From sequence record OR670491: a DNA stretch of 64,000 nt; one strand, given 5' to 3'. The number at the start of each line of letters is the position of its first letter. Within the stretch, counting starts at the first letter, position 1. Both the position numbers and the translations under genes were made by a program. This document shows positions 1 to 64,000 of the stretch, in pieces. The notes under the pieces were generated by a model. The model saw nothing but the letters and a program-made list of their open reading frames with translations. It had not been told where the DNA came from and made no database searches. The stretch comes from Escherichia phage vB_EcoM_JNE01.

Positions 1-219
1 GGGTTAGATGTTGGTGAGTTTATTTGGAATGGTGGAGACTGCCACATTTACAAAAACCACGTTGAACAAGTAAAAGAACAACTACTTCGTGAGCCACACG
101 AACTACCAGAATTATGGTTAGATCCTTCAATTACTTCTATCGAAGATTTGAAAATGAATTCATTCAAACTACTGAATTACAATCCAATGGCAACAATCAA
201 AGCACCAATGGCTGTATAA
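1..219 (+). CDS. thyA: thymidylate synthase, C-terminal fragment (5' end outside window)
   Basis: Frame-1 translation GLDVGEFIWNGGDCHIYKNHVEQ...LLNYNPMATIKAPMAV* matches the conserved ThyA C-terminus (GDxHxYxNH ... HPxIKAPxA); stop TAA at 217-219. Confidence 0.85.
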   Translation, partial: GLDVGEFIWNGGDCHIYKNHVEQVKEQLLREPHELPELWLDPSITSIEDLKMNSFKLLNYNPMATIKAPMAV

Positions 220-222
220 ACG

Positions 223-253
223 AAAGGGAGAACATATGTTCTCCCTTTTTTAT
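223..253. terminator. bidirectional intrinsic terminator
   Basis: Perfect 20-nt palindrome GGGAGAACAT/ATGTTCTCCC flanked by A-run upstream and TTTTTT downstream; lies between convergent thyA and the minus-strand fiber gene. Confidence 0.7.
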
Positions 254-2217
254 TATCTTAATGTTACCAATGTTCTTCCAGCAAACCTTACATCAGGTGA
301 AGAAGGGATGCTAAAGACCACGTTAGTGCCGTTAAACGTCACGCTATCGACCTCAACTCGTGTATACACACCAGTACTCACTAGTTCCTGAATCTCTGCT
401 GTAACGATGTTACTGGCTGTTACAGTGAGTGTATAGTAGTCACCACTAAGCACCCATGCAGACGCAGTGAATGGGTCAGTACGAACAGAACCAGAACCGA
501 TTGGAACCCACTGTCCTTGTACTTTTTGCATTGATGTACGTTCGGTGTTGGAGTATGCAATCATACCATCTACACCTACACTGTTATCAATAGTAGCTAG
601 TACTGGTAATTGAATACCATAACGGTTGAAACGTGTACGAATAGTACCATTATCAAGAATAGTTACGTCAGCGTAATTACCCATAGATACTTTTAAATCA
701 GCACTTAGCAATTGAATAGTTGATTGGTTAGCTGTACTTTCTAAAGTAAAGATACCACTTTCCATTAGATTAAGATTTTTGAATCTATTACTTGCAGCAT
801 TGAATACGGTATTAGCTGCAAAAGTACTTACACCATTGATAGTAACTGTATCAGTATTAGCATCACCTAAAACAGTATTACCTTTAACGTTCAGGTTACC
901 ACTTGCTGTAATGTTAGTTACGTTCAAACCACCACTAAGAGTAGTTGCACCATCAACTGTCAAATCACCATGAAGTACTGTAATACCATTTCTAAATTCA
1001 GCTTGAACTTTGTTCATTGAACTTAGTGAGATAATATTACTATCACCACTAATACCTACGTTAGTATTAGTTGCATTATCAAAACGTATAGTTGGAGTAG
1101 CTGCTGGTGTTGTATTTGAATAGTAAAGTACTAATGCACCATTAGTTACACGTACACGTTCAGTTCCATTAGTCGTGAAACCAATAGTATCATCTTGTGG
1201 ATGGAAAATACCAGTATTCGGGTCAGACCATTTGGCTGGATCATTACCTGGGTTTGTTATTGGATCAAATGCGTTATTGTTAAATGACAATGCTGGAGCA
1301 GAGGCTGTACCATATGTTATACCAAAACGACCTGCACCTTTAGTTCCATCGTCATACATGGAATCACCATCACGACGAAGACCTTCAACTGCAATGTTAT
1401 CAAGCATAGTTTGAACAGTACTGGAGTTTTTAACGAACTCACGATTGTTTGCAATCATTACTGTATTATCATATAATACTGAAGCCGCTGCAATACTTGC
1501 TCTTGATTGACGCAAACGAATGTTTTTAGTATCAGTTATAATAATCCAGTCACCATCAGAAAGTGCGGTTTGGTTCATAGGTGAACCACTAGCAAATGCG
1601 TTTGTCAAATCAGTGTCTTGTGCAAGATTAACTAAACCAGTGTGACCTGTGGATGGAATTGAAGCAGTTACAATACGAGCAAATGCATAACTTACTAGTT
1701 TAGAACCAGCAACGATTGGATTGGAATCAACGTAATACATTATTTGAATCCAGTTCCCTTGACCAGTTGGGTTGGTAGGCGTAAATGTTACTGGACTTGT
1801 AGCTGGACTGTTTGCTTCAAAGTGAGCTTGTGCCGCGTCCATGATACCACGAACAACATAATAATCACCTTTAATACTTTCAGCAGGGGCTGGAAGTGGG
1901 CTTTGTGTTAGTGGAGGATCAATATCATCTTCAATAGGTGAATATGTACCAACGAATTGAAGACCACTGGTAATTGAATCAGGTAATTGTGAAGTTAATA
2001 GTTTACCATTGTTATCTAAGTTAGCAAATCTTCTATATGAAACCGTCCCATCTTCAAAATCAAGTACACCTTCAAACGCTTTCCATTCTTGGTTGTATCG
2101 AAACATACCAGACCTGATAACATCAGTTGTTTGTTTAGTTGGTGCTTTAGGTAATTCTAGAAAGGATTTACTATCTATAATTACACCGCCATCACCTCTA
2201 ATTCGATTTATACTCAT
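253..2217 (-). CDS. tail fiber protein (654 aa)
   Basis: Long ORF with GAGGAAA RBS before ATG; Gly/Thr/Asn/Ser-rich beta-structure-type sequence with repetitive VTxNGxxT segments typical of phage fibers; sits in fiber cluster. Confidence 0.6.
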   Translation of the reverse strand: MSINRIRGDGGVIIDSKSFLELPKAPTKQTTDVIRSGMFRYNQEWKAFEGVLDFEDGTVSYRRFANLDNNGKLLTSQLPDSITSGLQFVGTYSPIEDDIDPPLTQSPLPAPAESIKGDYYVVRGIMDAAQAHFEANSPATSPVTFTPTNPTGQGNWIQIMYYVDSNPIVAGSKLVSYAFARIVTASIPSTGHTGLVNLAQDTDLTNAFASGSPMNQTALSDGDWIIITDTKNIRLRQSRASIAAASVLYDNTVMIANNREFVKNSSTVQTMLDNIAVEGLRRDGDSMYDDGTKGAGRFGITYGTASAPALSFNNNAFDPITNPGNDPAKWSDPNTGIFHPQDDTIGFTTNGTERVRVTNGALVLYYSNTTPAATPTIRFDNATNTNVGISGDSNIISLSSMNKVQAEFRNGITVLHGDLTVDGATTLSGGLNVTNITASGNLNVKGNTVLGDANTDTVTINGVSTFAANTVFNAASNRFKNLNLMESGIFTLESTANQSTIQLLSADLKVSMGNYADVTILDNGTIRTRFNRYGIQLPVLATIDNSVGVDGMIAYSNTERTSMQKVQGQWVPIGSGSVRTDPFTASAWVLSGDYYTLTVTASNIVTAEIQELVSTGVYTRVEVDSVTFNGTNVVFSIPSSPDVRFAGRTLVTLR

Positions 2218-2236
2218 GTAATATTTCCTCAGAATA

Positions 2237-2246
2237 GATTTATATA
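2237..2246 (-). promoter_or_regulatory. putative late promoter (TATAAATC on minus strand)
   Basis: Reverse complement reads TATATAAATC about 20 nt upstream of the ATG at 2217; 7/8 match to the T4 late consensus TATAAATA. Confidence 0.45.
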
Positions 2247-2260
2247 TTATGTATTTATTT

Positions 2261-2295
2261 TAGATAAAAGAAAAGGCCAACCATAGTTGACCTTA
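2261..2295 (-). terminator. intrinsic terminator after the 260-aa gene
   Basis: On minus strand AAGGTCAAC-tatg-GTTGGCCTT stem (one G-U pair) followed by TTCTTTTATC. Confidence 0.5.
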
Positions 2296-2308
2296 GAATA
2301 GTTATATA

Positions 2309-3091
2309 TTAACGAGTGCGTTCTGGAATTTCTACCCCTTCATACACCCATTTTGCTGCTAACTGTAGTTGGCGAATAGGTTCATCACCTACATCTTGTA
2401 CTGCATTAATTGCAGAAACTTGTGCATCACATTCAGCGAATACTGCATCAATCATAGCAAACAATTCATCATTTAGTTGAGTCATTTCTGCTGCTGAAAG
2501 AGTTAAAATTGCATCTGCAAGATATAAAGAAACTGATTCTTTACCAGCTTGAACTTGTGTGTAATAGTTTAGAACCATTTGACGACCAGCAATATCAGTT
2601 GGAATTAAATGATCTTTGAACTTATAACCAGCGGTTGAACGTTCAGAACGTGCACTATAGGTTCTTGCTACTAGTTCACTTTGTACATCAATGAAATTTG
2701 AATCCACATAATTGTAAGTTTTAAGAGCAGTTAGTGCTTTATAATCCCCTTGTGCTTCTTCAATAAAAGTAACTTCAGGTTGACTGGAATCTTTTAATTT
2801 GACGAATTCTAGATATTCACCAATTGCGTTAGTATTCCCGACATTTTTATTTTCCAACCACCAGAAACCTTCTTCTTTACGTACATCATCATTTCCTACA
2901 GGAGCCGGAGAGTTAGGAGAAACCGAGATGCCGTATAGTGGACGAATGTCAGAATACATGTTAAAATATTCTTTCCCTTCATCTGGGGTTGCGATAGTGC
3001 GAGGCTTCAATCCTTTTACGTTAACTGGATTGGAAATGATATTTCCGAGTTCGTAATTTTCTTGAGAGCTACCCTTAACAAATGTAAACAT
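2309..3091 (-). CDS. hypothetical protein between fiber genes (possible fiber assembly or accessory protein)
   Basis: ORF track 2309..3100 begins at GTG; an ATG three codons downstream (MFTFVKG...) is preceded by AAGGTGG RBS, so start placed at 3091; no recognisable motif. Confidence 0.55.
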   Translation of the reverse strand: MFTFVKGSSQENYELGNIISNPVNVKGLKPRTIATPDEGKEYFNMYSDIRPLYGISVSPNSPAPVGNDDVRKEEGFWWLENKNVGNTNAIGEYLEFVKLKDSSQPEVTFIEEAQGDYKALTALKTYNYVDSNFIDVQSELVARTYSARSERSTAGYKFKDHLIPTDIAGRQMVLNYYTQVQAGKESVSLYLADAILTLSAAEMTQLNDELFAMIDAVFAECDAQVSAINAVQDVGDEPIRQLQLAAKWVYEGVEIPERTR

Positions 3092-3125
3092 ATAAACCAC
3101 CTTATTTTATTTTTTTTTGAATTAG

Positions 3126-3166
3126 TATCGAAAAACCAGTACTGATCATTGTGACCAGTACTGGGG
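3126..3166 (-). terminator. intrinsic terminator after giant fiber A
   Basis: Two copies of the palindrome CCAGTACTG(G) separated by 10 nt form a stem; on minus strand followed by TTTTTCG. Confidence 0.45.
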
Positions 3167-3173
3167 ACATCAA

Positions 3174-6100
3174 TTATGAAGTACGTTGAGCAATAAACAA
3201 GTCAATAACGTTACTTACACCATCATATACTGCTTGGTAGATAGTAACACTGTTCGCTGCTAGGTTCTGTTCACCATCCACAATAGAGTAAGATGGGTCA
3301 GCAGTTAGTACACGGTTACCAGTTGCATCTTGCTTCGCATACATGAAGATAGATGCAGCTTTACCACCACCAATCAGGCCAGCAATTGGTGCTAGTGTGG
3401 TGTTCTGGTCTAGAGTGATAAAGTACACACTAGTAGAGCCATCAGGAGTCCATGTACCAGCCGGAGCAACAGTACTGGAAGTAACTTGTGATGGGATAAC
3501 ATCATACTTCTTAGTAGTTACAGAAGTAGTTACAAAGTTAGCTTCGTCAGTAGTGAATACACCAGCAACTTCAATACCTTTTTCGAAAGTAGCTTTCTCA
3601 ATGAAAGTACTTGTTCCGTTAACTGTGATAACATCTGCTGCTGCATCACCTAGTGTTACGCTACCAGTGGTAGTTAGTGCACCAGATATATTTACAGCCG
3701 CTAGGGTACTTGTACCAGTTACTGCTAGAGTTGAACCGATTGTTGCAGTGCCAGAAGTTGTTAGGTTAGTAACAGAAGCTTCTGCTAGTGTTGCTTTACC
3801 AGTTACACCTAGTGTACCACCAACAGTTGCTGCACCAGTTACGCCTAAAGTAGTTCCAACAGTTACTGCACCAGTGAAGGTTCCACCAACACCACTTACG
3901 TTACCACTGAACTCACCATCAACGCCTTTAACTTTACCAGTACTGGTGATTGCACCAGAACCTAAAGTACCAGTGATTGTCGCTGCTCCACCAACTGTTA
4001 AGTTACCAGTTGATTGCATTGAACCACCTTTAACTAGGTTAGTACTTGTTAGTGATTTAACGTTTACATCAGCATTTGATTGGTCAACGTTGGCATATAG
4101 AACACCACCAACTGTAAAGTTACCAGTAGTAACAACGTTACCGTTAACTGTTAAGTTGTTGTTTTGTGATCCAACTGCACCAAATGTACCAGAGTTTGCA
4201 ATAACTGCTGCGTCAGTTGAAATGTTACCAACTGCGGATAGAGTTGCAGAAGCTTCAATTGCATATGGTTCTAGTGTTTGACCACTTACGTCGATATCGG
4301 CGTTAATGCCACCTTCAACACGTAGTTTACCAGCAATAAAAGTATCAGGGAAAATCTGAACAGTTTCAGGTTGTTCACCAACTTTAACACCAACTACTAG
4401 GTTTGCACCAGTTTTAACTGTACCAGTTTCTAGTGAACCAGAAGTTACTTTGCCAGTTACTTTTGCATCAGCAGCTACAGTTAGTGCATCACCGGAAGCG
4501 GAGGACAATGCCAATGATGGAGCAGAAACAGCACCAGTTACACCTAAAGTGCCACCAACAGTTGCGTTACTTGTTACACCTAGTGTACCACCGAATGTAC
4601 CGTTTGTATCACTGTGGATAGCAGCAGAAGTAGACAAACTCTTCGCAACGATATCAGATGTTGTTAGGTCTAAACCACCAGCAGGAGTAAATGTACCGCT
4701 TACTGTTAGGTCATTAGTGAAAGATGAATTACCAGCCATAGTTAAACCAGCAGTACCAACAATACTTGTTGCAGAAACTGCACCAGTATCTAGTGAACCA
4801 GTTGTTGCTTTACCAGTTACACCTAAAGTATTACCTAAAGTAACAGCACCAGTTGTAGATAAAGTACCAGCTACAATTGCATTACCTTTAACATCAAGAC
4901 CAGTACCAGAAGCATTGGACAATGTTAGGGACGGAGCAGAAACTGCACCAGTTACACCTAGTGTACCAGCGATAGTTGAGTCACCACCAATAGTTGCCCC
5001 CGCAGTGCTCTTAATTGTGGTTGCCACGTCAAGGCTGTTTGCAGTAATATCAGAAGTAGATAGATCCAAACCACCCACTGGAGTGAATACACCGTTAACC
5101 GTTACAGCATCAGCAAATGTTGCAGCACCAGTTACACCTAGTGTACTACTAAATGTTCCAGATGTTGCAGAAACTGCACCAGTATCTAACGAACCAGTAG
5201 TTGCTTTACCTGTTACACCAAGAGTACCACCAACAGTTTGATTTCCGGTAACAGTAAGAGTCCCAGTTTGTGCATCAACAGTTGTGATTTTACCTGAACC
5301 ACTGATATCAGTAGTAGATACACCACCACTTAGAGTACTCAAACCAGTTGCTTTTAGGGTTGTCGCAACATCAAGACTGTTTGCTGTAATGTCTGCACCA
5401 CTTAGATCCAAACCACCTTCAGGAATAAATTCACCTTTAACAGTTAGTTTTTGAACTACTGAATCACCAGTTACGGTTAGAGCAGAAGAAGTTAAACCAC
5501 CGTTCAAAGTTGCTGCACCAGTAACACCAAGTGTACCACCGACAGCCGCATTAGAAGTTACTGAAGCGTTTTCTAGAGTTGCAGTACCGGAGATATTTGC
5601 ACCTTGTGCAGTGATACTACCAGTATCAACACGTACACCACCAGCTACAACTTGAATACCACCTGTATTAACAGTTAGTTTATTACCAACAGTTGCTGCA
5701 CCAGTTAGAGTGCTTGTACCAGCTACAGACAAGTTACCGGAAACGGCTGGGCTACCAGTTACATTACCAGTTGTTAGAACTAGATCAGCACCAACAGTAG
5801 TATTACCGACAGAAGCTAAAGTGTTTGCAGTTACATCAGAAGCAGATAGGTCAAATGTACCAGCTACTACCAAGTCACCACCGATATTTGCACCACCAGT
5901 AGTAGTGATTGATTTAGCACTAACATCAGTTGTTGCTAGGTCAATTGCACCTGGAGTTACAGTTCCGGTTACAGTTAAATCACCTGTTACTTTAGTGTTG
6001 CTTGCAATTTCCACACCAGTTTCGTTAGAAATGGTTGGAGTTACCAAGGAAACAGCAGTTGCTTGACCAGATACTGTTAGTGAAGTTCCAATTACTGCAT

Positions 6101-9100
6101 CTGCACTTGTGCGTAGACTTGTTAGAATTGATGGACCTTCAACAGATAGCTCAGTTGCATTAACTGCATTAATAGTTGCAGTAGTAGATTTAAGTACTGG
6201 AAGTACGTTAGCATTAACTAAGTCAGTACTTTGAATAATACCAGCAGAAGATAGTGATTTAACACTAACATCAGCAGCACTAAGATCAACAGTGCCAGCT
6301 ACTACTAAGTTACCACCAATGTTTGCACCTTCGGTTGTTGTAATAGATTTAGCACTAACATCAGTAGTGGTTAGGTCAATAGAACCTGGAGTTACGGAAC
6401 CAGTCACTACTAGATTACCAGTTACGGTAGTGTCGTTTTTAATTTCAACACCAGCAGCATTTGCAATTGATGGAGTAGTTAGTGAACCAACGGTAGCATT
6501 ACCAGTTACATCAAGAGTAGTACCCACAGATACTGCACCAGTAGCATCGAGTGAAGCTACATTAGATGCACCACTAACATTTAGTGCGGTTACATTTGCA
6601 GTTCCAACAGTTGCTGTGGTACTATTAAGTACTGGAAGTACGTTTGCATCAGTTGCGTTAGTAGAAGTTACAATACCTGGAGTAGTTAAAGATTTAACAC
6701 TAACGTCTGCTGCACTAAGATCAACTGTACCAGCTACTACTAAGTTGCCACCGATAGATGCACCAGCAGTTGTAGATATGGATTGAGCACTAACATCAGT
6801 CGTTGATAGATCAATTGCACCTGGGGTAAGTGTACCAGTGACAGTTACATTATCAGTAAAAGTAGTGTTACCGTTAATAGTTGGTGAAGTTAGAGTTCCA
6901 GTTGATAATGAACCAGTAGTTGCTGCACCAGTTAAATTCATAGAAGAACCAGCGATAGCTACACCTTCGATATTACCAGTTACTTTCAAAGAAGAACCAG
7001 AAATAGCTGCTGCACTAACGTTACCAGTTGCAGTGATTGCACCAGCACTTACATCGGCTAGGGTACTTGCACCAGCAACACTTAGGGTTGTGGTTACATC
7101 AACTTTATTAGGAGCAATATCAAGACCATCAACGTTAGCATCTGCTACAACACCAGTTGTAGTTCCAGTTACTACTAGGTCTTTAACTGTTACTGTTTGA
7201 CCAGTTACTGTCACATTCCCGCTAAATGCACCCGCTGCACCACTTACATCACCACTGAATGTACCGTTCACACCACTTACATTACCAGTAAATGTACCAT
7301 CAACACCGCTCACATTACCACTGAACTCACCACCAACGCCTTTTACGTTACCAGTACTGGTAATTGCTCCAGAGTTTAGTGCTCCAGTCACGTTAGCAGT
7401 TCCACCAACGAGTAAGTTAGCATTAATAGTTGCACCACCAGTTGATTCTAATGATGAAGATTTAATTTCACCAGCCGCAATAACGGAATTAGGTGTTAAA
7501 TCCTGACCACTCACATCAACTGTTAGACCAGTTACGACACCAGTGAAGTCTACATCATTAAGAATGGTTTTACCATTAACTTTTAGACGAGGTGTTGCTG
7601 GGCTTTGTGTTGAGTTACCTAGAATTTCTACATAATCTAATTTGTTTAGACCTTTACCTGTAATACCATAGGTCGCAAGAGACTCATCACCAAAAGTTGC
7701 AGTTTTTTGTACAGTAAGAGTTACCGGAGCCATAGATTCAGACTGGATTTCGTTCTGTAGTAGAACTGTTGGACGTTGACCTGCTGCGGAATAACCAAAA
7801 CCTAGTTTAACGTCAGCATTTGCAACGTTTTGACCAAGGGTAATGGCTTTAACAGTTGCAGTTGTGTTGTTACCAGTGATGTTTGCACCTAATGTAACTG
7901 CTCCGTTAAGACCAGTAGCACCACTTACGTTCAAACTGGTAGCCTGGATATCATCTAAATCAAATGTACCACCTAATGTTCCAGAAACATTGATGTTATT
8001 GAAGTTTGCAGTACCAGTACTTTCAATATTAGGTAATGTTGCAGTTCCAGTTACTTCTAAATCAGTGACCTTAGTTAGTCCTTTGGTTACTTCGAGTAAA
8101 GGAGTACTAGGATCTTGTGTTAAGTTACCACTAATAGTTACATAATCTAATTTGTTTAGACCTTTACTTGCGATACTATAGGTGGAAAGAGATTCATCAC
8201 CAAACGTCGCACTTTTTAGTACGTTTAGGTTAGTTGGTGACATTAATTCGGTTTGAATTTCGTTTTGTAGAACTACAGTTGGGCGAAGCCCTGCCGCTGA
8301 ATATGTAAAACTCAAGCGATCAGTACTACTTGCTGCGTTAGCACCCAATTTAATGTCTTTGAATGTCGCAGTTGTATTGATACCAGTGATGTTTGCACCT
8401 AATGTAACTGCTCCGTTAAGACCAGAAGCACCACTTACGTTCAATGAAGTTGCATTAATGTCATCAAGACTGAATGTACCACCAAGAACACCATTTATGT
8501 TAATATCATTGAAGTTAGCTGTACCAGTACTTTCAATATTAGGAATAGTAGCAGAACCAGTTACTTCGAAATCAGTTACTTTAGTTAAACCTTTAGTAAC
8601 TTCAAGTAAAGGAGTAGTTGGTGATTGAACTGTGTTACCACTAATAGATACATAATCTAATTTGTTTAGACCTTTACCTGTGATACCGTAAGTATCGAGA
8701 GACTCATCACCAAATGTTGCAGTTTTGAGTACGTTTAGGTTTGTTGGTGACATTAATTCAGATTGAATTTCGTTCTGTAGAACAACTGTAGGTCGTTGAC
8801 CTGATGCTGAATAGGTAAAACTCAAGCGATAAGTACTGCTTGCTGAGTTTGCACCCAATTTAATGTCTTTGAATGTCGCAGTACTATTGATACCAGTAAC
8901 GTTAGCACCAAATGTAACAGCACCTTGTAAACCAGAAGCACCACTTACGTTCAATGTAGTTGCATTAATGTCATCAAGGCTGAATGTACCGCCTAGTGTA
9001 CCACTAATATTAACATCTTTGAAGTTTGCTGTACCAGTGCCAGTGATAGTTTCACTAGAAATTGCAGTGATTGTTGCTTCATTTGCAGTTAATTTATCAA

Positions 9101-9536
9101 AAGCAGCAGTTGTGCCTACACCAGCAGTGATGTTACCATCAAATTGTGTAGTTCCGGTGACTTCTAATTGGTCAACTGTTGTGTTTTTAAGAACAGCAGA
9201 ACCAGCAGTTTGATTAATATCGTTGGCAAATGACGCAGTGCCGTTAAAAGATGCATTGGAGTTAACAGTTGCAGTATCAGAACCGACAACAGCATCACCA
9301 ATTACAGAATTACCTTTAATATCTACGCCACCATTAAGAGATGCTTTACCAGCTACGTCTAGGGTAGAAGTGATATTAGCAGTTGCTGCTTCAATTGCAG
9401 TAAATGTTGCATTTGCGAAAGAAACTGTACCATTTACGGTTACATTTTTCTCAAATACAGCATTACCTTTAACCAAAAGATCTTTATTTACCGTAGCACC
9501 ACCAGTAACATCTAGATCCGTCTTTATAGAGTACAT
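3174..9536 (-). CDS. giant tail fiber protein A (2120 aa), paralog of the fiber at 9675..14561
   Basis: Single ORF; N-terminus MYSIKTDLDVTGG... and C-terminus ...TLDQNTTLAPIAGLIG...FIAQR shared with neighbouring gene; Thr/Gly/Val/Ser-rich repetitive beta-type sequence; three tandem ~170-aa repeats; GGAGGG RBS. Confidence 0.8.
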   Translation of the reverse strand: MYSIKTDLDVTGGATVNKDLLVKGNAVFEKNVTVNGTVSFANATFTAIEAATANITSTLDVAGKASLNGGVDIKGNSVIGDAVVGSDTATVNSNASFNGTASFANDINQTAGSAVLKNTTVDQLEVTGTTQFDGNITAGVGTTAAFDKLTANEATITAISSETITGTGTANFKDVNISGTLGGTFSLDDINATTLNVSGASGLQGAVTFGANVTGINSTATFKDIKLGANSASSTYRLSFTYSASGQRPTVVLQNEIQSELMSPTNLNVLKTATFGDESLDTYGITGKGLNKLDYVSISGNTVQSPTTPLLEVTKGLTKVTDFEVTGSATIPNIESTGTANFNDININGVLGGTFSLDDINATSLNVSGASGLNGAVTLGANITGINTTATFKDIKLGANAASSTDRLSFTYSAAGLRPTVVLQNEIQTELMSPTNLNVLKSATFGDESLSTYSIASKGLNKLDYVTISGNLTQDPSTPLLEVTKGLTKVTDLEVTGTATLPNIESTGTANFNNINVSGTLGGTFDLDDIQATSLNVSGATGLNGAVTLGANITGNNTTATVKAITLGQNVANADVKLGFGYSAAGQRPTVLLQNEIQSESMAPVTLTVQKTATFGDESLATYGITGKGLNKLDYVEILGNSTQSPATPRLKVNGKTILNDVDFTGVVTGLTVDVSGQDLTPNSVIAAGEIKSSSLESTGGATINANLLVGGTANVTGALNSGAITSTGNVKGVGGEFSGNVSGVDGTFTGNVSGVNGTFSGDVSGAAGAFSGNVTVTGQTVTVKDLVVTGTTTGVVADANVDGLDIAPNKVDVTTTLSVAGASTLADVSAGAITATGNVSAAAISGSSLKVTGNIEGVAIAGSSMNLTGAATTGSLSTGTLTSPTINGNTTFTDNVTVTGTLTPGAIDLSTTDVSAQSISTTAGASIGGNLVVAGTVDLSAADVSVKSLTTPGIVTSTNATDANVLPVLNSTTATVGTANVTALNVSGASNVASLDATGAVSVGTTLDVTGNATVGSLTTPSIANAAGVEIKNDTTVTGNLVVTGSVTPGSIDLTTTDVSAKSITTTEGANIGGNLVVAGTVDLSAADVSVKSLSSAGIIQSTDLVNANVLPVLKSTTATINAVNATELSVEGPSILTSLRTSADAVIGTSLTVSGQATAVSLVTPTISNETGVEIASNTKVTGDLTVTGTVTPGAIDLATTDVSAKSITTTGGANIGGDLVVAGTFDLSASDVTANTLASVGNTTVGADLVLTTGNVTGSPAVSGNLSVAGTSTLTGAATVGNKLTVNTGGIQVVAGGVRVDTGSITAQGANISGTATLENASVTSNAAVGGTLGVTGAATLNGGLTSSALTVTGDSVVQKLTVKGEFIPEGGLDLSGADITANSLDVATTLKATGLSTLSGGVSTTDISGSGKITTVDAQTGTLTVTGNQTVGGTLGVTGKATTGSLDTGAVSATSGTFSSTLGVTGAATFADAVTVNGVFTPVGGLDLSTSDITANSLDVATTIKSTAGATIGGDSTIAGTLGVTGAVSAPSLTLSNASGTGLDVKGNAIVAGTLSTTGAVTLGNTLGVTGKATTGSLDTGAVSATSIVGTAGLTMAGNSSFTNDLTVSGTFTPAGGLDLTTSDIVAKSLSTSAAIHSDTNGTFGGTLGVTSNATVGGTLGVTGAVSAPSLALSSASGDALTVAADAKVTGKVTSGSLETGTVKTGANLVVGVKVGEQPETVQIFPDTFIAGKLRVEGGINADIDVSGQTLEPYAIEASATLSAVGNISTDAAVIANSGTFGAVGSQNNNLTVNGNVVTTGNFTVGGVLYANVDQSNADVNVKSLTSTNLVKGGSMQSTGNLTVGGAATITGTLGSGAITSTGKVKGVDGEFSGNVSGVGGTFTGAVTVGTTLGVTGAATVGGTLGVTGKATLAEASVTNLTTSGTATIGSTLAVTGTSTLAAVNISGALTTTGSVTLGDAAADVITVNGTSTFIEKATFEKGIEVAGVFTTDEANFVTTSVTTKKYDVIPSQVTSSTVAPAGTWTPDGSTSVYFITLDQNTTLAPIAGLIGGGKAASIFMYAKQDATGNRVLTADPSYSIVDGEQNLAANSVTIYQAVYDGVSNVIDLFIAQRTS
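7470..9040. repeat. three tandem ~510-bp coding repeats inside fiber A
   Basis: Motif CATAATCTAATTTGTTTAGACC recurs at about 7631, 8141 and 8651 (period 510); encoded protein repeats TGTANFxDxNxSGxLGGTFxLDDI... x3. Confidence 0.8.
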
Positions 9537-9575
9537 ATAGTTCCCTCCATTTTGGGTTATTAAAATACCATGTTT

Positions 9576-9592
9576 ATGTTTATATATTTAGT
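9576..9592 (-). promoter_or_regulatory. putative late promoter of fiber A (CTAAATATATAAAC)
   Basis: Minus strand reads AACTAAATATATAAACA 40-50 nt upstream of ATG; same block found upstream of fiber B. Confidence 0.4.
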
Positions 9593-9629
9593 TGAATTAA
9601 TTGTTTTGGAACTCTCAAAGATAATTATT

Positions 9630-9663
9630 TAGGGAAAAGAAAAAGCCAACACGAGGTTGGCTT
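9630..9663 (-). terminator. intrinsic terminator after fiber B
   Basis: AGCCAAC-loop-GTTGGCT hairpin; minus strand then TTTTTCTTTT. Confidence 0.6.
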
Positions 9664-9674
9664 TCTTTTATTTG

Positions 9675-12600
9675 TTATACACGTTGAGCAATGAAGGTAT
9701 CAAATACAGTACTGAAACCATCATAAACAACTTGAATGATACTAACTTGGTTCACAACTGAACTTACCTGACCAGATACAACTGCGTATTCAGCAGGGAT
9801 AGTTAGAACAGCATCACTAACAGTTGGTGTTACGTAAATGTATACAGAACACGCTTCACCGCTACCGATTAGACCAGTAATTGGTGCTAGGGTAGTGTTT
9901 TGGTCAAGAGTTAGACGATATACGTTACTAGAACCATCTGGAGTCCATGTACCGGATACAGAAGCGGTAGAAGCTACTACTGAAGTTGGTAGAACAGAGT
10001 ATTTCTTAGTGATTACAGTACTGGTTGTGAAATCAGCATCAGTAGTGTTCAATGCACCAGTCACCGTTAGGGCTTTATCAATCACAACGTTCTCTTTGAA
10101 GGTTGCAGTGCCATTAACAGTGATAGTATCAGCGGCAGCATCACCTAGAACAACATTACCATTAGCGGTTAATGTACCAGTAAAGGTTGCAGAACCAGTT
10201 ACGGCTACACTTGCTAGTGTTGCTAAACCTGTTGTAGTTATGGATGCAGTTGAAATTTCACTTTGAACGCTTAAGTTTTCAGAGAATGTTGCTGCACCTG
10301 TAACGGCTACACCACCATTCAGACTCGCTAGTCCAGTTACTGCAAGGGTAGAGCCGGTTTCTAAACTTCCACCAGTAATTTTACCAGTTGCAGTAATTGT
10401 TGTACCAGCAGAAATTGAAGTCCCCGCATTCACATTGTTGGTTGCAGTTAAAGATTTAACAGCTACATCAGAATCCGCTTGGTTCAATTGTGCGTTTAGT
10501 ACTCCTGTTACTGTGAAGTCACCGTTGGTTACAACGTTACCATTTACGGTTAGGTTGTTGTTTAGTGAACCAGAATCACCAATTGTTGCTGCTTTAGCAA
10601 TCATGGTTGCACCAGAAGTGATGTTACCAACTGCACTAACAGTTGAATCAGCCGCAATTGCGAATGGTTCTAATGTTTGACCGCTTACATCGATATCGGC
10701 GTTAATACCACCATCAACACGTAGTTTACCAGCAATATATGTATCAGGAACAATATGAACTGTTTCTGGTTGAACTGCTAGAGGTGTGCCAACTGTAAAT
10801 GATGTACCAGTTTTCACTGCACCACTTGCGGTTAGATCTGCAACGGTTGTTGCTCCAGTCACACCTAGTGTACCACCAACTGTAGTATTACCAGTAGAAG
10901 ATAAAACTCCTGCCCCGACAGTTCCAGATGCAGTTAATGATGTTGCATTGATGTCTGCTGTTGATATTCCACCACTCAATGTACTCAAACCAGTAACACT
11001 TAAAGTAGTTGATGAAGACAAGCTATTTGCAGAAACATCAGCACCAGTTAGATCCAAACCACCTTGTGGAATCAATGTACCTTCAACTGTTACGTTACCT
11101 TTTGCCACGGTTGCACCAGTTACTTCCAAAGACGCAGCAGTTGCTTTACCAGAGGTAGATAGAGTTGAAACACTTGTTGCACCAGCTTGTACTACACCAA
11201 GAGTTGAGGTTCCAGTAACACCAAGAGTGGTTGTTACGGATGCACTTGATAGGGTACTTGCCCCAGCAGTTAGCCCAGCAAGAGATGTTGTACCAGTTAC
11301 GCCTAGTGTACCACCAACGGTAGTATTACCAGAGATTACAGGAGCACCAGTAATTACCCCAGTTGTTAGTACTAAATCAGCACCAACAGTTGTGTTTCCA
11401 GTACTTGCTAGTGTTGCAGCTTGTAGGTTTGTACCACTTAGGTCAAATGTACCATCAACTGTTAAATTACCTGCAACGTGTGCATTACCAAGAGAGTTAA
11501 GTGACTTAACAGAAACATCAGTAGTGCTTAGATCAATTGCACCAGCAGTTAAAGTACCAGATGCATGGAAATCACCAGTAACATTTGTGGATTTTGAAAT
11601 TTCAACTGTTGCACCAGGAGCCGTGAAGGATGCACCACTAATTGCACCAGTTGCCGCTACAGAACTAGCATCAATTGCAGTTGCAGATACAGCAGCAAGG
11701 GTAGAAGCACCAACAACATCAAGTGAGCCAGAAGCAGAAATATTACTTGTATTAATATTAGCTACAGTACTTTCCCCAGATACATTCAATGTTGTTGCTT
11801 TTGCTGCACCTAATGTACTATCGGTTGAAGATAGTTTAGGGAATGTATTGGTTTTTAATGCATCAGTACTAACAAAACTTAATGCAGATACATCTGCACC
11901 ACTTAAATCAACAGTACCTGCAACAGATAGGTTTCCACCGATAGTAGCACCTTCAGTTGTGGTTATTGAGTTAGAAGTTATGTCAACTGAGCTTAGGTCA
12001 AGACCACCTTGCGGGGTAAAGACACCTGTTACGGTTAGGTCTTTAGCTGCTACTACATTACTAGCAAGATTCAATGTTCCCGCACCAGACGCTCCAGCTT
12101 GAACCGTAGGAGTTGTTACAGAAGTTGAAATTGTAGCAGTTGTAGAAGATAAACGTGAACCAGAAACAACACCAGTACTGGTCAATGTTCCAACTTTTGC
12201 AGCACCAGTAGTTGTGATAGTACCACCAGATACATCACCGGAAGCTACTACAGAAGATGCGTTAACAACACCAAAGGTACTTGGGTTAGTTGCAGTAATA
12301 GATTTTGCAGTTACATCAGCAGAACTAAGATCGATAGCACCAGATACAGCAAGAGAACCACCTACGGTTACGTTTCCAGTAGTAGTTAAAGATGCAGCAC
12401 TTACATCAGTAGTACTTAAATCAATCCCACTTGGAGTTAGTGTTCCAGTGATCGTAACATCATTAGCAAATGTAGTATTCCCACTGATAGTTGGAGCAGT
12501 TAGTGAACCAACAGTCGCAGCACCAGTTACTTCTAAAGAACCAGCAGTTGCTTTACCGGACACACCTAGTGAATTACCTAAAGTAACAGCACCAGTTACA

Positions 12601-14561
12601 CCTAATGTACCACCAACTGTAGCATTACTCACTACATGAAGACCAGTACCAGATGCACCATTTAGTGTTAGATACCCTGCCGATGCTGCACCAGATATAG
12701 TTGCTGAACTTGCATTAACAGCAGCCAATGTGGTTTCACCAGCAACACTTAGTGTTGTTGTTACATCAACTTTATTAGGAGCAATATCAAGGCCATCTAC
12801 GTCGGCTACGGCGGTTACACCAGTTGTGGTTCCAGTTACTACTAGATCCTTAACAGTTACTGTTTGGCCTTGTACGGTTACATTACCATCTAAAATACTA
12901 TCTCCAGTTACACCTAATGTTCCACCAAGAGACGTTCCACCTGTGACTTCTAGATAGCCAGCAGTGGTTTTGCCAGTAGAAGTTAATGTTGTTCCCTGAA
13001 TACCAGACGTTGCAGTTACGGAGTTAGGAGTTAGATCCTGCCCACTAACATCAACAGTTAGGCCAGTAACAGTTCCTGTGAATTCTACATCACCTAGAAC
13101 CGATTTACCAGCAACAGAAAGTTGTGGAGTTCCTGGAGCTTGAGTAGCGTTACCAGCGATTTCTAGATAATCTAGTTTGTTTAGACCTTTACCTGTGATA
13201 CCATATGTTGCTAGTGAAGCATCACCAAAGGTTGCAGTTTTCTGAACAGTTAATGTAGCAGGAGACATTAATTCAGATTGAATTTCGTTCTGTAGAAGAA
13301 CAGTTGGGCGTTGACCAACGGCAGTATAAGCAAAACCAACTTTGGTATCAGCACTTGCAGATGCTGGACCTAGGTTTAGTGCTTTAATATTTGCAGTAGT
13401 GTTAGTACCACTGATATTACCACCTAGAGTTACAGAACCTTCAAGACTAGTTAGGCCAGATACTTTTAGTGTTTGTGCTTCGATATCACCTAAACTGAAT
13501 GTACCACCAAGAACACCACTTACGTTAATGTTATTGAAGTTTGCAGTGCCAGTACTTTCAATATTAGGAATAGTAGCAGAACCAGTTACTTCGAAATCAG
13601 TTACTTTAGTTAAACCTTTAGTAACTTCAAGTAAAGGGGTAGCTGGTGATTGAACTGCGTTACCACTAATAGTTACATAATCTAATTTGTTTAGACCATT
13701 ACCAGTGATACCAAAAGTACTTAAAGATGCATCACCAAAAGTAGCAGACTTAAGAACAGTTAGGGATGCTGGAGACATTAGCTCGGACTGAATTTCGTTT
13801 TGTAGAATTACAGTTGGGCGTTGGCCTGGTGCGGTATAAGTGAAGCTTAAACGGTAAGCACTGCTTGCGGAGTTAGCACCGATTTTGACATCTTTAAATG
13901 TTGCAGTTGTGTTGATACCAGTGATGTTCGCACCTAGAGTAACAGCACCCTGTAGGCTACTTTGACCAGACACAGTTAGGGTAGTTGCGTTTACATCAGA
14001 AAGACTGAATGCACCACCTAGTGTACCACTTATGGTAACATCGTTAAAGCTGGCTGTACCAGTACTATTAATGTCGGTTGCATTTAAAGTTGCAATAGTT
14101 GCTTCGTTTGCAGATAGTTTATCAAATGCAGCAGTAGTTCCTGCGTCAGCATTAATATTACCTTTAAAAGTTGAAATTCCATCAACTGATAGTGAGTCAA
14201 CAGATGTTGCTTTCAAATCAACATTACCAGCAGTTTGACGAATATTACCACCAAATGAAACACCAGAGTTAAAAGTTGCTGCGGAGTTAATTGTAGCAGT
14301 ATCAGTACCTGGTGCTACTGCACCAATCACAGTGCTACCTACCACTTCAACACCACCATTAAGAGATGCTTTACCAGCTACATCTAGGGTAGAAGTGATA
14401 TTAGCAGTTGCTGCTTCAATTGCAGTGAATGTAGCATTTGCAAAAGAAACTGTACCATTTACGGTAAGATTCTTATTGAATACTGCATCACCTTTAACTA
14501 ATAGATCTTTACCGACTACAGCACCACCAGTAATATCTAGATCAGTTTTAATCGAGTACAT
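9675..14561 (-). CDS. giant tail fiber protein B (1628 aa), paralog of fiber A
   Basis: N-terminal ~80 aa and C-terminal ~60 aa nearly identical in pattern to fiber A; two tandem ~170-aa repeats; GGAGGG RBS. Confidence 0.8.
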   Translation of the reverse strand: MYSIKTDLDITGGAVVGKDLLVKGDAVFNKNLTVNGTVSFANATFTAIEAATANITSTLDVAGKASLNGGVEVVGSTVIGAVAPGTDTATINSAATFNSGVSFGGNIRQTAGNVDLKATSVDSLSVDGISTFKGNINADAGTTAAFDKLSANEATIATLNATDINSTGTASFNDVTISGTLGGAFSLSDVNATTLTVSGQSSLQGAVTLGANITGINTTATFKDVKIGANSASSAYRLSFTYTAPGQRPTVILQNEIQSELMSPASLTVLKSATFGDASLSTFGITGNGLNKLDYVTISGNAVQSPATPLLEVTKGLTKVTDFEVTGSATIPNIESTGTANFNNINVSGVLGGTFSLGDIEAQTLKVSGLTSLEGSVTLGGNISGTNTTANIKALNLGPASASADTKVGFAYTAVGQRPTVLLQNEIQSELMSPATLTVQKTATFGDASLATYGITGKGLNKLDYLEIAGNATQAPGTPQLSVAGKSVLGDVEFTGTVTGLTVDVSGQDLTPNSVTATSGIQGTTLTSTGKTTAGYLEVTGGTSLGGTLGVTGDSILDGNVTVQGQTVTVKDLVVTGTTTGVTAVADVDGLDIAPNKVDVTTTLSVAGETTLAAVNASSATISGAASAGYLTLNGASGTGLHVVSNATVGGTLGVTGAVTLGNSLGVSGKATAGSLEVTGAATVGSLTAPTISGNTTFANDVTITGTLTPSGIDLSTTDVSAASLTTTGNVTVGGSLAVSGAIDLSSADVTAKSITATNPSTFGVVNASSVVASGDVSGGTITTTGAAKVGTLTSTGVVSGSRLSSTTATISTSVTTPTVQAGASGAGTLNLASNVVAAKDLTVTGVFTPQGGLDLSSVDITSNSITTTEGATIGGNLSVAGTVDLSGADVSALSFVSTDALKTNTFPKLSSTDSTLGAAKATTLNVSGESTVANINTSNISASGSLDVVGASTLAAVSATAIDASSVAATGAISGASFTAPGATVEISKSTNVTGDFHASGTLTAGAIDLSTTDVSVKSLNSLGNAHVAGNLTVDGTFDLSGTNLQAATLASTGNTTVGADLVLTTGVITGAPVISGNTTVGGTLGVTGTTSLAGLTAGASTLSSASVTTTLGVTGTSTLGVVQAGATSVSTLSTSGKATAASLEVTGATVAKGNVTVEGTLIPQGGLDLTGADVSANSLSSSTTLSVTGLSTLSGGISTADINATSLTASGTVGAGVLSSTGNTTVGGTLGVTGATTVADLTASGAVKTGTSFTVGTPLAVQPETVHIVPDTYIAGKLRVDGGINADIDVSGQTLEPFAIAADSTVSAVGNITSGATMIAKAATIGDSGSLNNNLTVNGNVVTNGDFTVTGVLNAQLNQADSDVAVKSLTATNNVNAGTSISAGTTITATGKITGGSLETGSTLAVTGLASLNGGVAVTGAATFSENLSVQSEISTASITTTGLATLASVAVTGSATFTGTLTANGNVVLGDAAADTITVNGTATFKENVVIDKALTVTGALNTTDADFTTSTVITKKYSVLPTSVVASTASVSGTWTPDGSSNVYRLTLDQNTTLAPITGLIGSGEACSVYIYVTPTVSDAVLTIPAEYAVVSGQVSSVVNQVSIIQVVYDGFSTVFDTFIAQRV
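13060..14066. repeat. two tandem ~505-bp coding repeats inside fiber B, homologous to the fiber A repeats
   Basis: TCTAATTTGTTTAGACC recurs about 505 bp apart (near 13170 and 13680); stretches such as GGAATAGTAGCAGAACCAGTTACTTCGAAATCAGTTACTTTAGTTAAACC are shared with fiber A around 8530-8600. Confidence 0.75.
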
Positions 14562-14612
14562 TTAGTTCCCTCCATTTGAATGATTATAAACATAACCATT
14601 CTCGTTAATATG

Positions 14613-14623
14613 TATATATTTAG
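14613..14623 (-). promoter_or_regulatory. putative late promoter of fiber B (CTAAATATATA)
   Basis: Minus strand AAACTAAATATATACAT about 55 nt upstream of ATG; leader ends in the same AAATGGAGGGAACT RBS block as fiber A. Confidence 0.4.
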
Positions 14624-14633
14624 TTTATGATAT

Positions 14634-14665
14634 AAAAAAACCAGACCTGATACTAAAGGTCTGGT
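14634..14665 (-). terminator. intrinsic terminator after the 298-aa fiber/spike gene
   Basis: CCAGACC-loop-GGTCTGG hairpin followed on minus strand by TTTTTTT. Confidence 0.65.
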
Positions 14666-14673
14666 TATATTTT

Positions 14674-15570
14674 TTATTTACCGGATATTACAACCTTGCC
14701 ACTAAATGCAACATAGGATGTGAATATAACATTACCACTAGCATCAATTTGAGTTTCAGCAGTAACAGCTTCAAAAGGTGCAAGAGCAGTACTGCCTTGT
14801 ACTTTATTACCGTATAGAGAAACGTATAGATTGTCAGGGGTTTGTTTATGATCTGCTGCTGGAATAGTTAGAGTGAATTGATCACCGGAAGCTACCCAAT
14901 CAGCCTGATTAATAAGTTTACTGTATGGTACTGTCATAGTTGTTGCTCCTATAATATTAATTTTAACACTTGCGTATTCTGAAAGCTGACCAACTACTTC
15001 TAGAGTTATATCACCAATACCAGAAACTGTAACGTTAGTTTGGAATACAGAATCCAAATCGACATCACCTGGGTCACCTTGCAATTGAACCATAATATCA
15101 GCACCGCGACCATGAATAGATTCAGGAAGAGTGTATGTATATTTGTCAGATGAACCTGGCTCTAATACAAATGCTGAAACTGGAACAGTATGTGTGGTTA
15201 CATAAGAACTATCACTACCAGGAGTAGATGATTTAAGTGGTTTCCATACACCAAGGTCTTTAATATAAATCTGAAGTGTATTTTCAGCATCAACTAGGAA
15301 ATACACATCACCATCGGTTCCCAATGCATCAGCAGGAGCTACAGTACCGCGAAGAATACCACCAGCACCACCGCCACCATGTGCGTTTAAATATCCCAAG
15401 GTTACCAGATGGGTATTAGCTGTTGGGTCAGCCGCAGAAATTGGAAGAAGACCAGTTCCTGTATAGTTTTGAATTTGCACAACACTACCATTCGTAGTGA
15501 TTTGTGCACCATTTTTACCAAGTATGAAGGTCTTCTTCATGGTTCCTTCTAAATTAGAAAAAACTGCCAT
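14674..15570 (-). CDS. tail fiber/spike protein with conserved N-terminal anchor domain (298 aa)
   Basis: Start moved to the ATG preceded by AAAGGAGATGA RBS (MAVFSNLEGTMKKTFILGKNGAQI...); N-terminal ~110 aa parallel the N-terminus of the adjacent tailspike (VFSNLEGTM..FILGK.GA.I). Confidence 0.7.
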   Translation of the reverse strand: MAVFSNLEGTMKKTFILGKNGAQITTNGSVVQIQNYTGTGLLPISAADPTANTHLVTLGYLNAHGGGGAGGILRGTVAPADALGTDGDVYFLVDAENTLQIYIKDLGVWKPLKSSTPGSDSSYVTTHTVPVSAFVLEPGSSDKYTYTLPESIHGRGADIMVQLQGDPGDVDLDSVFQTNVTVSGIGDITLEVVGQLSEYASVKINIIGATTMTVPYSKLINQADWVASGDQFTLTIPAADHKQTPDNLYVSLYGNKVQGSTALAPFEAVTAETQIDASGNVIFTSYVAFSGKVVISGK

Positions 15571-15584
15571 TTTAATCATCTCCT

Positions 15585-17727
15585 TTATGATAGAGTTATA
15601 TATGTTATTGGCTGTGCCGCTTTTAATAATGCACCTGCTGCTGTAGCAGTTACAATTGGGTCGGCAATGTCAACGCGGTATGCGTTTGATACTACGTAAA
15701 CTGCTCTGGTGATGTATGTTAATAAATCTTCACCATTTGCCCCAGCACCTGTAATGAGTATTTGTGTTCCAGCAGCTTTCGCATATTGGTTATCACCCCA
15801 TGATACGCCTAACGCCTCTATATATGTTTGTCCTACAACCGTTTGTCGTATGGTGTCGTATTTTCCGAAGAAAGAACCACCAACTGTTACAATATATTTA
15901 CTCCCTGACTGGTTGTGAATAATTGTACCTTGTGGGAAATAACGACCACCAGGGAACGTGTCATATGGAACATAATATTGTTCAACTACAGGTATCAGTA
16001 CTGGACCACGGTGACCAGTTCCGTCAATATCAGTTGGTACTTTAAAGTTGTTAGATGATTGGTCAATTCTATCCACATACATTTTAGCAAAACTATATTT
16101 GGATATGTTACAATCATCTTGGACTACACAGTTTGTCCAGTTTGTATATGTATATTTAGAACGGGTATACAAACCACCACCTTCACCTTCTGTTGACAAG
16201 TGTTGACCAATAACATCTAACTCTTTAGTGCGAATATCACTAAACTTAGAAGCTGATGGAAGACCACGCCATTGAATCTTAGTACAAGTTACATTGGATA
16301 ATTCAGTATTGTTTGTCCAGTTATCAGAACAAGATGTATAAACTAAAATAGTTGATTCTGGAATATACAAATTAGATAATTTAAAGTTACGTGGAGGTCC
16401 AGCAAATTTACCAGAAGTTACACCCCAGTTTATAGAAACCATACGTGTAGTTACTGATGCGTCATTTAATAGATGTCCAGTAAGACCATCGACAATAAAG
16501 TCTTTTGAACCATAAGTGATAACACCACAGGTAGTAAGGCCAGTACCAGTCGATACCAATGAGGATGGATATACCTCGTTATCTAAAATTTTAAAATCTT
16601 TACCAACTTCAACGTGAATACACTGACGAACGTTATAAACTCTATTGTTTTTAATAACAAAGTTTTTAACATATTGTGAATCAGGAGCATCAACGTCATA
16701 TGGACCAGAACCCGCTACCCCAATTCCTATACCCCAGTTTGATAATGGGATTGGTGCATTAGTACCGTCAACGTTTTCAATAATATTTCCTTCAATTACA
16801 AAACCATCAGGATAATGAGAGTTGATAACGTTTAGTTCGATTGCATCCCCATAGATATCGTGAATATGGTTATAAGAATAACGCCCTACTGTCATTTTTT
16901 CACCCGTGCCTTGTTGAAGAACTCCATACTTACAAAGAGTCATTTCATTAAAGCAGAAATCAATAGTGCCAGTTTGAGTCATACCTTGCATTAAAAACGC
17001 AGCAGTACTGGTAATGTTTATAAATTTATTAAAATAAAATTTACCATCACCACCAAAGAATTTAAGATAACAACCAGTTAATGTAGCAAATTGTATATGG
17101 CAGTTGATTACAGAAATCATAGTACCGCCGTTACCTGTTATTGTTCCACCAAACCAAGTTATATCTTCCAAGTATAAGGCTGTTTTAATTCTATAATTAC
17201 CTTTACCTTGAACTTGAATTTTATTCTCTTTTGCATATACTGCACAGGCATTTACTGCCGCAGTGTCATCTGTTTCACCATCACCTGCTGCCCCAAACTC
17301 TTCAGGAGTTACATAGAACTGTGCTTGTTGAAGTGTTCCTCCTGTTATCAATCCAATATAATCTCCGTCCGTTAACACTTGACAAAATATCTTTATTAAC
17401 GTATAGTGATTTTACCCATTTACCATCAATTTTTAGAAATATATCAACAATCCCTTCACTGTTAGTTTGGAAATATGTATAATTATTTTTACCGATATCA
17501 TCTGAAGGGATGGCTTCACCAAACATTACGGTTGGGTGATCTTCTAGATACTTAACATTGACAGCAGAATCGGCATCAACCGCAGACCCTACTTTAACTG
17601 GTAGAAATTTTTCACCAAATGAATCCTTTATTGAAATGGAATCATCTGAAAAACTAATCAAGGCTCCTTTTTTACCAAGGATGAATGAGGGCTGCATGGT
17701 TCCTTCTAAATTAGAAAAAACTGACAT
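15585..17727 (-). CDS. tailspike with pectate-lyase-type beta-helix (depolymerase-like); N-terminal anchor domain and enzymatic domain in different frames (apparent +1 frameshift near 17380-17410)
   Basis: ORF 17302..17727 encodes the anchor domain (MSVFSNLEGTMQPSFILGKKGALI...); ORF 15585..17378 (+1 frame, starts only at GTG without RBS, in-frame stop 11 codons upstream) encodes ...EEFGAAGDGETDDTAAVNA..., the classic right-handed beta-helix pectate lyase/tailspike signature. Confidence 0.6.
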
Positions 17728-17741
17728 AATCAATACCCCCG

Positions 17742-18869
17742 TTAGATGTTATCGCTAATTGGTTGTATTGGTGATTGCCATGCCAAAGTACAGATAATTT
17801 TAATTTGACCATAAGCACTGTTGTTTACAGAGTCGTTGAAAATACAAGAGATAATTTCATCTTTATCAGAAACAGTGTGGTTAACTTCGTTAACAATAAA
17901 ACGCATTTTACGGTTAATGTCAAAATAATCAACTGGAGCAATTACAGTACCCCCAATATCTTCTTGTGCTTCACCACCGAAACGAACAAACATTTCGTTA
18001 ACTGGTAAATCATAAGCTTGTTGTACATCAACATCGATATTAGTAACTAGGTATCCAGCAGGACATGTACCAATAACTAGAACGGCGTTAGTCCATGAAT
18101 GATCAATAGTGTTTACAATAACCAAGGAATCTTTACCTGGAGCACCTGTAGCACCTGGTAGACCTTGTTCACCTTGAATACCCTGTTTACCACGGAATTC
18201 AATACCAGTACTCCACTCTTTGGAAGGCGGGGTTGTGGTGTTTACAATATCAACATAGTATAGTTTACCATCTGTGGTATTATAGAAGCAGTAGTCTTCA
18301 GGAAGGTCAGTAATACTAGGGAATACATCACCAGTACTATCAATATGGAATCGTCCACGTAGACCTTGTGGGCCACGGAATTGTACACCATCACTCCAAG
18401 TTGCAGTTACTGATTGATAGAAATAAACTTTACCATCAGTTGTATTATAGAATGTATAGTTGTTTACGAGGTTAGTAGTTGGGAATGTATCACCAGAGCT
18501 ATCAATATGGAATGATTTACCAGCTTCACCAGTATCACCTTTACCAAATTCTACAACGTTCCAAGTACTATTACTGTCAGTTGCGGCGTTGGTTTTGAAA
18601 TATAGCTTACTAGTTCCGTTTGCAAGACTAAGATAGCACCAGCCAAGTTCTTCACCTACTCGGAATGATTCATCTGGGATTTCAAAACCTATCTCGTTTG
18701 GATAAAAGTTTTTACCATTTGTACCATCTCTACCAACAACAAGACCTAGATCTTGAATTGTGTTGTCAGCGTAAGTTACGATCAAATGTCCAGCAGAGTT
18801 GATAACTAAACTCTTTATGCCGGAATTATTGCATGAACTACTAGTCCCATTATTAAATGAAATTGTCAT
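17742..18869 (-). CDS. collagen-like repeat-containing fiber protein (375 aa)
   Basis: Start placed at MTISFNNG (AAAGGAAATAATA RBS) rather than the upstream ORF-track start; contains G-x-y triplet runs GPQGLRG and GKQGIQGEQGLPGATGAPGKD. Confidence 0.6.
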   Translation of the reverse strand: MTISFNNGTSSSCNNSGIKSLVINSAGHLIVTYADNTIQDLGLVVGRDGTNGKNFYPNEIGFEIPDESFRVGEELGWCYLSLANGTSKLYFKTNAATDSNSTWNVVEFGKGDTGEAGKSFHIDSSGDTFPTTNLVNNYTFYNTTDGKVYFYQSVTATWSDGVQFRGPQGLRGRFHIDSTGDVFPSITDLPEDYCFYNTTDGKLYYVDIVNTTTPPSKEWSTGIEFRGKQGIQGEQGLPGATGAPGKDSLVIVNTIDHSWTNAVLVIGTCPAGYLVTNIDVDVQQAYDLPVNEMFVRFGGEAQEDIGGTVIAPVDYFDINRKMRFIVNEVNHTVSDKDEIISCIFNDSVNNSAYGQIKIICTLAWQSPIQPISDNI

Positions 18870-18907
18870 TATTATTTCCTTTTTATAAGTGAATCGTAAT
18901 ATACCAA

Positions 18908-18914
18908 TATTTAT
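18908..18914 (-). promoter_or_regulatory. putative late promoter (ATAAATA) for the collagen-like gene
   Basis: Minus strand CTGATAAATATTGG about 39 nt upstream of ATG. Confidence 0.4.
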
Positions 18915-18941
18915 CAGTACAAAATACATTTCGACATCATT

Positions 18942-18949
18942 AATAAATA
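18942..18949 (+). promoter_or_regulatory. putative late promoter (ATAAATAAAT) for the plus-strand genes 18982-21215
   Basis: TAATAAATAAATG about 32 nt upstream of ATG 18982; divergent from the minus-strand promoter. Confidence 0.4.
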
Positions 18950-18981
18950 AATGAAAGTTCACTACTAAAAAGGGCTTAACA

Positions 18982-19479
18982 ATGGCATTAAGATCAAAAG
19001 ATTTCCTATTCAAGCGTAAAGCTAAAGACGGTTCATGGCAAGAGTTCCCTGAATCTGACAGTTGGTATCCATCAAACCTAGATTATCTCTGGAATGAGCA
19101 AACACTACCTCTTGCAAGTGGTGGTTACTATGGAAGTACAACTGGGTTACATACAATTTCCTTTACCCTGCGTAACTTCATCGGTAGAATTTATGTACTA
19201 GCAACTCTAGCAAGTAACCCGTCAGATGATGATTGGTTCCCTATTAAATTTACCGAAAGCTGCAATTATTATCTTGAATTCACTGATACTGTTATTCTAA
19301 ACCCAAATGGCGGTGATCTTATCAGAGAACAAGGTACAACTGGTACATTTGCTGAAACATTAACTGGTAACTTTACCTATCTCAAAATTGGTATCGACCG
19401 TGACTACATTAGTAAGTACCCTTCTGATGTTCAGAAGAGTTTAGCTGGTAAATTAGAACAAATTTTAATAAACTATTAA
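18982..19479 (+). CDS. hypothetical late protein (165 aa)
   Basis: ORF with AAGGG RBS; no recognisable motif. Confidence 0.5.
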   Translation: MALRSKDFLFKRKAKDGSWQEFPESDSWYPSNLDYLWNEQTLPLASGGYYGSTTGLHTISFTLRNFIGRIYVLATLASNPSDDDWFPIKFTESCNYYLEFTDTVILNPNGGDLIREQGTTGTFAETLTGNFTYLKIGIDRDYISKYPSDVQKSLAGKLEQILINY

Positions 19480-19492
19480 TTAAGGATTAGAA

Positions 19493-20101
19493 ATGAAGTT
19501 TGAAACAGAACAACCAAAACTATTTGTTAAGGGTCATGTACTAATTACTGATGTTACTGATCCAGAACATGAAAAAATTGTTTTAGACAAGTCCAACGCA
19601 ATTCACCCTGAAAATATGAGTACTGCTATTGCGAATGCTCTAGCTTATAACCAAGATAGTACGGGTATTCCTATCGGTTCTATTAGTGAAATGCGTTTTG
19701 GTAATGGTGGTACAGTAGTATTGAGTACTGGTCGCGTTACTTACAAAAAACCACGTGTAACATCGTTTGGTGGCTTGTATTCTGAAACATATTTGAAGAA
19801 AATCAACCCGCGTATCACTGCTGGTATTGATGCACAATACAATAACATTACAACTGTTCACATCCCAGGCCAATCTTATACTGATATCGTTTGTATCTGT
19901 ACTCTAGGTCTAGGTGAACCATCTGACCAAGCAGTTAGTTCCGGTACAAGCATGGATGGAACCTATGTATTTGATGAATTGGGGTTATATACAGATGGTG
20001 ATAGTGGTATTCCACTTACTCACATCATTTTCCACCCAGTTGAGAAAAGTGCTAACCGTGTATTGCAAATTAAATACACTGTACGTGTACAACTTCAATA
20101 A
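19493..20101 (+). CDS. hypothetical late protein (202 aa), probably structural
   Basis: ORF with AAGGA RBS tightly packed after previous gene; Gly/Thr-rich. Confidence 0.5.
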   Translation: MKFETEQPKLFVKGHVLITDVTDPEHEKIVLDKSNAIHPENMSTAIANALAYNQDSTGIPIGSISEMRFGNGGTVVLSTGRVTYKKPRVTSFGGLYSETYLKKINPRITAGIDAQYNNITTVHIPGQSYTDIVCICTLGLGEPSDQAVSSGTSMDGTYVFDELGLYTDGDSGIPLTHIIFHPVEKSANRVLQIKYTVRVQLQ

Positions 20102-20114
20102 TAAGAGGTAGAAT

Positions 20115-21215
20115 ATGAATATTAACTATACAATTTATCGTAGTGATGGTACAGTTTATGCTACCATCCCTAATAACGTAATTCTTGGACCGAATCAACC
20201 TGGTTCGAACCCAGTACCTCTAAACTTGGTCGGTCGTAACAAAGTTGGTTACGGTCAAGCATGGAATGAAAACTTTTTACATTTAGTTGAGCATTTTAGT
20301 GGTAGTGTTGCTCCACGTGGTAACGTTAAAGGTCAAATCTGGTACAGAAACACTGGTGCTACTGGTGAGTTGCTAATTTCTCTTCTTGACAACGCCAGAC
20401 AACCAGAAGATACTGTTACGGAAGCAGAATGGGCTTCTATCCCAATGATTAGTGTTTTTAACACTATTCCTGATGGTGAAAACAGTGTTATGGGACGTAT
20501 GGTTTTAACCAGCAATGGTGATTCCCTCCGTGTCCTAATGAAAAACAAAGAATGGCGTGAAATCCAGACATCCAGACCAGAAAACAAAGAGTACTCAACT
20601 CTTTTAGATATCAACTATGATACTGGTAAGAAATATATCGAATTTACTCAAAGTGCCAGTACTAAACCACTAGCTTACTTTAATATGGGTGGTACTTCTC
20701 AAGTTGACGAGGATAACTGGACTACTTTCACTAATGGTACTGGTGTATTTGAATTTGGTAGCAACTATTTCTACGAATTAAAAATTATGATTCGTGAAGT
20801 AAGTGATGCAACTGGTTCAGTGGTGTCTTTACCATATAATTCCAAAACATTTATGATTAAAGGTCAATTCTATGTTGATAACCAAGGTACATTTGTTCCT
20901 GGTTCAGTTGGTGCAAGCTCTATCCCTGATCCACGTCGAATTACTCAACTAGAATCAATTAAAGACGTTATTACAAGCAGCCGCCCTAACTGGGATGTTA
21001 ATATTGTAATCAACGGTGTAGATTCAACGATTCCTAATCCAAATGGCGTTACTAAAGCTGATTATGAGAACTGGGTAATCAATTCATTGAACTCTAACAA
21101 AAACTTAGGCTTCAGGATTGATGGTTCAATCAGTAATCTGGTTGCTGGGGAATCTGTTAAGCTTCAGGCTTCAGTACTATTGAATATTACTGGTATCCCA
21201 CTAATTGGTGTATAA
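20115..21215 (+). CDS. hypothetical late protein (366 aa), probably tail/fiber-associated
   Basis: ORF with AGAGG RBS; N-terminus IYRSDGTVYATIPNNVILGPNQPGS...LVGRNKVGYGQAWNENF resembles fiber N-terminal regions; followed by terminator. Confidence 0.5.
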   Translation: MNINYTIYRSDGTVYATIPNNVILGPNQPGSNPVPLNLVGRNKVGYGQAWNENFLHLVEHFSGSVAPRGNVKGQIWYRNTGATGELLISLLDNARQPEDTVTEAEWASIPMISVFNTIPDGENSVMGRMVLTSNGDSLRVLMKNKEWREIQTSRPENKEYSTLLDINYDTGKKYIEFTQSASTKPLAYFNMGGTSQVDEDNWTTFTNGTGVFEFGSNYFYELKIMIREVSDATGSVVSLPYNSKTFMIKGQFYVDNQGTFVPGSVGASSIPDPRRITQLESIKDVITSSRPNWDVNIVINGVDSTIPNPNGVTKADYENWVINSLNSNKNLGFRIDGSISNLVAGESVKLQASVLLNITGIPLIGV

Positions 21216-21250
21216 AAGAAAAGGAGAGCATTAAGCTCTCCTTTTTTATT
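21216..21250. terminator. bidirectional intrinsic terminator
   Basis: AGGAGAGC-atta-GCTCTCCT hairpin then TTTTTTATT; between convergent genes. Confidence 0.7.
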
Positions 21251-21713
21251 AATAACGATAAGGTAAACTGTTGACAAACTGCTTACCTTGATTTATACTT
21301 TCCCACAATGAAAGGAAATCTTTCATCAAATTAGTGTTAAGTAAAGTGTTTTTAGCTCCTGGGTGAAGCGGCTTAGGCCACGAACCAATTTTTACCCATG
21401 CATATCCTGAACTCTCATGGTTTAGTATTGGAACAAATTCATTTTCAACAACAACAACAAAAGAATAATATCTGAACTTACCATTCTTAGTACAAAATAC
21501 GTCGAATGGAATAATATCAATAATATCAGGTATAGAATCACCCAACTCTTCTTTCATTTCACGATGTAAACCTTGAATCGGAGTTTCCTTATGTTCAAGC
21601 TTCCCACCAACAAACGCCCAGTTATTTGAATATGTACTTCTTTCAGATCGTAGATTCAACATCATATGACCAGTGCTTTTCGATAAAAATATAGCACCTA
21701 CTGCTTCATTCAT
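21249..21713 (-). CDS. Nudix hydrolase
   Basis: Contains complete Nudix box GGKLEHKETPIQGLHREMKEELG (Gx5Ex7REUxEExGU); AAGGAGG RBS. Confidence 0.8.
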   Translation of the reverse strand: MNEAVGAIFLSKSTGHMMLNLRSERSTYSNNWAFVGGKLEHKETPIQGLHREMKEELGDSIPDIIDIIPFDVFCTKNGKFRYYSFVVVVENEFVPILNHESSGYAWVKIGSWPKPLHPGAKNTLLNTNLMKDFLSLWESINQGKQFVNSLPYRY

Positions 21714-21725
21714 AACAACACCTCC

Positions 21726-23069
21726 TTATTTGTCAGTGAAAGTTATCTTCCAGTATCCTTGACGGTATTGAGACATAATACTATTATGCCATTTGAATTT
21801 GTCATTATAACGATAATAGTGGCTGTCAGTACGGTTGTAAACATAGTTGTGTACTGTTAGCGGATCTATCAATTCAACACCATCATTTGTTATTTTAAAC
21901 AAAGCGTATGCTGGAATTTCTGTATCTTTATAAACGATGCCATGTATAGTGTTATTTACATAATATTGTTCAGGTATAGCGTTATATAATTCAGATGATT
22001 TCGTTACAAATCCAGTCAACGTATAATCAACACGGTAATTAGTGCTGTCAAGTTGGACTACAATCTTATTCGCTTCTGCATCTTCACCATAAGATGTGAT
22101 GACACCCTTAAGCGGATTATCTTCTTCAATTGCTTGTTGGAATTTGATACCAATTTTCTTATTTTTGTATTCAGGTTCCAAATACTCCATGTATTTTTCC
22201 CAAGAATAGATATTTCCACTTGGTGTGATTGGGTTCATAGACTGACTTACTAAAGTAAGAACATAACTATCAGGGATAGAAAGTCTAGAGTCAGTAATTT
22301 CATCAACTTTAATACATAGATTCTTTGGAGTAAACACATCAGTGATTATATCAGTGAAGTTTCCAAATTCCATATCAAATTCATCAATACCACTTTGAAT
22401 ATTCGTTGTGATTTGTTGAATAAGTTTTGGTTTCTCTACAATAGCTGGTAGAGAGAACCAGATTGTTGTTTCAAAAGTTAGAACCATGATATCTAAATCG
22501 GTATCAGTACCCTGTGGGAATCCACGAGTACTGAATTGACAATCGATTAACTCAACATCACTAAGAGAAGTCCAATCCAATGGGTTCTCGGTAAGCTGTA
22601 ACTGAATACTCGGTGCAAACAAAGTTGAGATCTGTTCGAACAATTCCATTTTTGTTTGTGTTTGAGTAACCCAAATATTCAAATCAAACGTAAATGTCCA
22701 AGGCACAGGGTTGTGCCTAGTTACTTTATGTTGCTTATCTAACTTCTTAGTATATTCGTTCTGTGCTGGTGACTCATTAGTACCGAAGATAATAGTTTCA
22801 TTTGCGTTAGAACGAATACTTTTCCTATCCATCTTAAGTTGGTTTACACTAATAGTCATGATTGGTGCTGATGGTAATACGTTTTCACTGTTACCATTGA
22901 TAATAGCAGCAGCCAAACGTGAAATGTCAGCATATCTACATGGAACTTTCTTATATTTCGCCTTCCCTTCACTATCGATTCCGTTCTGAACTTGAAATTC
23001 ACCAAAAACACGAATCAAATGTTTCAGTACTCGACGAAATTGTCCATCATAATAATAATCTACTTTCAT
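21726..23069 (-). CDS. 15: gp15-like tail completion / sheath stabiliser protein (447 aa)
   Basis: N-terminus MKVDYYYDGQFRRVLKHLIRVFGEFQVQ...KYKKVPCRYAD parallels T4 gp15 MFGYFYNSSFRRYATLMGDLFSNIQIKRQ...KFIRVPITYAS (recalled from memory); AAGGA RBS. Confidence 0.55.
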   Translation of the reverse strand: MKVDYYYDGQFRRVLKHLIRVFGEFQVQNGIDSEGKAKYKKVPCRYADISRLAAAIINGNSENVLPSAPIMTISVNQLKMDRKSIRSNANETIIFGTNESPAQNEYTKKLDKQHKVTRHNPVPWTFTFDLNIWVTQTQTKMELFEQISTLFAPSIQLQLTENPLDWTSLSDVELIDCQFSTRGFPQGTDTDLDIMVLTFETTIWFSLPAIVEKPKLIQQITTNIQSGIDEFDMEFGNFTDIITDVFTPKNLCIKVDEITDSRLSIPDSYVLTLVSQSMNPITPSGNIYSWEKYMEYLEPEYKNKKIGIKFQQAIEEDNPLKGVITSYGEDAEANKIVVQLDSTNYRVDYTLTGFVTKSSELYNAIPEQYYVNNTIHGIVYKDTEIPAYALFKITNDGVELIDPLTVHNYVYNRTDSHYYRYNDKFKWHNSIMSQYRQGYWKITFTDK

Positions 23070-24556
23070 TCGCTATCCTTATGTACTCTATATACAATGT
23101 TTGGTTTAACTGCGTCATGCAACGGAACTCTGTTTGGATTATTCACAAACGAAGTTAGTGCTAGGTCTGCACCTTCCCACGGTTTTCTTCCACCATAATC
23201 GAAAATTACCCAAGAATTCTTATCAGCACTGTATTCCCATAGTGTTACTGGTGTGTAATCAGTTCTATAGAAGAATTCCCCATCAGAAACATCAGTTGGG
23301 AACTCAGTTCCTTCACCAACAGTTCCACGAGCCGGAGGAATACGAGGACGATAGTCTTGTTGTGAGTCAATGTTGCCATAAACACTATTAGAAGTGAAAG
23401 CATCATTCACGTAAGTTACTTCTGGTAGCTGCCACTCACCATCTCTGTACTGATAAATGGTAGGAACAACATATTTTATGTAAAAATCATCAACCCCTTG
23501 CGGTGGTGTATCTTCTGTTGTATACTGCACATCACAGTTGAGCCACTTTTTAGAAGATTTGTCGTATTGATAGAGAGAATATCCGGTTATATCAGATTCA
23601 TTCTCTTTAAAGAAGAAATCTCCGTCACTTGGCTTACGTGGGAACAGTGTTCCGTTAATAACTGAAACATCTTCCCATGTGCCATTGACAAGTTCTTTCA
23701 GTACTGGTAAACTCTTCTTCAAGAAATACATTTTATCGGCTGGTTCTCCTGGGAATTCATATCCATTGAGAACAAATTTGGATAAATCCATAGTATCGGG
23801 TCTGTCATCAAATAGATGTTCGTTGGTAAAGTGAATATAAGGTACTTCGTCATCAGCTTGCATAATGATACGGTTCATAATATCCATTTCATTACCGTAG
23901 TTGCTGTTTTCGGAGCCGCCATCTGTGTTACCATTACCATTGTTTGGATCATCTGGGTTATCAGGGTAGTTATTGTTGTCAAGTAGCTCTGAATATTCAG
24001 GTGAATCGGTAAGTGGTTTAACACGGAGTTTAAAAATGTGATGTTGCCATGTAACTGAGTAACCTTCAGATGTTCTAAACGCATCTTGTACTACATAGAA
24101 GCGGTTAAGACCTGAATCTTTACCAATTACATCAAAATCACGAAGGTTAGGAAGTTCAATAACATCGCCTGGCATTATTTTTCTTCCCAAGCGTTGCATC
24201 ATAGTGTTATAATGAACTGTAATATCCATTGTGTTAAAGTTAAAGAACAACCCAGGGATTTTTAAATCAGGAGTTGCTTCTTGGACTTGATAAACACAGC
24301 TAAATGTGATAGCCTCTAAGTTGTAGTTACGATTAGGAGTATCACCAAAAATTAAATCACCAATGCTTGACACGGTGCTATCATTTGTGAGATAATCTCC
24401 ACCGTAAGATAAATCAGTGTTGTCGGCAACTTGTTTTGCCCCAACATACGCGTAGAGCCACATGTCTACGCCGCCGATGTTGTACTGTTCGGCTATGGCA
24501 GAATCAATAAACTGATAGTCTTTGGTTCTACCTTTCTTCCACATTTTATATGCCAT
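23066..24556 (-). CDS. putative neck protein (gp13/gp14 position), 497 aa
   Basis: Start moved to MAYKMWKKG (GGAGA RBS); position immediately upstream of gp15-like gene as in T4 13-14-15 order; no sequence motif confirmed. Confidence 0.4.
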   Translation of the reverse strand: MAYKMWKKGRTKDYQFIDSAIAEQYNIGGVDMWLYAYVGAKQVADNTDLSYGGDYLTNDSTVSSIGDLIFGDTPNRNYNLEAITFSCVYQVQEATPDLKIPGLFFNFNTMDITVHYNTMMQRLGRKIMPGDVIELPNLRDFDVIGKDSGLNRFYVVQDAFRTSEGYSVTWQHHIFKLRVKPLTDSPEYSELLDNNNYPDNPDDPNNGNGNTDGGSENSNYGNEMDIMNRIIMQADDEVPYIHFTNEHLFDDRPDTMDLSKFVLNGYEFPGEPADKMYFLKKSLPVLKELVNGTWEDVSVINGTLFPRKPSDGDFFFKENESDITGYSLYQYDKSSKKWLNCDVQYTTEDTPPQGVDDFYIKYVVPTIYQYRDGEWQLPEVTYVNDAFTSNSVYGNIDSQQDYRPRIPPARGTVGEGTEFPTDVSDGEFFYRTDYTPVTLWEYSADKNSWVIFDYGGRKPWEGADLALTSFVNNPNRVPLHDAVKPNIVYRVHKDSE

Positions 24557-24597
24557 TGTTCGTCTCCAAAATAAATCGGGTATATCTCTATTTACCT

Positions 24598-24628
24598 TGT
24601 TGACAACAGCAAATAATGTGATATAATG
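24598..24628 (+). promoter_or_regulatory. sigma70-type early promoter for clpA-like gene
   Basis: TTGACA - 16 nt - TATAAT with TGn extended -10 (TGATATAAT), about 40 nt upstream of ATG 24668 which has AGGAGA RBS. Confidence 0.65.
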
Positions 24629-24667
24629 TTTATTAATTAGAGTGAGTTTAATCACATAGGAGAACAC

Positions 24668-26953
24668 ATGAACCTGACACAACTATTCAAGAAAAGCGAC
24701 GAACTGGCAACCTCTATGGGTCATACTTTTTTGACAATTGACCATGTGAGTGCTACAGTACTGACAGTTGATAGCATTGTTGACGTATTCAAGTCGATGG
24801 ACATTGACGCTGCAAAGCTTCATGCACGTTTGATTGATTATTTGAAAAACAACCCAGTTCCACCAGCACCAAAAAGTACTTTAGATGATGACTCGAACCG
24901 TACTTCACTTCTAGTGAATCGCGTGATGCAGGAACTGTCTAAAAAAGCAGTGATTGAACAGCTAAATCGTGATGATTTCTCCATTGATGCATATTTTGTT
25001 CTGTTTGAATGTTTGTCCTTCCCAAATACTGCATTCGAAGCAGTACTGAAAGAAGAAGGGGTTTCTTGTACTGAAGTAGCACGTACACTACAGAAACATG
25101 TAGAAGATATTGATACTGGCATCAACCTAAAAAGTATTAGCGACGAACCAACAGGGGACAAAAAAGTGGCTCAACAGCAACCAGCATCTAAGCAGAAAAG
25201 TTTGGAAGATTACACTACCAACCTTACCGCACTAGCGAAGGAAGGTAAACTCGACCCAATGATTGGTCGTCAAAAAGAGCTTGCTTCTCTCGTTGAGACT
25301 CTTGCTCGTAAAACTAAGAAGAACGCAATCCTAACTGGTGAAGCTGGCGTAGGTAAAACTCAAATCGTTGATGGTTTGGCACAAGCAATCGCAAATGGTG
25401 ATGTTCCAGAGCATCTAAAAGATGTGGAACTACTGTCTCTGAACGTTGGTGCACTAACTGCTGGTACAAAATACCGTGGTGAGTTTGAAGAACGCATTGA
25501 CAATCTTCTAAAAGAACTGAAGAAACGCGAAAACACCATCGTCTTCATCGATGAAATCCATATCATGGTTGGTGCTGGTTCTGCGAGCAACGGTTCAATG
25601 GATATGAGCAACATGCTCAAACCTGCTCTATCTCGTGGTGAGATTCGTGTCATCGGTGCAACCACTTATGACGAATATCGTAAAAACATCGAGAAAGACA
25701 GTGCTCTATCACGTCGTTTTATGAAAATTGATGTTGTTGAACCAACAGTTGAAGAAACTCGTGAAATTATCAACGGTCTACAAAAGACTTATGAGAAATT
25801 CCACAATGTAACCTTCACTAAAGGTGCGATGGATGCAGTTATTACACTAAGTGATAAGTTCCTGAAGAACAAACACTTCCCTGACAAAGCAATCGACCTA
25901 ATGGATGCGTCAGCAGCGAAGAAACGTTCTCGTGACAATGGTAATGAAATTACTGTTGGTGATATCCAAGAAGTTGTTGCTGGAATCGCTAACCTAGACC
26001 TGAACGTAGTTGCTTGTACTGAAAGTGAGCGTATGCGTAGTCTTCCTGATGCACTTCGTTCTCGTGTATATGGTCAAGAAGAAGCAGTAACTAAATTGGT
26101 TGATAACGTGATGGTTGCTCGTGCAGGTCTACGTGAATCTTCCAGTGTTCAGGGTGCATTCATGTTTGTTGGACCATCTGGTACTGGTAAAACTGAAATC
26201 ACCAAAGCGTTGGCTGATGCAACTGGTTCTAAACTGATTCGTTTCGATATGTCTGAGTTCTCTCAAGAACACACTGTGTCTAAACTGATTGGTTCACCTC
26301 CAGGTTATGTTGGTCACGATTCTGGTAATGGCCTACTACTAGACCAGATTGAGCAATACCCGAATGCAGTGCTGCTACTTGATGAAATCGAGAAAGCAGA
26401 TCGTAAAGTACTGTTGACTTTCCTTCAAGTTCTTGATGAAGGTCGTCTAACTGGTTCTCAAGGTAAGACTGTTTACTTCAACAACGTAACTGTTGTTATG
26501 ACAACTAACCTTGGTGCAGCAGACTCTACAAAACGTAGTATCGGTATGAGTGGTAGTGATACAGCACAGGATAAAGCGATTAAAGCTTTCCTACCGCCTG
26601 AATTCATCAACCGTATCGACAGTATCGTTACATTCAATGATTTGTCTTCTGATGCAATTCAGAGTATCATTGATAAATTCATGGGTAGTTTGAACGAACA
26701 AGTTAAAGACCGTGGTGTTAAGGTTTCTCTAACTAAAGCGGCTCGTGAATGGTTGGCGAAGAATGGCGTTAAGAACGGAATGGGTGCTCGTCCAATGAAA
26801 CGTACCATTGAACAGAATATCCGTGTTCCTCTGGCGAAAGAAATGCTTTGTGGTTCACTGGTTGATGGCGGTTCAGTAACATTTGATGTTATCAACGGTT
26901 CACTAGGCATTAAGCCAAAGCGTGTTAAAGCAGCAGATAAAGTAGAAGCGTAA
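24668..26953 (+). CDS. clpA: ClpA-type two-domain AAA+ unfoldase (761 aa)
   Basis: Two Walker A boxes (GEAGVGKTQ and GPSGTGKTE), Walker B IVFIDEIH and LLLDEIEKA, sensor/arginine-finger context GARPMKR, and KRSIGMSG loop aligning with the ClpA IGL ClpP-docking loop; collinear with E. coli ClpA over the full length. Confidence 0.9.
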   Translation: MNLTQLFKKSDELATSMGHTFLTIDHVSATVLTVDSIVDVFKSMDIDAAKLHARLIDYLKNNPVPPAPKSTLDDDSNRTSLLVNRVMQELSKKAVIEQLNRDDFSIDAYFVLFECLSFPNTAFEAVLKEEGVSCTEVARTLQKHVEDIDTGINLKSISDEPTGDKKVAQQQPASKQKSLEDYTTNLTALAKEGKLDPMIGRQKELASLVETLARKTKKNAILTGEAGVGKTQIVDGLAQAIANGDVPEHLKDVELLSLNVGALTAGTKYRGEFEERIDNLLKELKKRENTIVFIDEIHIMVGAGSASNGSMDMSNMLKPALSRGEIRVIGATTYDEYRKNIEKDSALSRRFMKIDVVEPTVEETREIINGLQKTYEKFHNVTFTKGAMDAVITLSDKFLKNKHFPDKAIDLMDASAAKKRSRDNGNEITVGDIQEVVAGIANLDLNVVACTESERMRSLPDALRSRVYGQEEAVTKLVDNVMVARAGLRESSSVQGAFMFVGPSGTGKTEITKALADATGSKLIRFDMSEFSQEHTVSKLIGSPPGYVGHDSGNGLLLDQIEQYPNAVLLLDEIEKADRKVLLTFLQVLDEGRLTGSQGKTVYFNNVTVVMTTNLGAADSTKRSIGMSGSDTAQDKAIKAFLPPEFINRIDSIVTFNDLSSDAIQSIIDKFMGSLNEQVKDRGVKVSLTKAAREWLAKNGVKNGMGARPMKRTIEQNIRVPLAKEMLCGSLVDGGSVTFDVINGSLGIKPKRVKAADKVEA

Positions 26954-26954
26954 A

Positions 26955-26990
26955 AAAGAAAAGGAGAGCATATGCTCTCCTTTTTTATTA
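26955..26990. terminator. bidirectional intrinsic terminator
   Basis: AGGAGAGCATATGCTCTCCT perfect palindrome then TTTTTTATT; same hairpin family as 223 and 21216. Confidence 0.75.
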
Positions 26991-29900
26991 ACTAAATTTT
27001 AATAAACGACCTACATCCAATCCACTAATTGTCAAACTGTCTGTATAAACACTCAATTCAATTGGCAAATAGTTCTCACCATATTTCTTGAACTTATCAA
27101 TGTTTCCTAAGTTCATGCCAGTAAATGTATATGTCTCATCTAGTTTGAAATCATGTTCCGCACTGTACATCGCACCACGTAGTAAGTTATTTGCATTACG
27201 TACTTGGACTTTCTCGTAACCCAATGAAATAACATCATTCAGTGAAGCTGCTGCACCCGATAGAACATTATTGGTAACACTGTATGGGCTTACCGATGAA
27301 GGTTGTGAAACATAGGTCATATGTTCATTCTCAATCATCGTAATGCTTGTCACAGTACTACCAACAGCGGTAATATAAGCATTTGATACTAGTGGGTAGT
27401 TATACACCCAAACCCCGTCAGAATTACGTGTAGGTTCTAGTAAACCAGCATCGTATTCAAACACGTTAATCTCAACGCTATCAACCATTCTTGTTCTTAC
27501 TAGTTCACTTAGAACACCAGAACCAGTAATAGGTAGATTATAGCCGTTATCGATTGTAACCCCGTCCACAACGAAAATTTCATTTGACACTAACCATAGG
27601 TCAATATCACTTGAAGTTATTCCGTCATTATATGAACCGTTATCTAATGTCGTGTCATAAAATACTTCGTATTTCATTGCATCAATTGCATAGTTTCGGT
27701 TTTCTTCGTATAATTTAACTCCATTAACAACAAATTCAGGATCTGCGAATGTTCTAATACGAACTAGGTTCAGTGCTAGAGGCATTGCATGTTCACCAGC
27801 TTTGTTAGTAGTGATGTTATCAAACATCAGTACTGCACCAGTTGAATCTAGTAATTCAACAGTACCATTGGCTGTATTATTTCGTACAGTGAATAGTTTA
27901 GGTGTAGTTCCTGTTTTGATTTTAGATACACTCAAGATGGTTTCCCATGTATCGTTTTGGTATCTTACAAAATCCTCACCATCAGTGGTGAAAATCATAA
28001 CTTTATCCCCATTAGCTAATGAATTATCTACTAACTTCATTTGACTTTGAGTTTGCACTGATTTCACTTGATAGAAGTATTTTTCATCATACTTATCTGT
28101 TGTTGCACTAATATCGTTAGATACTTTTGCGTATGAAGGAATACTAATAATTGCTTGTCCATAGTTGTAAGGATTGATTAGAACCATACCTTCAACATGT
28201 AAGCGACTATTGTCACGTAGCTGAACTTGAGCAGCAGTATCAAAGCCATATCCATCAATCGTTACTCTGATTTGACCGATATCACGTTCCGCTGGGTTCA
28301 CATCACGAATATCAATGATATAAGGATCAACCTCATCGTCTTGTACTGACCATTTCATGGTAGCTGTTTGTGATTCTAGTGCTAGGTTATCGAAAGAGTT
28401 CATATCATTATAATATTTCGCACCTTCAATACCGTCTAGTATTTGTTTATAATCAGAATACATTGGATTGTTAACATCTTGCGGTAAATCATCCAAATTG
28501 ATTTCAGCTAAACTTACAGCCTGACCAGTTGTGATGTAGATATCTTCGATGAAATCGTCAATACTTTGATTACGTGGAATACTAACAAACGTATCATTTA
28601 CTTTAGCATATACATATTTTCTAGGAATCATAGTGAATGCATAGTTTTGTACAGAATTATTACTTAGTACTTCTTCGGCAATTTCATAATTATTGGAAGC
28701 ATCCTTGTTAAACAAGTTACGCATACCAGTTAATACATGAACTGCGTCGGTGTAATATCTTCTTACTTCAATTACAACTTCTTCACCATCTTCATCTTGA
28801 ATTGTTTGTTCTTCCATGAACTTATACATGTAAACGCCGTATTCAACTTCTAGCTCAATTCTAACTTCCTCGTCACTGAACGCAGGATTTGCAGTTTTAA
28901 TCAAATCAACATATTTCTTATACAATTCACTGGATACTTCATAATAACCTAAGTTATAATCAGTACTGCTTGCGAAACCAAACGGTAGACGAGTGCTTGG
29001 GTTGTCAGTGAAGGTCACTCCACTAAAACCACATCCAACTTCATCATGAATAACTTCATTACTAGCACCAGTGTACAGCTTCAATCGGTTAGAAAGAGTG
29101 TTGTACTGAACATAATGTTTAACATCGTCAAACACTTCGTTATTTGTCGCTTCTGCATAAATGCGGTGAAGATTTTGGGTAAATTCTTCAGTTAGTGCTA
29201 AGTTATCAGAATTTTCTTTATACCAATCGTTAATTGCTTTAGCAGCACCCATTGTAATATTCATACTTGGATATAGAATTTGCATTTGGTATGCAACTTG
29301 TAAATCTAAAGTTTCTGAATTATTTTCAGGGAAGGTATAAATGAATCTTTGTAACTCAAAATCACTGACTACATCTTTTTCGTTACTTTGATACTTGTTG
29401 TTAACTGCATTTAGTACATCTAGGCTTGCCAAATCTTCATTTGGTTTACACTGAATGTTGTCATAATGCATAATCACATCAATTTCTTGGAAACGTCTAT
29501 TTGGTGTTACAAAATCGCTTGGCAATGAACCAATTTGTTCCCATCTCTGAGTAACATCACTAAACTGTGCGTATTCATAGTCCCAAATATCTTTTTCAGT
29601 TTTAACCCAAGAACCATCAACAAGAATATAGCCATTTGGATCGAGGTCGTTGCATAATCCTTTGATAACATCATCATCTGATGTTTTCTGTTCAATCTGA
29701 GAACGAATCTTAGTTCTGTACGGTTTAACTTCTTCAAAGTACTCGACAATTTGATTAATCAAGTTATCGTTTGAATAGTTCTGTACAAGAGATTGCTCTA
29801 GACCAATAATATAAATGTAAGATGTTTTGAATACCCAGTCCACAACACCCTGTTCAACGTGAACATACTTAACCATATCAAATACTATTGTACTTTGATG

Positions 29901-32900
29901 TAAATCGAAAGAGTTTTTCAATAAAGCTAGTGCTTTACGAACGTTAATCTCTCTATTACTCAATGAACCACTTTCAGTTCTCACAGTATAATCAGCATAC
30001 AACATATCGTTCAATTCAATTGTACTGTTTTCACGTCCAATTGCTTTCCAATATATAGATTCACGTGATTCTGCTTTAATGTAAAGAGTCCATATACCAT
30101 CACTATCAGTAACACGAATTACATCACCGATTTGGTAGTTTTTAGCATTTGCATCATCTAAACTGTCTTCTTGTGTATAAGAAGTTGTGCTACTGTATCC
30201 TTCATCATACCAGTCGGCAAGATTCCAGTACTGAGTCATGTCTAGAGACGTTCCCAATGATTCTTCAAAGTCAGCGTGCTTGATCATTTTGTGTTGACCT
30301 TCACCACGGTTCTCTAATGTGATGGTAACGATGCTACCAGCACTAGATGGGCTATTCATTAGATGAATATAACCGTTAGCGTCAATGTGAACAAAATAAA
30401 CAGAGCTTGTGGTAAGTGGGGTCGGTAATGAGCCGCTTGTACTAACCAGTACTGCATCGTTTTCTTTGAACTTATCACTTTCTGGTGCAATTACTAACTC
30501 ACTATTGTAAGAAAGAACACGGAAAGCAACTTCATTTGGGTTAACTTCAGTTGTTTTAACGTTAAACACTTCAGCCATCACAACTGTATTAGTTGTCATG
30601 TTTTGTGAACGGTAAAAATCATTTGCACTGTCTACAAAAGTACGGCGAGCTTCAATAACATCTTGGAACCATGTTTTATTGGAACCTAAACCATTATCAA
30701 CGGCTGGATATAGCAAATCAATCACACTACCAGACTCGGTTGTTTCTTGGCCTCTTAAAGAGTTCCACATTGAATCCCAAATTGCACTATTGAAGTTATA
30801 ACTGTCACCTTCTTTACATAGTTGATATTGGTCATGTTTGACAACTTCAGTGTTATCCATATAATATGAAATAGTTAGAACACTTGTGTCATCATTCACT
30901 TCAAATTGCATATTGCTTAGAATAAATGAGCTTTCATTGATTGGTGCGAACCAAGGAATGTTTAATTGTGCTGGTTCTTCAATGATTCTCGCAATATCAG
31001 TACAAGACTTAGTTCTGGTATGTAGTGGTGGTACATAAATGGTATCACGTACCCAGAAATAGTATTTTGTAACATAAGAATCAGTTGCACTATCATATTC
31101 CAAAAATGCACTGTAGTTATCTTCCAAAGCAGTACCGCTCGGTAGATACATAGTGTTATTTTTGTTTTTCTTAGCCATATCTTTGCAATATGTTTCCCAG
31201 TTGTATGGTTCAACAGGTGAACATACCCATTCTAGGACATCAATCTTGCTATGTGGTAACAATTTACCCCAGTTGTAGCGTTTGTATTCATTTGTTGCTT
31301 CAACATCCACAACACCGTCTGCATCAAAGATTGGACGAGTATAATCCAAGTAGTATGCAGTACTTGTGTTCCACCAAACCTGACCAACTTTATCAGCACC
31401 CCATGCTTGCAGCAATTCACCATTGCTATTGTACTGAGCAGGGTCAACTGGAGTTGTGTAGTTCACGTTTTGCATTGCCACACCAGGGATAACACCGTTA
31501 ATCGGGTCAAACACGTTAAGGTATAGTGCAGTTACGTTTGTACGGTCATCATAAGTTGTTGGGCGGTCAAACAAGGTACTTTCTGGTGCTTTATAGCTAT
31601 ATTTCTTATCCATATACGCCTGACGGTCTGCGTCAGTACTGAAACGACTCTTATAACGATATAGTTTAGGTTGAGTATCAACATCAGTAAATGTAATGTC
31701 GATTGATGTATCAAACGGAACTACCATCACTTTAGGATCTGTACCAGCAGTGTAATATTGGCTTTCAACAGTTAATGAATCAGGCATAAAGTTTGTTTCA
31801 TCAACGAAATAATAGTATTCACCATCTACCAGTGGAATGTTATCGCTCAAAGTTACTTTACAGAATTGTTCTGCATATGGGTCGTTATTTTCGATAGGTG
31901 TAATACTTAACATCTTAACTTCAGTATCAACTAAATCAAAAATATCCCATAAACCATCAACATCTTTATACATCCATACAGATTCTGGGATTTCACCAGT
32001 TTTGTTCATATATTGAATACGGTCATCGTATGCAGTACTGAATTCTTTAGTGATATATGAAATTTCATCTAAAGAAACTGGGCCAATGTCTGGTAATTGA
32101 ATATTCTCACTTCTTCCACTACGCATAGGGAATGAGAATTTACCATTTGGACGTGTAACCCAACGTGGGTCTGCACCTTGTTCACCAAAGTAAACGATGT
32201 TATTACCGTTTCCATTTGATGTTGCATGAATATCAAAAGAAACTAGTTGTGGTTGTTGTTTAAACTGATCATTGATTAGTTTAAATTGTAGGTTTTTCTT
32301 ACCATCTACGTTACCGTAAGTACCGATTTTAAACGCCCATTCTTGAAGTGCTTTATACTCTTCAGTATCGTAAGACTTAGATACGCGTAATACTTTCTCT
32401 AGTACTTGATTCGAACCTTTATCATGAATAAAACCTTTATAGAAATCTACACGGTTAGCATCGCTACCAATCATACGTTGTAGATAATCACGGGTTTGAT
32501 ATCCAATAAGGTGGTTCGATAGTTCTTGTAATTGAATATCACTAACAGGAGTTTCGCTGTTGTAATACAATTCAAAATCAGTAACTAATTTTTCAAAGGA
32601 AGGTAATGTACCAGCTTCTAGAATGATGAATCCAGGAGCTTGTAGTCTACCAGTCCATGAACCAGTAATGTAACCATACATTTTAATTAGTTCTTGTACG
32701 GAACCGAATGTTGGTTGATAGATATAATCACCGAAGATAGTCTGGTCATCGAAAATAACAGCATGTTCATATGAGCATAGACTCAAACGGATTAGTGCCA
32801 TACGTTTATCCGAATCATCAGTTGTTCTTACAGTGAAGACGTTACCAATGCGAGATGTTTCAATCTCATATTGACGAATACCTTGGTTTTGATCATCAAG

Positions 32901-35900
32901 TAGTGACCATACACCACCGCTATTCTGTGCAATTGATTGTACTGAACCAAAATCTGCACCAAATTTAGCATTTGCTGAACTTGGAGTACAAGAAATGTAT
33001 TCACCACTCACAAGAGTACTTTGACTCCATGTTACGAAATCTTTAGCAATAGTATTCCAGTCTTGTTGAGCACCAGAATCGTTTACATCTTCAAAAATCC
33101 AACCATGTTCTTTTAGATACTCACCATAACCACAAATGAAAGTATATACTTCCTGATAAGTGTTGAATACTTTACCATATTCAATTTCACTTTCATTTTT
33201 CCATTCATTGTAATGAGCAACATTACGGGTTCCAATTTTTAGTGATACTTTCTTGCCGTTCTTAACTGGTAATTTATATTTGAATTTAGCACCAACCAAA
33301 TCATAACCATCAATTTGGTATGCACTACCAGTCCATGTAATTTTCACTGCACTAATTACTTCGTCACGAATATTACTGGAACGAACTAGTCCGATAGTTT
33401 GGTTTTCTTGTGAAATCAGACCAAAAGATTTTGCTGTAAATGTTAGTTGGTCAGCTTTAGTGAAGCCACCAATTTTATGTCCCACGTTAACGTAAGAAGA
33501 ACGAACAACATCACCATATTTTGTAGTAATATTTTTATTTTGATAAGCCAAATAGTCACTAACAAACATTTGATAGCCAACGGTTCTGGTATTATTTTCA
33601 CCATGAACTACTGTAGCACTGTCAAAGTTAATTCGTTTACGGGTTTCACCATAAAGGAACTGTGGTTGACCAGTATATACAGAATTTAGACTGTTATTAC
33701 GGGTATCCCAGTAATAGTTTGCGAACTGTGCTGGTTTAGCTTTATACAATAGAAGCATTTGGTCGTAAGCGAACATAGCAGTGTTCATGTAAGTGAATTC
33801 CATGTCACCCATGTCACCATATGACCACGGTTCAGCACGATGATTCAATGAACCACTAACTAGACCTAGAACTTCAGGAGCGATGTACTCAATCTCACAA
33901 ATATCGATACCAGTGCTTGTCTTAGAGCCTGTTTTTGTAATTTTGAACGGTTGTACACCGAAACGTTTGTATTTGTCGTATTGACCTTTACGTGCACCAT
34001 ATAGGATTGTACCAGTACTGCTATCACCAATGGTTCCGTCAACTGACCATAGGCCACTTGGAACATAATCACCATTTTCGTTTAGTACTAGAGCTTCATA
34101 TACAGCAACTGTATCACTTTCACGTTCACCAACCTGTACATATGTTGGTTCATACTCTTGGTTCCACCATGATGGACGTTGAGAGAATCCTAGCATTTCC
34201 CACGGATGGGTTGCTGGACGATATGTACCGTACTGATCAGTGTAAATTGCACGCCATGAACCACGAGCAGGAATATCAGATACATGACCATCAACTACAT
34301 AATTGGTTCCAGTATAGTTCCATGTTTTCCAGTTACTTTGGACATATGCATTAGTACTGTTACTAATACCGTTGGTAGCAGTAAAGTTAATGTATCCACG
34401 CAATAGTAGAGTTTGTTTCTCTGCCATCGTATAATCAGTTGTCTGGAAATACGGGGTTGGGAATAAATCTTCACTACTTAGTACTGGTTGATAATCTACA
34501 TCTTTGAATACGTTATCAATACTATCAAAAATACGAGATTCCAATTCAAACACAACATCATCCATTTTATCAACACCGTTAATTGCACGATATGATTTGG
34601 AAATAATACCAGTGTGGCTGATATTATAGAAGCTTGATTTGCTACCTGGATTTAGGTATGTAGCTTTTTGTGGTGCATAAGCTTGTAGAATACCTAAGAA
34701 TTGTGGTGTTGGTGGAACAAATGTACGAATAAAACCAGAAGTGCTTGCTACGTTGTCATAATAGAATGGGAATGAACTATCACGTCCCATGTTAATAGCA
34801 CTAAAAATTGCATCTACAATATTAGAAGCACTATTAGCAACAAAGCCACTTGGATCTTCGTCATACATACGAATCATTTGTGTATTGAATTTGTTAATGA
34901 AGCGGAAGTATTCTGCTTGCATAAACATGATAGCTTCAAACAAATCGATATCTTCGTTTGCAGTGTGAGCCATCAATGGAAGCATTGAAGCTTCGTTTTG
35001 AATAATGTGAGTACCGACACCATTATCAACCAACCCAGCAGCTAGACGTTCTTCGTAATCGTTGAAGTCATCAGATGAACCACTTGTAATATTCTTTTGA
35101 ATAATATCCTTGAAATGTAGGGTGTACATTCCTTGGTTGATATAAATGATATTACCGTTGTATGGGTTATTTTGTAAGTTGATTGGAATTTCATATGCAC
35201 CAAGATTCTTATCAGGAGTAATAGTACTGCTATAAGTTCTGATTTGAATAACTGAATCTTCATCTAGTGCAACAGTACTATCGATTGTAATACTTTGAAC
35301 TTGATTTTTGGACACGGTTTTGCTGAAGCTGTTGGTAACTACACCATCAACTGTTAGCTCAATAATGTCATCAGAATTATCAAGTACTTTCTGTGCCAAT
35401 TCAAATGTATGATTGTATTTTACACTTTGAACACCGTCGCCAGTGATAACGTGCCAATCAAGATATGTTTCTTTTTCTGCTTTGTAATATTGGTAAGTGC
35501 GATCCACTTCGATTACATAAGCATACATTCCATCAACTGGTGAACGGAAACTTTCTAGATCGTAAACAGTACTGAATACACGATACATGTCAGTACGGGT
35601 AACTTCTAGAGTTTGTTTAACGAACTGTTTGGAATATTCAGCAGAACGAACCCAGTCAGTTTTTAGGTGCATAGAATTGTCTTCACCGATGACGTTAAAA
35701 TAATACAAACCGTCAATCTCAACTTCTTCACCTAAATGATCATATGTATAACGTTCGGACTGTAGAAAGTTCTCATATGTATAATAGTTGTAATCACCTA
35801 ATTCGATGTTATAACCATATACACCATCAGTTGGATAGTTGTAGTTGATTTTAAATCCAAATAGAGAAGAACCTTTGAAAGTACTGGATGGATAAACGGC

Positions 35901-36998
35901 ACTATCGTTTAGTTTATTACCATTGCGATCATATAATTGGAATTGTGGGAAAAAGTTAACTGTAGGTTTGGCTTGTGCTTGAACCCAATGTGCACCATCC
36001 CAATACATTGAACTATTACCATAGGTATTACCTTTAGTAATTAGAACCACGTCACCTTTAATTGGTTCACCACTTGGACGGTCTTCAGTTTCTTCTTCAG
36101 GATCTAATGCTAGACCATATACGCGTGTACCATCTTGTAATTTTTTAATGTATACTTTATAAATTCGGTTATTCTCACCACTGTTACCAATACTGGTGAA
36201 GAGAATGCGTTGACCATCTTGTGGGATAATCCCGTCAATACGAATACCGGAGTTCACATCTTTTTGAACCATATCTTCTGGTTTGATGGTATCAGAGTAC
36301 AAATCAACTGTACCACGGAATTTAGTACCGTAGTTTAGAAGTTCGATATCTTTATTGAACTCGATAATAGGTGCTTTAGCACGAACGAAACGCTCATCCT
36401 GCATTAGATCTTGGGTTAGTACTGTACCATCCCCTAATGTTTCACCTAGAGTGTACCAGAAGTTTTGTAGGGACCATGTGTTGCCGTTAGTAGCATTACG
36501 TTCCATTACAACATAGTCTGGAGTTTGAATATTGTATTCGTTTTGTGTATCCCAAAGATATGAACTGTAGTTGTTCATTTTGTTTGGGTTAATAGCAGGT
36601 GTCCATGCGTAAAACTTACCAGCAAATAGGCGACTTTCATTATCAGTTAGTGCACCGTAATGATTCATGTAGCCAACGAGGTCATCATAAAATTGAATTG
36701 AACGAATACTGCGGTCATCATTTCTTGAGACGTAAGCAGTGGATAACTGATACAGTTGACGTGCAACTGTTGATTCAGCTAGGAAGATGTTACCTTCAGC
36801 GGCGGGAGAACCCATATCACCAATATAGCCGTCAACCAATTCGTTTTCAGCCGGATTAAACCATTGTTGAATGACATCATCACTTACCTTCTGAATGTCT
36901 TCTAGACCTTGCATCCATTCAGGTAATCTTTTGATGAAAAGTTTTTTCTGTACTGCTTCAGCCGTTTGTGTAGGTTGAAACTTAAAATTATTAGTCAT
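26988..36998 (-). CDS. giant virion structural protein (3336 aa), baseplate/fiber-associated (possibly gp7-position)
   Basis: Uninterrupted ORF of ~10 kb; start placed at second ATG (MTNNFKF) which has TGGAG RBS; located directly downstream of gp6-like gene in baseplate operon; Tyr/Asn/Asp-rich beta-type composition. Confidence 0.7.
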   Translation of the reverse strand: MTNNFKFQPTQTAEAVQKKLFIKRLPEWMQGLEDIQKVSDDVIQQWFNPAENELVDGYIGDMGSPAAEGNIFLAESTVARQLYQLSTAYVSRNDDRSIRSIQFYDDLVGYMNHYGALTDNESRLFAGKFYAWTPAINPNKMNNYSSYLWDTQNEYNIQTPDYVVMERNATNGNTWSLQNFWYTLGETLGDGTVLTQDLMQDERFVRAKAPIIEFNKDIELLNYGTKFRGTVDLYSDTIKPEDMVQKDVNSGIRIDGIIPQDGQRILFTSIGNSGENNRIYKVYIKKLQDGTRVYGLALDPEEETEDRPSGEPIKGDVVLITKGNTYGNSSMYWDGAHWVQAQAKPTVNFFPQFQLYDRNGNKLNDSAVYPSSTFKGSSLFGFKINYNYPTDGVYGYNIELGDYNYYTYENFLQSERYTYDHLGEEVEIDGLYYFNVIGEDNSMHLKTDWVRSAEYSKQFVKQTLEVTRTDMYRVFSTVYDLESFRSPVDGMYAYVIEVDRTYQYYKAEKETYLDWHVITGDGVQSVKYNHTFELAQKVLDNSDDIIELTVDGVVTNSFSKTVSKNQVQSITIDSTVALDEDSVIQIRTYSSTITPDKNLGAYEIPINLQNNPYNGNIIYINQGMYTLHFKDIIQKNITSGSSDDFNDYEERLAAGLVDNGVGTHIIQNEASMLPLMAHTANEDIDLFEAIMFMQAEYFRFINKFNTQMIRMYDEDPSGFVANSASNIVDAIFSAINMGRDSSFPFYYDNVASTSGFIRTFVPPTPQFLGILQAYAPQKATYLNPGSKSSFYNISHTGIISKSYRAINGVDKMDDVVFELESRIFDSIDNVFKDVDYQPVLSSEDLFPTPYFQTTDYTMAEKQTLLLRGYINFTATNGISNSTNAYVQSNWKTWNYTGTNYVVDGHVSDIPARGSWRAIYTDQYGTYRPATHPWEMLGFSQRPSWWNQEYEPTYVQVGERESDTVAVYEALVLNENGDYVPSGLWSVDGTIGDSSTGTILYGARKGQYDKYKRFGVQPFKITKTGSKTSTGIDICEIEYIAPEVLGLVSGSLNHRAEPWSYGDMGDMEFTYMNTAMFAYDQMLLLYKAKPAQFANYYWDTRNNSLNSVYTGQPQFLYGETRKRINFDSATVVHGENNTRTVGYQMFVSDYLAYQNKNITTKYGDVVRSSYVNVGHKIGGFTKADQLTFTAKSFGLISQENQTIGLVRSSNIRDEVISAVKITWTGSAYQIDGYDLVGAKFKYKLPVKNGKKVSLKIGTRNVAHYNEWKNESEIEYGKVFNTYQEVYTFICGYGEYLKEHGWIFEDVNDSGAQQDWNTIAKDFVTWSQSTLVSGEYISCTPSSANAKFGADFGSVQSIAQNSGGVWSLLDDQNQGIRQYEIETSRIGNVFTVRTTDDSDKRMALIRLSLCSYEHAVIFDDQTIFGDYIYQPTFGSVQELIKMYGYITGSWTGRLQAPGFIILEAGTLPSFEKLVTDFELYYNSETPVSDIQLQELSNHLIGYQTRDYLQRMIGSDANRVDFYKGFIHDKGSNQVLEKVLRVSKSYDTEEYKALQEWAFKIGTYGNVDGKKNLQFKLINDQFKQQPQLVSFDIHATSNGNGNNIVYFGEQGADPRWVTRPNGKFSFPMRSGRSENIQLPDIGPVSLDEISYITKEFSTAYDDRIQYMNKTGEIPESVWMYKDVDGLWDIFDLVDTEVKMLSITPIENNDPYAEQFCKVTLSDNIPLVDGEYYYFVDETNFMPDSLTVESQYYTAGTDPKVMVVPFDTSIDITFTDVDTQPKLYRYKSRFSTDADRQAYMDKKYSYKAPESTLFDRPTTYDDRTNVTALYLNVFDPINGVIPGVAMQNVNYTTPVDPAQYNSNGELLQAWGADKVGQVWWNTSTAYYLDYTRPIFDADGVVDVEATNEYKRYNWGKLLPHSKIDVLEWVCSPVEPYNWETYCKDMAKKNKNNTMYLPSGTALEDNYSAFLEYDSATDSYVTKYYFWVRDTIYVPPLHTRTKSCTDIARIIEEPAQLNIPWFAPINESSFILSNMQFEVNDDTSVLTISYYMDNTEVVKHDQYQLCKEGDSYNFNSAIWDSMWNSLRGQETTESGSVIDLLYPAVDNGLGSNKTWFQDVIEARRTFVDSANDFYRSQNMTTNTVVMAEVFNVKTTEVNPNEVAFRVLSYNSELVIAPESDKFKENDAVLVSTSGSLPTPLTTSSVYFVHIDANGYIHLMNSPSSAGSIVTITLENRGEGQHKMIKHADFEESLGTSLDMTQYWNLADWYDEGYSSTTSYTQEDSLDDANAKNYQIGDVIRVTDSDGIWTLYIKAESRESIYWKAIGRENSTIELNDMLYADYTVRTESGSLSNREINVRKALALLKNSFDLHQSTIVFDMVKYVHVEQGVVDWVFKTSYIYIIGLEQSLVQNYSNDNLINQIVEYFEEVKPYRTKIRSQIEQKTSDDDVIKGLCNDLDPNGYILVDGSWVKTEKDIWDYEYAQFSDVTQRWEQIGSLPSDFVTPNRRFQEIDVIMHYDNIQCKPNEDLASLDVLNAVNNKYQSNEKDVVSDFELQRFIYTFPENNSETLDLQVAYQMQILYPSMNITMGAAKAINDWYKENSDNLALTEEFTQNLHRIYAEATNNEVFDDVKHYVQYNTLSNRLKLYTGASNEVIHDEVGCGFSGVTFTDNPSTRLPFGFASSTDYNLGYYEVSSELYKKYVDLIKTANPAFSDEEVRIELEVEYGVYMYKFMEEQTIQDEDGEEVVIEVRRYYTDAVHVLTGMRNLFNKDASNNYEIAEEVLSNNSVQNYAFTMIPRKYVYAKVNDTFVSIPRNQSIDDFIEDIYITTGQAVSLAEINLDDLPQDVNNPMYSDYKQILDGIEGAKYYNDMNSFDNLALESQTATMKWSVQDDEVDPYIIDIRDVNPAERDIGQIRVTIDGYGFDTAAQVQLRDNSRLHVEGMVLINPYNYGQAIISIPSYAKVSNDISATTDKYDEKYFYQVKSVQTQSQMKLVDNSLANGDKVMIFTTDGEDFVRYQNDTWETILSVSKIKTGTTPKLFTVRNNTANGTVELLDSTGAVLMFDNITTNKAGEHAMPLALNLVRIRTFADPEFVVNGVKLYEENRNYAIDAMKYEVFYDTTLDNGSYNDGITSSDIDLWLVSNEIFVVDGVTIDNGYNLPITGSGVLSELVRTRMVDSVEINVFEYDAGLLEPTRNSDGVWVYNYPLVSNAYITAVGSTVTSITMIENEHMTYVSQPSSVSPYSVTNNVLSGAAASLNDVISLGYEKVQVRNANNLLRGAMYSAEHDFKLDETYTFTGMNLGNIDKFKKYGENYLPIELSVYTDSLTISGLDVGRLLKFS

Positions 36999-37032
36999 TG
37001 TTGGACTCCATATAATTCGTTCATTCATTTGA

Positions 37033-37043
37033 TTTATTTATGA
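37033..37043 (-). promoter_or_regulatory. putative late promoter (CATAAATAAAT) for the giant protein gene
   Basis: Minus strand TATCATAAATAAATCAA about 37 nt upstream of the RBS-supported ATG at 36998. Confidence 0.45.
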
Positions 37044-37046
37044 TAT

Positions 37047-37072
37047 AAAAAAGACGTTCCGAAGAACGCCTT
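37047..37072 (-). terminator. intrinsic terminator after gp6-like gene
   Basis: GGCGTTC-ttcg-GAACGTC hairpin followed on minus strand by TTTTTTAT. Confidence 0.5.
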
Positions 37073-37079
37073 AAATGTA

Positions 37080-40000
37080 TTAAGAACCGATATTAATATT
37101 ACTCTTCGCCAAAGAGTTAACAATTTGTACGTTATCAACGGATGCAGTACTTAGGAAGATTTGGTCAGACCTTGAAGGAATTTCAAAGAGTGAACCAAAT
37201 TTGGAGTTAGGGTTTTTAGCCACAATAACGATAGTACTGATATGTCGTCCCAATTGGGAGTGAATGTAAGTACATAAATCCGTATAATAGAAGCTTTCAC
37301 CGAAATCCCAGTTATCAACGTTAAAGTATTCATTAGTTAATGATATTACATTCTGACGTACTTCATCATCACTCATTGTACTGTTAGGTAATTTGACAAC
37401 TTTAAAGTCTGCTTGATAATCTTCAACAGCACTATTTCCGAATAGTGGTAGATACTCCGCACTATGCCAGATGATACTATCGCTGATTACAATCTTCTCT
37501 TCAACTTCTTTGAAGATATCCTTCAACTCAACAGAGGTTGGTGGCTTAGGTAGGCTACTGGTAGCTCCATTCTTCAACCATACATCAACTTCAGTTTTGT
37601 ATGAGTTGGTTAAAACATACATATCGATTAAGTTCGTTCTACTTGGGTCAATACGGTTATCATCTGGTGCATAGTGCTTCCAATGGAAGTCAACGCTAGT
37701 TCTTGCATCAGTTTTTACTGTGTATTGAGACGTTACATCTATATATCCATAGTAATCTAATTTTTGGTCATCATCAACCGCAGTTCCCATGTTATTTAAT
37801 GCACGATAAAACGCAACTTCAGGTGAAACAGCACTGGCATCATCGCTGGTTGTCATATTGGAAATTAATTGGTTCAAACGGTCGTTATTATTACCAACAG
37901 TTTGTTCAATAAAGTAATATTTACCATCTACTTTAAAAGCAACCAAGAATCCTGAACCTTTACTATACAAACCACTTAGTGTAGTTGAACGAATTTCATT
38001 GTTACGCTGGAATTCATGACGCTTATAAGAGTTAGTTTCTAGAAGTGCCTGATCTACTGTGTAAGCCCATGAAGTATCAAGTAAAGTGAAAGTATCATTT
38101 GGTAATGACAGTACTGAAATGGTAAAATCATCGTTTTCTTGGAAAACTAAGATACCACCGTATTTTAATGCATCTTCACCAGTCCATGTAGGTACGATTT
38201 CATTGAACTTATTGGGTTCCAATGGAATACCATTACTATCAACTGTTTTAGATGTAATTACAACACGAGAGCCATCCAAATACCCATTTTCTTGTTGAAT
38301 TGTATCATAGATTTGGAAATCAATGTTACTAGACAACCCAGCATTGCTGGAACTGGTTGTATTTGAAGAAAGAATCTCAATTTTATCACTTTGAACTGTA
38401 CCACTACTAATATCAGTGATTTTCTTAGATGAAACAAAGTAAAAACGAACCTTATCACCACCAACAAAGATATATTCAACGCCGTTAGCATTAAATTCCC
38501 ATGTTTCAGCAGTATATTTCACATTTACTACAACTTGTGTTGTTACACCATTGTATTGTACGGTTTCTTCATTAGTACTAATCTCGATTGGAACCCATGA
38601 AGTTGTTGCGTTATCATGGATTATAACAAAATCCGTTTTCTTGTCAAGCATTGATGCAATCGCCTGTACTTCTACACTGTTAAAACGTGTACGGTACGGA
38701 AGAATGTAAGATTGTGCTTGCATTGTAGATGAAATCGATGTACTTAGAACATAATAACCATTATCAAGTACGTTTACGATACTAGCCCATACAGTTATAC
38801 CAGTATTTGCAAACTTAATCAAGGTTCCCACTTCATAATTTCCATAAACTGTACCAGATGCACCCAAAATACGACCATATGTGTTGGTTGCGTAGTTGGA
38901 ATTGTATTCAGGTGACCATTTTTGTTGAACTTCGATACCAACAGTGTTAGCTGGATATGCCTGATAACGTTGAATCACAGCATTTTCACCAATTAGTGGC
39001 TGGATGTTATCAACTGCGATACTTGCATTGGTTTTTGTAGTCGGTAAAAGTAATGAAGTGTTGAAAGTATTGTTTTCTTTATACATTGAACCGTCATCAC
39101 TAAACACATCAGTGTTTTGGTACTTACCAGTTGGGTCATTAATGTCAATAAAGCGTGATTGACCACTGTAAATTCGGTTAATTGCTTTTGATTTTAGAAC
39201 AGTGTTACCTAAACTCAATGGAGCAATGTTATAGTCTTCGCCGTTAACGAAACGGTTTTGAGTATAGTACATTTGTGGTGCACGAGCTTTAATTTGTTCA
39301 ATAGTTTCTGCACTTTGTGCTCGGTCTGATTCGTACTGAAGTGTAAATCTAACATCGAGAGTACTGGATTCGTAATTGGATTGTGATTTAGTACGATAAT
39401 TATATTTTACACTCTTATTTTGAATTTCAGAGGTTTTGATATTATATGTTTCACCATTACTAACACGATACCAAACGCGGAATGTACCACGAGGAACTAC
39501 ACCACTACGAGAGTCAGGGAACTTAATAGTAATCTGATCATTATCACGAGTAGTTATTGCAAAGATAGTTTTAAGTTGACGGTCAACGCTGTTGTATGCA
39601 ATACTTTCCATTGAAGGAACTTTAGTCCATTTAGTACGGACAATACCATCTTCGTTAATTTCTTGAACCCAAACGTCAATTTCGTTAATGTTATCTACGT
39701 TAACGTCTTGAATTCGGTTTTCTTCTCTGACATTATACTGATAATCTTGATAAGTCAATGTACCTTGTACAAAATAAACAAAGAAACCAGTGTTTGGTGA
39801 ACTAAAACCATTACCATCGTTCTGATAAACAATGTATTTTTGTTCTTGTGGCTCTGGATGACGTTCTTCAACACCAACTGATGTAATATCAGGGTTAACA
39901 ACTTCAAACGTCATTGATTCACCGTTGACAGTTGCAGAGAATGGCATACTAGGAGCAGTCATTGGTAATGTGTTCATGCGATACAATTGGCGAGATACAC

Positions 40001-40541
40001 CATTGATATCAATACGCTTAACTGGGTTACCAAATTGGTTAGTACTGACGAATGAGCTATTCATTACAAGAATAAAGTTCTCATACCAGTTTGAGTCCAT
40101 TGGGTCATTCCAACGGATGATTTTATCTTTTAATGATTCGTTAAAACTGTTACGTACATCTTGGTTAGTTTTGATTTCAGTTAGTTTTGCTGTTGCACGA
40201 CCTGGATATGAACGGCGTGGAGAATAAGAAATCATTTTAGCAAGTTTTAGTACGGATGCACGACGAGTTGCAGTGTCTAGGAAGTTTTCACGTGTATTAA
40301 GATCCATACGAAACGCTAAGTTCTGCCCCAGCATAGATATTGTATCTAGAATAAAAATAAACTGGTCGTTCTCAATCCAGTCGTTGAAAGAATCTGGATA
40401 TGTAGTACGGAGATAGTCTATCATACTTTGACGAATGGTATCGTAATCAAATGCCGTGAGATTAATTTTATAGAAACTTTCATACACTTGAGTCCAATCC
40501 TCACCACTATATAAATTAGACTGTCTTTTTTGTTGTGACAT
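37080..40541 (-). CDS. gp6-like baseplate wedge protein (1153 aa)
   Basis: N-terminal region ...DYDTIRQSMIDYLRTTYPDSFNDWIENDQFIFILDTISMLGQNLAFRMDLNTRENFLDTATRRASVLKLAKMISYSP... parallels the N-terminal domain of T4 gp6 / baseplate J family; position between gp25-like and giant protein. Confidence 0.5.
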   Translation of the reverse strand: MSQQKRQSNLYSGEDWTQVYESFYKINLTAFDYDTIRQSMIDYLRTTYPDSFNDWIENDQFIFILDTISMLGQNLAFRMDLNTRENFLDTATRRASVLKLAKMISYSPRRSYPGRATAKLTEIKTNQDVRNSFNESLKDKIIRWNDPMDSNWYENFILVMNSSFVSTNQFGNPVKRIDINGVSRQLYRMNTLPMTAPSMPFSATVNGESMTFEVVNPDITSVGVEERHPEPQEQKYIVYQNDGNGFSSPNTGFFVYFVQGTLTYQDYQYNVREENRIQDVNVDNINEIDVWVQEINEDGIVRTKWTKVPSMESIAYNSVDRQLKTIFAITTRDNDQITIKFPDSRSGVVPRGTFRVWYRVSNGETYNIKTSEIQNKSVKYNYRTKSQSNYESSTLDVRFTLQYESDRAQSAETIEQIKARAPQMYYTQNRFVNGEDYNIAPLSLGNTVLKSKAINRIYSGQSRFIDINDPTGKYQNTDVFSDDGSMYKENNTFNTSLLLPTTKTNASIAVDNIQPLIGENAVIQRYQAYPANTVGIEVQQKWSPEYNSNYATNTYGRILGASGTVYGNYEVGTLIKFANTGITVWASIVNVLDNGYYVLSTSISSTMQAQSYILPYRTRFNSVEVQAIASMLDKKTDFVIIHDNATTSWVPIEISTNEETVQYNGVTTQVVVNVKYTAETWEFNANGVEYIFVGGDKVRFYFVSSKKITDISSGTVQSDKIEILSSNTTSSSNAGLSSNIDFQIYDTIQQENGYLDGSRVVITSKTVDSNGIPLEPNKFNEIVPTWTGEDALKYGGILVFQENDDFTISVLSLPNDTFTLLDTSWAYTVDQALLETNSYKRHEFQRNNEIRSTTLSGLYSKGSGFLVAFKVDGKYYFIEQTVGNNNDRLNQLISNMTTSDDASAVSPEVAFYRALNNMGTAVDDDQKLDYYGYIDVTSQYTVKTDARTSVDFHWKHYAPDDNRIDPSRTNLIDMYVLTNSYKTEVDVWLKNGATSSLPKPPTSVELKDIFKEVEEKIVISDSIIWHSAEYLPLFGNSAVEDYQADFKVVKLPNSTMSDDEVRQNVISLTNEYFNVDNWDFGESFYYTDLCTYIHSQLGRHISTIVIVAKNPNSKFGSLFEIPSRSDQIFLSTASVDNVQIVNSLAKSNINIGS

Positions 40542-40545
40542 TGTA

Positions 40546-41310
40546 TTAATCCTTTAATATTATGTTAAAATTATCATAAAAGTACCTTTTTAGTACTGAG
40601 ATATGATCCTCATTGTATTTTATACGAAGCAAGTTAATATCATGTTCAGTACAGTACGCGTTTTTAATTTTATCATTGTGTTGAGTTTGTTTTAGTGATT
40701 CATCTCCACCCCAATGTTCTGAACATTGAAAATGCTGTTCACCATCATATTCAATACACAAATTCAAATCTTCAATATAAAAATCAAATGGTAAAGTGAA
40801 TACGTTTCGACAATCAGAAAAACGCTTTTCTTTTACATACTTCATAAAAGATAACATTTTTTCTATATCTGTTACAGCTTTTGATTGAGTTGATTCCATC
40901 ATACACTGCTCACAACCATGCCTACTAGCCAAATGATTATCAGGTCTTTGTAAAAATGACCCATGTATGGGGCATATTATGGATATATGTGTTTTGTTGT
41001 TAATATACTCCGCAGTATTGTAATCAAATTTGTTTTTAAACTTCAAATTAGCTTTTTCACGAAAATTTATAAAGTTTTTTGGACTTTTTTGACGGTTTGC
41101 ATTATATTCTTTTGAACATTTCATGCAACCTTTACCACTAGTATGATCGTTTGGTCTTTGAAGAAAAAAACCATGCTTTTCACACCCAATCCATACCTTT
41201 GTTTTTGCATTATGGTATTTAACCATACTATAATCATATCTAATTCCATGAACTCGTATTGCATTGGTCACAAATTTGTCTTTCGTTGATCTTGTGGTTG
41301 CATATTTCAT
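40546..41310 (-). CDS. free-standing homing endonuclease-like protein (two CxxC/HG repeat modules plus Vsr-like PD-(D/E)xK nuclease domain)
   Basis: Two tandem ~60-aa modules with HGxxYDYS...KVWIGCEKHGFFLQRPNDHTSGKGCMKC / ...ISIICPIHGSFLQRPDNHLASRHGCEQC; C-terminal ...FDFYIEDLNLCIEYDGEQH resembling Vsr/Hef-type endonucleases; GGAG RBS. Confidence 0.6.
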   Translation of the reverse strand: MKYATTRSTKDKFVTNAIRVHGIRYDYSMVKYHNAKTKVWIGCEKHGFFLQRPNDHTSGKGCMKCSKEYNANRQKSPKNFINFREKANLKFKNKFDYNTAEYINNKTHISIICPIHGSFLQRPDNHLASRHGCEQCMMESTQSKAVTDIEKMLSFMKYVKEKRFSDCRNVFTLPFDFYIEDLNLCIEYDGEQHFQCSEHWGGDESLKQTQHNDKIKNAYCTEHDINLLRIKYNEDHISVLKRYFYDNFNIILKD

Positions 41311-41334
41311 ATATCACTCCATGAATTATATAGA

Positions 41335-41345
41335 AATATTTATCC
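41335..41345 (-). promoter_or_regulatory. putative late promoter (GATAAATA) for the homing endonuclease gene
   Basis: Minus strand GGATAAATATTTC about 27 nt upstream of ATG. Confidence 0.4.
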
Positions 41346-41346
41346 A

Positions 41347-41378
41347 AAAAGAAAAGCACTCATGAGAGTGCTTTTGAT
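41347..41378 (-). terminator. intrinsic terminator after gp25-like gene
   Basis: AGCACTC-atga-GAGTGCT hairpin followed on minus strand by TTTTCTTTTT. Confidence 0.6.
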
Positions 41379-41379
41379 A

Positions 41380-41775
41380 TTATACAGAAGATACTGAATA
41401 AGTAGCCATTCTATTATTACTTCTAGCATCAAACACAATAGTTAGTTCTTCCAATGTTTCCAGAACCACATAACCAAGTAAAATGCTCATCTGATATCCA
41501 TACTCAATTCTGGAAATTTGAAGTTCTTTTAATTCAAGACGTGGATCTAATCCAATTATTCTTCGGGCATCAGCTTCAAGAAGGTTGATTGTATTGTAAC
41601 CATCCAGTTCGAATAGTAAATCCCATGCAATAAACCCGTAGTCAGCATCAAATGCCCTTTCGCCTTTCTTTGTATTAAAATGATTAATAAGGTCTTGACG
41701 TACCAATTCACTATCGTATAATGTTTGTGTTTTCCCTACTACTGGAGTAGAGAATCCTTTAAAAACTATAGCCAT
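41380..41775 (-). CDS. 25: gp25-like baseplate wedge protein (GPW/gp25 family, 131 aa)
   Basis: Size and motif KKGERAFDADYG matching the gp25 xGSRPFDPEFG core; AAGGAA RBS. Confidence 0.6.
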   Translation of the reverse strand: MAIVFKGFSTPVVGKTQTLYDSELVRQDLINHFNTKKGERAFDADYGFIAWDLLFELDGYNTINLLEADARRIIGLDPRLELKELQISRIEYGYQMSILLGYVVLETLEELTIVFDARSNNRMATYSVSSV

Positions 41776-41788
41776 AGTGATTCCTTAA

Positions 41789-42277
41789 TTAGACGGACTC
41801 GACAATACGTGCCATTTGTTCCGCTCTGGATGTGGTTTGCTTATACCATGTACTATCACGCATTTCTTTACCAGCAGTTTTATAATCACCACGACCGAGA
41901 GCAGCCATAGCTTTTTTGAAGTTTAAAACTTTTGATTTGCCCATTTGGAAAACCATCAACCACAATACACGTTGTACTTTAACTGGTGCGGTCATACCGA
42001 ATTGGTCATAAATTGATTTAGCGTCATTGTACGCGGATTGAGCATCTTTAATTAATAGAGCATCAGCTTCTGCTTCGGTTAGACCAGATTTGAAATTTTC
42101 ACCAGGACGAACCAAGTGACCATAACCAATTGTATCTAAACCGAGGCTGTCTTTATACACCCAAAATTTGTCATTCTTAAAATAACCCAATTTCTTTTGA
42201 TAAGCAATTGTACCTTCAAATTCTTTAACTTCTTTGAAAAATTGCTCGTCTGTGTTTTTAATTTCCCATTTACTCAT
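41789..42277 (-). CDS. T4-type lysozyme (glycoside hydrolase family 24), stand-alone copy
   Basis: LDTIGYGHL, MVFQMG and WYKQT..RA motifs as in T4 lysozyme; highly similar to the C-terminal domain of the adjacent gp5-like protein. Confidence 0.85.
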   Translation of the reverse strand: MSKWEIKNTDEQFFKEVKEFEGTIAYQKKLGYFKNDKFWVYKDSLGLDTIGYGHLVRPGENFKSGLTEAEADALLIKDAQSAYNDAKSIYDQFGMTAPVKVQRVLWLMVFQMGKSKVLNFKKAMAALGRGDYKTAGKEMRDSTWYKQTTSRAEQMARIVESV

Positions 42278-42293
42278 AAAGATTTCCTCTTAA

Positions 42294-42303
42294 TTATTTA
42301 TAG
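42294..42303 (-). promoter_or_regulatory. late promoter, perfect TATAAATA
   Basis: Minus strand CTTCTATAAATAATTAAGAGGAAATCTT-ATG; TATAAATA about 18 nt upstream of the lysozyme start with AGAGGA RBS. Confidence 0.6.
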
Positions 42304-42315
42304 AAGTAAAAATAT

Positions 42316-44979
42316 TTATTGGCAAGCCTCAATTCGACGTGCCATTAATTCTGCACGACGTGTGGTTTGTCTGTACCAAGCAGAGTTACGGATTTGTGCA
42401 GCAGCTTGCTTGTAATCACCTTTAGCTAGACAACTAAGCATAGTTTTAAATTTAAGAACACCACCTTTACCCATCTGGAATACCATTTGACATAGAACTT
42501 GCTGTGCCATATATGGCGTTTTCATGTTATAAGATGCATAAATTGATTTAGCATCATTAATCGCTTTAGTACTGTCCCTTACAAGCATATCGTTTGCTTC
42601 TTGTTCAGTAATGCCGCCGCTGAAATTTTCACCGCTGATAATCAAGTGTCCATAACCTATAGTTGGGAATCCACGACTATCTATATATCTCCAGAATTTA
42701 CCATTACGGAAATATCCTTTCGCTGCTTGATATTGTTGAGTACCTTCATATTCTTTCAATTCAGATGTAAATTGAGCATCACCAGGTACAACTTTCCAAT
42801 CAATTGCCGTTTTATCAACGGTTCCAACATTATATGATTCTTGCTGTGATGCAGCAGGAGCAGAAGTAGTTCGTTGTGTTCTTCTACGTCTAGGAACATG
42901 ACGAGAACCACGTTGTGAATAACCCGTACCGATAGTTTTGATTTTAGTTGATACAACCAATTCATCACTATCAACTGAAGGTTGAACTACTGCTTTTGGT
43001 GCGGCTTGGTTTGTTGCCTGACCTGCAATTAAGGTTTTATTTGCTGCATCAGAACCAGTACCAGTTTGTGAAGCATAGAATAACCCTGGGTCAACAGAAC
43101 CACTGAAACCGTACACACTTGATGATGTAACACGAATCTCAAACATAATGACACCATTTGCTGTACCGATTTTTTGTCCTTTTTGTACAACATCTTTATT
43201 CATCAAATCAGATTTGATATTAAAGAATACAGATTTGTATCCAGACTTATGCTGAATCAACAGTCCACCATTGGTTGCTGCGACAACACCGCCATCAGGG
43301 GCAACAATATCACCTCTGCATTGGATTTCCCAACCACTACTATCAACTTTACCACCACCTGCGACTGGTACGTTTTTACCCCAGTAACCATTCTGACGAA
43401 TAGTACCGCTACATGGCATAAACATATGCAAACCTTCATATGTAATCGTATATCCGGTCATACCAGGATCAGAAGTCATTAAATCTTCGGATTGAACTGA
43501 TTCTGTTTCTTGTGTATAGTTAATAAATTGTACTGCTTCTGTATCTTGTGCTTCTGCTAGTTCAGGAGCTACGTCATTAGCTGGTTGTGGCTGTACTGGT
43601 GCAGTAGTTGATGATCTACCACCACCTTGATATGGAGGCTCAACAGTACTTCCATGATTTTCTGCATCAACCCAGTTAGAAATGTTATGAATATGGTCAT
43701 TTAATCCAGCAGAAGGTGTTTTAAAATCAGGAGCAGAGAACATTGCAGTACCAGTATTACCTGCACTATCAACAGTTAAGTTCTGACCACCACCACTGAT
43801 GTTTACAGATGAACCACCTATTACGTTTGCACTGCTTGAACCTTTAATAGATGCAGATGAGCCAGCAGTGATATCAGTACTGCTACCACTTTGTAAACGT
43901 AGAGAAGCGGCTGTTACTAGACGTAAATCTGCACCAGAGTTCAATACAATTTGACCACCTACTTTTGCATCCAAATTACCAATTAAATCTAATTTAGTTT
44001 TACCACCAATTCGGGCATTTAGGTCTTGTCCACTCTCTATATTATAAGAACGTCCTGCAACCATGTTAATATCTTGACCAGCACGAATGTTAATGTTCTT
44101 ATCACAGTGCATGTCAATATCACCGTCACCTGAGAATCTAATACGTGCAGTACCGTCACGGTTAATCAATAGAACGTCTCCAGTGGCTTCAGAAAGCAAC
44201 AATTGAGCACCACTGCGTGTCTTTATGACTACACCTTCATTCTTACGAGAACCAACTCTGGTGTCGTTTACGGGGTTATTAAATTGTGTATCCTGGTAAC
44301 CATCTGGATCATCATCCCAAGATGGAGCAGTTAATTCTTCTTCAGTGTATCCATCATCAATAATAAAACTATTCCCGCGTGGTGATGACATACCATAGAC
44401 AGTACTGGTAGTTTGTCGAGTACTGCTGCGGTTTGCTACGCCTGCTTCTTCATCATATAGCAAGTTTTGCTTTTTAAGACCTGCGATGATAGGCACGTTT
44501 GCATATTTTTCTTGTGTAGTTGATGAAAGTGTGTTACGGTCATAGTCAGTTACTGGTAATGGCATATCAGTACCACCATAGTTACTTACTTCGGTAGCCA
44601 TACCAGGAACCATAGTGTTCATTCGTTGATCATAAACACACCCAATCCAGTATGCTTGGAATGTACGAGCCTGTGCAAATATAACAACCACAGTACAACC
44701 AACATCTGGAGGTACAGCCCAAAAACCATACCCTTTAGGGAACTGACCATAAGCTTCCGCACTTGGAATGCCTGGTGTTTTCCCTGCGAATGGAGACATG
44801 TAAGATGCTTCAATCCATGACTCCTTCGAGTTCTTGTCACTTTGTGAACCCTGAATCCATACTTTCAGTTTTCCTGATTTGGTAGGGTCACGGTTATCCA
44901 TTACTGTTGCCAGTTGTGGATAAGAAGGGTCGAAACGACCCAACTGTTGTTGTGCATACTTCTTACTAGTATCTGCCAT
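42316..44979 (-). CDS. 5: gp5-like baseplate hub / cell-puncturing protein with beta-helix repeats, degenerate M23-like domain and C-terminal lysozyme domain (887 aa)
   Basis: Central repeats NINIRAGQDINMVAGRSYNIESGQDLNARIGGKTKLDL... typical of gp5/VgrG beta-helix; segment GDIVAPDGGVVAA...LIQHKSGYKSVF...GQKIGTANG resembles LytM/M23 fold without HxH; C-terminal TIGYGHL...MVFQMG...WYRQT lysozyme domain; AAGGAAA RBS. Confidence 0.75.
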   Translation of the reverse strand: MADTSKKYAQQQLGRFDPSYPQLATVMDNRDPTKSGKLKVWIQGSQSDKNSKESWIEASYMSPFAGKTPGIPSAEAYGQFPKGYGFWAVPPDVGCTVVVIFAQARTFQAYWIGCVYDQRMNTMVPGMATEVSNYGGTDMPLPVTDYDRNTLSSTTQEKYANVPIIAGLKKQNLLYDEEAGVANRSSTRQTTSTVYGMSSPRGNSFIIDDGYTEEELTAPSWDDDPDGYQDTQFNNPVNDTRVGSRKNEGVVIKTRSGAQLLLSEATGDVLLINRDGTARIRFSGDGDIDMHCDKNINIRAGQDINMVAGRSYNIESGQDLNARIGGKTKLDLIGNLDAKVGGQIVLNSGADLRLVTAASLRLQSGSSTDITAGSSASIKGSSSANVIGGSSVNISGGGQNLTVDSAGNTGTAMFSAPDFKTPSAGLNDHIHNISNWVDAENHGSTVEPPYQGGGRSSTTAPVQPQPANDVAPELAEAQDTEAVQFINYTQETESVQSEDLMTSDPGMTGYTITYEGLHMFMPCSGTIRQNGYWGKNVPVAGGGKVDSSGWEIQCRGDIVAPDGGVVAATNGGLLIQHKSGYKSVFFNIKSDLMNKDVVQKGQKIGTANGVIMFEIRVTSSSVYGFSGSVDPGLFYASQTGTGSDAANKTLIAGQATNQAAPKAVVQPSVDSDELVVSTKIKTIGTGYSQRGSRHVPRRRRTQRTTSAPAASQQESYNVGTVDKTAIDWKVVPGDAQFTSELKEYEGTQQYQAAKGYFRNGKFWRYIDSRGFPTIGYGHLIISGENFSGGITEQEANDMLVRDSTKAINDAKSIYASYNMKTPYMAQQVLCQMVFQMGKGGVLKFKTMLSCLAKGDYKQAAAQIRNSAWYRQTTRRAELMARRIEACQ

Positions 44980-44990
44980 TTTAAATTTCC

Positions 44991-47129
44991 TTATTCGATT
45001 ATACTATCATGTCGCTTCAATGCACGAATAACGATAGCGGCTTGTATTTGTTGTGTGAAAGAGCCACCTGCACCAAAATCATGAACAATCTTATTAATTC
45101 GATAGATAGTTTGGTTAAATGTAGTTGGAGTTGTGATATCCAATACACCAGTATTATCATTGATAGATACAACTGGTTGCAATTTCAATAAAAGATAAGC
45201 TTCGGATGTTATATAGTTTGCAACGTGGTAATCTTCTGGATTTATTTCCATATCTTCACCATTGATAACTTGTTCAAGATATTGGAGATAAGAATAGTCA
45301 CTCCAGCCAATCCAGAATGGGTCACCAACAACTTTCATATCTAATTTACACAAGAATGGTCTATTATAATAGTTGTCACGTATTTTACGTCTATCCATTT
45401 CATATGTGCTACTGTTATCGTTAAGAGATGCAGATAGTGTTGTTTCATTATTCGTTGCTTCGGTTGGCATAGTGAATATTTCACCATTTCTGTGACCAAT
45501 ACCATCAGTACCGGAGTCACTTGAATCATATGTAGTTACATAGTCTTCAATATAATCAGGTAATACGTTAACTTGATAGTTATTAAGTCTGTCTTGTTCA
45601 TCAGATGCACCAACTTGCATGATATTCTTAGCTGCGTTCTCAACTTTATCCAATAATTCCTGCTGTGCTTGTGTAATCATACCACCAACACTCTTAGTTG
45701 CACGAATATCCTTTGTTGCAGCCCATGCTTCGGGTATACTATTGTACTGAACACCTTGAATATTCAATTCTTGTGATGCGTGAGTGCCCTGATGGTTCGC
45801 TACATCTTGGATTGGGCCTGGGTTGCGAGTAGTTGCAACAAAAAATTGCTGATCGAACTTCAAGTCCAAATCCAATACTTCTGTGTTTAAACCAGAGAAT
45901 TGATAATTATAAGTTTTCATGTTTATTTTTGGTTTATTGTCATTTGGGTCAACATATTTCTCTGCGTTCTCAAAAAAGTACTCAAATGTGAAGTTTTCTG
46001 GTTGCAAATCGTTCTCATGAACGACATCACCAATTTTAAATCTCACAATATAGAAAACGACCTTATAAACTGATGTGTTACGATAATTATCGAACCCTAC
46101 ATATTGTTTAACCGGAATAATGTTAACAAATTGACGTACACTGGTACTTTCATCAGCCCTTACTGTGCATGTATCAATAACATCATCGATAATACGAGAT
46201 ATTGGTGTACTTGGGTTCCATGAGAAGTTTTTAGAACCCTGACTTCCACTCTTTGTCGCACCAGTTTCTGCCATTTGCTTTGAATCATAGTTAATTATCA
46301 AATCTTGTAGGTCTGGTGCGACTTTAAACTCAAAGAACTTACCTTCAGATAGTTCACTGAATTTATAACGCAAGTAACCGTATTGCTGATCAGCCATTTG
46401 ATTCAATTTGTCTTCAATATCAAAACAAAAATCACCAAAGTTCTCTGCTACACAGGTGAATGGTTCTTTTAAAGTCCATTCCACGTTATCTACAAGGGCC
46501 GCACGGTTGTGTACTAACGATAATGTGTACAGCATAGTACTTCCACTCTCAGATGCACTTGCTGCAACACTGTTAATCTTAACAGACCATTTACGGGTAG
46601 TGTCTGGAATTACTTCTGGACGACCATCAGCATTAAAACCTATAAATTTCAATTCTAATATCAAAGGTAAGTCCATAAATTTATGGTAACGTAATTTATT
46701 ACTTAAAGAAATTAGTTCATCATACAAACTCATACTATTGTTTTCAGATATCTTCATTACTGCGGTGTTGAAGCAGTAGTTAGTAGTCATGCCAGGTGTT
46801 GATGGTCCTGCTTGCGTCATCTGAACACTTGTGATATTATACTTACCAGTTACACCACTTTCCGATATAACATGACGTTGAACTTCAGCATTTGGCAAGA
46901 GCCAGAAGTTTTTGAAGTCATCTTTATCAAGTGCAAACAAAGAAAAGTGCCATGTTGGGTTGTCATACTTAAGAAGCTTGTTCTCATAAGGTATAACGAA
47001 CTCCGACAAGTCCAAATCTTCATACACTTGGTCAACACTAGTGTTTTGTTTAGGAAGTGATTGCAAATTACTTACTTGTGCTTTATAATTGTTCTTAAGG
47101 TTTGATGCCATACCTTTAATGTCTGCCAT
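44991..47129 (-). CDS. putative baseplate hub protein (gp27-position), 712 aa
   Basis: Immediately upstream of and translationally coupled to gp5-like gene; GGAG RBS; assignment by position, only weak motif resemblance. Confidence 0.4.
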   Translation of the reverse strand: MADIKGMASNLKNNYKAQVSNLQSLPKQNTSVDQVYEDLDLSEFVIPYENKLLKYDNPTWHFSLFALDKDDFKNFWLLPNAEVQRHVISESGVTGKYNITSVQMTQAGPSTPGMTTNYCFNTAVMKISENNSMSLYDELISLSNKLRYHKFMDLPLILELKFIGFNADGRPEVIPDTTRKWSVKINSVAASASESGSTMLYTLSLVHNRAALVDNVEWTLKEPFTCVAENFGDFCFDIEDKLNQMADQQYGYLRYKFSELSEGKFFEFKVAPDLQDLIINYDSKQMAETGATKSGSQGSKNFSWNPSTPISRIIDDVIDTCTVRADESTSVRQFVNIIPVKQYVGFDNYRNTSVYKVVFYIVRFKIGDVVHENDLQPENFTFEYFFENAEKYVDPNDNKPKINMKTYNYQFSGLNTEVLDLDLKFDQQFFVATTRNPGPIQDVANHQGTHASQELNIQGVQYNSIPEAWAATKDIRATKSVGGMITQAQQELLDKVENAAKNIMQVGASDEQDRLNNYQVNVLPDYIEDYVTTYDSSDSGTDGIGHRNGEIFTMPTEATNNETTLSASLNDNSSTYEMDRRKIRDNYYNRPFLCKLDMKVVGDPFWIGWSDYSYLQYLEQVINGEDMEINPEDYHVANYITSEAYLLLKLQPVVSINDNTGVLDITTPTTFNQTIYRINKIVHDFGAGGSFTQQIQAAIVIRALKRHDSIIE

Positions 47130-47140
47130 AATTTACTCCG

Positions 47141-47455
47141 TTAACCTACGTTACGTGTACCATTTAAGAATGTTTGTACACGCTGACTTGATGGGATGCG
47201 AATTGATACTCCACTTTTGAAGTTGTAGATTGGGTCAGAACCCAAAATGTTGGGATTCAAAAGGGCAAAAACATAGTACAGGCGTTCGTTACCATACATT
47301 TCATATGCTAAACGCCAAGGTTGAAATTCATACTTAGGGGGAATTTCATAGATATCATCGGTATCTGCTGGAACAATATCTCGTGGTAGATTGTACCCTA
47401 GATACCAGGTTTGTTTCACCTTAGCATAAGGTGAATATTGACTATATGTTGACAT
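47141..47455 (-). CDS. gp53-like baseplate wedge protein (LysM-like), 104 aa
   Basis: WRLAYEMYGNERLYYVFALLNPN resembles T4 gp53 LANAIYGNPQLYWVLLMCNDN; start overlaps stop of upstream gene. Confidence 0.45.
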   Translation of the reverse strand: MSTYSQYSPYAKVKQTWYLGYNLPRDIVPADTDDIYEIPPKYEFQPWRLAYEMYGNERLYYVFALLNPNILGSDPIYNFKSGVSIRIPSSQRVQTFLNGTRNVG

Positions 47456-48186
47456 TAAATAAATCCTCCATTGCGTAATAGTTCACCACGTTTAAATGAA
47501 TTCAAGTTGAATTTCTTCGTCATGAAATCAGACGTGGGTTGTTCTTCCAACTGAATAACAACTGAAATCTTTTGAGGAACCCATACTTCATCTTGTGGAT
47601 TCATATAGCCAGTACTTCTAAGTTGGTTGAAGAACTCACGACTATCTTTATCAGCTAAGTTGAAAGTACTGTTACTACTATCTAGTGGTACTTGAATATA
47701 CGATACATCGTTTGGGTATGTAAAGTTATAAGATTTCATAATTACAGGAATATCATTATATGTATAACGACCATAACCACTTAAAAGTAAAATTGGTGGT
47801 GGAGCACCAGGTATCGCCAGTTCAGGGTTGTTGGCGGCAGCAGCCTGACGACCAAAATCCATCAACGATACTGAACGGATGAAGTGCATACATGCTAGTG
47901 TATAAAGTGCTTCAGCCGCAGTATTTGCATAGAATTCACCTTGGATAGTGAAGACTGTGTTTGTTGTGTTTTTGTAGTTGTTATAGTTACTGTTTGTGTG
48001 TATAGGCGACTGTGTTTCATATTGCACAGATCTTTGTTCGGAAATTGTAGGTGTTACAGTCCAGACAAGACCATTAGTTGGACGCAGAAACGACAGTAAT
48101 GTAGGTTCAGCACTATTGCCAAAATCACCATATACGTAATTAGCACCTGCGGTTTTAGGTCTTAATCGAATTCTACGATCAATCAT
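47455..48186 (-). CDS. hypothetical baseplate/tail protein (243 aa), first gene of the late baseplate operon
   Basis: ORF with GGAGAATCAAA RBS and perfect late promoter upstream. Confidence 0.5.
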   Translation of the reverse strand: MIDRRIRLRPKTAGANYVYGDFGNSAEPTLLSFLRPTNGLVWTVTPTISEQRSVQYETQSPIHTNSNYNNYKNTTNTVFTIQGEFYANTAAEALYTLACMHFIRSVSLMDFGRQAAAANNPELAIPGAPPPILLLSGYGRYTYNDIPVIMKSYNFTYPNDVSYIQVPLDSSNSTFNLADKDSREFFNQLRSTGYMNPQDEVWVPQKISVVIQLEEQPTSDFMTKKFNLNSFKRGELLRNGGFI

Positions 48187-48217
48187 TTTGATTCTCCATT
48201 ATAAGGGAACATTTGAT

Positions 48218-48227
48218 GTATTTATAC
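48218..48227 (-). promoter_or_regulatory. late promoter, perfect TATAAATA, for baseplate operon
   Basis: Minus strand CCACGTATAAATACATC about 33 nt upstream of ATG 48186. Confidence 0.6.
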
Positions 48228-48247
48228 GTGGAACAAAGTTGATTTTG

Positions 48248-48258
48248 GTGCTATAATA
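48248..48258 (+). promoter_or_regulatory. extended -10 promoter (TGcTATAAT) for gp55 gene
   Basis: GGTGCTATAATAAC about 55 nt upstream of the RBS-supported ATG 48313; divergent from the late promoter. Confidence 0.5.
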
Positions 48259-48312
48259 ACATTGATGGTACAAGGATTGTGCCAATTGGTTTCAAAACAT
48301 GGAGAGTTAATA

Positions 48313-49152
48313 ATGTCAATTAAACCCAAGCGTAAAAAGTATCTCAACAATGCTGATTTGCTTAGAGAAATTCAGAAAAGTAAAATGTCATATTGCTGGT
48401 TGTTAGACAAAAGCTACAGTATGTACGATTACATTGTTTTTGATGAATCTGAAATTACAGCAGAAATGTTGGATAAAGCTAAAGCTGCTCGTATCAAACG
48501 TCTTAACAATGAGATGCTTGATGCAGTACGTGAAAAAGAGGGTATGAGTGCTAAGAAAGCGAAGGAATACGCAGAAGCAAACAATTTAGTACTCACTGAT
48601 GTAGCCATTGATGAAGTTGTTATTCGTGTCATCACTGATGAACATATCCAACCGGATACACGAGTGAATTTTGAACCTTTTAAACATTACATTGTTGATG
48701 AAGAAGGTATCCTGTATGAAGTTGCTCGCTCTCACTGGAAAGGTGATTTAGAAGAAGGTGAGTTCTGCTTGACACATGGCAAAATCACAAATGAACTAGG
48801 TAAGATGTTCATCAAACTAGCAGAAGAAATCTCTCACAAATCAAACTATCGTAACTATACGTATCTTGATGAAATGATGGGTGATGCTAGAATACAATTA
48901 GTTAAAAACGCACTACTCTTTAAAGAGAGTATTCTTTATAAGAAAGATAAACCAGCAGTACAGTTGAATCCTTTCTCATATTATACTTCGTTTGTCAACA
49001 ACAGTTTCAGGTCAATCCTGAACAGTGAGAAGAATGTACGTAACATCCGTGATGATCTTCTTGAGATGCATGGTTTTACACCTTCCCATACACGACAAAT
49101 TGAAATTGAAATGAATATGATTGAAAGGAAGAACGAAGATGGCTCTATTTGA
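48313..49152 (+). CDS. 55: gp55-like late-transcription sigma factor
   Basis: MSIKPKRKKYLNNADLLREIQ parallels T4 gp55 N-terminus (KPKYNYVNNKELLQAII); further matches ...KLAEEISHKSNYRNYT... and NPFSYYTSFVNNSF; start moved to ATG with GGAGAG RBS. Confidence 0.8.
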   Translation: MSIKPKRKKYLNNADLLREIQKSKMSYCWLLDKSYSMYDYIVFDESEITAEMLDKAKAARIKRLNNEMLDAVREKEGMSAKKAKEYAEANNLVLTDVAIDEVVIRVITDEHIQPDTRVNFEPFKHYIVDEEGILYEVARSHWKGDLEEGEFCLTHGKITNELGKMFIKLAEEISHKSNYRNYTYLDEMMGDARIQLVKNALLFKESILYKKDKPAVQLNPFSYYTSFVNNSFRSILNSEKNVRNIRDDLLEMHGFTPSHTRQIEIEMNMIERKNEDGSI

Positions 49153-50170
49153 TAAACTGATTACATTTACTGACATTCATCTAGGATTGAAGAATAACAG
49201 TAAGCAACACAATGAAGATTGTTTAAACTTTATCCGCTTCATGATAAAGATTGCCAAAGAAAAGGGCATTACTAAATGTGCCTTTCTTGGTGATTACTTC
49301 CATAACAGAAGTAACATTAACATTCAAACATTGAACTATGGTTTAGAAATTCTACAATTACTAAATGACAACTTTGAAAAAACATATTTCTTAGTTGGGA
49401 ACCACGATATGTATCATAAAAATAAACGTGACATTACGAGTATCAATATGGCACAGGTTTATGAGAACATCGAGTTCATTAATGAGATTACTACAATCGA
49501 TGATTGTACTTTCATTCCATTTATGATTGAAGATGAATACAAACTACTACCACAACTTAAAAGTAAGTATGTTTTCGGACACCTTGAGTTGCCTGGATAC
49601 ATGCTTAACAAGATGGTTGAAATGCCAGATCATGGCAAAGAGACAGAAGGTTCATTTAGTGGGTGTGAATATGTTTTTAGTGGACACTTTCATAAGCGTC
49701 AATCTAAAATCACCCCTAAAGGTACTCGCGTAATTTATACTGGTAACTGTTTTCCGCATAATTTCTCTGACACTTGGGATGATGCTAGAGGTGTGATGAT
49801 TTTAGAACACGGAATGGAACCAATTTTCCAAACGTGGTCTGAAGCACCTAAGTATAGAACATTTACTCTTTCAGAATTACTAACCGACCCTAGTTTCTAT
49901 CTTCAAGATAATACTATTTCAAAGATTCAGGTTGATATCCAAATCACTACTGATGAGATTAGTTTTATCCGTGATACTTTTACTAAACTGTATAACATTC
50001 GTGAGTTTAACGTTGTTACCAGTAAGCAAAGTATTAAGGAATTACTTGAAGAAGGTGAAAGTTTTGAAAGTACTGAATCAGTTGATGATATTGTTATGCA
50101 ACAAATCATGGAAATTGATTCACCTATGTTCGATAAAAATCTCCTAATTCAAATTTATAGATCATTATAA
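49139..50170 (+). CDS. 47: gp47-like recombination nuclease subunit (Mre11/SbcD calcineurin-like phosphoesterase)
   Basis: Phosphoesterase motifs DIHLG, GDYFH, GNHDMY, GHLE, GHFH; AAGGAAG RBS; overlaps end of gp55 gene. Confidence 0.85.
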   Translation: MALFDKLITFTDIHLGLKNNSKQHNEDCLNFIRFMIKIAKEKGITKCAFLGDYFHNRSNINIQTLNYGLEILQLLNDNFEKTYFLVGNHDMYHKNKRDITSINMAQVYENIEFINEITTIDDCTFIPFMIEDEYKLLPQLKSKYVFGHLELPGYMLNKMVEMPDHGKETEGSFSGCEYVFSGHFHKRQSKITPKGTRVIYTGNCFPHNFSDTWDDARGVMILEHGMEPIFQTWSEAPKYRTFTLSELLTDPSFYLQDNTISKIQVDIQITTDEISFIRDTFTKLYNIREFNVVTSKQSIKELLEEGESFESTESVDDIVMQQIMEIDSPMFDKNLLIQIYRSL

Positions 50171-50179
50171 GGAAATTCT

Positions 50180-52327
50180 GTGCTAAACATTACAAGTATA
50201 TCGATGAGAAACTTCTTCTCCTTTGGGAATGCACCACAAGTTATTGAAATGAATGGTGCTGATATCTCCCTAGTGCTAGGACAAAACAACGATGCAGTTA
50301 TTGAAGGTGGCGACAGTTCTGGTCGCCGTAATGGTGTAGGTAAAAGTGCCATTATACAAGGTTTAGTATATGGTTTGTTTGGCAAAAGTATTGGTAATGA
50401 TATTAAAATTCCAAACTTAGTTAATAAAACTAATGCTAAGAACTGTGAAGTAATCGTTGAGTTCGAAAAGGATGGGGTAAATTATAGAGTTGAACGTGGT
50501 AGAAGTCCTACTTACTTTAACTTTATTACTGTAGGAACTGATAATACAGTTACAGACGAATCAAGGGGTGAAAAGAAAGATACCCAAGAAGATCTAAATG
50601 AGATTTTGGGTATTTCTCAACTCCTGTTCGAACATATTGTAGTACTGAATGCTAACGTAGAACCATTTTTGGCATTAGGTGCTCAACGTCAACGTGATAT
50701 GATCGAAGAACTCCTTGGGATTACACAATTGACTGAAAAAGCTGAACTACTTAAGGATATGAACAAAGAATCCAAGCGTTTAGCAGAACAAGAGAAGTTT
50801 AAGAACGAAACAGTTGCTGCTAGTAATGAACGTATACAGAAAAGTATCGAATCATTGCAGGAACAAGCAAATAACTTCGAAATCGAGAAGTCAAAACGTG
50901 TTGAAAGTCTGGAAAGTGAGATTAGTTTGTATAGTACTGTTAACTTTGAGGATTTGTACAAAGCTGCTGCTCTTAATGAAGAAGCAATTGCTCATAACCT
51001 TAATATTGACAATCTATCCATCCGAGTACAAGATCTGGCTTCTAAATTTGAGACATACAATGCCGATTTAGAACGTAACAAAAGTATTCTTGCTCAAAAT
51101 ATCGATAATCTAAAGAACATTGATATTAATGCGGAGTTAAAGAGTCATGAAGAACTGGAAATGTGGAAACAATTAGATACTATTCTAAAAGAGAACAATA
51201 ACCAAAAGCGTTTCAAAGAACAGAAGTTAAATTCATTGAAAGCTAACCTTCAAACTTATAAAACTTCGTTTAGTGCAGAAGATAACAAACGTATTGAGTT
51301 GGAAAAGAGTAAATGTCCAACGTGTTTGACTACACTTGAACATAATGAACACACAATGTCATTGAAAGCTAAAATTCAAGAGACTATTGATTCATTACAT
51401 CTGAAAATTGATGAATGTACTCGTGAAATTGAGCAAGTAGAAGGTGAAATTGGTGCTATTGAGATCTTCGATATGCCACCTAAACCTATTACTCATTACA
51501 ATACGTTGACTGAAGCACAAATGCATGAACATAAGCTTCAAGAGTTGCAGAAAAAGTATGATGAGGTTCCAATTAATATCTATCAAGAAGAGTTGATGAA
51601 CTCCTATGATACTTTGAACTCATTAGTTCGTAAAGAAGTATCCGAGTCATTGACTCAATCAGAAGTAAGAGAGATTGAATTGGCTTATAACTCATTAAAA
51701 CAACAACTGGAACGTGAATTAGCAACGACTAATACTTTTATTAGTCAAATTAACACGCTTACTCAAGATTCACTTGTTGCAATCGATTATTCCGATTATA
51801 ATAACTTAGATAAGTTGGCTAATCACCAAGATTTCTTAGTTAAGCTGCTTCTCAATAAAGATTCATATGTTCGTAAACGTATCATTGAACAAAATATCTC
51901 ATATCTGAACAACCGTCTTCAGTACTACATCGAAATGTGTGGTTCAGAGCATAGCGTTGTGTTCCTTAACGATCTAAGCGTTGAGATTGAGAAAAGTGGT
52001 CAATACTTTGACTATAAACAATTAAGTCGTGGGGAAAGAACAAGGGTTAACATTGCGTTATCTTGTGCATTCCGTGATACTTATGAGTCTCTATATCAAA
52101 GTATTAACATTCTGATTATCGATGAGATGATTGACCAAGGTCTAGATTCAAGTGGTGTTCTTCGTGTGTGGTCTATCTTCCAAGATATGTCTGCTGTACG
52201 TGGTAAAAACGTATATGCAATTTCACACAGAGAAGAGTTGCTTTCTAAGACTGAAAAAATCCTTAAAGTAGTAAAAGAATACGGTTTCAGTACTGTTGAA
52301 TATACTACTCTGGATGATGTATTCTAA
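50180..52327 (+). CDS. 46: gp46-like recombination ATPase (Rad50/SbcC family)
   Basis: Walker A GRRNGVGKSAII, long coiled-coil with CPTC zinc hook, signature LSRGER and Walker B LIIDEMIDQGLD; GTG start after AAGGAA. Confidence 0.85.
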   Translation: MLNITSISMRNFFSFGNAPQVIEMNGADISLVLGQNNDAVIEGGDSSGRRNGVGKSAIIQGLVYGLFGKSIGNDIKIPNLVNKTNAKNCEVIVEFEKDGVNYRVERGRSPTYFNFITVGTDNTVTDESRGEKKDTQEDLNEILGISQLLFEHIVVLNANVEPFLALGAQRQRDMIEELLGITQLTEKAELLKDMNKESKRLAEQEKFKNETVAASNERIQKSIESLQEQANNFEIEKSKRVESLESEISLYSTVNFEDLYKAAALNEEAIAHNLNIDNLSIRVQDLASKFETYNADLERNKSILAQNIDNLKNIDINAELKSHEELEMWKQLDTILKENNNQKRFKEQKLNSLKANLQTYKTSFSAEDNKRIELEKSKCPTCLTTLEHNEHTMSLKAKIQETIDSLHLKIDECTREIEQVEGEIGAIEIFDMPPKPITHYNTLTEAQMHEHKLQELQKKYDEVPINIYQEELMNSYDTLNSLVRKEVSESLTQSEVREIELAYNSLKQQLERELATTNTFISQINTLTQDSLVAIDYSDYNNLDKLANHQDFLVKLLLNKDSYVRKRIIEQNISYLNNRLQYYIEMCGSEHSVVFLNDLSVEIEKSGQYFDYKQLSRGERTRVNIALSCAFRDTYESLYQSINILIIDEMIDQGLDSSGVLRVWSIFQDMSAVRGKNVYAISHREELLSKTEKILKVVKEYGFSTVEYTTLDDVF

Positions 52328-52332
52328 TAACA

Positions 52333-52360
52333 CAAAAGGGAGCCTTAGCTCCCTTTTTTC
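52333..52360. terminator. bidirectional intrinsic terminator
   Basis: GGGAGC-ctta-GCTCCC hairpin then TTTTTT; stop codon of the minus-strand gene lies in the loop. Confidence 0.7.
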
Positions 52361-52836
52361 ACATGCAACATATTTAATTTACCTTCCTTGATAAGCTTCC
52401 TAGCTTGCTTTACACGAGCAGCATTGTTAGCACCAGGGATGATATCGTACTCTTCCAGAATAGCGTTCTGTTGGGCTGCTGGGAGCCTTTTAAACTTACC
52501 TACATCAACTGCTAAAGCAGTGTGGTGTATAATCTGTTCCTCTTCAGGGATGCTATTATTTTTCTCTAAATAGTCTGCAAGATTACGCAGTACTTCGTAT
52601 AGGGGTTTATCAGTTAAGTGCTTCATATAGCGATTAAAGCTGTTCTGAACCTTTCCTTCCCATGCGTTCACTTCATTCTGGAGTACTTCACGACAGTGTT
52701 GATTCTCGAAGTGATAGTGATCCAGTACTGGTTTAGTGATAGTTTCTTTGATGATAGGATCTATACCTTTTTGTTTTTTAAGTAATTCATTTCGATAGTT
52801 TGCAGCGTCTTTACTATCTTTCAATCTTCGTTTCAT
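52345..52836 (-). CDS. putative endonuclease VII-like (gp49-like) protein, 163 aa
   Basis: VLDHYHFENQH...VLQNEVNAWEG...FNR aligns with the T4 Endo VII catalytic core HLDHDH...LCNLCNAAEG...FNR, but the four Zn-ligand cysteines are absent; AAGAGGGG RBS. Confidence 0.4.
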   Translation of the reverse strand: MKRRLKDSKDAANYRNELLKKQKGIDPIIKETITKPVLDHYHFENQHCREVLQNEVNAWEGKVQNSFNRYMKHLTDKPLYEVLRNLADYLEKNNSIPEEEQIIHHTALAVDVGKFKRLPAAQQNAILEEYDIIPGANNAARVKQARKLIKEGKLNMLHVKKGS

Positions 52837-52865
52837 AAATCCCCTCTTAACTAATTCCTATTGAA

Positions 52866-52874
52866 ATATTTATG
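52866..52874 (-). promoter_or_regulatory. putative late promoter (CATAAATA) for the Endo VII-like gene
   Basis: Minus strand AACGCATAAATATTTC about 31 nt upstream of ATG. Confidence 0.45.
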
Positions 52875-52947
52875 CGTTAGTTTTCAGTGCAGGAACTAAG
52901 TACTTTTTCATAAAAAAATCACATAATACTGAGACACTTTTAAAAAA

Positions 52948-52959
52948 TGTGCTATAATG
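52948..52959 (+). promoter_or_regulatory. extended -10 promoter (TGcTATAAT) reading into the ORF-free island
   Basis: AATGTGCTATAATGTT; no protein-coding gene follows for ~450 nt. Confidence 0.45.
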
Positions 52960-52964
52960 TTTAT

Positions 52965-53412
52965 TGTAGTAATGACAATCCTGTTGAATGCAGAAATGCA
53001 TATAAATTAGAACCTGATCCTATCGAAAACGTAGATGGCAGATGAGCAGTTCAACAGTGCGATGAGCAAAAGAAACCCGTCAGATGTGGGCATAGTTTGA
53101 ACCCCTCACGGCAATGCGGCTCAATAAAGAACTCCGATAAGATACAGAGAGTTCCTCGATAGACATATAAGGTAAATTCCTTACCAGATTATCTAAGGGA
53201 GTTTTTGATTTATTTCAAAAACAGCTTGAAGTTTGATTGTATAGACTTTCAAGTGAGTGTCAGGATGTTTAAGACTGACGACCGTTGCATATGACTGCGA
53301 TAGAGAGAAACAGAGCAACCCGCTTTCGTTCTTAATTAATTAAGAAATTCGCAATACAATAATTCCGATGCCATCAGCGTCAAGATTAAGAGACTTCATT
53401 GTCTCTTTTTTA
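52965..53412 (+). ncRNA. candidate non-coding RNA transcription unit (~450 nt)
   Basis: Bounded by the TGnTATAAT promoter and a hairpin plus T-tract terminator; no ORF of 60 aa or more on the plus strand; only a short RBS-less peptide; GC-richer structured-looking stretches (e.g. CCCGTCAGATGTGGGCATAGTTTGAACCCCTCACGG). Confidence 0.3.
53386..53412 (+). terminator. intrinsic terminator ending the candidate ncRNA
   Basis: AAGAGAC-ttcatt-GTCTCTT then TTTTTATT. Confidence 0.55.
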
Positions 53413-53611
53413 TTATCTTCATTCCCCTGCGGGGGGATGAAATATCCTCAACAAATCCCGTCAAGTATTAAATCATTTAAAGTTCTTTATAATTATATTA
53501 AAATGAATATGAGTTACGTCAGTAACGAATATTCTTCAGCTAACGAATGAAATGAGTTAGATGAGTTCAATATAATCCTTCTAGTATAATTCAAATCATC
53601 ATAATTTAGAT

Positions 53612-53646
53612 ACAAAAAAAACCAGCAATAGATGCTGGCTTAGTAG
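53612..53646 (-). terminator. intrinsic terminator after the 70-aa gene
   Basis: On minus strand CCAGCA-tctatt-GCTGG followed by TTTTTTTT. Confidence 0.6.
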
Positions 53647-53650
53647 TGAG

Positions 53651-53863
53651 TTACTGCTTCCCGTTGAGTTTTTTAATTTTCTTATTAAATGACTTAACTA
53701 ATAAATTCCTGTCAATTACTGGCATATTAAGGAGTGTTCCGTAGTCAATATTTTCCATATTCACAGCACACTCCATAAGTGCTTCTTTGATCTCTTTTTT
53801 ATTCAGTTCTATTTCCTTCAAAAATTCTTGAATTTCTTCTGGAGTTGACTGGAGAAGCGTCAT
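53651..53863 (-). CDS. hypothetical protein (70 aa)
   Basis: Small ORF translationally coupled (ATGA overlap) to the upstream 278-aa gene; Lys/Glu-rich helical. Confidence 0.45.
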   Translation of the reverse strand: MTLLQSTPEEIQEFLKEIELNKKEIKEALMECAVNMENIDYGTLLNMPVIDRNLLVKSFNKKIKKLNGKQ

Positions 53864-54696
53864 GCGAAAAAATGACTAGGGTCATACTTGAGTCCTTCAA
53901 TTTCCCATTGATGAGAACACTCACTGCATTCAACTTCCATAGTATGAGAAATACCTACTTCAAGTACTTCATCCATTTTTTCTTTGATTACTTTAATAAC
54001 TGCTTTGGATTGTTGTCCTAACCATTCTACAATGAATTCCTTTTCAGTTACTTCATCCCCGTCAGGAGTAATAATTTTGTTAATGACTCCAGCGATCATA
54101 TCGAAGTTCAACTGTGCCATCTTTTCAAAGATCTCACCAAATAGTTTAATTTTCTCTTCTTCTTCAATACCAGCACCTTCTAAGTACTTACTTTTCTGCT
54201 GTTCTGCGAACATACGTTCAGCAAAGTCAGAGTATTCCTTCCAAGTCAAAGGACGAAACTCCAAAGTAAGTCCGTTATCTAGGTTGACAGTCGGTACTTC
54301 TTCGAATACACTAGCAGTCTCAAGTAGGAAACTTAAGTCACGTTCAAAACGTCCTTCTTTGTGACATTCAGGACATTCAACGTTGACATCATAAGTAGTT
54401 TCTTTAGATGCTACTTTAATTGCGATAAGAAGTTGCTCAATGTCGTTGACATACAATCCATCTGCATCTATAATGTTTGGTACGCAGTTCTCGATAACAC
54501 GGGATACAGATTCACCACTCAAAAGCATGTCAGGGGTGTTAAGTGTCATCTCATCACGAGCACTACGAGCACAAATGCCACATTTTACGCTTTTACTACC
54601 GAGAACACCTTCACTGTAAGGGATCACGGCATTACTGATTAGTTTAGTACTAAGTTCTTCAATTTTAGTGTATTTTGCTAATGGGTTCATAGCCAT
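53860..54696 (-). CDS. hypothetical zinc-ribbon protein (278 aa)
   Basis: Three CxxC pairs (CGIC, CPEC, CSEC); TGGAGAAACTA RBS; late promoter-like motif upstream. Confidence 0.5.
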   Translation of the reverse strand: MAMNPLAKYTKIEELSTKLISNAVIPYSEGVLGSKSVKCGICARSARDEMTLNTPDMLLSGESVSRVIENCVPNIIDADGLYVNDIEQLLIAIKVASKETTYDVNVECPECHKEGRFERDLSFLLETASVFEEVPTVNLDNGLTLEFRPLTWKEYSDFAERMFAEQQKSKYLEGAGIEEEEKIKLFGEIFEKMAQLNFDMIAGVINKIITPDGDEVTEKEFIVEWLGQQSKAVIKVIKEKMDEVLEVGISHTMEVECSECSHQWEIEGLKYDPSHFFA

Positions 54697-54733
54697 TTTA
54701 GTTTCTCCATGTAATTCAAAAAATGTGTTTATA

Positions 54734-54742
54734 GTATTTATC
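54734..54742 (-). promoter_or_regulatory. putative late promoter (GATAAATA)
   Basis: Minus strand CAGGATAAATACTATAAACAC about 38 nt upstream of ATG 54696. Confidence 0.4.
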
Positions 54743-54771
54743 CTGATAAATTATCCAAAATGAGGTAAATT

Positions 54772-55308
54772 ATGTTAAAAGATTTTTATAAAAAATATTC
54801 CGAGCGTGTTAAAGCATTCTTTGGGATCTCATTCCTGTGCTTAGTGTTCGCAGCAGGGTTCTTTAGCTATGATTCATATAAAACTGATGAACCACCAGCT
54901 AACCATGCTCTTGAGAAGCTTAAAAGCAAACTACATGAACGTGAGTTGAGTGCGGGTACTCATATGCTACGTGGTAAAGCATACCGCTTTGATTACAGTA
55001 CTAATGAATTTGATAAGAAAGTTTGGGTAATCCTGAACGTGAAGTTCAAAGAAGACAAGGTGTACTTAGGAGACACTTACTCTATTGTACTGACATATAT
55101 CGGAACTGATGCAGATGGTCTTGACTATTATTACAAAGCTCATCATTACATCAAGGGTATCCCTGAATTACAAAAAGAAGGATATTACCTAGATTATCTG
55201 GTTATTCATGACCCAGCACGTAAGGCAGTATCAGTTAATACTACCCCAAGTGGGAACCAAACTGGTGTACCAGACACATTTATCGGAACGCTAGACCCAG
55301 TATTCTAA
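54772..55308 (+). CDS. small membrane-anchored protein (178 aa), function unknown
   Basis: N-terminal hydrophobic segment AFFGISFLCLVFAAGFFSY after a basic stretch (signal anchor); TGAGG RBS; own terminator. Confidence 0.55.
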   Translation: MLKDFYKKYSERVKAFFGISFLCLVFAAGFFSYDSYKTDEPPANHALEKLKSKLHERELSAGTHMLRGKAYRFDYSTNEFDKKVWVILNVKFKEDKVYLGDTYSIVLTYIGTDADGLDYYYKAHHYIKGIPELQKEGYYLDYLVIHDPARKAVSVNTTPSGNQTGVPDTFIGTLDPVF

Positions 55309-55329
55309 AATAATATAACTAAATCCACT

Positions 55330-55368
55330 AAGCCCAAGGGTATATTCTACTCTTGGGCTTTTTTTATT
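55330..55368 (+). terminator. intrinsic terminator
   Basis: AGCCCAAG-loop-CTTGGGCT hairpin followed by TTTTTTTATT. Confidence 0.7.
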
Positions 55369-55378
55369 CAAAAAATGT

Positions 55379-55387
55379 CATAAATAT
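55379..55387 (+). promoter_or_regulatory. putative late promoter (CATAAATA)
   Basis: GTCATAAATATCTT about 33 nt upstream of ATG 55420. Confidence 0.45.
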
Positions 55388-55419
55388 CTTTATACTACAA
55401 TTTATTAAAAGGGATTGTT

Positions 55420-57651
55420 ATGGCTATCAATACGAGTGATTACCTTCTTCAGCAGTTGGTTAATCAGAATAAAGATAATAACGATAGTTTAACTGCAATA
55501 AGAGAACTATTGGCTGACAACTTAAAACAGAATTCTAAGAAAAAGACAGGCTCCAGTAGTCCAGGTTCCCCAAGACCAGGTGGTTCCGGTGGACGTGGTG
55601 GTTCAGGAAGCGGTTCCGGTAACAAAAACACTTTCGGAAAAATGTTTAAATCACTATCATCTGAAGTTTCTAACGTAAGTAAAACAATGATGAACAGTAG
55701 TGCGAACGTAAGCACTGTAGTGAACTCATTAGGTATGAGTGCATCATCAGCAGCCGGAGCATTAACAATGATTCCTGGCCCGATTGGTGTAGCTGCAACT
55801 GCATTTAAAATGGTAGCTGACGTAGGAATGGCAGTATACAACGTCCTGAACGCACAATTAGAAGTCTACACTAAAATTAACAGTGCAGGTGTTGCATTGG
55901 CTGAAGGTTATGGTTCAGTACTGAAAGGTGCTGGTGCGTCAATGATGAGTGTTGACAACTTTGCTGCGGCATTACAAACACACAGTGCTGTTGTTGCACA
56001 GTTGGATGGGGTTTATGGGGATGGTGTATCATCATTTGGTAAATTATTGGGAAGTGTTCAATTGGCACAAAACCAATTAGGCTTATATGGTGTATCACAA
56101 CAAACTCTAACTGATTTAACTGCACGTAATATTAAATTCCAAAAACAATACGGTGGGGCTGAAATGATTCGTAATATGAATCAGGCTCAAAGTAGTGAAC
56201 AGTTTATTACTACATTAACTAAATTCAGTAAAAGTATAGGTGAATCAGTAGATTCATTATTGAATAAAACAAAGAACTTGGATAAATCTATTGATACTCG
56301 TTCTATGATCATTGCACTTAAAAACTATTCTCATTTACCAAAAGAAACTGCTGCTCTTACATCAAAAGCTTTTAACGAAGCTGCATCTTCAATGGGTGAT
56401 ATGGGCAGTGATTATTTGCGTTTGATTTCTCATAGACTATCAATTGGTGGTATTCCTGATGACCTATTTTCTCCAGTACTGAATGAGGTTGCGGATCTTG
56501 GTGAGTATATGGTTAAGTCTGGGATTACAGATGCTAATGTAATTCGCCAGAAACAAATCGAGTACGTTCGTGCTAACCGTGAAACAATTGAACAAGATAT
56601 TCTTTATCAACGTAGTATCGGTAATGAACAAGCTGCCCTATTTGAAAGTCAATTACTAGACCTAGAAGCAGCAGCGAATGACCCTAAAAATAGCCCAGCA
56701 GATAAACTAACACAATTCACAAACCGCTTTAATATGTGGATTAGTAAAACATTCTCTGAACCATTTAATAAACTCTATGCTGATACACAGAATTCAGTAG
56801 TTGATTACCTTTCTGGTATTGCAGATAGAACTGATGGTGCATGGGAATTCCTATGGGAATTTGCTAAGGATGGTTTCGGATTAATCCCAATTGCTAAAGA
56901 TGCAATAGAATATGTTGATGGCCTAGGTGCAGAATTCTCAACTTGGTTGGATAATTTGGGTTCCGATTTAATGGGTGGCTCATATGATAAGATTTCTAAT
57001 GCGTTTAACTCTTTCATTGATAACCTAGTTGATTTGCCTGGTAAACTTTGGGATTCAGTTTCTGGTTGGTTTGGTGGCGGTGAAAAAGAAAAACCTAAAA
57101 CACAAGAACCATCTGTGGATGTTACCAATAAGTCCCAGTATATAACCACCGAACAGACAACACTAAATAAGATTACAGATTCAGTTATGGGGTTGTTTGA
57201 TTCGATATATACACCATTCAAACAGTGGAATGACGCAAGAACATGGACACCACCTAAGCCAACAGATAAAGAAGCAATGTGGCGTATGGGTGATCTAATC
57301 TCTAGTAATAATGGTAAAAAACCAATATCTACTCCACGTATTGAGAAAACCGAAAACGTGGTTCCAGATGTAGTACTGGAAAGAAAAATGTTTGATAAAT
57401 CAGCTTGGAAGCCCGGTGAAGCACCTTATCAAGCCGAAAAGCCAATTGATTTTGAGTCATTTGTCAATGATCGCAAAGACCTAAATATAACAAACAGGGC
57501 AGACGTACCGCAACTACAAGCTATGGATGAACAGTCAGAGATTTTGAAACGCTTGGCTGATGCATCAGAAGCATCACTGTCAGCCATTCAACAAACAAAT
57601 AACTTCTTGAGAACTATCTCTGAGAACACTCAAGGTGAAAGAAACAGTTAA
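55420..57651 (+). CDS. hypothetical virion protein (743 aa), possible tape-measure or ejected protein
   Basis: Gly/Ser-rich low-complexity N-terminal stretch (GSSSPGSPRPGGSGGRGGSGSGSG), hydrophobic helices, long helical remainder; immediately upstream of and overlapping portal gene. Confidence 0.35.
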   Translation: MAINTSDYLLQQLVNQNKDNNDSLTAIRELLADNLKQNSKKKTGSSSPGSPRPGGSGGRGGSGSGSGNKNTFGKMFKSLSSEVSNVSKTMMNSSANVSTVVNSLGMSASSAAGALTMIPGPIGVAATAFKMVADVGMAVYNVLNAQLEVYTKINSAGVALAEGYGSVLKGAGASMMSVDNFAAALQTHSAVVAQLDGVYGDGVSSFGKLLGSVQLAQNQLGLYGVSQQTLTDLTARNIKFQKQYGGAEMIRNMNQAQSSEQFITTLTKFSKSIGESVDSLLNKTKNLDKSIDTRSMIIALKNYSHLPKETAALTSKAFNEAASSMGDMGSDYLRLISHRLSIGGIPDDLFSPVLNEVADLGEYMVKSGITDANVIRQKQIEYVRANRETIEQDILYQRSIGNEQAALFESQLLDLEAAANDPKNSPADKLTQFTNRFNMWISKTFSEPFNKLYADTQNSVVDYLSGIADRTDGAWEFLWEFAKDGFGLIPIAKDAIEYVDGLGAEFSTWLDNLGSDLMGGSYDKISNAFNSFIDNLVDLPGKLWDSVSGWFGGGEKEKPKTQEPSVDVTNKSQYITTEQTTLNKITDSVMGLFDSIYTPFKQWNDARTWTPPKPTDKEAMWRMGDLISSNNGKKPISTPRIEKTENVVPDVVLERKMFDKSAWKPGEAPYQAEKPIDFESFVNDRKDLNITNRADVPQLQAMDEQSEILKRLADASEASLSAIQQTNNFLRTISENTQGERNS

Positions 57652-57661
57652 GGACATAATA

Positions 57662-59398
57662 ATGAGTTGGAAACGACATATGACAGTTGGGAGATCGAAA
57701 CTTTCGAAAACCCCAAATCAGTCCAGTAATAGCAATAAAACTACAGGTTCAAAGTCAAATTTCGCTTCGTACCTACCAATAGTTTATAATGGTCTGGCTA
57801 ACCGTACTGATCGTTATAGTCAGTACGACCAAATGGACCAAGATCCTGAAATTAGAACTGCTCTAAACATTATAGCAGACTTCTGTACACAAAGTACTGA
57901 GGATTTTGGTCTACCTTACAAAATTAAATATAAAGACGATATCGGTGATACCGAAGTCACTACCATTGAAGACCGTCTTGATGCTTGGACAGAACAAAAC
58001 GACTTCAAAACCAGAATGTATGAAATTGTTCGTGGCCTTTTAAAATACGGCGACCAATTCTTTATTCGTGACCCTGAAACATATGACTGGTACTGGGTAA
58101 GCCCACAAAACGTTGAACAAGTATTTGTCAACGAGGCAACAGGCAAAACCCCAGTTATCTATTATATTCGTGACGTATCATTGAATCTAAAAGATAAAGT
58201 CTTTAGTAACCTTCAAGTTGGTTTTGACAAAACAGCATATCCTGGTGGCATCCCATCTACTCTAGGTGGCGGCGGTGCAGTAGCAGCAGGTGGTGCTTCC
58301 GGCTTCACTAACCAAGGAAATACCTCCGACCCATTCAGTACTAACGGTCGTATGGATGTTATCCCAGTTGGTGCAGAACACGTCATTCACCTAACACTAA
58401 ATACAGGACAAGATGGCGTTTGGCCTTTTGGTTCTAGTATACTCGAAGATGTCTTTAAAGTATATAAACAAAAAGAGCTACTCGAAGATAGTATCATTAT
58501 CTATCGTGTTCAGCGTGCTCCAGAACGTCGCGTATTTAAAATTGACTGCGGTGATATGCAAACACACCAAGCTATGGCTTATGTAGAACGCTTCAAAAAT
58601 GAAATACACCAACGCCGTATACCTTCTAATAAAGGTGGCAGTACTTCACTAATGGATGCAGCATATAACCCACTAAGTATTCTAGAAGATTACTTTTTCC
58701 CACAAACTTCAGAAGGTCGTGGTTCAGATGTTCAAACCCTACCTGGTGGTGATAACTTAGGTCAGATTGATGACTTACGTTACTTTAATAATAAATTAGT
58801 TCGTGGCCTACAAATCCCAGCATCATACCTTCCACAAGGTCCAGATGATGGCGGTGTTTCAATGTTTGGTGACGGTGCAACACAAGCAATGGCAAGTGAA
58901 CTTCGTTTTAATAACCAATGTATGCGTTATCAACGTTTAGTACAAAAAGTATTTGATAGTGAATTTAAACGTTTTATGGTTAAAAATGGATACAACATTA
59001 GTACTTCTTCTTTTGAAGTAATTATGAATCCACCAATGAACCTAGCATCTTACCGTAAAGCAGAACTAGATGCAAAACTAATTAACACTTACATGCCATT
59101 GAATGATCTACCTTATATGTCTAAACAGACTATTCTTAAGAAAATGGGCTTCTCCCAAGCTGATATTGTTGAAAACGAACAATTGTGGCTACAAGAAAAC
59201 CCTCAAGACGGTAGTAATCAACCGACTTCAGAAGACGATGCAGCAGGTTTACAATCAGTTGGTATCGACGCTCCAAATGACCCAGGAATGGATTTAGGGT
59301 TGGATGACGAAGGAAACTTGGAAAGTGCTGATGCAGAATACCAAGAACAACAAGGAAGTGCCTCTTTTGACCCGAATAATTTAGGCGATTCTTTTTAA
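57662..59398 (+). CDS. 20: portal vertex protein (gp20-like)
   Basis: IIIYRVQRAPERRVFKIDCGDM...EDYFFPQTSEGRGSDVQTLPGGDNLGQIDDLRYF...PQGPDDGGVSMFGDG parallels T4 gp20 [22 protein letters not shown]...TLPGADNTGNMEDIRWF...QGGVMFDSG; start at MSWKR after AAGGA. Confidence 0.85.
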   Translation: MSWKRHMTVGRSKLSKTPNQSSNSNKTTGSKSNFASYLPIVYNGLANRTDRYSQYDQMDQDPEIRTALNIIADFCTQSTEDFGLPYKIKYKDDIGDTEVTTIEDRLDAWTEQNDFKTRMYEIVRGLLKYGDQFFIRDPETYDWYWVSPQNVEQVFVNEATGKTPVIYYIRDVSLNLKDKVFSNLQVGFDKTAYPGGIPSTLGGGGAVAAGGASGFTNQGNTSDPFSTNGRMDVIPVGAEHVIHLTLNTGQDGVWPFGSSILEDVFKVYKQKELLEDSIIIYRVQRAPERRVFKIDCGDMQTHQAMAYVERFKNEIHQRRIPSNKGGSTSLMDAAYNPLSILEDYFFPQTSEGRGSDVQTLPGGDNLGQIDDLRYFNNKLVRGLQIPASYLPQGPDDGGVSMFGDGATQAMASELRFNNQCMRYQRLVQKVFDSEFKRFMVKNGYNISTSSFEVIMNPPMNLASYRKAELDAKLINTYMPLNDLPYMSKQTILKKMGFSQADIVENEQLWLQENPQDGSNQPTSEDDAAGLQSVGIDAPNDPGMDLGLDDEGNLESADAEYQEQQGSASFDPNNLGDSF

Positions 59399-59472
59399 TA
59401 ATAAATAACAATGTATAAAAATGAGGGTGATTAATTCATCCTCATTATAATGCATTATTCAAAGGAGACGAA

Positions 59473-59700
59473 ATGTTAAAGGACATCTTTGAATCTAGCA
59501 GTGATTCTATGTACGACCCTGAAGATGATCAGAACGTTTATAAAATTACTGATTCTCGTAAACCAAAATTAACATTACAAGTACTGAACAATTTAAGAAA
59601 GTACCGTGAGTTTAAGGCACATGAAGAACAACGACGCAAAGCAGTTGTTGCAGTTGTTTATGCCCCAGCACCCGCTGGAGATGGTTCTGGATTAATGTAA
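59473..59700 (+). CDS. small prohead core-like protein (gp67 position), 75 aa
   Basis: Position between portal and protease as T4 gene 67; AAAGGAGA RBS. Confidence 0.4.
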   Translation: MLKDIFESSSDSMYDPEDDQNVYKITDSRKPKLTLQVLNNLRKYREFKAHEEQRRKAVVAVVYAPAPAGDGSGLM

Positions 59701-59749
59701 ACAAAAATCGCACTTTTTAAAGCGTTTAAAAATGGCGAAATTTTTCAGT

Positions 59750-59758
59750 ACTAAATAA
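59750..59758 (+). promoter_or_regulatory. putative late promoter (CTAAATA) with conserved leader
   Basis: CTAAATAATATCATACT...ACGAATATAA... block nearly identical to the leader upstream of the major capsid gene. Confidence 0.5.
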
Positions 59759-59800
59759 TATCATACTTTATACGAATATAATATATCTATGGAGGATATA

Positions 59801-60643
59801 ATGGCGAATTTAAAACTACTACAAGAAGCAATTGAAGCTTTCGCAAACGGCGAGCAAGATGTTGCAGATAAAAAAATGCGTAAGTACTTTGTTGAGCAAG
59901 CTCAAGAAATTAACAAAGAACTAGAAGAAAGCATGGAAGACGAAGAAGAAATTGAAGTCAAGGATGAAGAAAAACTTGATGAAGATTTCGATGTACAACC
60001 TGATGCTGGCCTAAACTCTGAAATCGAATTCGCTCTAGGTGAAGAAGATGAAAGTGCCGAAGCTGAAGTCGAAGAATTTGGTTCTGAAGACGATGGCGAA
60101 GTTGAAGTTGGTGCTGAAGAAGAAGTTGAAGGTGATGCTGGTGTTCCTTCCGAAGATCAATGGGAATCCATTCAAGATGCTTTCCGTGGCCTACAAGACA
60201 TGTTTGATGAAATCGGTGGCGATGTAGACGTTGACCTAGACTCTGAAGAAGAAGTTGAAGGTGATGTTGAAGAATTTGGTGCTGATGGTGAAGAAGCAGA
60301 AGACGAATTTAGTGATGTTCAATTCGGTGATGAAAAAGTTGGTGAATCTTTCAAACTAAAACCAGTAGCTGGTGTTGATAAGAAAGAAAAAGCTGGTGCT
60401 AACACCAAGTCCCCAGTGGCTGGTCAAGCAAAATCTCCAGTAGCTGGCGTAGAACCAGTTAAATTCGCTAAAGCAACCGAAACTCAAGTTGATGACGATT
60501 TCGAAACCGCTGACACCCTATCTGCTAAGAAAGAAGATATGGCTAAAAATGCTCGTGGTGAAATGAAAGACGTTAAAGCACCTAAAGTTGCCGCTGCTGC
60601 GAAAAGTCGCTCAGTACTACCAAAATCTCAACCAAAAATCTAA
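59801..60643 (+). CDS. highly acidic prohead core / scaffold-associated protein (gp68 position), 280 aa
   Basis: Start at MANLK after GGAGGA; Asp/Glu-rich with internal repeats (EEVEGD, KSPVAG); between gp67-position gene and protease. Confidence 0.5.
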   Translation: MANLKLLQEAIEAFANGEQDVADKKMRKYFVEQAQEINKELEESMEDEEEIEVKDEEKLDEDFDVQPDAGLNSEIEFALGEEDESAEAEVEEFGSEDDGEVEVGAEEEVEGDAGVPSEDQWESIQDAFRGLQDMFDEIGGDVDVDLDSEEEVEGDVEEFGADGEEAEDEFSDVQFGDEKVGESFKLKPVAGVDKKEKAGANTKSPVAGQAKSPVAGVEPVKFAKATETQVDDDFETADTLSAKKEDMAKNARGEMKDVKAPKVAAAAKSRSVLPKSQPKI

Positions 60644-60644
60644 C

Positions 60645-60653
60645 AATAAATAA
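60645..60653 (+). promoter_or_regulatory. putative late promoter (AATAAATA)
   Basis: CAATAAATAAAAG about 22 nt upstream of ATG 60675, then GAAGGAGA RBS. Confidence 0.4.
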
Positions 60654-60674
60654 AAGAAAGAAGGAGATCATTAT

Positions 60675-61295
60675 ATGAGTATGATTCGTGAATGGTCTTC
60701 ATTCAATGATTCTAATATTGTTCTGGAACATCGTGATAACGGATTTGGCGGTCGTGATTGCTACCTACGTGGTATTGCAATTCAGGCCGACCAAAGAAAC
60801 TTGAACGAGAGAATTTACCCTTTATCTGAAATTACGAAGGCCGTAAATAATATGGGTCAACGTTTAGCTAAAGGGGAAAGCATTCTAGTAGAATGTGACC
60901 ATCCAGAAACATTAACCATTAACCTAGACCGTGTAGCTGCAATGATTACCAAAGTCTGGATGGAAGGTGCTAATGGTATGGCAGAAATCAAATTGCTTGA
61001 TACTGCTCATGGTCAAAATATTCGTAAAATGCTAGAGGCTGGCGTAAAACTTGGTGTCAGTTCACGCGGTTCCGGTAACGTAGATTATAATGGAATAGTT
61101 TCTGATTTTGAAATTATCACTATCGATATTGTTGCTCAACCTAGTGCTCCAGAGGCATACCCAACTGCGGTATTTGAATCTCTAATGAGCAAGTACGGAT
61201 CACCTTGTAATAGTCCTAAAAAAATCAATGAATCTAAAACAGTAAATAATGTAGATTCTGAAATTTACGATTTTTTCAAGAAATTAAAAGGTTAA
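60675..61295 (+). CDS. 21: prohead core protease (gp21-like)
   Basis: ERIYP, GVSSRGSG and IDIVAQPSAPEAY parallel T4 gp21 KRIYP, GVSSRGLG, IDLVSMPSAPDAY. Confidence 0.85.
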   Translation: MSMIREWSSFNDSNIVLEHRDNGFGGRDCYLRGIAIQADQRNLNERIYPLSEITKAVNNMGQRLAKGESILVECDHPETLTINLDRVAAMITKVWMEGANGMAEIKLLDTAHGQNIRKMLEAGVKLGVSSRGSGNVDYNGIVSDFEIITIDIVAQPSAPEAYPTAVFESLMSKYGSPCNSPKKINESKTVNNVDSEIYDFFKKLKG

Positions 61296-61305
61296 CATTT
61301 TAAAA

Positions 61306-61315
61306 ATATAAATAT
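61306..61315 (+). promoter_or_regulatory. late promoter, perfect TATAAATA, overlapping an inverted repeat
   Basis: AAATATAAATATCTGTA; 9-bp inverted repeat ATATCTGTA/TACAGATAT begins inside the promoter. Confidence 0.55.
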
Positions 61316-61362
61316 CTGTATGTTGAAGTACAGATATTTCAGTACTTAAAGGAGAGAACAGG

Positions 61363-62478
61363 ATGTCTAAATTAGAAAAGCTTCTAAAAGAATCATCACT
61401 TTCTGATGAGGCAAAACAGCTAATTCAGGAAGCATGGAATGAAGAAAAGAATACACTTGCCGCAGAAATGCGTGAAGAAATGAAAGGTCGATACAAACAA
61501 GATTTGTCCGAGCTAACCGAAGGTCTAAATACTATGGTTACTCAAGTTATCGCTGAAGAAATGGGTGCAGTATATGATGAGAAAAAACGTCTTGTAGAAG
61601 ACCGTGTAACTCTTCGTAAAACCCTAGGTAATTTCTCTCAGTTCGCAAACTCTGTATTGGCTGAAGAAGTCAAACAACTACGTAAAGAACGTAAACATCT
61701 AAGAGAAAGTATGAGCAAATTTGTTAATTTCTCAAACGGTATCTTAGCTGAAGAACTAAAAGAATTCCACGTGGAAAAACGTCAACTAGTAGAAACTCGC
61801 GTTAAACTACTTGCTGAAGGTTCCCGTCAAATTGCTGAAGCACGTAACAACTTCATCAAACGTACCTCTGAAAGTGCTGCTAAATACATTGCAGAAACAA
61901 CTCAGAAGAACCTATACGCTTTGAAACAAGATCTTGTTGAAGCAAAACAAAATATGTTTGGTCGTAAAATTTTCGAAGCATTTGCTCAAGAATTCCATAT
62001 CAAACAATTTAACGAGAATTCACTTCTACGTTCCCTAACTGAATCAGTTAAGTCTAAAGAAGACGAAATTGCTCAAGTTAAATCTGAACTAAATGAATCT
62101 GTTGCTGCTGTTAAAGCTGCGAAAACCAAACTCCGTATTATGGAAGATACTCAAACCCGTAATGCAATTATGTCCGAGTTGGTGAAGCCACTAAATACTC
62201 AGCAAAAACAAATTATGGAATCCCTTCTAGCTACTTCTCCTACAGAAAAGCTTAAAGACGATTTCAGCAAGTACCATAAGTCAGTACTTAACGGTACTAA
62301 AGTAAATGAATCTGCTACCTCTCGTCAAGCAGTTCAGTCTTCAGCTAAGAAAACTCTTGCCGAAGGTAAAGTAATCACTGGCAACCGTCAGGCTATTGTT
62401 GAAAGCGAAGAAATGACCGCTGACGATATGGCATTCCTAAAAGAACTCGATGTTCTTTCTGGTATCAATAAAAAATAA
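61363..62478 (+). CDS. prohead scaffolding protein (gp22 position), 371 aa
   Basis: Lys/Glu-rich coiled-coil-type sequence between protease and major capsid genes; AAAGGAGAG RBS. Confidence 0.6.
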   Translation: MSKLEKLLKESSLSDEAKQLIQEAWNEEKNTLAAEMREEMKGRYKQDLSELTEGLNTMVTQVIAEEMGAVYDEKKRLVEDRVTLRKTLGNFSQFANSVLAEEVKQLRKERKHLRESMSKFVNFSNGILAEELKEFHVEKRQLVETRVKLLAEGSRQIAEARNNFIKRTSESAAKYIAETTQKNLYALKQDLVEAKQNMFGRKIFEAFAQEFHIKQFNENSLLRSLTESVKSKEDEIAQVKSELNESVAAVKAAKTKLRIMEDTQTRNAIMSELVKPLNTQQKQIMESLLATSPTEKLKDDFSKYHKSVLNGTKVNESATSRQAVQSSAKKTLAEGKVITGNRQAIVESEEMTADDMAFLKELDVLSGINKK

Positions 62479-62515
62479 ACATTTTAAAGCATTTTAATAA
62501 TCAATCTTTTCAGTT

Positions 62516-62525
62516 CTATAAATAA
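62516..62525 (+). promoter_or_regulatory. late promoter, perfect TATAAATA, for major capsid gene
   Basis: TTCTATAAATAATATCATACT... about 45 nt upstream of ATG 62570; AAGGAGAT RBS. Confidence 0.6.
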
Positions 62526-62569
62526 TATCATACTGAAAAACGAATATAACATCTTTAAGGAGATATACA

Positions 62570-63745
62570 ATGTCACAACTACTAAATGAATCCAAATGGG
62601 TAGCAGTTAAAGAGAAACTAGTTGAAGGTCTACAAGGTACTCGTAAGTCCGTAATGGAAACCGTACTTGATAACCATCGTAAACTAATGCTTAACGAATC
62701 TGCTACTTCTGGTGCAACCACCGCTGGTAACATCGCTACTCTAAACAAAGTGATTCTACCAATTATGCGTCGTGTAATGCCTACCGTAATCGCTAACGAA
62801 ATCATCGGTGTTCAGCCAATGACTGGCCCAGTTGGTCAGATCCACACCCTACGTGTTCAATATGCTGACAACGCTCCTGGTGTTATCGCTGGTGAAGAAA
62901 TGCTTTCTCCATACAAAATCGCTAAAGCGTATTCTGGTGAACTAAACGCTGACAACAGCAACCCACAAGCTGCTCCTACTAGCCAACTAGAAGGTACTAT
63001 GGGTCGTCGCGTTAACATCCGTATCCTACGTGAAACTGTTGAAGCGAAATCTCGTCGTCTATCTGCACGTTGGACTGTTGAATCTGCACAAGATGCTCAA
63101 TCCCAACATGGTATCGATGTTGAAGCTGAACTAATGGCTGCTATCGCTCAAGAAGTTACCGTTGAAATCGACCAAGAGCTACTAAGCCGTCTACGTGCAC
63201 TACCTGGTGCTGCTGCTGTAACTTATGACCAATCTAAAGTTACTGGTGTTGCTACCTTCGTTGGTGACGAACACGCCGCTCTAGCTACTCTAATCAACCG
63301 TCAAGCGAACGAAGTTGCTCGTCGTACCAAACGTGGTGCTGCGAACTGGGCTGTTGTTTCTCCAACCGCTCTAACCATTCTACAGTCTGCAACTACTTCT
63401 AGTTTTGCACGTACTACTGAAGGTACTTTCGAAGCTCCAACTAACGTTAAATTTGTTGGTACTCTAAACAGTACTATGCGTATTTTTGTAGACACTTACG
63501 CCAGCGATGTCGAGGACATTTTGATTGGTTATAAAGGTAATGCAGAAACTGATGCTGGTGTATTCTACTGCCCATACATCCCACTAATGGCATCTGGTAC
63601 TGTAATGGACCCTAACACTGGAGAACTCGTTACGACCTTCTTGACACGTTATGGTTACGTTCAACTAACTGACTCAACCAGTTCTTTAGGTAATGCTGCG
63701 GATTACTACAGCAAAATCGCTATCAAAAACGTTACTTTCATGTAA
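62570..63745 (+). CDS. 23: major capsid protein (gp23-like), 391 aa
   Basis: IANEIIGVQPMTGPVGQIHTLRV, VEAKSRRLSARWTVESAQDAQSQHGIDVEAEL and VFYCPYIPLM parallel T4 gp23 IAFDICGVQPMNSPTGQVFALRA, IEAKSRQLKAAYSIELAQDLRAVHGMDADAEL, IYYAPYVAL. Confidence 0.85.
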   Translation: MSQLLNESKWVAVKEKLVEGLQGTRKSVMETVLDNHRKLMLNESATSGATTAGNIATLNKVILPIMRRVMPTVIANEIIGVQPMTGPVGQIHTLRVQYADNAPGVIAGEEMLSPYKIAKAYSGELNADNSNPQAAPTSQLEGTMGRRVNIRILRETVEAKSRRLSARWTVESAQDAQSQHGIDVEAELMAAIAQEVTVEIDQELLSRLRALPGAAAVTYDQSKVTGVATFVGDEHAALATLINRQANEVARRTKRGAANWAVVSPTALTILQSATTSSFARTTEGTFEAPTNVKFVGTLNSTMRIFVDTYASDVEDILIGYKGNAETDAGVFYCPYIPLMASGTVMDPNTGELVTTFLTRYGYVQLTDSTSSLGNAADYYSKIAIKNVTFM

Positions 63746-63785
63746 TTGTAAACGATTTAAAAGATTTAATCAAGAATTTAAAAAC

Positions 63786-63815
63786 AATAGGGACTCTTCG
63801 GAGTCCCTTTTCTTT
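63786..63815 (+). terminator. intrinsic terminator after major capsid gene
   Basis: GGGACTC-ttcg-GAGTCCC hairpin followed by TTTTCTTTTG. Confidence 0.7.
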
Positions 63816-63889
63816 TGTAAATACACTTGCACTACATACGTAATCGTGATATTATATTTTTATGGTAAACACAAGGATTTTCTTAAATT

Positions 63890-64000
63890 ATGGCTAGTAA
63901 ATTTAATGAACAATATTATGTTGATAAAATTGAAGGTATCATCAAACGTAATAACTTGAACATGAAATTCATAAAAATCATAAACTTCAAAAATGCTAAA
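63890..64000 (+). CDS. hypothetical protein, 5' fragment (continues beyond window)
   Basis: ATG at about 63890 opens a frame (MASKFNEQYYVDKIEGIIKRNNL...) that runs to the window edge; weak AAGGA-like RBS. Confidence 0.3.
   Translation, partial: MASKFNEQYYVDKIEGIIKRNNLNMKFIKIINFKNAK

Follow-up and report, generated by a model that had tools for sequence, protein, structure and literature searches.

In phage P2 (W-J-I-H), phage T4 (6-7), the pyocins and the T6SS (TssE-F-G), the small wedge subunit known as gpI, gp7, Tri2 or TssG is encoded in a recurring slot, following a gp25-type gene (W/TssE) and a gp6-type gene (J/TssF) and preceding fibre genes. In T4 this subunit is gp7 (1032 aa), part of the (gp6)2-gp7 trifurcation unit, and the closest known systems also include peripheral baseplate proteins such as PHIKZ027 and PHIKZ087 of phiKZ and the DUF4815 protein of Staphylococcus phage 812. 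The Rak2-like jumbo phages (121Q, PBECO4, phAPEC6, RaK2, K64-1 and GAP32) are of interest for therapy owing to their elaborate multi-depolymerase fibre systems. In RaK2 the fibre network joins the baseplate via the gp528 anchor, whose baseplate partner was not identified (PMC10253068). ESI-MS/MS of purified phAPEC6 virions detected gp245, a protein of 381.88 kDa (17 unique peptides), together with the product of the adjacent gene, gp244, a 131 kDa gp6-like protein named 'baseplate wedge'; peptide coverage was 7.6% for gp245 and 24.2% for the gp6-like protein, values that are not quantitative (PMC7247149). The papers searched assign neither a function nor a structure to gp245 or its orthologues, and none presents a cryo-EM map for the baseplate of a Rak2-like phage.

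We analyzed a 64,000 bp segment of Escherichia phage vB_EcoM_JNE01 (OR670491; referred to here as the window), which derives from an Asteriusvirus, a Rak2-like jumbo coliphage, and is 99.5% identical at the nucleotide level to phage Turkey5. The orthologue of gp245 is encoded on its minus strand by 3336 codons (26988–36998) that are free of stops up to the terminal codon at 26988–26990; from the base composition of the window, an open frame of this length is expected by chance with a probability of ~1e-99. The product matches phrog_10938 ('virion structural protein') from end to end (E=0, 5290 bits; residues 1–3333 against 1–3324 of the 3324-position profile), which places it in a Rak2-like family of giant proteins with at least 120 homologues listed. 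Full-length orthologues of 3320–3346 aa are encoded by 121Q (gp582), phAPEC6, PBECO4, RaK2, GAP32 and CBB, and the closer metagenomic relatives and Pectobacterium phage CBB share 57–82% amino acid identity with it. Nothing substantive distinguishes it from these orthologues, although the C-terminal ~875 aa diverges faster. At least 80% of the gene is covered in 32 phage records, nearly all of which annotate a single CDS there, and complete ORFs encode the homologues in hundreds of metagenomic cases. In comparison with 121Q, dN/dS is 0.10 for the whole gene and 0.063 for the core (aa 1396–2460). This is a real gene, strongly conserved and under purifying selection, and it encodes a virion protein of ~380 kDa, virion presence having been shown for the phAPEC6 orthologue. 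The gene itself is already known: it is annotated in GenBank and has its own PHROG, and detection by MS dates from 2020.

The proposed start at 36998 is correct, because a GGAG is appropriately spaced upstream of it, the N-termini of at least 120 homologues align from this methionine (with the pattern M-x-N-x-F-x-F), the 121Q annotation uses the identical start, and the first ATG of the ORF is poorly placed. That upstream ATG at 37028 is probably not used, because it lacks a ribosome-binding site and is only 6 nt past a promoter-like motif (Table 1). The motif, CATAAATA, is identical in 121Q, and its ATAAATA core is distributed non-randomly, with 13 of the 15 copies in the window lying 24–56 nt upstream of a start codon on the same strand. 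The intergenic layout of hairpin and promoter-like motif is also the same in 121Q, and because hairpins flank both ends of the unit formed by this motif and the gene, these signals make it look like a late transcription unit of its own. An uninterrupted ORF of ~10 kb, a start supported by a ribosome-binding site and a late promoter-like ATAAATA were all features of the original prediction, and each of them holds.

Table 1. Positions of the giant gene, its subregions, its expression signals and related genes in the 64,000 bp window.
Feature	Position	Strand	Remarks
Giant CDS	26988..36998	-	3336 aa + stop; orthologue of 121Q gp582 and phAPEC6 gp245; PHROG 10938
Conserved N-terminal block, aa 1-1395	32814..36998	-	
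Second conserved block, aa 1396-2460	29619..32813	-	dN/dS 0.063
Most conserved segment, aa 1400-1565	32304..32801	-	
Fast-evolving C-terminal part, aa 2461-3336	26991..29618	-	dN 0.24 vs ~0.10 elsewhere; dN/dS 0.148
Ribosome-binding site, GGAG	37006..37009	-	7 nt 5' of ATG 36998
In-frame upstream ATG, first of ORF	37026..37028	-	3346-aa version
Promoter-like CATAAATA	37035..37042	-	Resembles T4 late promoter TATAAATA; 44 nt upstream of start
Terminator-like hairpin + T-run	37051..37072	-	Between gp6-like gene and promoter-like motif
Terminator-like 11-bp hairpin	26959..26984	-	Directly 3' of giant stop; common to convergent ClpA-like gene
gp6-like baseplate wedge protein, 1153 aa	37080..40541	-	Immediately upstream of giant gene
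gp25-like sheath-initiator/wedge protein	41380..41775	-	Pfam GPW_gp25
gp5-like hub/tail lysozyme, 887 aa	42316..44979	-	
gp53-like wedge protein, 104 aa	47141..47455	-	Pfam Phage_gp53
phrog_11259 orthologue, ~200 aa	19493-20101	+	E ~ 1e-42

The original prediction also placed the gene behind a gp6-like gene in a baseplate operon, and this assignment is borne out by the upstream product, which is matched over its full length by phrog_10646 and at E=3e-22 by phrog_219, and whose N-terminus aligns with residues 21–113 of T4 gp6 (hhalign E=0.001). Orthologues including those of 121Q and phAPEC6 are in the same place, and relatives at 25–28% identity retain the order gp53-like, hub/lysozyme, gp25-like, gp6-like, giant and fibre genes. 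One example is the arrangement in L004, L005, L006 and L008, where genes for a gp5-like protein, GPW_gp25, a ~1120-aa gp6-like (DUF8360) protein and the giant protein are followed by a gene for a ~200-aa protein, by fibre-type genes (Gp34_trimer, Peptidase_S74 or Collar) or by both. In these four, in 121Q and here, the giant gene is directly downstream of a DUF8360 gp6-like gene of ~1120–1190 aa, and the same pairing is seen in PA5oct (gp128/gp129) and RsoM2USA (ORF361/362). In the phage studied here, the gp25-like and gp6-like genes are separated by an inserted gene for an HNH endonuclease. The giant gene thus has the position after gp25-like and gp6-like genes that gp7, gpI, Tri2 and TssG have elsewhere, and no other gene of the baseplate module has a match to the gp7 or gpI families.

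Structure modelling and fold searches covered aa 1–2454, and aa 2455–3336 was analyzed by sequence. An AF2 model of aa 1–1190 has a pLDDT of 87 and a pTM of 0.81, with low confidence only at the N-terminal helices (aa 10–47); the first 150 residues are kept in all relatives, and there is an insertion hot spot past aa ~150 in the distant ones. The second conserved block includes the core segment as well as mixed alpha/beta domains that are predicted well, and closes with a near-invariant VDWVFKTSYI...EVKPYRTKIR motif. The core segment (aa 1400–1565; consensus EH..IFDN.TIFGD..WNGR..APGF..NFEK..HLIGYQ..FYxGFIxEKGT..EEWAFKxGxYG) is the least confident stretch of the monomer model (pLDDT 28–65), with short helices predicted. 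Because it is at once the most conserved and the least confidently modelled part, as expected if it folds only with partners, we infer that it is a candidate subunit interface. The C-terminal part aligns over its whole length only among closer relatives (overall identity at least 43%). There are no internal repeats in the protein, which in the models of aa 1–2454 is globular and non-repetitive rather than fibrous. It had been proposed to be a fused baseplate-fibre, adhesin or enzymatic megaprotein of several domains; the multi-domain part of this proposal stands on the structure models, but the enzymatic part does not, as the suggested domain scan revealed no catalytic domain in Pfam, NCBIfam, PHROGs or PDB sequences over the whole length, nor did the fold search of aa 1–2454. 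A search with the most conserved 166 aa returned 1,171 protein clusters (at 50% identity), mostly of 2,500–6,400 aa, and among the family members listed the median is ~4,200 aa and the longest protein has 6,362 aa. Distant members have CBM_5_12, FG-GAP_2, TIG and He_PIG insertions, none of which is present in the giant protein itself; such insertions fit an exposed, peripheral location.

Homology to gp7 was tested and is not demonstrated. There are no matches to Pfam Gp7_helical, Gp7_5th, Gp7_6th or Tail_P2_I in the giant protein or in 19 family members, and a Pfam search of 19 core segments (E ≤ 10) recovered only a CBM_5_12 insertion, in five distant members. Direct homology to T4 baseplate proteins was rejected, since comparison of a 121-sequence family profile with gp5, gp6, gp7, gp8, gp9, gp10, gp11, gp12, gp53 and wac gave hhalign probabilities of ≤0.4% for every one; the T4 gp7 score is not above that of shuffled sequences, being reached by 62 of 150 with hhalign and 564 of 1000 with HMMER. 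PDB sequences were searched with the protein on its own and with profiles of its full length and of its core, in each case without a match (at E ≤ 10 for the profiles), and fold searches of the modelled aa 1–2454 revealed no similarity to gp7, gpI or TssG. Paralogy between the core and the N-terminus of the gp6-like protein, expected for a gp7-type protein, was not detected (hhalign E=0.49). With P2 gpI the giant family gives an hhalign E of 0.042 over 100 columns, and only 10 columns align with a gpI family profile. A search for homologues of P2 gpI recovered sequences at 70% identity or more, too shallow a set for a useful profile. Shuffled sequences reach the P2 gpI score in two of 150 trials (7 columns) and in 32 of 1000, and that of pyocin PA0619 (Tri2) in 18 of 1000. 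For both proteins the alignment is confined to a short 'KGT' or 'HLIG' motif (shuffle p ~0.02–0.03), in comparisons of a profile with single sequences or shallow profiles. We take 'KGT' to be a mid-chain gpI/gp7 motif; as evidence of homology it was rejected on the shuffle tests, and it is retained as a lead.

We favour a role for the giant protein as a structural baseplate component, a single-chain peripheral scaffold in the gp7/gpI/TssG slot, and give this a probability of roughly 55%. One copy per wedge, or six per virion, would join a dimer of the gp6-like protein, with contact made through a conserved segment that is poorly ordered in the monomer model, either aa ~1400–1565 or the N-terminal helices. 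The other ~3000 residues, packed into globular domains, would form an enlarged baseplate periphery, doing the job that T4 splits among gp7, gp8, gp9, gp10 and gp11 and giving the branched tail-fibre network a platform on which to dock; the ~875 aa of the fast-evolving C-terminal part may be turned towards the fibres or the surface of the host. A more far-reaching version, which we advance tentatively and lean against as a whole, is that one chain replaces the entire T4-type wedge periphery (gp7 plus the functions of gp8, gp9, gp10 and gp11), with a gp7-like core-bundle element buried mid-chain (aa ~1400–1565) and diverged past detection, and the other ~3,000 residues adopting novel folds without a PDB relative. 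It would then be the baseplate protein that defines a very large, uncultured clade of jumbo phages.

It is also conceivable, although we think it unlikely, that the protein is baseplate-associated and peripheral but is not the gp7 equivalent, acting instead as an accessory outer-ring or fibre-organising component while a small protein, such as the phrog_11259 product, and the gp6-like dimer together build the core of the wedge. A highly conserved phrog_11259 protein of gpI size is encoded directly after the giant gene in L004, L005, L006, L007 and L008, the phAPEC6 virion list includes a 21.95-kDa gp251c (PMC7247149) that may be its counterpart, and no similarity to gp7, gpI or TssG was detected in the sequence of the giant protein or in the modelled fold of aa 1–2454. 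However, the ~200-aa protein has no gpI or gp7 similarity either, and its sequence looks beta-rich by eye with no obvious N-terminal helix-turn-helix; moreover, its orthologue here is 7 kb away on the opposite strand, whereas in all genomes inspected the giant gene holds its position behind the gp6-like one. A receptor-binding, fibre-like function, either as a proximal tail-fibre component or as a fused baseplate-fibre, fits the data poorly and we consider it improbable, although the term adhesin may yet apply. Repeats and coiled-coil or beta-helix signatures are absent, compact monomer models are confident without trimer partners, and the C-terminus is vertically inherited and not mosaic, with identity graded across relatives and a dN/dS of 0.15. 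The giant protein shares none of its domains with the fibre proteins encoded in the window and contains no CBM or Ig Pfam domain, Collar, Peptidase_S74 or Gp34_trimer; in RaK2 the fibre components have been mapped experimentally to other genes (PMC10253068).

Its size is comparable to that of giant ejected proteins, it was detected in virions with few of its residues covered by peptides, in phAPEC6, and it has no assigned function, as might be expected of an internal protein that merely sits beside the baseplate genes, be it tape-measure-like, an ejection protein or an enzyme like the 3,500-aa N4 vRNAP. We regard this as very improbable, given mixed alpha/beta globular domains in place of an extended helix, no polymerase or other enzyme motif and no Pfam match, CBM insertions in relatives that argue for an external location, and a gp25-gp6-X-fibre order that is invariant in genomes sampled across the diversity of more than 1,000 clusters. 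A tape measure would be a long, predominantly alpha-helical chain encoded between the tail-tube/chaperone and hub genes, whereas the giant gene lies after the wedge genes. There is next to no prospect that the ORF is an assembly or annotation artefact in which sequencing errors have fused several genes, which had been named as an outcome that would overturn the prediction. One record (CMSTMSU) annotates nine hypothetical proteins beneath the match, and certain metagenomic relatives look split; but an unbroken ORF is present in Turkey5 (99.5% identity), 121Q, PBECO4, phAPEC6 and dozens more, as well as in hundreds of metagenomic contigs, its 382-kDa product was seen by MS in phAPEC6, and the dN/dS of 0.10 extends over the whole length. 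The split cases have simple explanations: scaffold Ns at the junction in L007, a frameshift beside A/T runs within a conserved motif in L008, and in L006 a 1-nt deletion in TTGGTAATG that creates an apparent TAATG-coupled split, across which homology runs on. With these junctions accounted for, a natural split at aa ~1395 as a sign of two modules was dropped.

The giant protein is the largest virion component without an assignment, and it lies in the slot of the wedge subunit through which sheath triggering is coupled to receptor binding. If it is a scaffold of the wedge and periphery, six copies would give ~2.3 MDa of baseplate, and the fibre anchor (gp528 in RaK2) would be likely to dock on it. 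No structure has been solved for any relative of this large family, and one cryo-EM structure would annotate more than 1,000 metagenomic giant proteins.

Compared with known systems, the giant protein shares its slot with P2 gpI, PA0619 Tri2 and TssG, but it is ~19 times the size of gpI (176 aa) and has no Tail_P2_I match; its 'KGT'-helix motif is in the same register as in gpI, PA0619 and T4 gp7, although the match is not significant (shuffle p 0.02–0.03 for gpI and PA0619, and no better than shuffled sequences for T4). It is 3.2 times larger than T4 gp7, the several-fold excess that had been predicted, and differs from it in the absence of fn3, Gp7_5th and Gp7_6th and of detectable sequence or fold similarity. 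The likenesses to gp7 are nonetheless of several kinds: both are encoded after a gp6-type gene, both are large multi-domain monomeric proteins, and the conserved helical part of gp7 is mid-chain (Gp7_helical, aa 643–689), past the peripheral domains, just as the conserved, predicted helical stretch of the giant protein is mid-chain.

The minus-strand reading frame of the giant gene runs without stops from either of two ATG codons, at 37028 (3346 aa) or 36998 (3336 aa), to the stop codon at 26988–26990. The chance of 3336 stop-free codons, computed from the base composition of the window, is ~1e-99; the observation of an uninterrupted ~10-kb ORF holds, and this is a genuine gene. The true start is the second ATG, because it is preceded by GGAG at 37009–37006, 120 homologues have their N-termini there (as M-x-N-x-F-x-F), the identical start is annotated in phage 121Q (genus Asteriusvirus), and the first ATG sits only 6 nt past a promoter-like motif (CATAAATA, containing ATAAATA). 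The RBS-supported start of the original prediction therefore holds, as does its late promoter, as a motif. In the 64-kb window 13 of 15 ATAAATA occurrences precede a gene start on their own strand by 24–56 nt, almost all of them within the small intergenic fraction, and all four exact copies of TATAAATA belong to this set. Judged from its sequence context, the 7-mer clearly has the look of a functional element here, and its near-exclusive placement upstream of same-strand genes points to T4-type late promoters. We note that the corresponding region of 121Q has an annotated late sigma factor (gp591), and that the intergenic sequence upstream of the giant gene is the same one found in 121Q.

The same-strand neighbours constitute a baseplate module, with the giant gene directly after the gp6-like gene as had been predicted (see table). 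An HNH homing-endonuclease gene, for which 121Q carries the note 'associated with group I intron', separates the gp25-like and gp6-like genes; these are directly consecutive in three contigs with distant relatives of the giant gene (L004, L005 and L006), so the HNH gene looks like a mobile insertion. The 162-aa protein, which aligns to phrog_13211 positions 727–885, is paralogous to the lysozyme domain at the C-terminus of the neighbouring gp5-like hub. The hairpin beyond the giant stop codon also serves a convergent gene for a double AAA+ ATPase (domains AAA_2, AAA, ClpB_D2-small and AAA_lid_9), an unusual neighbour for structural genes; a putative chaperone role for the 380-kDa giant protein is conceivable.

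Features of the giant gene region and of related contigs (window coordinates unless a contig is named)
Feature	Coordinates	Strand	Note
gp53-like	47141-47455	-	
Structural protein	44991-47129	-	712 aa
gp5-like hub/lysozyme	42316-44979	-	887 aa
Stand-alone lysozyme paralogue	41789-42277	-	162 aa
gp25-like	41380-41775	-	
HNH endonuclease	40546-41310	-	phrog_559
gp6-like protein	37080-40541	-	1153 aa
Terminator-like hairpin, gp6-like/giant	37072-37051	-	sequence
Promoter-like motif, giant gene	37042-37035	-	
Giant gene	26988-36998	-	
Second hairpin, 3′ of giant stop	26984-26959	-	sequence
ClpA/ClpB-type ATPase	24668-26953	+	
ATAAATA sites, examples	37041, 42301, 48225, 52873, 54741	-	7-mer count
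ATAAATA sites, examples	55380, 60646, 61308, 62518	+	7-mer count
~200-aa protein	19493-20101	+	phrog_11259
~200-aa protein, relatives	L004 21654-22241, L005 23976-24644, L006 20404-21009, L007 11268-11936		phrog_11259
Apparent split, L006	9999-10003		TAATG overlap, explicable by 1-nt deletion
Apparent split, L008	8001-8032		frameshift beside A/T runs
Apparent split, L007	~2740-2745		run of Ns in scaffold

The gene is already catalogued, and its product is a known virion protein in close relatives. It is 99.5% identical in nucleotide sequence to that of Escherichia phage Turkey5 over its full length, and ~80% identical over the first 82% to those of 121Q, PBECO4, phAPEC6 and about 30 further Rak2-like jumbo phages; PHROG 10938 matches the protein end to end, and its 121Q orthologue is gp582 ('virion structural protein', 3323 aa). 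The phAPEC6 orthologue, gp245 (381.88 kDa), was found in purified virions by mass spectrometry (17 unique peptides, 7.6% coverage; PMC7247149), so the predicted virion association is experimental for a close relative. In that virion protein list gp245 is adjoined by gp244, a 131-kDa 'baseplate wedge' (PMC7247149). Our literature search found no paper giving the giant protein a function or structure.

The original prediction raised the possibility of an assembly artefact with frameshifts or stops, which is ruled out by the intact ORF in dozens of genomes, the product detected by mass spectrometry, and a dN/dS of 0.1. A two-module origin, as split metagenomic versions might imply, is also rejected, the splits tracing to Ns, a frameshift by homopolymer runs and a single-base deletion. 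The record of Escherichia phage CMSTMSU (GenBank MH494197) divides the orthologous region among nine hypothetical proteins, probably through frameshift errors of the record rather than biology.

A database search identified 212 homologues of 2,800–5,400 aa, all of which keep residues ~1–2450; the last ~850–875 residues align over their whole length only with closer relatives (overall identity at least 43%), and there are hot spots of insertion just past aa ~150 and at about aa 1700–1800. A profile of the 166 most conserved residues (the core segment, aa 1400–1565), searched exhaustively against 1.84 billion representatives, matched 1,171 clusters at E ≤ 1e-3, 650 of them at E ≤ 1e-30, and the 144 newly listed members have a median length of ~4,200 aa and a maximum of 6,362 aa. 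The domains inserted in distant members are CBM_5_12, FG-GAP_2, TIG and He_PIG, all absent from the vB_EcoM_JNE01 protein by Pfam. In many distant members (e.g. P0076, P0088, P0095, P0100, P0112, P0116 and P0118) a ~50-aa CBM_5_12 lies inside the core segment, between query aa ~1460 and 1465, so that the core must be exposed at the surface there. Against 121Q, dN/dS is 0.10 for the whole protein, and 0.094, 0.063 and 0.148 for aa 1–1395, 1396–2460 and 2461–3336 respectively; the C-terminus changes ~2.3 times faster at non-synonymous sites, is under purifying selection nonetheless, and is inherited vertically rather than being mosaic.

The sequence is acidic and without internal repeats. An AlphaFold2 model of aa 1–1190, built with a 23-sequence alignment, is confident (pLDDT 87, pTM 0.81), with poor definition limited to the N-terminal helices at aa 10–47; the model of aa 1255–2454 is of moderate confidence (pLDDT 74.9, pTM 0.50). 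The lowest confidence in the latter model coincides with the best-conserved stretch, aa ~1409–1555, within which five short helices are predicted (aa 1468–1539); such a combination is typically seen where a segment folds only as part of a complex. Foldseek against the PDB found no solved relative of either modelled part (best E-value 0.055). Fibre and catalytic domains were not found, and the suggestion of a fused baseplate-fibre, adhesin or enzymatic megaprotein is improbable; fold and gene position speak against a tape-measure protein or an ejected enzyme.

By position the giant protein is the gp7 counterpart. Pfam recognizes fn3, Gp7_helical (643–689), Gp7_5th and Gp7_6th in T4 gp7 and Tail_P2_I in P2 gpI, and its gp7 and gpI families recognize neither the giant protein nor its relatives; the giant-family profile matches T4 baseplate protein sequences at noise level only. 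A 'KGT-helix' motif aligns in one register with gpI, PA0619 and T4 gp7, but the T4 gp7 alignment is not above shuffled controls, and those with gpI and PA0619, two related gpI-type proteins, reach only p ≈ 0.02–0.03. Pfam, profile, shuffle and fold comparisons thus do not demonstrate likeness to gp7, and we do not file the giant protein as a gp7-family member. The ~200-aa phrog_11259 protein competes as a candidate for the role of small wedge subunit. It shows very strong conservation (E ~1e-42 between phages with 25%-identical giants) and is encoded directly 3′ of the giant gene in distant relatives, although it lacks any gpI or gp7 similarity. In vB_EcoM_JNE01 its gene is relocated, 7 kb from the giant gene and on the opposite strand.

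We rate the giant protein as a greatly expanded wedge/periphery protein and propose that it is the positional and probably the functional counterpart of gp7. Six copies, one per wedge, would bind the gp6-like dimer, perhaps via the conserved helical stretch that the monomer model leaves disordered, and ~3,000 residues of globular domains would build an enlarged outer baseplate. The T4 counterpart of this is assembled from gp7–gp11. Such a baseplate would carry sockets for the branched fibre network, which in RaK2 is anchored to the baseplate by gp528 (PMC10253068), and the faster-evolving C-terminal part, like the CBM or Ig-type domains inserted in relatives, would face outward. In architecture it is a ~380-kDa non-repetitive protein without detectable relative among solved structures, and its family occupies the gp7 slot across a very large jumbo-phage clade.

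Gene order is conserved in four contigs (L004, L005, L006 and L008), where the giant proteins are only 25–28% identical to that of vB_EcoM_JNE01. Proteins of ~250, ~100 and ~900 aa precede the gp5-like, GPW_gp25, ~1120-aa gp6-like (DUF8360) and giant genes, which are followed by the ~200-aa protein and/or fibre-type genes (Gp34_trimer, Peptidase_S74 or Collar). No other gene of the baseplate module matches the gp7 or gpI families. P2, whose gpI is a homologue of the pyocin 'Tri2' PA0619 in PDB entry 6U5B, agrees with the gp25/gp6/gp7/fibre-type order. For contractile systems the order gp25/W/TssE, gp6/J/TssF, gp7/I/TssG, fibre is established in general as the universal one, and the giant gene occupies the same slot as its third gene.

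Follow-up and report, generated by a model that had tools for sequence, protein, structure and literature searches.

A baseplate hub protein with a mid-chain HxH motif, a degenerate LytM-fold domain and a C-terminal lysozyme, and its tandem lysozyme paralogue, in a RaK2-like jumbo coliphage

Introduction

Why should a phage encode two closely related T4-type lysozymes side by side, one fused to the C-terminus of its baseplate hub protein and one free, and what is the segment that precedes the fused enzyme? These questions are raised by a locus in a stretch of 64,000 nucleotides (hereafter, the window) from Escherichia phage vB_EcoM_JNE01 (sequence record OR670491), an Asteriusvirus-like jumbo coliphage (98% to phage Turkey5 and ~81% to 121Q/PBECO4). 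The observation is real, and the arrangement is not new, being essentially already known from sister phages: the RaK2 paper (2013) called the domain composition of the hub 'very unusual', pointing to a beta-helix in the centre and a lysozyme at the C-terminus, and listed three related lysozymes, and the CBB paper (2017) reported an N-terminal gp5 OB fold, a weak central M23 hit and a C-terminal lysozyme. Those papers treated the M23 segment as a possible peptidase, and loss of its metal site, an HxH apex motif and the duplication history are absent from them. New here are the mid-chain HxH apex motif, the firm placement of the LytM fold together with loss of its zinc and catalytic positions in every homologue, the derivation of the free lysozyme from one old duplication, and the recognition of ATAAATA as a genuine upstream element.

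Results and discussion

The two reading frames reported in a preliminary description of the window, made from the sequence alone, are both present, encode 887 and 162 residues on the minus strand (Table 1), and form a gene pair that is kept across the RaK2-like clade. Hub orthologues (121Q gp587, RaK2 ORF078, CBB_240 and phAPEC6 gp241) share 51–87% identity with the window protein among RaK2-like phages, with 42% for Vibrio phage 2.275.O, and the small lysozyme shares 52–90% identity with its orthologues in RaK2-like jumbo phages (for example, RaK2 ORF073, CBB_239, 121Q gp586 and phAPEC6 gp242). The common gene order is gp53-like, structural protein, hub, lysozyme, gp25-like and gp6-like; the lysozyme gene starts 38 bp downstream of the hub gene and is followed directly by the gp25-like gene, inside the minus-strand baseplate operon from whose start the hub is presumably transcribed. 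In RaK2, four small ORFs are inserted between the hub and lysozyme genes, and the lysozyme gene is relocated, yet within the same module. Virion mass spectrometry (MS) detected the hub orthologues phAPEC6 gp241 and CBB_240 (phAPEC6 and CBB papers).

Table 1. Features of the hub–lysozyme locus and associated elements (positions in the window).
Feature	Position	Strand	Basis
Hub / central spike gene, 887 aa	42316..44979	-	ORF; Turkey5 'baseplate hub structural protein' at 98% DNA identity
OB-fold domain, aa 23-116	44632..44913	-	Pfam PF04717 Phage_base_V, 29.6 bits, cut-off 23.8
Highly conserved connector, aa 117-245, OB fold to beta-helix	44245..44631	-	10-genome alignment
Triple-stranded beta-helix region, about aa 246-420	43720..44244	-	Pfam DUF2345; PDB profile matches
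Apex-like segment with HxH motif (H429-I-H431)	43645..43719; codons 43687-43695	-	Motif conservation
Linker 1, aa 446-519, P/Q/A/E-rich, poorly conserved	43423..43644	-	Variable, gap-rich alignment columns
Degenerate LytM/M23-fold domain, aa ~520-640	43060..43422	-	Pfam, PDB profiles, AlphaFold, Foldseek
Linker 2, aa 641-725	42805..43059	-	Alignment; pLDDT below 50
C-terminal GH24 (T4-type) lysozyme domain of hub, aa 726-887	42319..42804	-	Pfam PF00959; PDB
ATAAATA late-promoter-like motif	42313..42319	-	Overlaps hub stop codon, 35 nt before lysozyme ATG
Perfect TATAAATA (T4 late-promoter consensus)	42295..42302	-	17 nt before lysozyme ATG
AGAGGA ribosome-binding site of lysozyme gene	42285-42290	-	Sequence
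Stand-alone GH24 lysozyme, 162 aa	41789..42277	-	ORF; Pfam PF00959, 38 bits; Turkey5 annotation 'endolysin'
gp25-like baseplate wedge gene	41380..41775	-	Pfam GPW_gp25, 31.1 bits; PHROG 43
TATAAATA before first baseplate-operon gene (47455-48186)	48219..48226	-	Motif site list
Divergent gp55-like late sigma factor gene	48262-49152	+	PHROG 12791 E 1e-150; PHROG 234 E 1e-16

From its N-terminus, the hub comprises an OB fold, a beta-helix, a LytM/M23-fold domain and a T4-type lysozyme. Phage_base_V matched 10 of 10 hub orthologues, VgrG OB folds in the PDB matched residues 19–116, and the N-terminal half finds its best PDB matches in VgrG proteins. Between OB fold and beta-helix lies a connector, at the position of the lysozyme domain in T4 gp5. 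Many closely spaced residues of this connector are invariant in the 10-genome alignment; it has no match in Pfam or the PDB, and the monomer model gives it low confidence (the full-length monomer AlphaFold model is poor, pLDDT 46). The preliminary description had placed beta-helix repeats at about residues 290–380, which proved right but narrow: DUF2345 (the VgrG beta-helix) scored 30.0 bits at residues 278–330 (cut-off 30.7) and matched 10 of 10 orthologues at E ≤ 0.05; the beta-helix profile (A3) matched VgrG1 (E = 1e-6) and other VgrG and gp5 helices; and the PDB matches spanned residues 286–431 (VgrG1) and 283–389 (a T4-like gp5 helix).

Directly after the helix stands an HxH motif, with H429 and H431 invariant across 8 diverse hub homologues (in a 10-phage alignment H431 is invariant and H429 nearly so, the Vibrio phage being offset by two positions). 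According to the P2 gpV paper, HxH after a beta-helix marks an Fe-binding Apex domain, and P2 gpV ends in '...VLHTHKHPGD...'. The hub thus resembles P2 gpV, the phi92 central spike and Mu gp45 in having an OB fold, a beta-helix and a conserved HxH (contexts 'DHIHN' in the window, 'HIHYH' in Mimasvirus and 'LHTHKH' in P2), but such spikes end about 12 residues past the motif, whereas the hub continues for 456 more. Profile alignment (hhalign) with P2 gpV gave no similarity beyond the motif, and the Apex assignment, with a three-residue motif as its sole basis, is putative, as is iron binding. One PDB match to the HxH motif was rejected as a His-tag artefact.

Because the invariant motif lies mid-chain, we read the protein as a spike of the P2 gpV/VgrG type that carries C-terminal cargo, not as a shuffled T4 gp5. 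'Evolved' T6SS VgrG spikes carry C-terminal effectors, such as the peptidoglycan-degrading domain of Vibrio cholerae VgrG-3. Like them, the hub joins a gp5-like OB fold and a DUF2345 beta-helix to C-terminal enzymatic cargo for the target periplasm; unlike them, it lacks a gp27-like N-terminal half, includes a dead LytM domain in its cargo and is a phage virion protein, not a secretion-system protein. T4 gp5 also combines OB fold and beta-helix in a spike, but in the order OB fold, lysozyme, helix (OB fold, helix, HxH, LytM-like domain, lysozyme in the hub); it has no HxH, T4 using a separate PAAR tip protein, gp5.4, instead (P2 gpV paper), and T4 has no LytM domain. An earlier characterization of the hub as the reverse of T4 gp5 holds for the order, with lysozyme at the C-terminus and beta-helix before it, whereas a P2 gpV/VgrG-type spike with cargo is the more apt comparison.

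So long a chain beyond the apex motif is topologically awkward, and a piercing device would seem ill served by bulky domains tethered at its tip. The two linkers, long and variable, are predicted to be disordered (pLDDT below 50 for linker 1 also), and linker 2, with no family match, contains a conserved basic stretch, 'GYSQRGSRHVPRRRR' ('RGSRHVPRRRR'). These features would suit an arm (LytM-like domain plus lysozyme) that is cut off or released by proteolysis in the course of tail maturation or upon ejection, so that the mature needle ends at the HxH apex, with its enzyme domains held non-covalently or freed, much as T4 gp5 is processed into gp5* and gp5C. T4 gp5 is cleaved between lysozyme and helix, and lactococcal Tal proteins with M23 domains self-cleave. 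We consider such release rather unlikely for the hub, in which no cleavage motif was identified and which the phAPEC6 and CBB tables list by predicted mass only, without peptide positions; it is compatible with the tethered-cargo reading, not exclusive of it.

The segment between the linkers had been described as resembling a LytM/M23 fold that lacks the HxH metal site, and both parts of that description hold. Pfam Peptidase_M23 matched residues 557–607 below threshold (19.7 bits, E = 1e-3; cut-off 28.7) and matched 8 of the 10 hub orthologues (best E = 1.3e-5); family profiles searched against the PDB had M23/LytM chains alone as their leading matches (LasA at 2e-4 for profile A2; DipM at 7e-8, SpoIIQ at 1e-7 and LasA at 2e-6 for profile A5); and with an AlphaFold model of the domain (pLDDT 80), the top 49 Foldseek matches were all LytM/M23 structures. 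The fold is real, and its zinc and catalytic residues are all lost: zoocin A 'PHLHFE' aligns with 'GVIMFE' in the window (V610 and M612 at the HxH positions), N587 takes the place of the catalytic His of LasA and zoocin A, and HxxxD aligns with S547...E551. In no homologue, including the 7 examined of the 8 hub-sized proteins found among 1.84 billion representatives, is any of these positions conserved as His or Asp: the first His is replaced by S/N/R, the Asp by E/I/T, the catalytic His by N/D/G, and HxH by V..M, V..E or L..F. A still-active peptidase could conceivably use a non-canonical site built from the invariant H577 and the conserved acidic residues E614 and D630. However, the four canonical positions vary among homologues as well as being non-His and non-Asp, H577 is the structural His of the 'IDHGNGY' strand, also kept in the inactive DipM and SpoIIQ, and the closest matches are known inactive domains, which makes retained activity extremely improbable.

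Non-catalytic LytM regulators (DipM, SpoIIQ, EnvC, Csd2 and PrgK) give the best matches in both sequence and fold, and the motifs 'MP..G', 'GW.I', 'FE.R' and 'DPG.F' are invariant in all hub homologues; conservation of such surface motifs despite lost catalysis points to a selected, non-catalytic function. One candidate is a delivered regulator of host wall hydrolases, like EnvC, NlpD and DipM, which would activate periplasmic amidases or lytic transglycosylases where the virion penetrates, so that host autolysins would work alongside the phage lysozyme. The activator-type domains of DipM and EnvC lead the fold and profile matches, and the domain is tethered to a virion part that enters the periplasm, but identity to both is under 21% (Foldseek), each virion would carry three copies only, and a role in cis with the fused lysozyme, peptidoglycan binding or a structural role is simpler for the same data; host regulation is thus very unlikely. 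By analogy, the domain would most likely be a peptidoglycan-binding or regulatory partner of the fused lysozyme. A precedent may be PrgK of the pCF10 type IV secretion system (LytM–muramidase–CHAP), in which, as in the hub, a degenerate LytM domain without HxxxD and HxH sits beside an active muramidase in an envelope-crossing machine, and whose LytM domain is among the top Foldseek matches of ours; according to the PrgK paper, the LytM and CHAP domains restrain the muramidase, itself likened to phage tail lysozymes. PrgK is a membrane-anchored protein of a Gram-positive plasmid, with LytM before muramidase and an extra CHAP domain. Active M23 domains occur in the phage tail proteins phi29 gp13 (lysozyme plus M23), lactococcal Tal2009 and T5 Pb2, and further M23 domains are present in BFVD, within tape-measure proteins and virion proteins labelled 'Peptidase M23'. 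As in the hub, the M23-fold module is borne by a tail-tip, hub or tape-measure protein and associated with wall penetration, but those proteins keep the zinc site and are active or presumed active endopeptidases, whereas the window domain is catalytically dead.

Both lysozymes retain their catalytic residues (E745, D767 and T773 in the hub; E21, D43 and T49 in the free enzyme), the Glu and Asp being invariant in a 25-sequence alignment that includes T4L. The hub domain (PF00959 at residues 765–882, 43 bits, cut-off 22.3) matched the T4 gp5 lysozyme domain (E = 1e-12) and T4L (about 1e-8) in the PDB, and the free enzyme has no signal peptide or transmembrane (TM) segment. Similarity between the two is far beyond chance (BLASTP, 85/159 identities (53%), gapless, hub residues 728–886, E = 2e-58). 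In a neighbour-joining tree, the stand-alone enzymes and the C-terminal domains of the hubs fall into two sister clades (72/72/80% bootstrap), each other's closest paralogues, with the nearest outside lysozyme at 44% identity; the free lysozyme is the product of one old duplication, for which tree support is moderate. The duplication is old because it is common to Asteriusvirus, Alcyoneusvirus, Mimasvirus and relatives and because the copies (52% identical) are about as diverged as orthologues between genera (59%). Of the local duplication and capture proposed in the preliminary description, the duplication stands and the capture probably does not: the hub 3' end was probably copied out, since Vibrio phage 2.275.O, the most distant hub-bearing relative and the one outgroup genome, has the fused domain and no free copy. 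That description was accurate, with beta-helix placement, M23 relationship and closest-homologue status all as it had them, and its interpretation is partly supported.

LysUE1, an orthologue of the free copy and 88% identical to it, was purified and proven to be a muralytic muramidase that lyses cells from outside if EDTA is present (2025 paper). T4 likewise has a spike-borne GH24 lysozyme (gp5) and a free paralogous one (e) in the same genome, and late transcription through a TATAAATA-type promoter and a gp55-like sigma factor, although the window paralogues are in tandem and T4 e lies away from gene 5. The small enzyme might instead serve the baseplate, as a low-copy virion muramidase or as a factor acting with the hub in tail assembly or penetration, with a TM–LysM–GH24 paralogue as the true endolysin. 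Of the 9 relatives with a free copy, 8 have its gene flanked by those for the hub and the gp25-like protein, no holin or spanin adjoins it, and the CBB authors group CBB_238–240 as baseplate-associated; they predicted as endolysin CBB_187 (2017), a paralogue that combines a TM segment with a LysM-like domain and whose 121Q counterpart, gp532, bears its TM segment at the N-terminus and is encoded about 9 kb away from an Rz-like spanin. By contrast, the small lysozyme is not on the MS virion protein lists of phAPEC6 or CBB, whereas the hub is, although such absence is weak evidence, as low-copy proteins can escape MS and the phAPEC6 gp25-like protein was also missed. Further against a baseplate role, the enzyme is compact and single-domain without a docking extension, its purified orthologue acts externally, its nearest outside relative is the holin-adjacent endolysin of Erwinia phage KEY, and its gene has its own late-promoter motifs, including TATAAATA as before the major head protein gene, which suggests that more product is needed than for a three-copy spike. 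A baseplate role is a possibility that we hold only tentatively.

We favour (probability roughly 0.65) a joint explanation of a spike with a cargo arm and an old duplicate making a late muramidase, likely an endolysin or co-endolysin. In this RaK2/121Q-type jumbo myophage, we infer, the hub would act as the trimeric central spike of the baseplate. Residues 1 to ~445 would form a P2 gpV/VgrG-type needle, with the OB fold docked on the tube/hub, the beta-helix intertwined and, at the spike apex, an HxH motif of the iron-caging kind; past the apex, a flexible linker, the non-catalytic LytM-fold domain, a second linker and the intact GH24 lysozyme would form the arm. Sheath contraction would drive the spike through the outer membrane, and the three tethered lysozyme copies, most likely partnered by their dead LytM domains, would reach the peptidoglycan and open the wall locally for the tube. 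The 162-residue gene, as a tandem duplicate of the hub's lysozyme-coding 3' end with its own start codon and late-promoter motifs, would yield a soluble, catalytically competent muramidase late in infection, apparently not packaged, whose likeliest job, we infer, would be wall degradation at lysis, parallel to T4 gp5 and T4 e.

The perfect TATAAATA previously noted before the lysozyme gene is present (Table 1). In the window the motif is not over-represented (4 sites vs 7 expected), and all four sites lie 17–48 nt upstream of same-strand starts (P about 1e-7), the other three preceding the major head protein gene, the post-prohead-protease gene and the first baseplate-operon gene. The lysozyme-gene site is common to the window phage and 121Q, one extra perfect TATAAATA relative to other RaK2-like jumbo phages; RaK2 has its own TATAAATA upstream of the relocated lysozyme gene. 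ATAAATA, proposed as a late promoter in CBB and GAP32 (CBB paper, 2017), is a genuine upstream element: 13 of its 15 window sites lie upstream of same-strand starts (0–60 nt, P = 3e-21), and 'CAATAAATA' or 'GCATAAATA' occupies its position in 121Q, CBB, GAP32, PHA46, XbC2 and Hallingskeid.

Architecture of the hub

The 887-aa gp5-like hub and the 162-aa stand-alone lysozyme (the free copy) are housed in one baseplate operon, which places the hub gene among gp53-, gp25- and gp6-like genes: a gp53-like gene and a gene for a large structural protein lie upstream, and a gp25-like gene, an HNH endonuclease gene and a gp6-like wedge gene lie downstream (Pfam and PHROG assignments). At the DNA level, the window shares 98.2% identity with Escherichia phage Turkey5 and about 81% with 121Q, PBECO4, phAPEC6, G17 and other Asteriusvirus jumbo coliphages. 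Relatives' records label the gene pair 'baseplate hub (and tail lysozyme)' and 'lysozyme' or 'endolysin', and a PHROG 13211 match spans the hub end to end. The preliminary description of this locus proved to be real, because the paralogy, domains, catalytic residues and promoter all checked out, and its interpretation was largely right, with the corrections developed here.

Features discussed in the text (window positions unless the locus of a relative, L004, L007 or L013, is named)
Feature	Location	Strand	Basis or remark
Hub ORF, 887 aa	42316-44979	-	ORF reading
Stand-alone lysozyme ORF, 162 aa	41789-42277	-	ORF reading; 38 bp from hub ORF
Basic stretch GYSQRGSRHVPRRRR, hub aa 686-702	about 42874-42924	-	just before lysozyme domain
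HNH/homing endonuclease gene	40546-41310	-	PHROG 559, E 1e-56; between gp25-like and gp6-like genes
ATAAATA preceding HNH endonuclease gene	41337-41343
Giant ORF, 3346 aa	26988-37028	-	directly downstream of gp6-like gene
'Virion structural protein' gene, ~710-795 aa	44991-47129		between gp53-like gene and hub
gp55-like late sigma factor gene	48262-49152	+	PHROG 12791, E 1e-150; PHROG 234, E 1e-16; adjoins operon
Vibrio phage 2.275.O	L007 3253-6589		most distant hub-bearing phage
RaK2, four small hypothetical ORFs	L004 5872-7365		between hub and stand-alone lysozyme; 2 of 4 on opposite strand
121Q gp532, 308 aa	L013 14192-15118		N-terminal TM segment, LysM region; about 60 kb from hub
121Q gp511, Rz-like spanin	L013 5339-5713		about 9 kb from gp532

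The N-terminal half of the hub begins with an OB fold (PF04717, aa 23-116; 29.6 bits versus a cut-off of 23.8), matched in 10 of 10 orthologues, and continues into a VgrG-type beta-helix (DUF2345, aa 278-330; 30.0 bits in the window versus a cut-off of 30.7), also matched in 10 of 10 orthologues at E ≤ 0.05. PDB sequence searches matched this half to the VgrG OB fold and beta-helix and to the helix of a T4-like gp5, and the family profile matched VgrG1 over the helix region (E 1e-6), bearing out the mid-protein beta-helix first seen in the sequence; the helix is predicted to be triple-stranded and trimeric. Directly after it lies an HxH motif (H429-I-H431), of which both histidines are invariant in an alignment of eight diverse hub homologues; in an alignment of 10 phages, H431 never varies and H429 hardly does (the motif of the Vibrio phage is shifted by two residues), and Mimasvirus hubs carry 'HIHYH' at this site. 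The P2 gpV paper describes an HxH after the helix as the one universal mark, and the only conserved feature, of iron-caging Apex domains, and states that spikes without it (for example, T4 gp5) use a PAAR tip protein instead. The C-terminal end of P2 gpV itself reads '...LHTHKHPGD...'. An Apex domain is expected at the C-terminal end of the chain, but 456 residues follow the HxH in the hub, and comparison of the spike profile with P2 gpV by hhalign gave no similarity signal (probability 0.2%). An alignment of VgrG1 (4uhv) over the HxH was dropped as apex evidence because the match falls on the His-tag of that construct, and no conclusion on helix, apex or domain contacts was drawn from the AlphaFold model of the full-length hub monomer because of its poor confidence (pLDDT 46).

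With the HxH placed right after the beta-helix, the N-terminal 445 residues of the hub look like a complete gpV/VgrG-type needle, a reading that rests on a short motif, and the remaining ~440 residues (linker, LytM-like domain, linker, lysozyme) would form a C-terminal cargo arm, much as 'evolved' VgrGs carry such an arm behind the needle. The hub had been described as rearranged relative to T4 gp5. The order does differ (OB, lysozyme and beta-helix, with no HxH and a separate PAAR tip, in T4 gp5, versus OB, helix, HxH, LytM-like domain and lysozyme in the hub), but the hub is not a permuted gp5; its HxH suggests instead a gpV/VgrG-type spike with cargo. In the second linker, a basic stretch (GYSQRGSRHVPRRRR) is conserved amid otherwise variable sequence, and may mark a site of processing, of docking, or of contact with nucleic acid or LPS.

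A degenerate LytM domain

The preliminary description had also placed a LytM/M23-like segment lacking the HxH metal site between the helix and the lysozyme, and family profiles and structural modelling both support this fold. Pfam profiles recovered the OB fold, helix and lysozyme above or near their cut-offs but left M23 sub-threshold in the window hub alone (aa 557-607; 19.7 bits versus a cut-off of 28.7), with 8 of 10 orthologues matching (best E 1.3e-5). A phmmer search of the PDB with the segment alone returned just a non-significant tape-measure match, so profiles were needed: the top 24 PDB matches of the family profile were all M23/LytM (for example, DipM at 7e-8, SpoIIQ at 1e-7 and LasA at 2e-6). 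The AlphaFold model of the domain, built from an alignment of the window sequence and database matches (pLDDT 80, pTM 0.75), likewise found only LytM/M23 structures among its best 49 Foldseek matches in the PDB (TM up to 0.61-0.67), headed by DipM together with a peptidoglycan peptidase, EnvC, Csd2 and PrgK-LytM. A barrel-sandwich or lipoyl-type fold (RnfC_N matched weakly in one orthologue, and one IIA-Glc structure stood at Foldseek rank 50) was rejected, given that all 49 better matches were LytM/M23. A word-indexed protein search with the segment gave no match and was replaced by an exhaustive HMMER search of 1.84 billion representative proteins, which yielded 11 matches, 8 of them hub-sized (872-984 aa); the segment is kept in 72 phage genomes, which are those of RaK2-like jumbo phages and of one Vibrio jumbo phage.

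The residues that define an active M23 metallopeptidase (HxxxD, HxH and the catalytic His) are missing from the hub segment in these alignments: V610-I-M612 stands where zoocin A has its HxH, N587 takes the place of the catalytic His of LasA and zoocin A, and the HxxxD site reads S547...E551 (from the pattern and the DipM alignment). Among ~15 homologues, the most distant included, none has His or Asp consistently at the zinc and catalytic positions. The segment is a degenerate LytM domain rather than a peptidase, and its degeneracy predates the radiation of the family. Its closest matches in profile alignments and Foldseek are degenerate LytM regulators, and it shares with EnvC, NlpD, DipM, SpoIIQ and PrgK-LytM both the LytM fold and the loss of the metal site. 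In PrgK, LytM and CHAP domains restrain a phage-like muramidase. By analogy with PrgK, EnvC and DipM, in which degenerate LytM domains have such roles, the dead LytM domain of the hub most likely attaches to peptidoglycan or controls the lysozyme next to it. We consider it unlikely that this domain is a regulator delivered on the C-terminal arm, as opposed to a spacer; it would then either hold the fused lysozyme silent in the virion until peptidoglycan contact frees it (a PrgK-like control in cis) or mimic EnvC or DipM and activate amidases or lytic transglycosylases of the host where the phage enters. If true, such a regulator, together with an iron-caged mid-chain apex, would make the hub a phage counterpart of evolved VgrGs, a spike that carries cargo; to our knowledge, no phage spike of this kind has a described structure.

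Two lysozymes, probably from one duplication

Pfam PF00959 (cut-off 22.3) matched the C-terminal T4-lysozyme domain of the hub (aa 765-882, 43.0 bits) and the 162-aa protein (38.1 bits), the T4 gp5 lysozyme domain was matched in the PDB at E 1e-12, and the 162-aa protein aligned without gaps to hub residues 728-886 at 53% identity (E 2e-58), which confirms the proposed tandem paralogs. The equivalents of T4L Glu11 and Asp20 are invariant in an alignment of T4L with 24 other sequences (E21/D43 in the free copy and E745/D767 in the hub), and that of Thr26 is present in both window proteins (T49 and T773). Both also share an insertion between the Glu and the Asp that is missing from T4L. Muramidase activity is predicted for the hub domain, for which our literature search found no activity report; LysUE1, an 88%-identical orthologue of the 162-aa protein purified from UE-S1 (2025), is muralytic in vitro. 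Elsewhere in the family, hub-fused copies have changed at or near catalytic positions at which stand-alone copies are uniform: PHA46 and Hallingskeid have Asp at the T26 equivalent ('DIGYGH') and an extra loop, and XaC1 has Ser there and has lost the Glu-Asp insertion. In those phages, the function of the fused copy may have been relaxed or altered.

A neighbour-joining tree of 25 GH24 domains placed all stand-alone copies in one clade (72% bootstrap) and all hub C-terminal domains, with the exception of the Vibrio one, in a second (72%). These are sister clades (80%), and outside both fall the Vibrio hub domain, an endolysin of Erwinia phage KEY that is encoded next to a holin (44% identity) and 121Q gp532, a third paralogue (33-35%). 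Vibrio phage 2.275.O has the fused domain, but its hub gene is followed by the gp25-like gene with no free copy in between. The most parsimonious account is one tandem duplication of the hub 3′ end, in the common ancestor of the RaK2-like phages of enterobacteria and Xanthomonas. The suggested local duplication stands, but the event is old (the paralogues are now 40-64% identical within a genome) and its polarity was probably from hub to free copy rather than a capture by the hub. Since the duplication, four small ORFs have been inserted between the two genes in RaK2. Vibrio phage 2.275.O also lacks the 'virion structural protein' gene found between the gp53-like gene and the hub. Lysozyme copies occupy three places per genome; the third is absent from the window by local tblastn, and the equivalent of 121Q gp532 lies outside it.

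Late promoter motifs

A perfect TATAAATA, the T4 late-promoter consensus, lies 17 nt upstream of the ATG of the 162-aa lysozyme gene, as had been noted, and is common to the window and 121Q. The 8-mer is not over-represented in the window (4 sites versus 7 expected, a deficit compatible with avoidance inside genes), so it is where the sites fall that counts: every one of the four is 17-48 nt upstream of a start on the same strand (P about 1e-7). The genes that they precede are those for the major head protein and the small lysozyme, the one that follows the prohead protease gene, and the first of the baseplate operon. ATAAATA, proposed as a late promoter by the authors of the CBB and GAP32 papers, acts like a genuine upstream element: across the whole window, 13 of its 15 sites precede a gene start on the same strand by 6-48 nt (P 3e-21), which gives statistical support for it as the core of this phage's late promoter. 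Two such motifs precede the small lysozyme gene: one at 42313-42319, which overlaps the hub stop codon and is conserved across genera, and the perfect 8-mer, at 42295-42302. In RaK2, the relocated lysozyme gene is preceded by a TATAAATA of its own, about 37 nt away. A gp55-like late sigma factor gene, recognized by PHROG profiles with no Pfam match, diverges from the baseplate operon, and the operon's TATAAATA sits in the shared intergenic region. Given the positional bias of the motifs, their conservation at the lysozyme gene and the sigma factor gene, an internal late promoter for the free lysozyme is plausible.

Proposed roles

Virion mass spectrometry found the hub orthologues phAPEC6 gp241 and CBB_240, whereas the small lysozyme orthologue was absent from both virion proteomes; in phAPEC6, the 95.9-kDa hub was present and the small lysozyme and gp25-like protein were both missing from the list. 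We propose that the hub is a trimeric membrane-piercing spike and that contraction would carry three tethered GH24 lysozymes into the periplasm, opening the peptidoglycan, with the dead LytM domain most likely assisting as binder or regulator. The motifs, the relatives' proteomes and the active orthologue predict that the 162-aa protein, which has no TM segment or signal sequence, is a late, soluble, non-virion muralytic enzyme, probably contributing to lysis, so that hub lysozyme and free copy would parallel T4 gp5 and T4 e. Its suggested role as the endolysin is contested by the gp532-type paralogue and by the position inside the baseplate operon, where its gene is flanked by the hub and gp25-like genes rather than by holin or spanin genes. 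In 2017, the CBB paper proposed another protein as endolysin, the TM-LysM-lysozyme CBB_187 (121Q gp532).

These findings mainly confirm published annotation, since the architecture and paralogues were already described for orthologues. The RaK2 paper (2013) listed three related lysozymes and called the domain composition of its 886-aa hub, with central beta-helix and C-terminal lysozyme, 'very unusual'; the CBB paper reported the same three-gene set, contrasted the order with T4 gp5, noted a weak M23 match and confirmed only the hub and gp25-like proteins as structural. We found no structural study of this hub in the literature. What is added here, and has some value for those working on contractile injection systems and phage lysins, is that the degenerate LytM fold is proved, an HxH is recognized in mid-chain, a history of the duplication is reconstructed and the promoter motifs are tested statistically. 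The annotation 'M23 peptidase' should accordingly become 'non-catalytic LytM domain', and the best reading of the protein, we suggest, is a spike that bears an apex and tethers an enzymatic cargo, which poses the concrete structural question of where the cargo sits in the baseplate. The clade keeps three diverged GH24 enzymes, with a putative division of labour among entry, lysis and other functions.

Two neighbouring genes deserve mention. The HNH/homing endonuclease gene also lies at this site in 121Q, where gp584 carries the note 'associated with group I intron', and is missing from the 98%-identical Turkey5 and from phAPEC6, CBB, GAP32, PHA46 and XbC2, a presence/absence polymorphism typical of a mobile endonuclease. 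The 3346-aa giant ORF has orthologues in 121Q (gp582) and in phAPEC6 (gp245), where the 382-kDa product was found in virions.

Follow-up and report, generated by a model that had tools for sequence, protein, structure and literature searches.

In the 64,000-nt stretch of DNA from Escherichia phage vB_EcoM_JNE01 analysed here (the window; sequence record OR670491), an island of 0.8 kb at positions 52837–53650 carries no obvious gene, which raises the question of what it encodes. In the initial annotation it was taken as a candidate for a structured non-coding RNA that carries a promoter and a terminator of its own. This proposal is supported: the island contains a conserved transcription unit made up of a promoter, an RNA body, an intrinsic terminator and a 3′ module, its helices are kept by compensatory substitutions, and it has no coding signature. 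The locus is best read as the gene for a large, structured phage RNA of a new class that is made in the replication phase.

Organisation and distribution of the transcription unit

The window belongs to an Asteriusvirus-like jumbo coliphage with 99% identity to phage Turkey5. To the left of the island lies an endonuclease VII-like gene on the minus strand (52345–52836), which starts at the island and is divergent from it; to the right are convergent minus-strand genes (a 70-aa ORF and a hub-like gene). The island had been described as fenced by the terminators of convergent genes. This holds on the right, where a minus-strand terminator (53641–53619) forms the boundary outside the RNA, but not on the left, because the gene there is divergent and its terminator is distant (52357–52334). 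The scan gave four terminator-like sites, against 0.9 expected. The plus strand had been said to lack ORFs of 60 aa or more, which is correct except for one ORF of exactly 60 aa (53368–53550), which crosses the terminator and the following hairpin and is not conserved. The interior of the island was indeed found to be GC-richer (0.39–0.45) than its flanks (0.23–0.29).

A consensus scan located the promoter on the plus strand at 52930–52958. It consists of a −35-like box, TGAGACA (52930–52936), a 13-nt spacer, and the extended −10 element TGCTATAAT at 52950–52958, where the initial annotation had placed it. The same layout, TGGGACA, TGGAACA or TGAAACG followed by TGnTATAAT, is present upstream of every copy in every phage, so that all copies have the sigma-70-type promoter, with its upstream TGGRACA-type box, looked for in a stand-alone non-coding RNA gene. 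In the Turkey5 genome the motif occurs 16 times, always on the plus strand, compared with about 0.6 occurrences expected, and the other sites lie upstream of replication genes. The promoter of the RNA unit thus belongs to the class found upstream of phage DNA-replication genes, a class common to the polymerase, clamp, SSB, primase and topoisomerase genes (PMC5259590, and our scan of Turkey5). The RNA would be co-regulated with the replication genes.

The RNA body, of about 449 nt from the predicted start to the U-tract of the terminator (52965–53413, plus strand), is supported by conservation, nhmmer (E=1e-134) and folding, the minimum free energy being −106 kcal/mol (z=−2.1). We infer the start of the RNA, about 7 nt past the −10 element, as well as its 3′ end and abundance. 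The intrinsic terminator (53388–53413) has the stem AAGAGAC/GUCUCUU at 53388–53407, as had been noticed, followed by TTTTTTATTAT; the stem is 83% paired, with compensatory changes at 6/7 pairs. Most copies have this second mark of a stand-alone RNA gene, but paralogues A and D lack it and conserved sequence continues beyond it. Some transcripts must therefore run on.

Past the terminator lies a 3′ module composed of a CCCC/GGGG hairpin and CCTCAACAAATCCCGTCAA. The hairpin, H16 (UUCAUUCCCC-UGC-GGGGGGAUGAA, 53418–53441), contains within its 10-bp stem the strong hairpin CCCCTGCGGGGGG (53425–53437) of the initial annotation. It is 94% paired, still forms in copy D from a different sequence, and includes a U·G wobble that is allowed on the plus strand only. 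The second part, the motif CCUCAACAAAUCCCGUCAA (53446–53464), is almost invariant in all copies; in the phage genome it occurs at the four loci and in one chance match only. This hairpin and motif are the most conserved part of the unit, although they lie downstream of the terminator. The RNA is estimated at about 450 nt to the terminator, or about 500 nt if read-through covers the 3′ hairpin and motif. An AT-rich stretch follows (53475–53600, 23–31% GC), with the three ATGAGTT direct repeats already recognised (53509, 53552 and 53561), two copies of AACGAAT, TATAAT-like boxes and a promoter-like site at 53547–53576. Other genera have a related module at this position, with C-GAA-G hairpins and a TTGACA box.

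The element of about 500 nt is conserved at 69–92% identity in 71 phage records. Exactly four nhmmer matches were obtained in Turkey5, representing four diverged paralogues, all on the plus strand and dispersed at about 54, 109, 192 and 305 kb. These sites are syntenic across phage genera. The number of places per genome is four to five, and two in Alcyoneusvirus. Orthologues at syntenic sites were found in RaK2-like phages of Escherichia, Salmonella, Klebsiella, Cronobacter, Pectobacterium, Erwinia, Serratia, Yersinia and Xanthomonas, and in metagenomic contigs. When viral, metagenome and genome collections were scanned, true members were present on RaK2-like phage contigs only. The metagenome and genome scans used an exact motif, and all their matches outside jumbo-phage contigs were due to chance. 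No match to the element was found in the plasmids searched.

Copies also occur in bacterial islands. An intact copy adjoins ffs in an E. coli defence island, and related Klebsiella islands have kept the promoter and the 3′ module while the RNA body is absent, which indicates that the flanks can work without the body. The 3′ motif CCUCAACAAAUCCCGUCAA is present in both the E. coli and the Klebsiella islands. As the motif scan missed the E. coli copy, whose motif differs by a single substitution, the count of bacterial copies may be too low. The proteins neighbouring the cassette in the islands have no jumbo-phage homologues. An RNA–protein module with a 257-aa island protein was considered and rejected, most relatives of this protein being without the cassette. 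The four paralogues, the RaK2-like family, the inclusion of the post-terminator hairpin in the unit and the bacterial copies all go beyond the initial annotation.

Conserved fold of the RNA

The secondary structure was curated by hand together with column statistics on a MAFFT alignment of related sequences. This replaced an RNAalifold consensus on the MAFFT alignment, which gave a helix closing the 5′ and 3′ ends and missed the pseudoknots. The predicted fold comprises 14 or more helices together with three H-type pseudoknots (PK1–PK3), all described here on the plus strand. Near the 5′ end, PK1 would pair 52981–52987 (CUGUUGA) with 53051–53057 (UCAACAG) in the loop of H2; complementarity of 5–8 bp was found in 34/34 sequences tested, in 12 sequence variants. 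H2 (53046–53060), a 3-bp GCA/UGC stem that closes this loop, is 100% paired with compensatory changes at 2/3 pairs, compared with 10–34% pairing in shifted-register controls. Between the two strands of PK1 lie H1 (AUGCA-GAAA-UGCAU, 52988–53001), a hairpin with a GAAA tetraloop that is present with differing sequences in all copies and aligns poorly because its stem length varies, and H3 (CUG-AU-CCUAUC GAAAACGUA GAUGG-CAG, 53014–53041). The long H3 stem exists as CUAUC/GAUGG, CACUC/GAGGG, CUCUU/AAGGA and CUAGUC/GACAG, with CUG/CAG changed to CUA/UAG, around an invariant 9-nt loop, GAAAAYGUA.

The central part is enclosed by H4, a long-range helix of UGAGC (53063–53067) with GCUCA (53119–53123) that is 100% paired in 35 sequences and has compensatory changes at 3/5 pairs. 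Inside it, H5 (CCGU, 53077–53080, with ACGG, 53108–53111) is 100% paired, with 3/4 compensatory pairs, and surrounds a variable hairpin that comes in two versions. Three hairpins follow: H7 (GAACUC/GAGUUC, 53129–53154; 94% paired, 6/6 compensatory); H8 (UAAGG/CCUUA, 53168–53183; 90% paired, 2/5 compensatory), which stands between the invariant motifs GAUAGACAUAU and CUAAGGGAG; and H9 (CUUGAAG/ACUUUCAAG, 53225–53253), with a conserved loop UUGAUUGUAUAG and compensatory changes at 6/6 pairs. Pairing percentages for H9 are low only where, and because, MAFFT has shifted the register. In PK2 the H9 loop AUUGUAU (53236–53242) is predicted to pair with AUACAAU (53354–53360). These segments are 97–98% paired with compensatory changes at 4–6/7 positions, and covary through AUUGUAU/AUACAAU, UUCAUAU/AUAUGAA, GUCGAAU/AUUCGAC, AUUGCAU/AUGCAAU and CUUGAAU/AUUCAAG.

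In the 3′ part, H10 (GUCAG/CUGAC, 53259–53279) is 95% paired with 5/5 compensatory pairs, and H11 (GUUGC, 53284–53288, with GCAAC, 53315–53319) is 100% paired in 34–35 sequences with 3/5, for example GUCAU/AUGAC in copy D. H11 would be crossed by PK3, formed by GAGAG (53303–53307) and CUUUC (53323–53327). PK3 is 100% paired and invariant in most members, and in RaK2 the sequences are AGGGG/CCUCU, so that three pairs have changed on both sides. H13 (UCUUAA/UUAAGA, 53330–53345; 89% paired, 5/5 compensatory) is lengthened by an additional hairpin in some paralogues. H14 (GAUGC-CAUCA-GCGUC, 53367–53381) pairs in both of its variants, GAUGC/GCGUC and GACGA/UCGUC; its low column statistics result from a 1-nt alignment offset. 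The fold also includes long invariant single-stranded motifs, namely GAAAAYGUA, AGAAACCCGU, CACGGCAAUGCGGC, GAUAGACAUAUAAGG, CUAAGGGAG, GACCGUUGC, GAUAGAGAGAAAC and ACCCGCUUUCG.

Taken over 35–37 sequences, more than a dozen helices, including the three pseudoknots, are kept by compensatory changes, which are present in H2, H4, H5, H7, H10, H11, H13, the terminator, PK1, PK2 and PK3. The proposed structure is 82% paired, compared with 36–54% in register-slid controls. On the MAFFT alignment of phylogenetically related sequences, none of 500 shuffles reached the observed covariation score. G·U outnumbers A·C in the helices by 116 to 25, which indicates that the plus strand is the one that folds. 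Neither a conserved frame nor a codon-position pattern was found, and relatives show no coding signature of the kind that a conserved small protein would leave. We therefore conclude with high confidence that the element is a large non-coding RNA gene in which selection acts on the fold and not on a peptide.

Possible functions and alternative explanations

Our tentative view is that this gene produces an RNA acting in trans, which would either form the RNA component of a ribonucleoprotein or behave like a ribozyme or a ligand-binding RNA. It would be transcribed by host RNA polymerase when the replication genes are expressed, be released at the terminator, fold into a compact tertiary structure and then act away from its own locus. 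Multiple copies would provide dosage, and the freedom of peripheral hairpins to diverge may avoid lethal recombination between long identical repeats. A stand-alone RNA is consistent with conservation of the promoter in all copies and of the terminator in most, and with the position of the window copy, which has no downstream plus-strand gene to lead. Against action in trans, four to five diverged paralogues at dispersed syntenic sites are more typical of cis-acting elements, the most conserved hairpin and motif lie past the terminator, and in the Klebsiella islands the promoter and 3′ module persist in the absence of the RNA body.

Action of the RNA in cis at replication origins is possible but in our judgement somewhat unlikely. 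Each of the four loci would then be an origin of the 350-kb genome, at which the structured transcript of the replication-class promoter, in whole or through its read-through 3′ portion, would prime or license DNA synthesis in the AT-rich repeats, for example through an R-loop; T4 oriF and oriG, ColE1 RNA II and herpesvirus oriLyt RNAs offer analogues. The dispersal and synteny of the copies fit this idea, as does the class of the promoter, to which those of the replication genes named above also belong (PMC5259590). So do the G-run hairpin, conserved motif, 23–31% GC stretch, direct repeats and C-GAA-G mini-hairpins downstream. T4 origins, for their part, are driven by middle promoters. Capture of the promoter and 3′ module by integrative bacterial islands is also what is seen with elements that hijack the cis-acting sites of a helper. 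However, the RNA body and the 3′ module stand on opposite sides of an efficient-looking intrinsic terminator, and no R-loops are formed by transcripts that have terminated. Three pseudoknots and many invariant unpaired nucleotides are not normally needed by origin primers, and the known T4 origins lack mutual homology. Whole-genome GC skew follows gene orientation and gives no origin signal. Finally, genes for replication or packaging were not recognised in the islands, and the cassette is missing from most of their relatives. A bolder version, which we consider unlikely, is that the four loci are RNA-specified origins at which a triple-pseudoknotted, possibly catalytic RNA recruits or primes a T4-like replisome at its own locus, and that the islands stole the cassette. 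If so, they might have taken it so that the infecting phage would amplify them or switch them on, or as a decoy for a binding factor.

It is improbable that the unit works on transcription in cis, as a switch or leader that controls downstream gene blocks by antitermination, regulated read-through or processing, and that serves in bacterial islands as a phage-inducible switch. Paralogues A, B and D do head long plus-strand gene arrays, A and D have no terminator, and in both the E. coli and the Klebsiella islands the cassette lies upstream of same-strand cargo genes. The 3′ motif moreover repeats a motif of the body (AACCCGUYAG, AUCAKCGUCAR, AAUCYCGUCAR), and could compete for the ACGG strand of H5. 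But the copy in the window, syntenic in every genus, precedes convergent minus-strand genes only and so has nothing to lead, and the hairpin and motif come after the terminator, not before it. A 450-nt leader with three pseudoknots would also far exceed the known put, EAR and nut elements. A boxA/nut reading of the 3′ motif was rejected because AACAA alone is shared.

That the element is a known RNA (RNase P RNA, tmRNA, a group I or group II intron, GOLLD or ROOL), a mobile repeat or a non-functional AT-rich spacer is very improbable, even though its size and pseudoknots recall RNase P RNA, tmRNA and group I introns, and its repetition within the genome recalls a mobile element. By eye, no match to tRNA, tmRNA or a known ribozyme had been seen, and the searches agree: with the 4227 covariance models of Rfam 15, the element itself gave nothing at E≤10 for the window copy or at E≤3 in ten homologous loci, the weak matches reported being terminators or chance matches outside it, and ARAGORN found no tRNA or tmRNA genes in the whole 64-kb window. 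Rfam matches to RNase P RNA, group I and group II introns, GOLLD, ROOL, OLE and raiA were all absent, as were the CR-I/CR-V motifs of RNase P RNA (GGAAAGUCC ... ACAGAA..GGCUUA) when the sequence was read. The likeness of ACAGAGCAACCCGCUUUCG to an RNase P motif is superficial only. An intron is further opposed by the intergenic position and the conserved promoter of the element's own, and a mobile repeat by the synteny of the copies across genera and the lack of visible terminal repeats or target duplications. A spacer is at odds with the strong purifying selection on structure. A hammerhead seen by eye in CAGAUGAG...CGAA was rejected, since conservation does not extend to its GAAA and what looked like stem II is PK1.

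The small proteins annotated here in several database records (‘hypothetical protein’ genes in Turkey5, 7t3, Yen9-04 and others, two to four of them in some records) are scarcely credible: ORFs of 28–60 aa exist on both strands, but the annotated ones vary in position and strand among records, the longest ORF ranges from 24 to 70 aa among members, covarying stems interrupt the conserved blocks, and indel runs are mostly not multiples of three (122/422/119 for lengths modulo 3, or 422+119 against 122), with no 3-nt or codon periodicity.

Comparison with known systems

Large RNAs with complex folds are rare, and nearly all classes of known function do fundamental jobs (RNase P, tmRNA, introns, riboswitches). 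The jumbo-phage RNA is a previously undescribed class, distinct from the Rfam families, and we found no description of it in the literature; the literature library searched also yielded no RNA-seq for RaK2-like enterobacterial phages. Every RaK2-like jumbo phage keeps 4–5 copies of it, and among these phages are candidates for phage therapy against E. coli, Klebsiella, Salmonella and Cronobacter. It offers a handle on the organisation of replication or gene expression in these 350-kb genomes. Its recognition also corrects ‘hypothetical protein’ annotations in many database records, and its capture by bacterial islands suggests a new interface in phage–host conflict.

RNase P RNA, tmRNA and group I introns resemble it in size (350–500 nt), in their multiple pseudoknots and in the invariant single-stranded segments that join covarying helices. 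The jumbo-phage RNA differs in that it has no covariance-model match and no tRNA-like ends, tag ORF, P4 motifs or splice-site context, and is multi-copy. Jumbo phage PA5oct, which shares core genes with the 121Q/RaK2 group, has four ORF-free non-coding RNAs of 236–619 nt defined by RNA-seq, all on the plus strand, of which two are very abundant throughout infection (PMC7318152). The one of the four that was compared, ncRNA002 (451 nt), was rejected as a homologue, having no nhmmer similarity to our profile, and PA5oct records are not among the blastn matches to the element.

The T4 oriF and oriG R-loop RNAs and ColE1 RNA II share with the jumbo-phage unit a promoter of the replication class (putatively middle in the unit) and several loci per genome; RNA II is also about 500 nt long with a required fold, and a G-rich hairpin and AT-rich region lie downstream as at origin transcripts. 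In contrast to these, the jumbo-phage unit has an internal intrinsic terminator and far stronger conservation of tertiary type, and its loci are mutually homologous paralogues, whereas the T4 origins are not homologous to one another. GOLLD and ROOL are large ‘ornate’ non-coding RNAs that are often carried by phages or prophages (PMC12286853). Like them, the jumbo-phage RNA is longer than 400 nt, is intricately folded with many conserved unpaired nucleotides, is phage-borne and was found when an ORF-free gap was analysed comparatively. It has no Rfam sequence or structure match to either, and it belongs to jumbo myoviruses of Enterobacterales, whereas GOLLD and ROOL are found in Firmicutes or lake metagenomes. 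It is further set apart from both by its 4–5 diverged copies per genome and its defined replication-class promoter.

The island and the conserved unit

The island that holds the candidate RNA (52837-53650) is flanked on both sides by minus-strand features: an endonuclease VII-like gene on the left (52345-52836) and, on the right (53651-54696), a 70-aa ORF (53651-53863; only hypothetical in database records) followed by a baseplate-hub-like gene of 278 aa (53860-54696). The 4-nt overlap (ATGA) between these last two suggests translational coupling. A 10-bp GC-rich hairpin (52334-52357), scored as a minus-strand terminator, lies between the convergent gp46-like gene (plus strand, ending at 52327) and the endonuclease VII-like gene (ending at 52345), and is probably the terminator of both.

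The initial annotation described an ORF-free island with its own promoter and terminator. The extended -10 box (TGCTATAAT, 52950-52958), the intrinsic terminator (stem 53388-53407 plus U-tract), the strong CCCCTGCGGGGGG hairpin and the ATGAGTT direct repeats, three in number, are all present, and the GC content of the interior is indeed above that of its flanks. The absence of any plus-strand ORF of 60 aa or more was overstated, as one of exactly 60 aa exists (53368-53550); it spans the terminator and is not conserved. Fencing by terminators of convergent genes was borne out at the right flank (53641-53619) but not at the left, where the neighbouring gene starts at the island.

The core of the element (approximately 52995-53472) was matched by blastn in 71 phage records at 69-92% identity, which is very high for non-coding DNA across different genera. 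The matches take in all RaK2-like jumbo phages of Escherichia, Salmonella, Klebsiella, Cronobacter, Pectobacterium, Erwinia, Serratia, Yersinia and Xanthomonas, with four to five matching places per genome and two in Alcyoneusvirus. Escherichia phage Turkey5 (PQ471516), an Asteriusvirus-like jumbo myovirus of 351 kb in the 121Q/PBECO4 group, is 99.3-99.8% identical to the window. A profile HMM found exactly four copies in its whole genome, all on the plus strand and in ORF-free gaps of 660-810 nt: 53999-54503, 108764-109340, 192058-192551 (the window copy) and 304934-305424. These paralogues share only about 66% identity, yet orthologues of each occupy the same genomic position in other genera, which makes the duplication ancient. 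When IMG/VR, metagenomes and 185,579 bacterial and archaeal species genomes were scanned for the exact motif, every true member lay on a jumbo-phage-like contig 350-370 kb long, and all matches elsewhere were due to chance.

Every copy consists of four parts. The promoter (TGGGACA, TGGAACA, TGAGACA or TGAAACG, about 13 nt, then TGnTATAAT; 52930-52958 in the window) is followed by an RNA body of 430-520 nt, in which invariant blocks alternate with variable hairpins (52965-53413), then in most copies by a hairpin and U-tract terminator, missing from paralogues A and D, and finally by a 3′ module (53418-53464). This module, present in all copies and in Turkey5 at the four loci only, comprises a GC-rich hairpin, UUCAUUCCCC-UGC-GGGGGGAUGAA, and the motif CCUCAACAAAUCYCGUCAR, 3′ of which an AT-rich region carries short repeats. 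In other genera (e.g. loci L004, L005 and L006) a further conserved module, GAATTGAGTT ... ACGAACGAAGTGAGTAC ... AACGAAAATTCTTTGACATTCGAAGAATGGCAAAT, was seen approximately 120-200 nt past the 3′ motif, with covarying C-GAA-G mini-hairpins (CATTC-GAA-GAATG, CATAC-GAA-GTATG) overlapping a TTGACA box; its window equivalent (53500-53580) has diverged to ATGAGTT and AACGAAT repeats and TATAAT boxes.

Indel runs relative to the window copy numbered 122, 422 and 119 for lengths of 0, 1 and 2 modulo 3, and no 3-nt periodicity was found in the variability among members. The longest plus-strand ORF ranges from 24 to 70 aa, and the 'hypothetical proteins' annotated here in database records number from zero to four, with neither position nor strand consistent. 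The proposed Rfam scan, run with Rfam 15, gave no match to the element at E<=10 in the window or E<=3 in ten homologous loci; ARAGORN found no tRNA or tmRNA, and a literature search found no description of the element. Readings of the island as a coding region, a mobile repeat, a spacer or a member of a known RNA family are in effect ruled out.

Fold and covariation

The structure was hand-curated on the window copy (core position i is window 52958+i) and tested by column on 35 non-identical members and sequence by sequence on 34. Pairing was 100% in H2, H4, H5 and H11 (compensatory changes at 2/3, 3/5, 3/4 and 3/5 pairs, respectively), 94% in H7 (6/6), 90% in H8 (2/5), 95% in H10 (5/5), 89% in H13 (5/5), 83% in the terminator stem (6/7) and 94% in H16, the hairpin of the 3′ module (1/8). 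Register-shifted controls were mostly 10-60% paired, and up to 75% for H16. Column statistics were low for H1, H3b, H9 and H14 because MAFFT misaligns stems of variable length.

Three predicted pseudoknots are also supported. In PK1 the 5′ segment 52981-52987 pairs with the H2 loop (53051-53057); complementarity of 5-8 bp was present in 34/34 sequences tested, in 12 different sequence versions. PK2, which joins the H9 loop (53236-53242) to 53354-53360, shows 97-98% pairing and compensatory changes at four to six positions. PK3, which crosses H11, pairs GAGAG (53303-53307) with CUUUC (53323-53327); it is invariant in most members, and in RaK2 reads AGGGG/CCUCU, three double changes.

For the 3′ half, structure pairs were counted in an alignment of 34 sequences, the RaK2 and E. 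coli island copies among them. The covariation score was 0.286 against 0.131±0.008 after shuffling, none of 500 column shuffles reaching the observed value. All of this structural evidence comes from sequences that share ancestry. The proposed structure was 82% paired, compared with 36-54% in slid registers. G·U pairs in the helices outnumbered A·C mismatches by 116 to 25, indicating that the plus strand is the folding strand. The single-sequence MFE z-score was modest (-2.1), as expected since pseudoknots are ignored. The structured non-coding RNA proposed initially thus holds: a conserved promoter-RNA-terminator unit with a selected, complex plus-strand fold, no coding signature and no known family.

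The divergent RaK2 member (L070:1199-1702; JQ513383.1 approximately 279670-280175) retains PK1, PK2, H11 and PK3, but other sequence takes the place of the central domain that separates the H4 region from AAAGGGAG; this member is useful for defining the minimal core.

Promoter class and bacterial islands

The promoter motif occurs at 16 sites in Turkey5, all on the plus strand, where chance alone would give about 0.6. Apart from the four copies, twelve sites lie upstream of several replication and recombination genes. A motif scan placed plus-strand sites before the gp55-like/gp47/gp46 cluster, whose site is also present in the window (48229-48257, plus strand, TGGAACAAAGTTGATTTTGGTGCTATAAT), and before the genes for DNA polymerase, sliding clamp, 5′-3′ exonuclease, SSB, primase and topoisomerase. 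The same 'divergent RpoD-like' promoter (TGAAACG and a -10 box) is concentrated upstream of DNA-synthesis genes in phage CBB (PMC5259590). Because the promoter is shared, we infer that the RNA would be co-regulated with replication genes. A near-consensus sigma-70 promoter, TTGACA-N15-TGTGATATAAT (24598-24627, plus strand), has its -10 region and following bases in common with the RNA promoter (ATGTTTATT).

An intact copy was found in 2 of 5,426 complete E. coli genomes, with 69% identity to the window copy and 81% to that of Serratia phage BF, and retaining the phage-type promoter, all helices and the 3′ module. In strain LR-29-1 it lies (L068:11905-12545) in an integrative island of about 10 kb adjoining ffs (L068:7958-18302; NZ_AP027515.1 approximately 3473200-3483560). 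This island also contains an IS3-split integrase, hypothetical genes, a resolvase, DUF2188 and a defence-candidate module, PDC-M45 (mSLOG-DUF4326, DUF488, DuOB). Related Klebsiella ffs islands lack the RNA body. At the same site they carry a cassette (L071:4300-4470, CP171495.1; also L072 and L073) with a phage-type promoter (TGGGAT...TGTGATATAAT; also given as TGGGATAACCTCAAAAAAATGTGATATAAT), a short predicted transcript, a terminator, the CCC..GGG hairpin and CTCAACAAATCTCGTCAG. Their cargo includes proteins of 498 and 256 aa as well as a SMODS nucleotidyltransferase, and the arrangement looks like a phage-inducible cassette upstream of island cargo. Other islands with the same neighbouring 257-aa gene had neither the RNA body nor the promoter/3′ module cassette. 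Since the Klebsiella islands keep the flanks alone, the flanks can function without the RNA body; most simply they would form a phage-responsive transcription cassette, and the RNA body is separable cargo. Between cassette and 257-aa gene, an AT-rich stretch carries repeated TATCGATCGTT units (L068:12930-13030 and L071:6810-6915); the units resemble iterons and may represent an origin belonging to the island or a set of operators.

Possible modes of action

Beyond the conserved unit, its fold, ancient paralogy, syntenic positions and replication-class promoter, we infer mechanism. The reading we favour, tentatively and at somewhat under even odds, is a folded RNA acting in trans, which would be an RNP subunit or a ribozyme-like or ligand-binding RNA. 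We favour it because dense invariant unpaired nucleotides between covarying helices, with three pseudoknots, are a signature of precise tertiary structure, because the unit carries its own terminator, and because the window copy cannot serve as the leader of any gene. The main rival, an origin-associated RNA acting in cis, is rather unlikely. Its support comes from the promoter class, from copies that are dispersed yet syntenic, from the repeats in the AT-rich region downstream and from the islands' capture of the cassette; against it, the terminator is internal to the unit, and primer RNAs do not usually show such structural conservation. Regulation in cis by read-through or antitermination fits the islands and paralogues A, B and D but not the window copy, and is improbable.

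The element is a real feature and appears to represent a class of large pseudoknotted RNA not described before, which is specific to RaK2-like jumbo phages, with occasional capture by islands of enterobacteria. Four ncRNAs have been defined by RNA-seq in PA5oct, a related Pseudomonas jumbo phage (PMC7318152). Its 'lncRNA' ncRNA002 (451 nt; L069, MK797984.1 21951-22401) is GC-rich and has no detectable homology to the present family, so that several large ncRNAs unrelated to one another may exist among jumbo phages of this wider clade.
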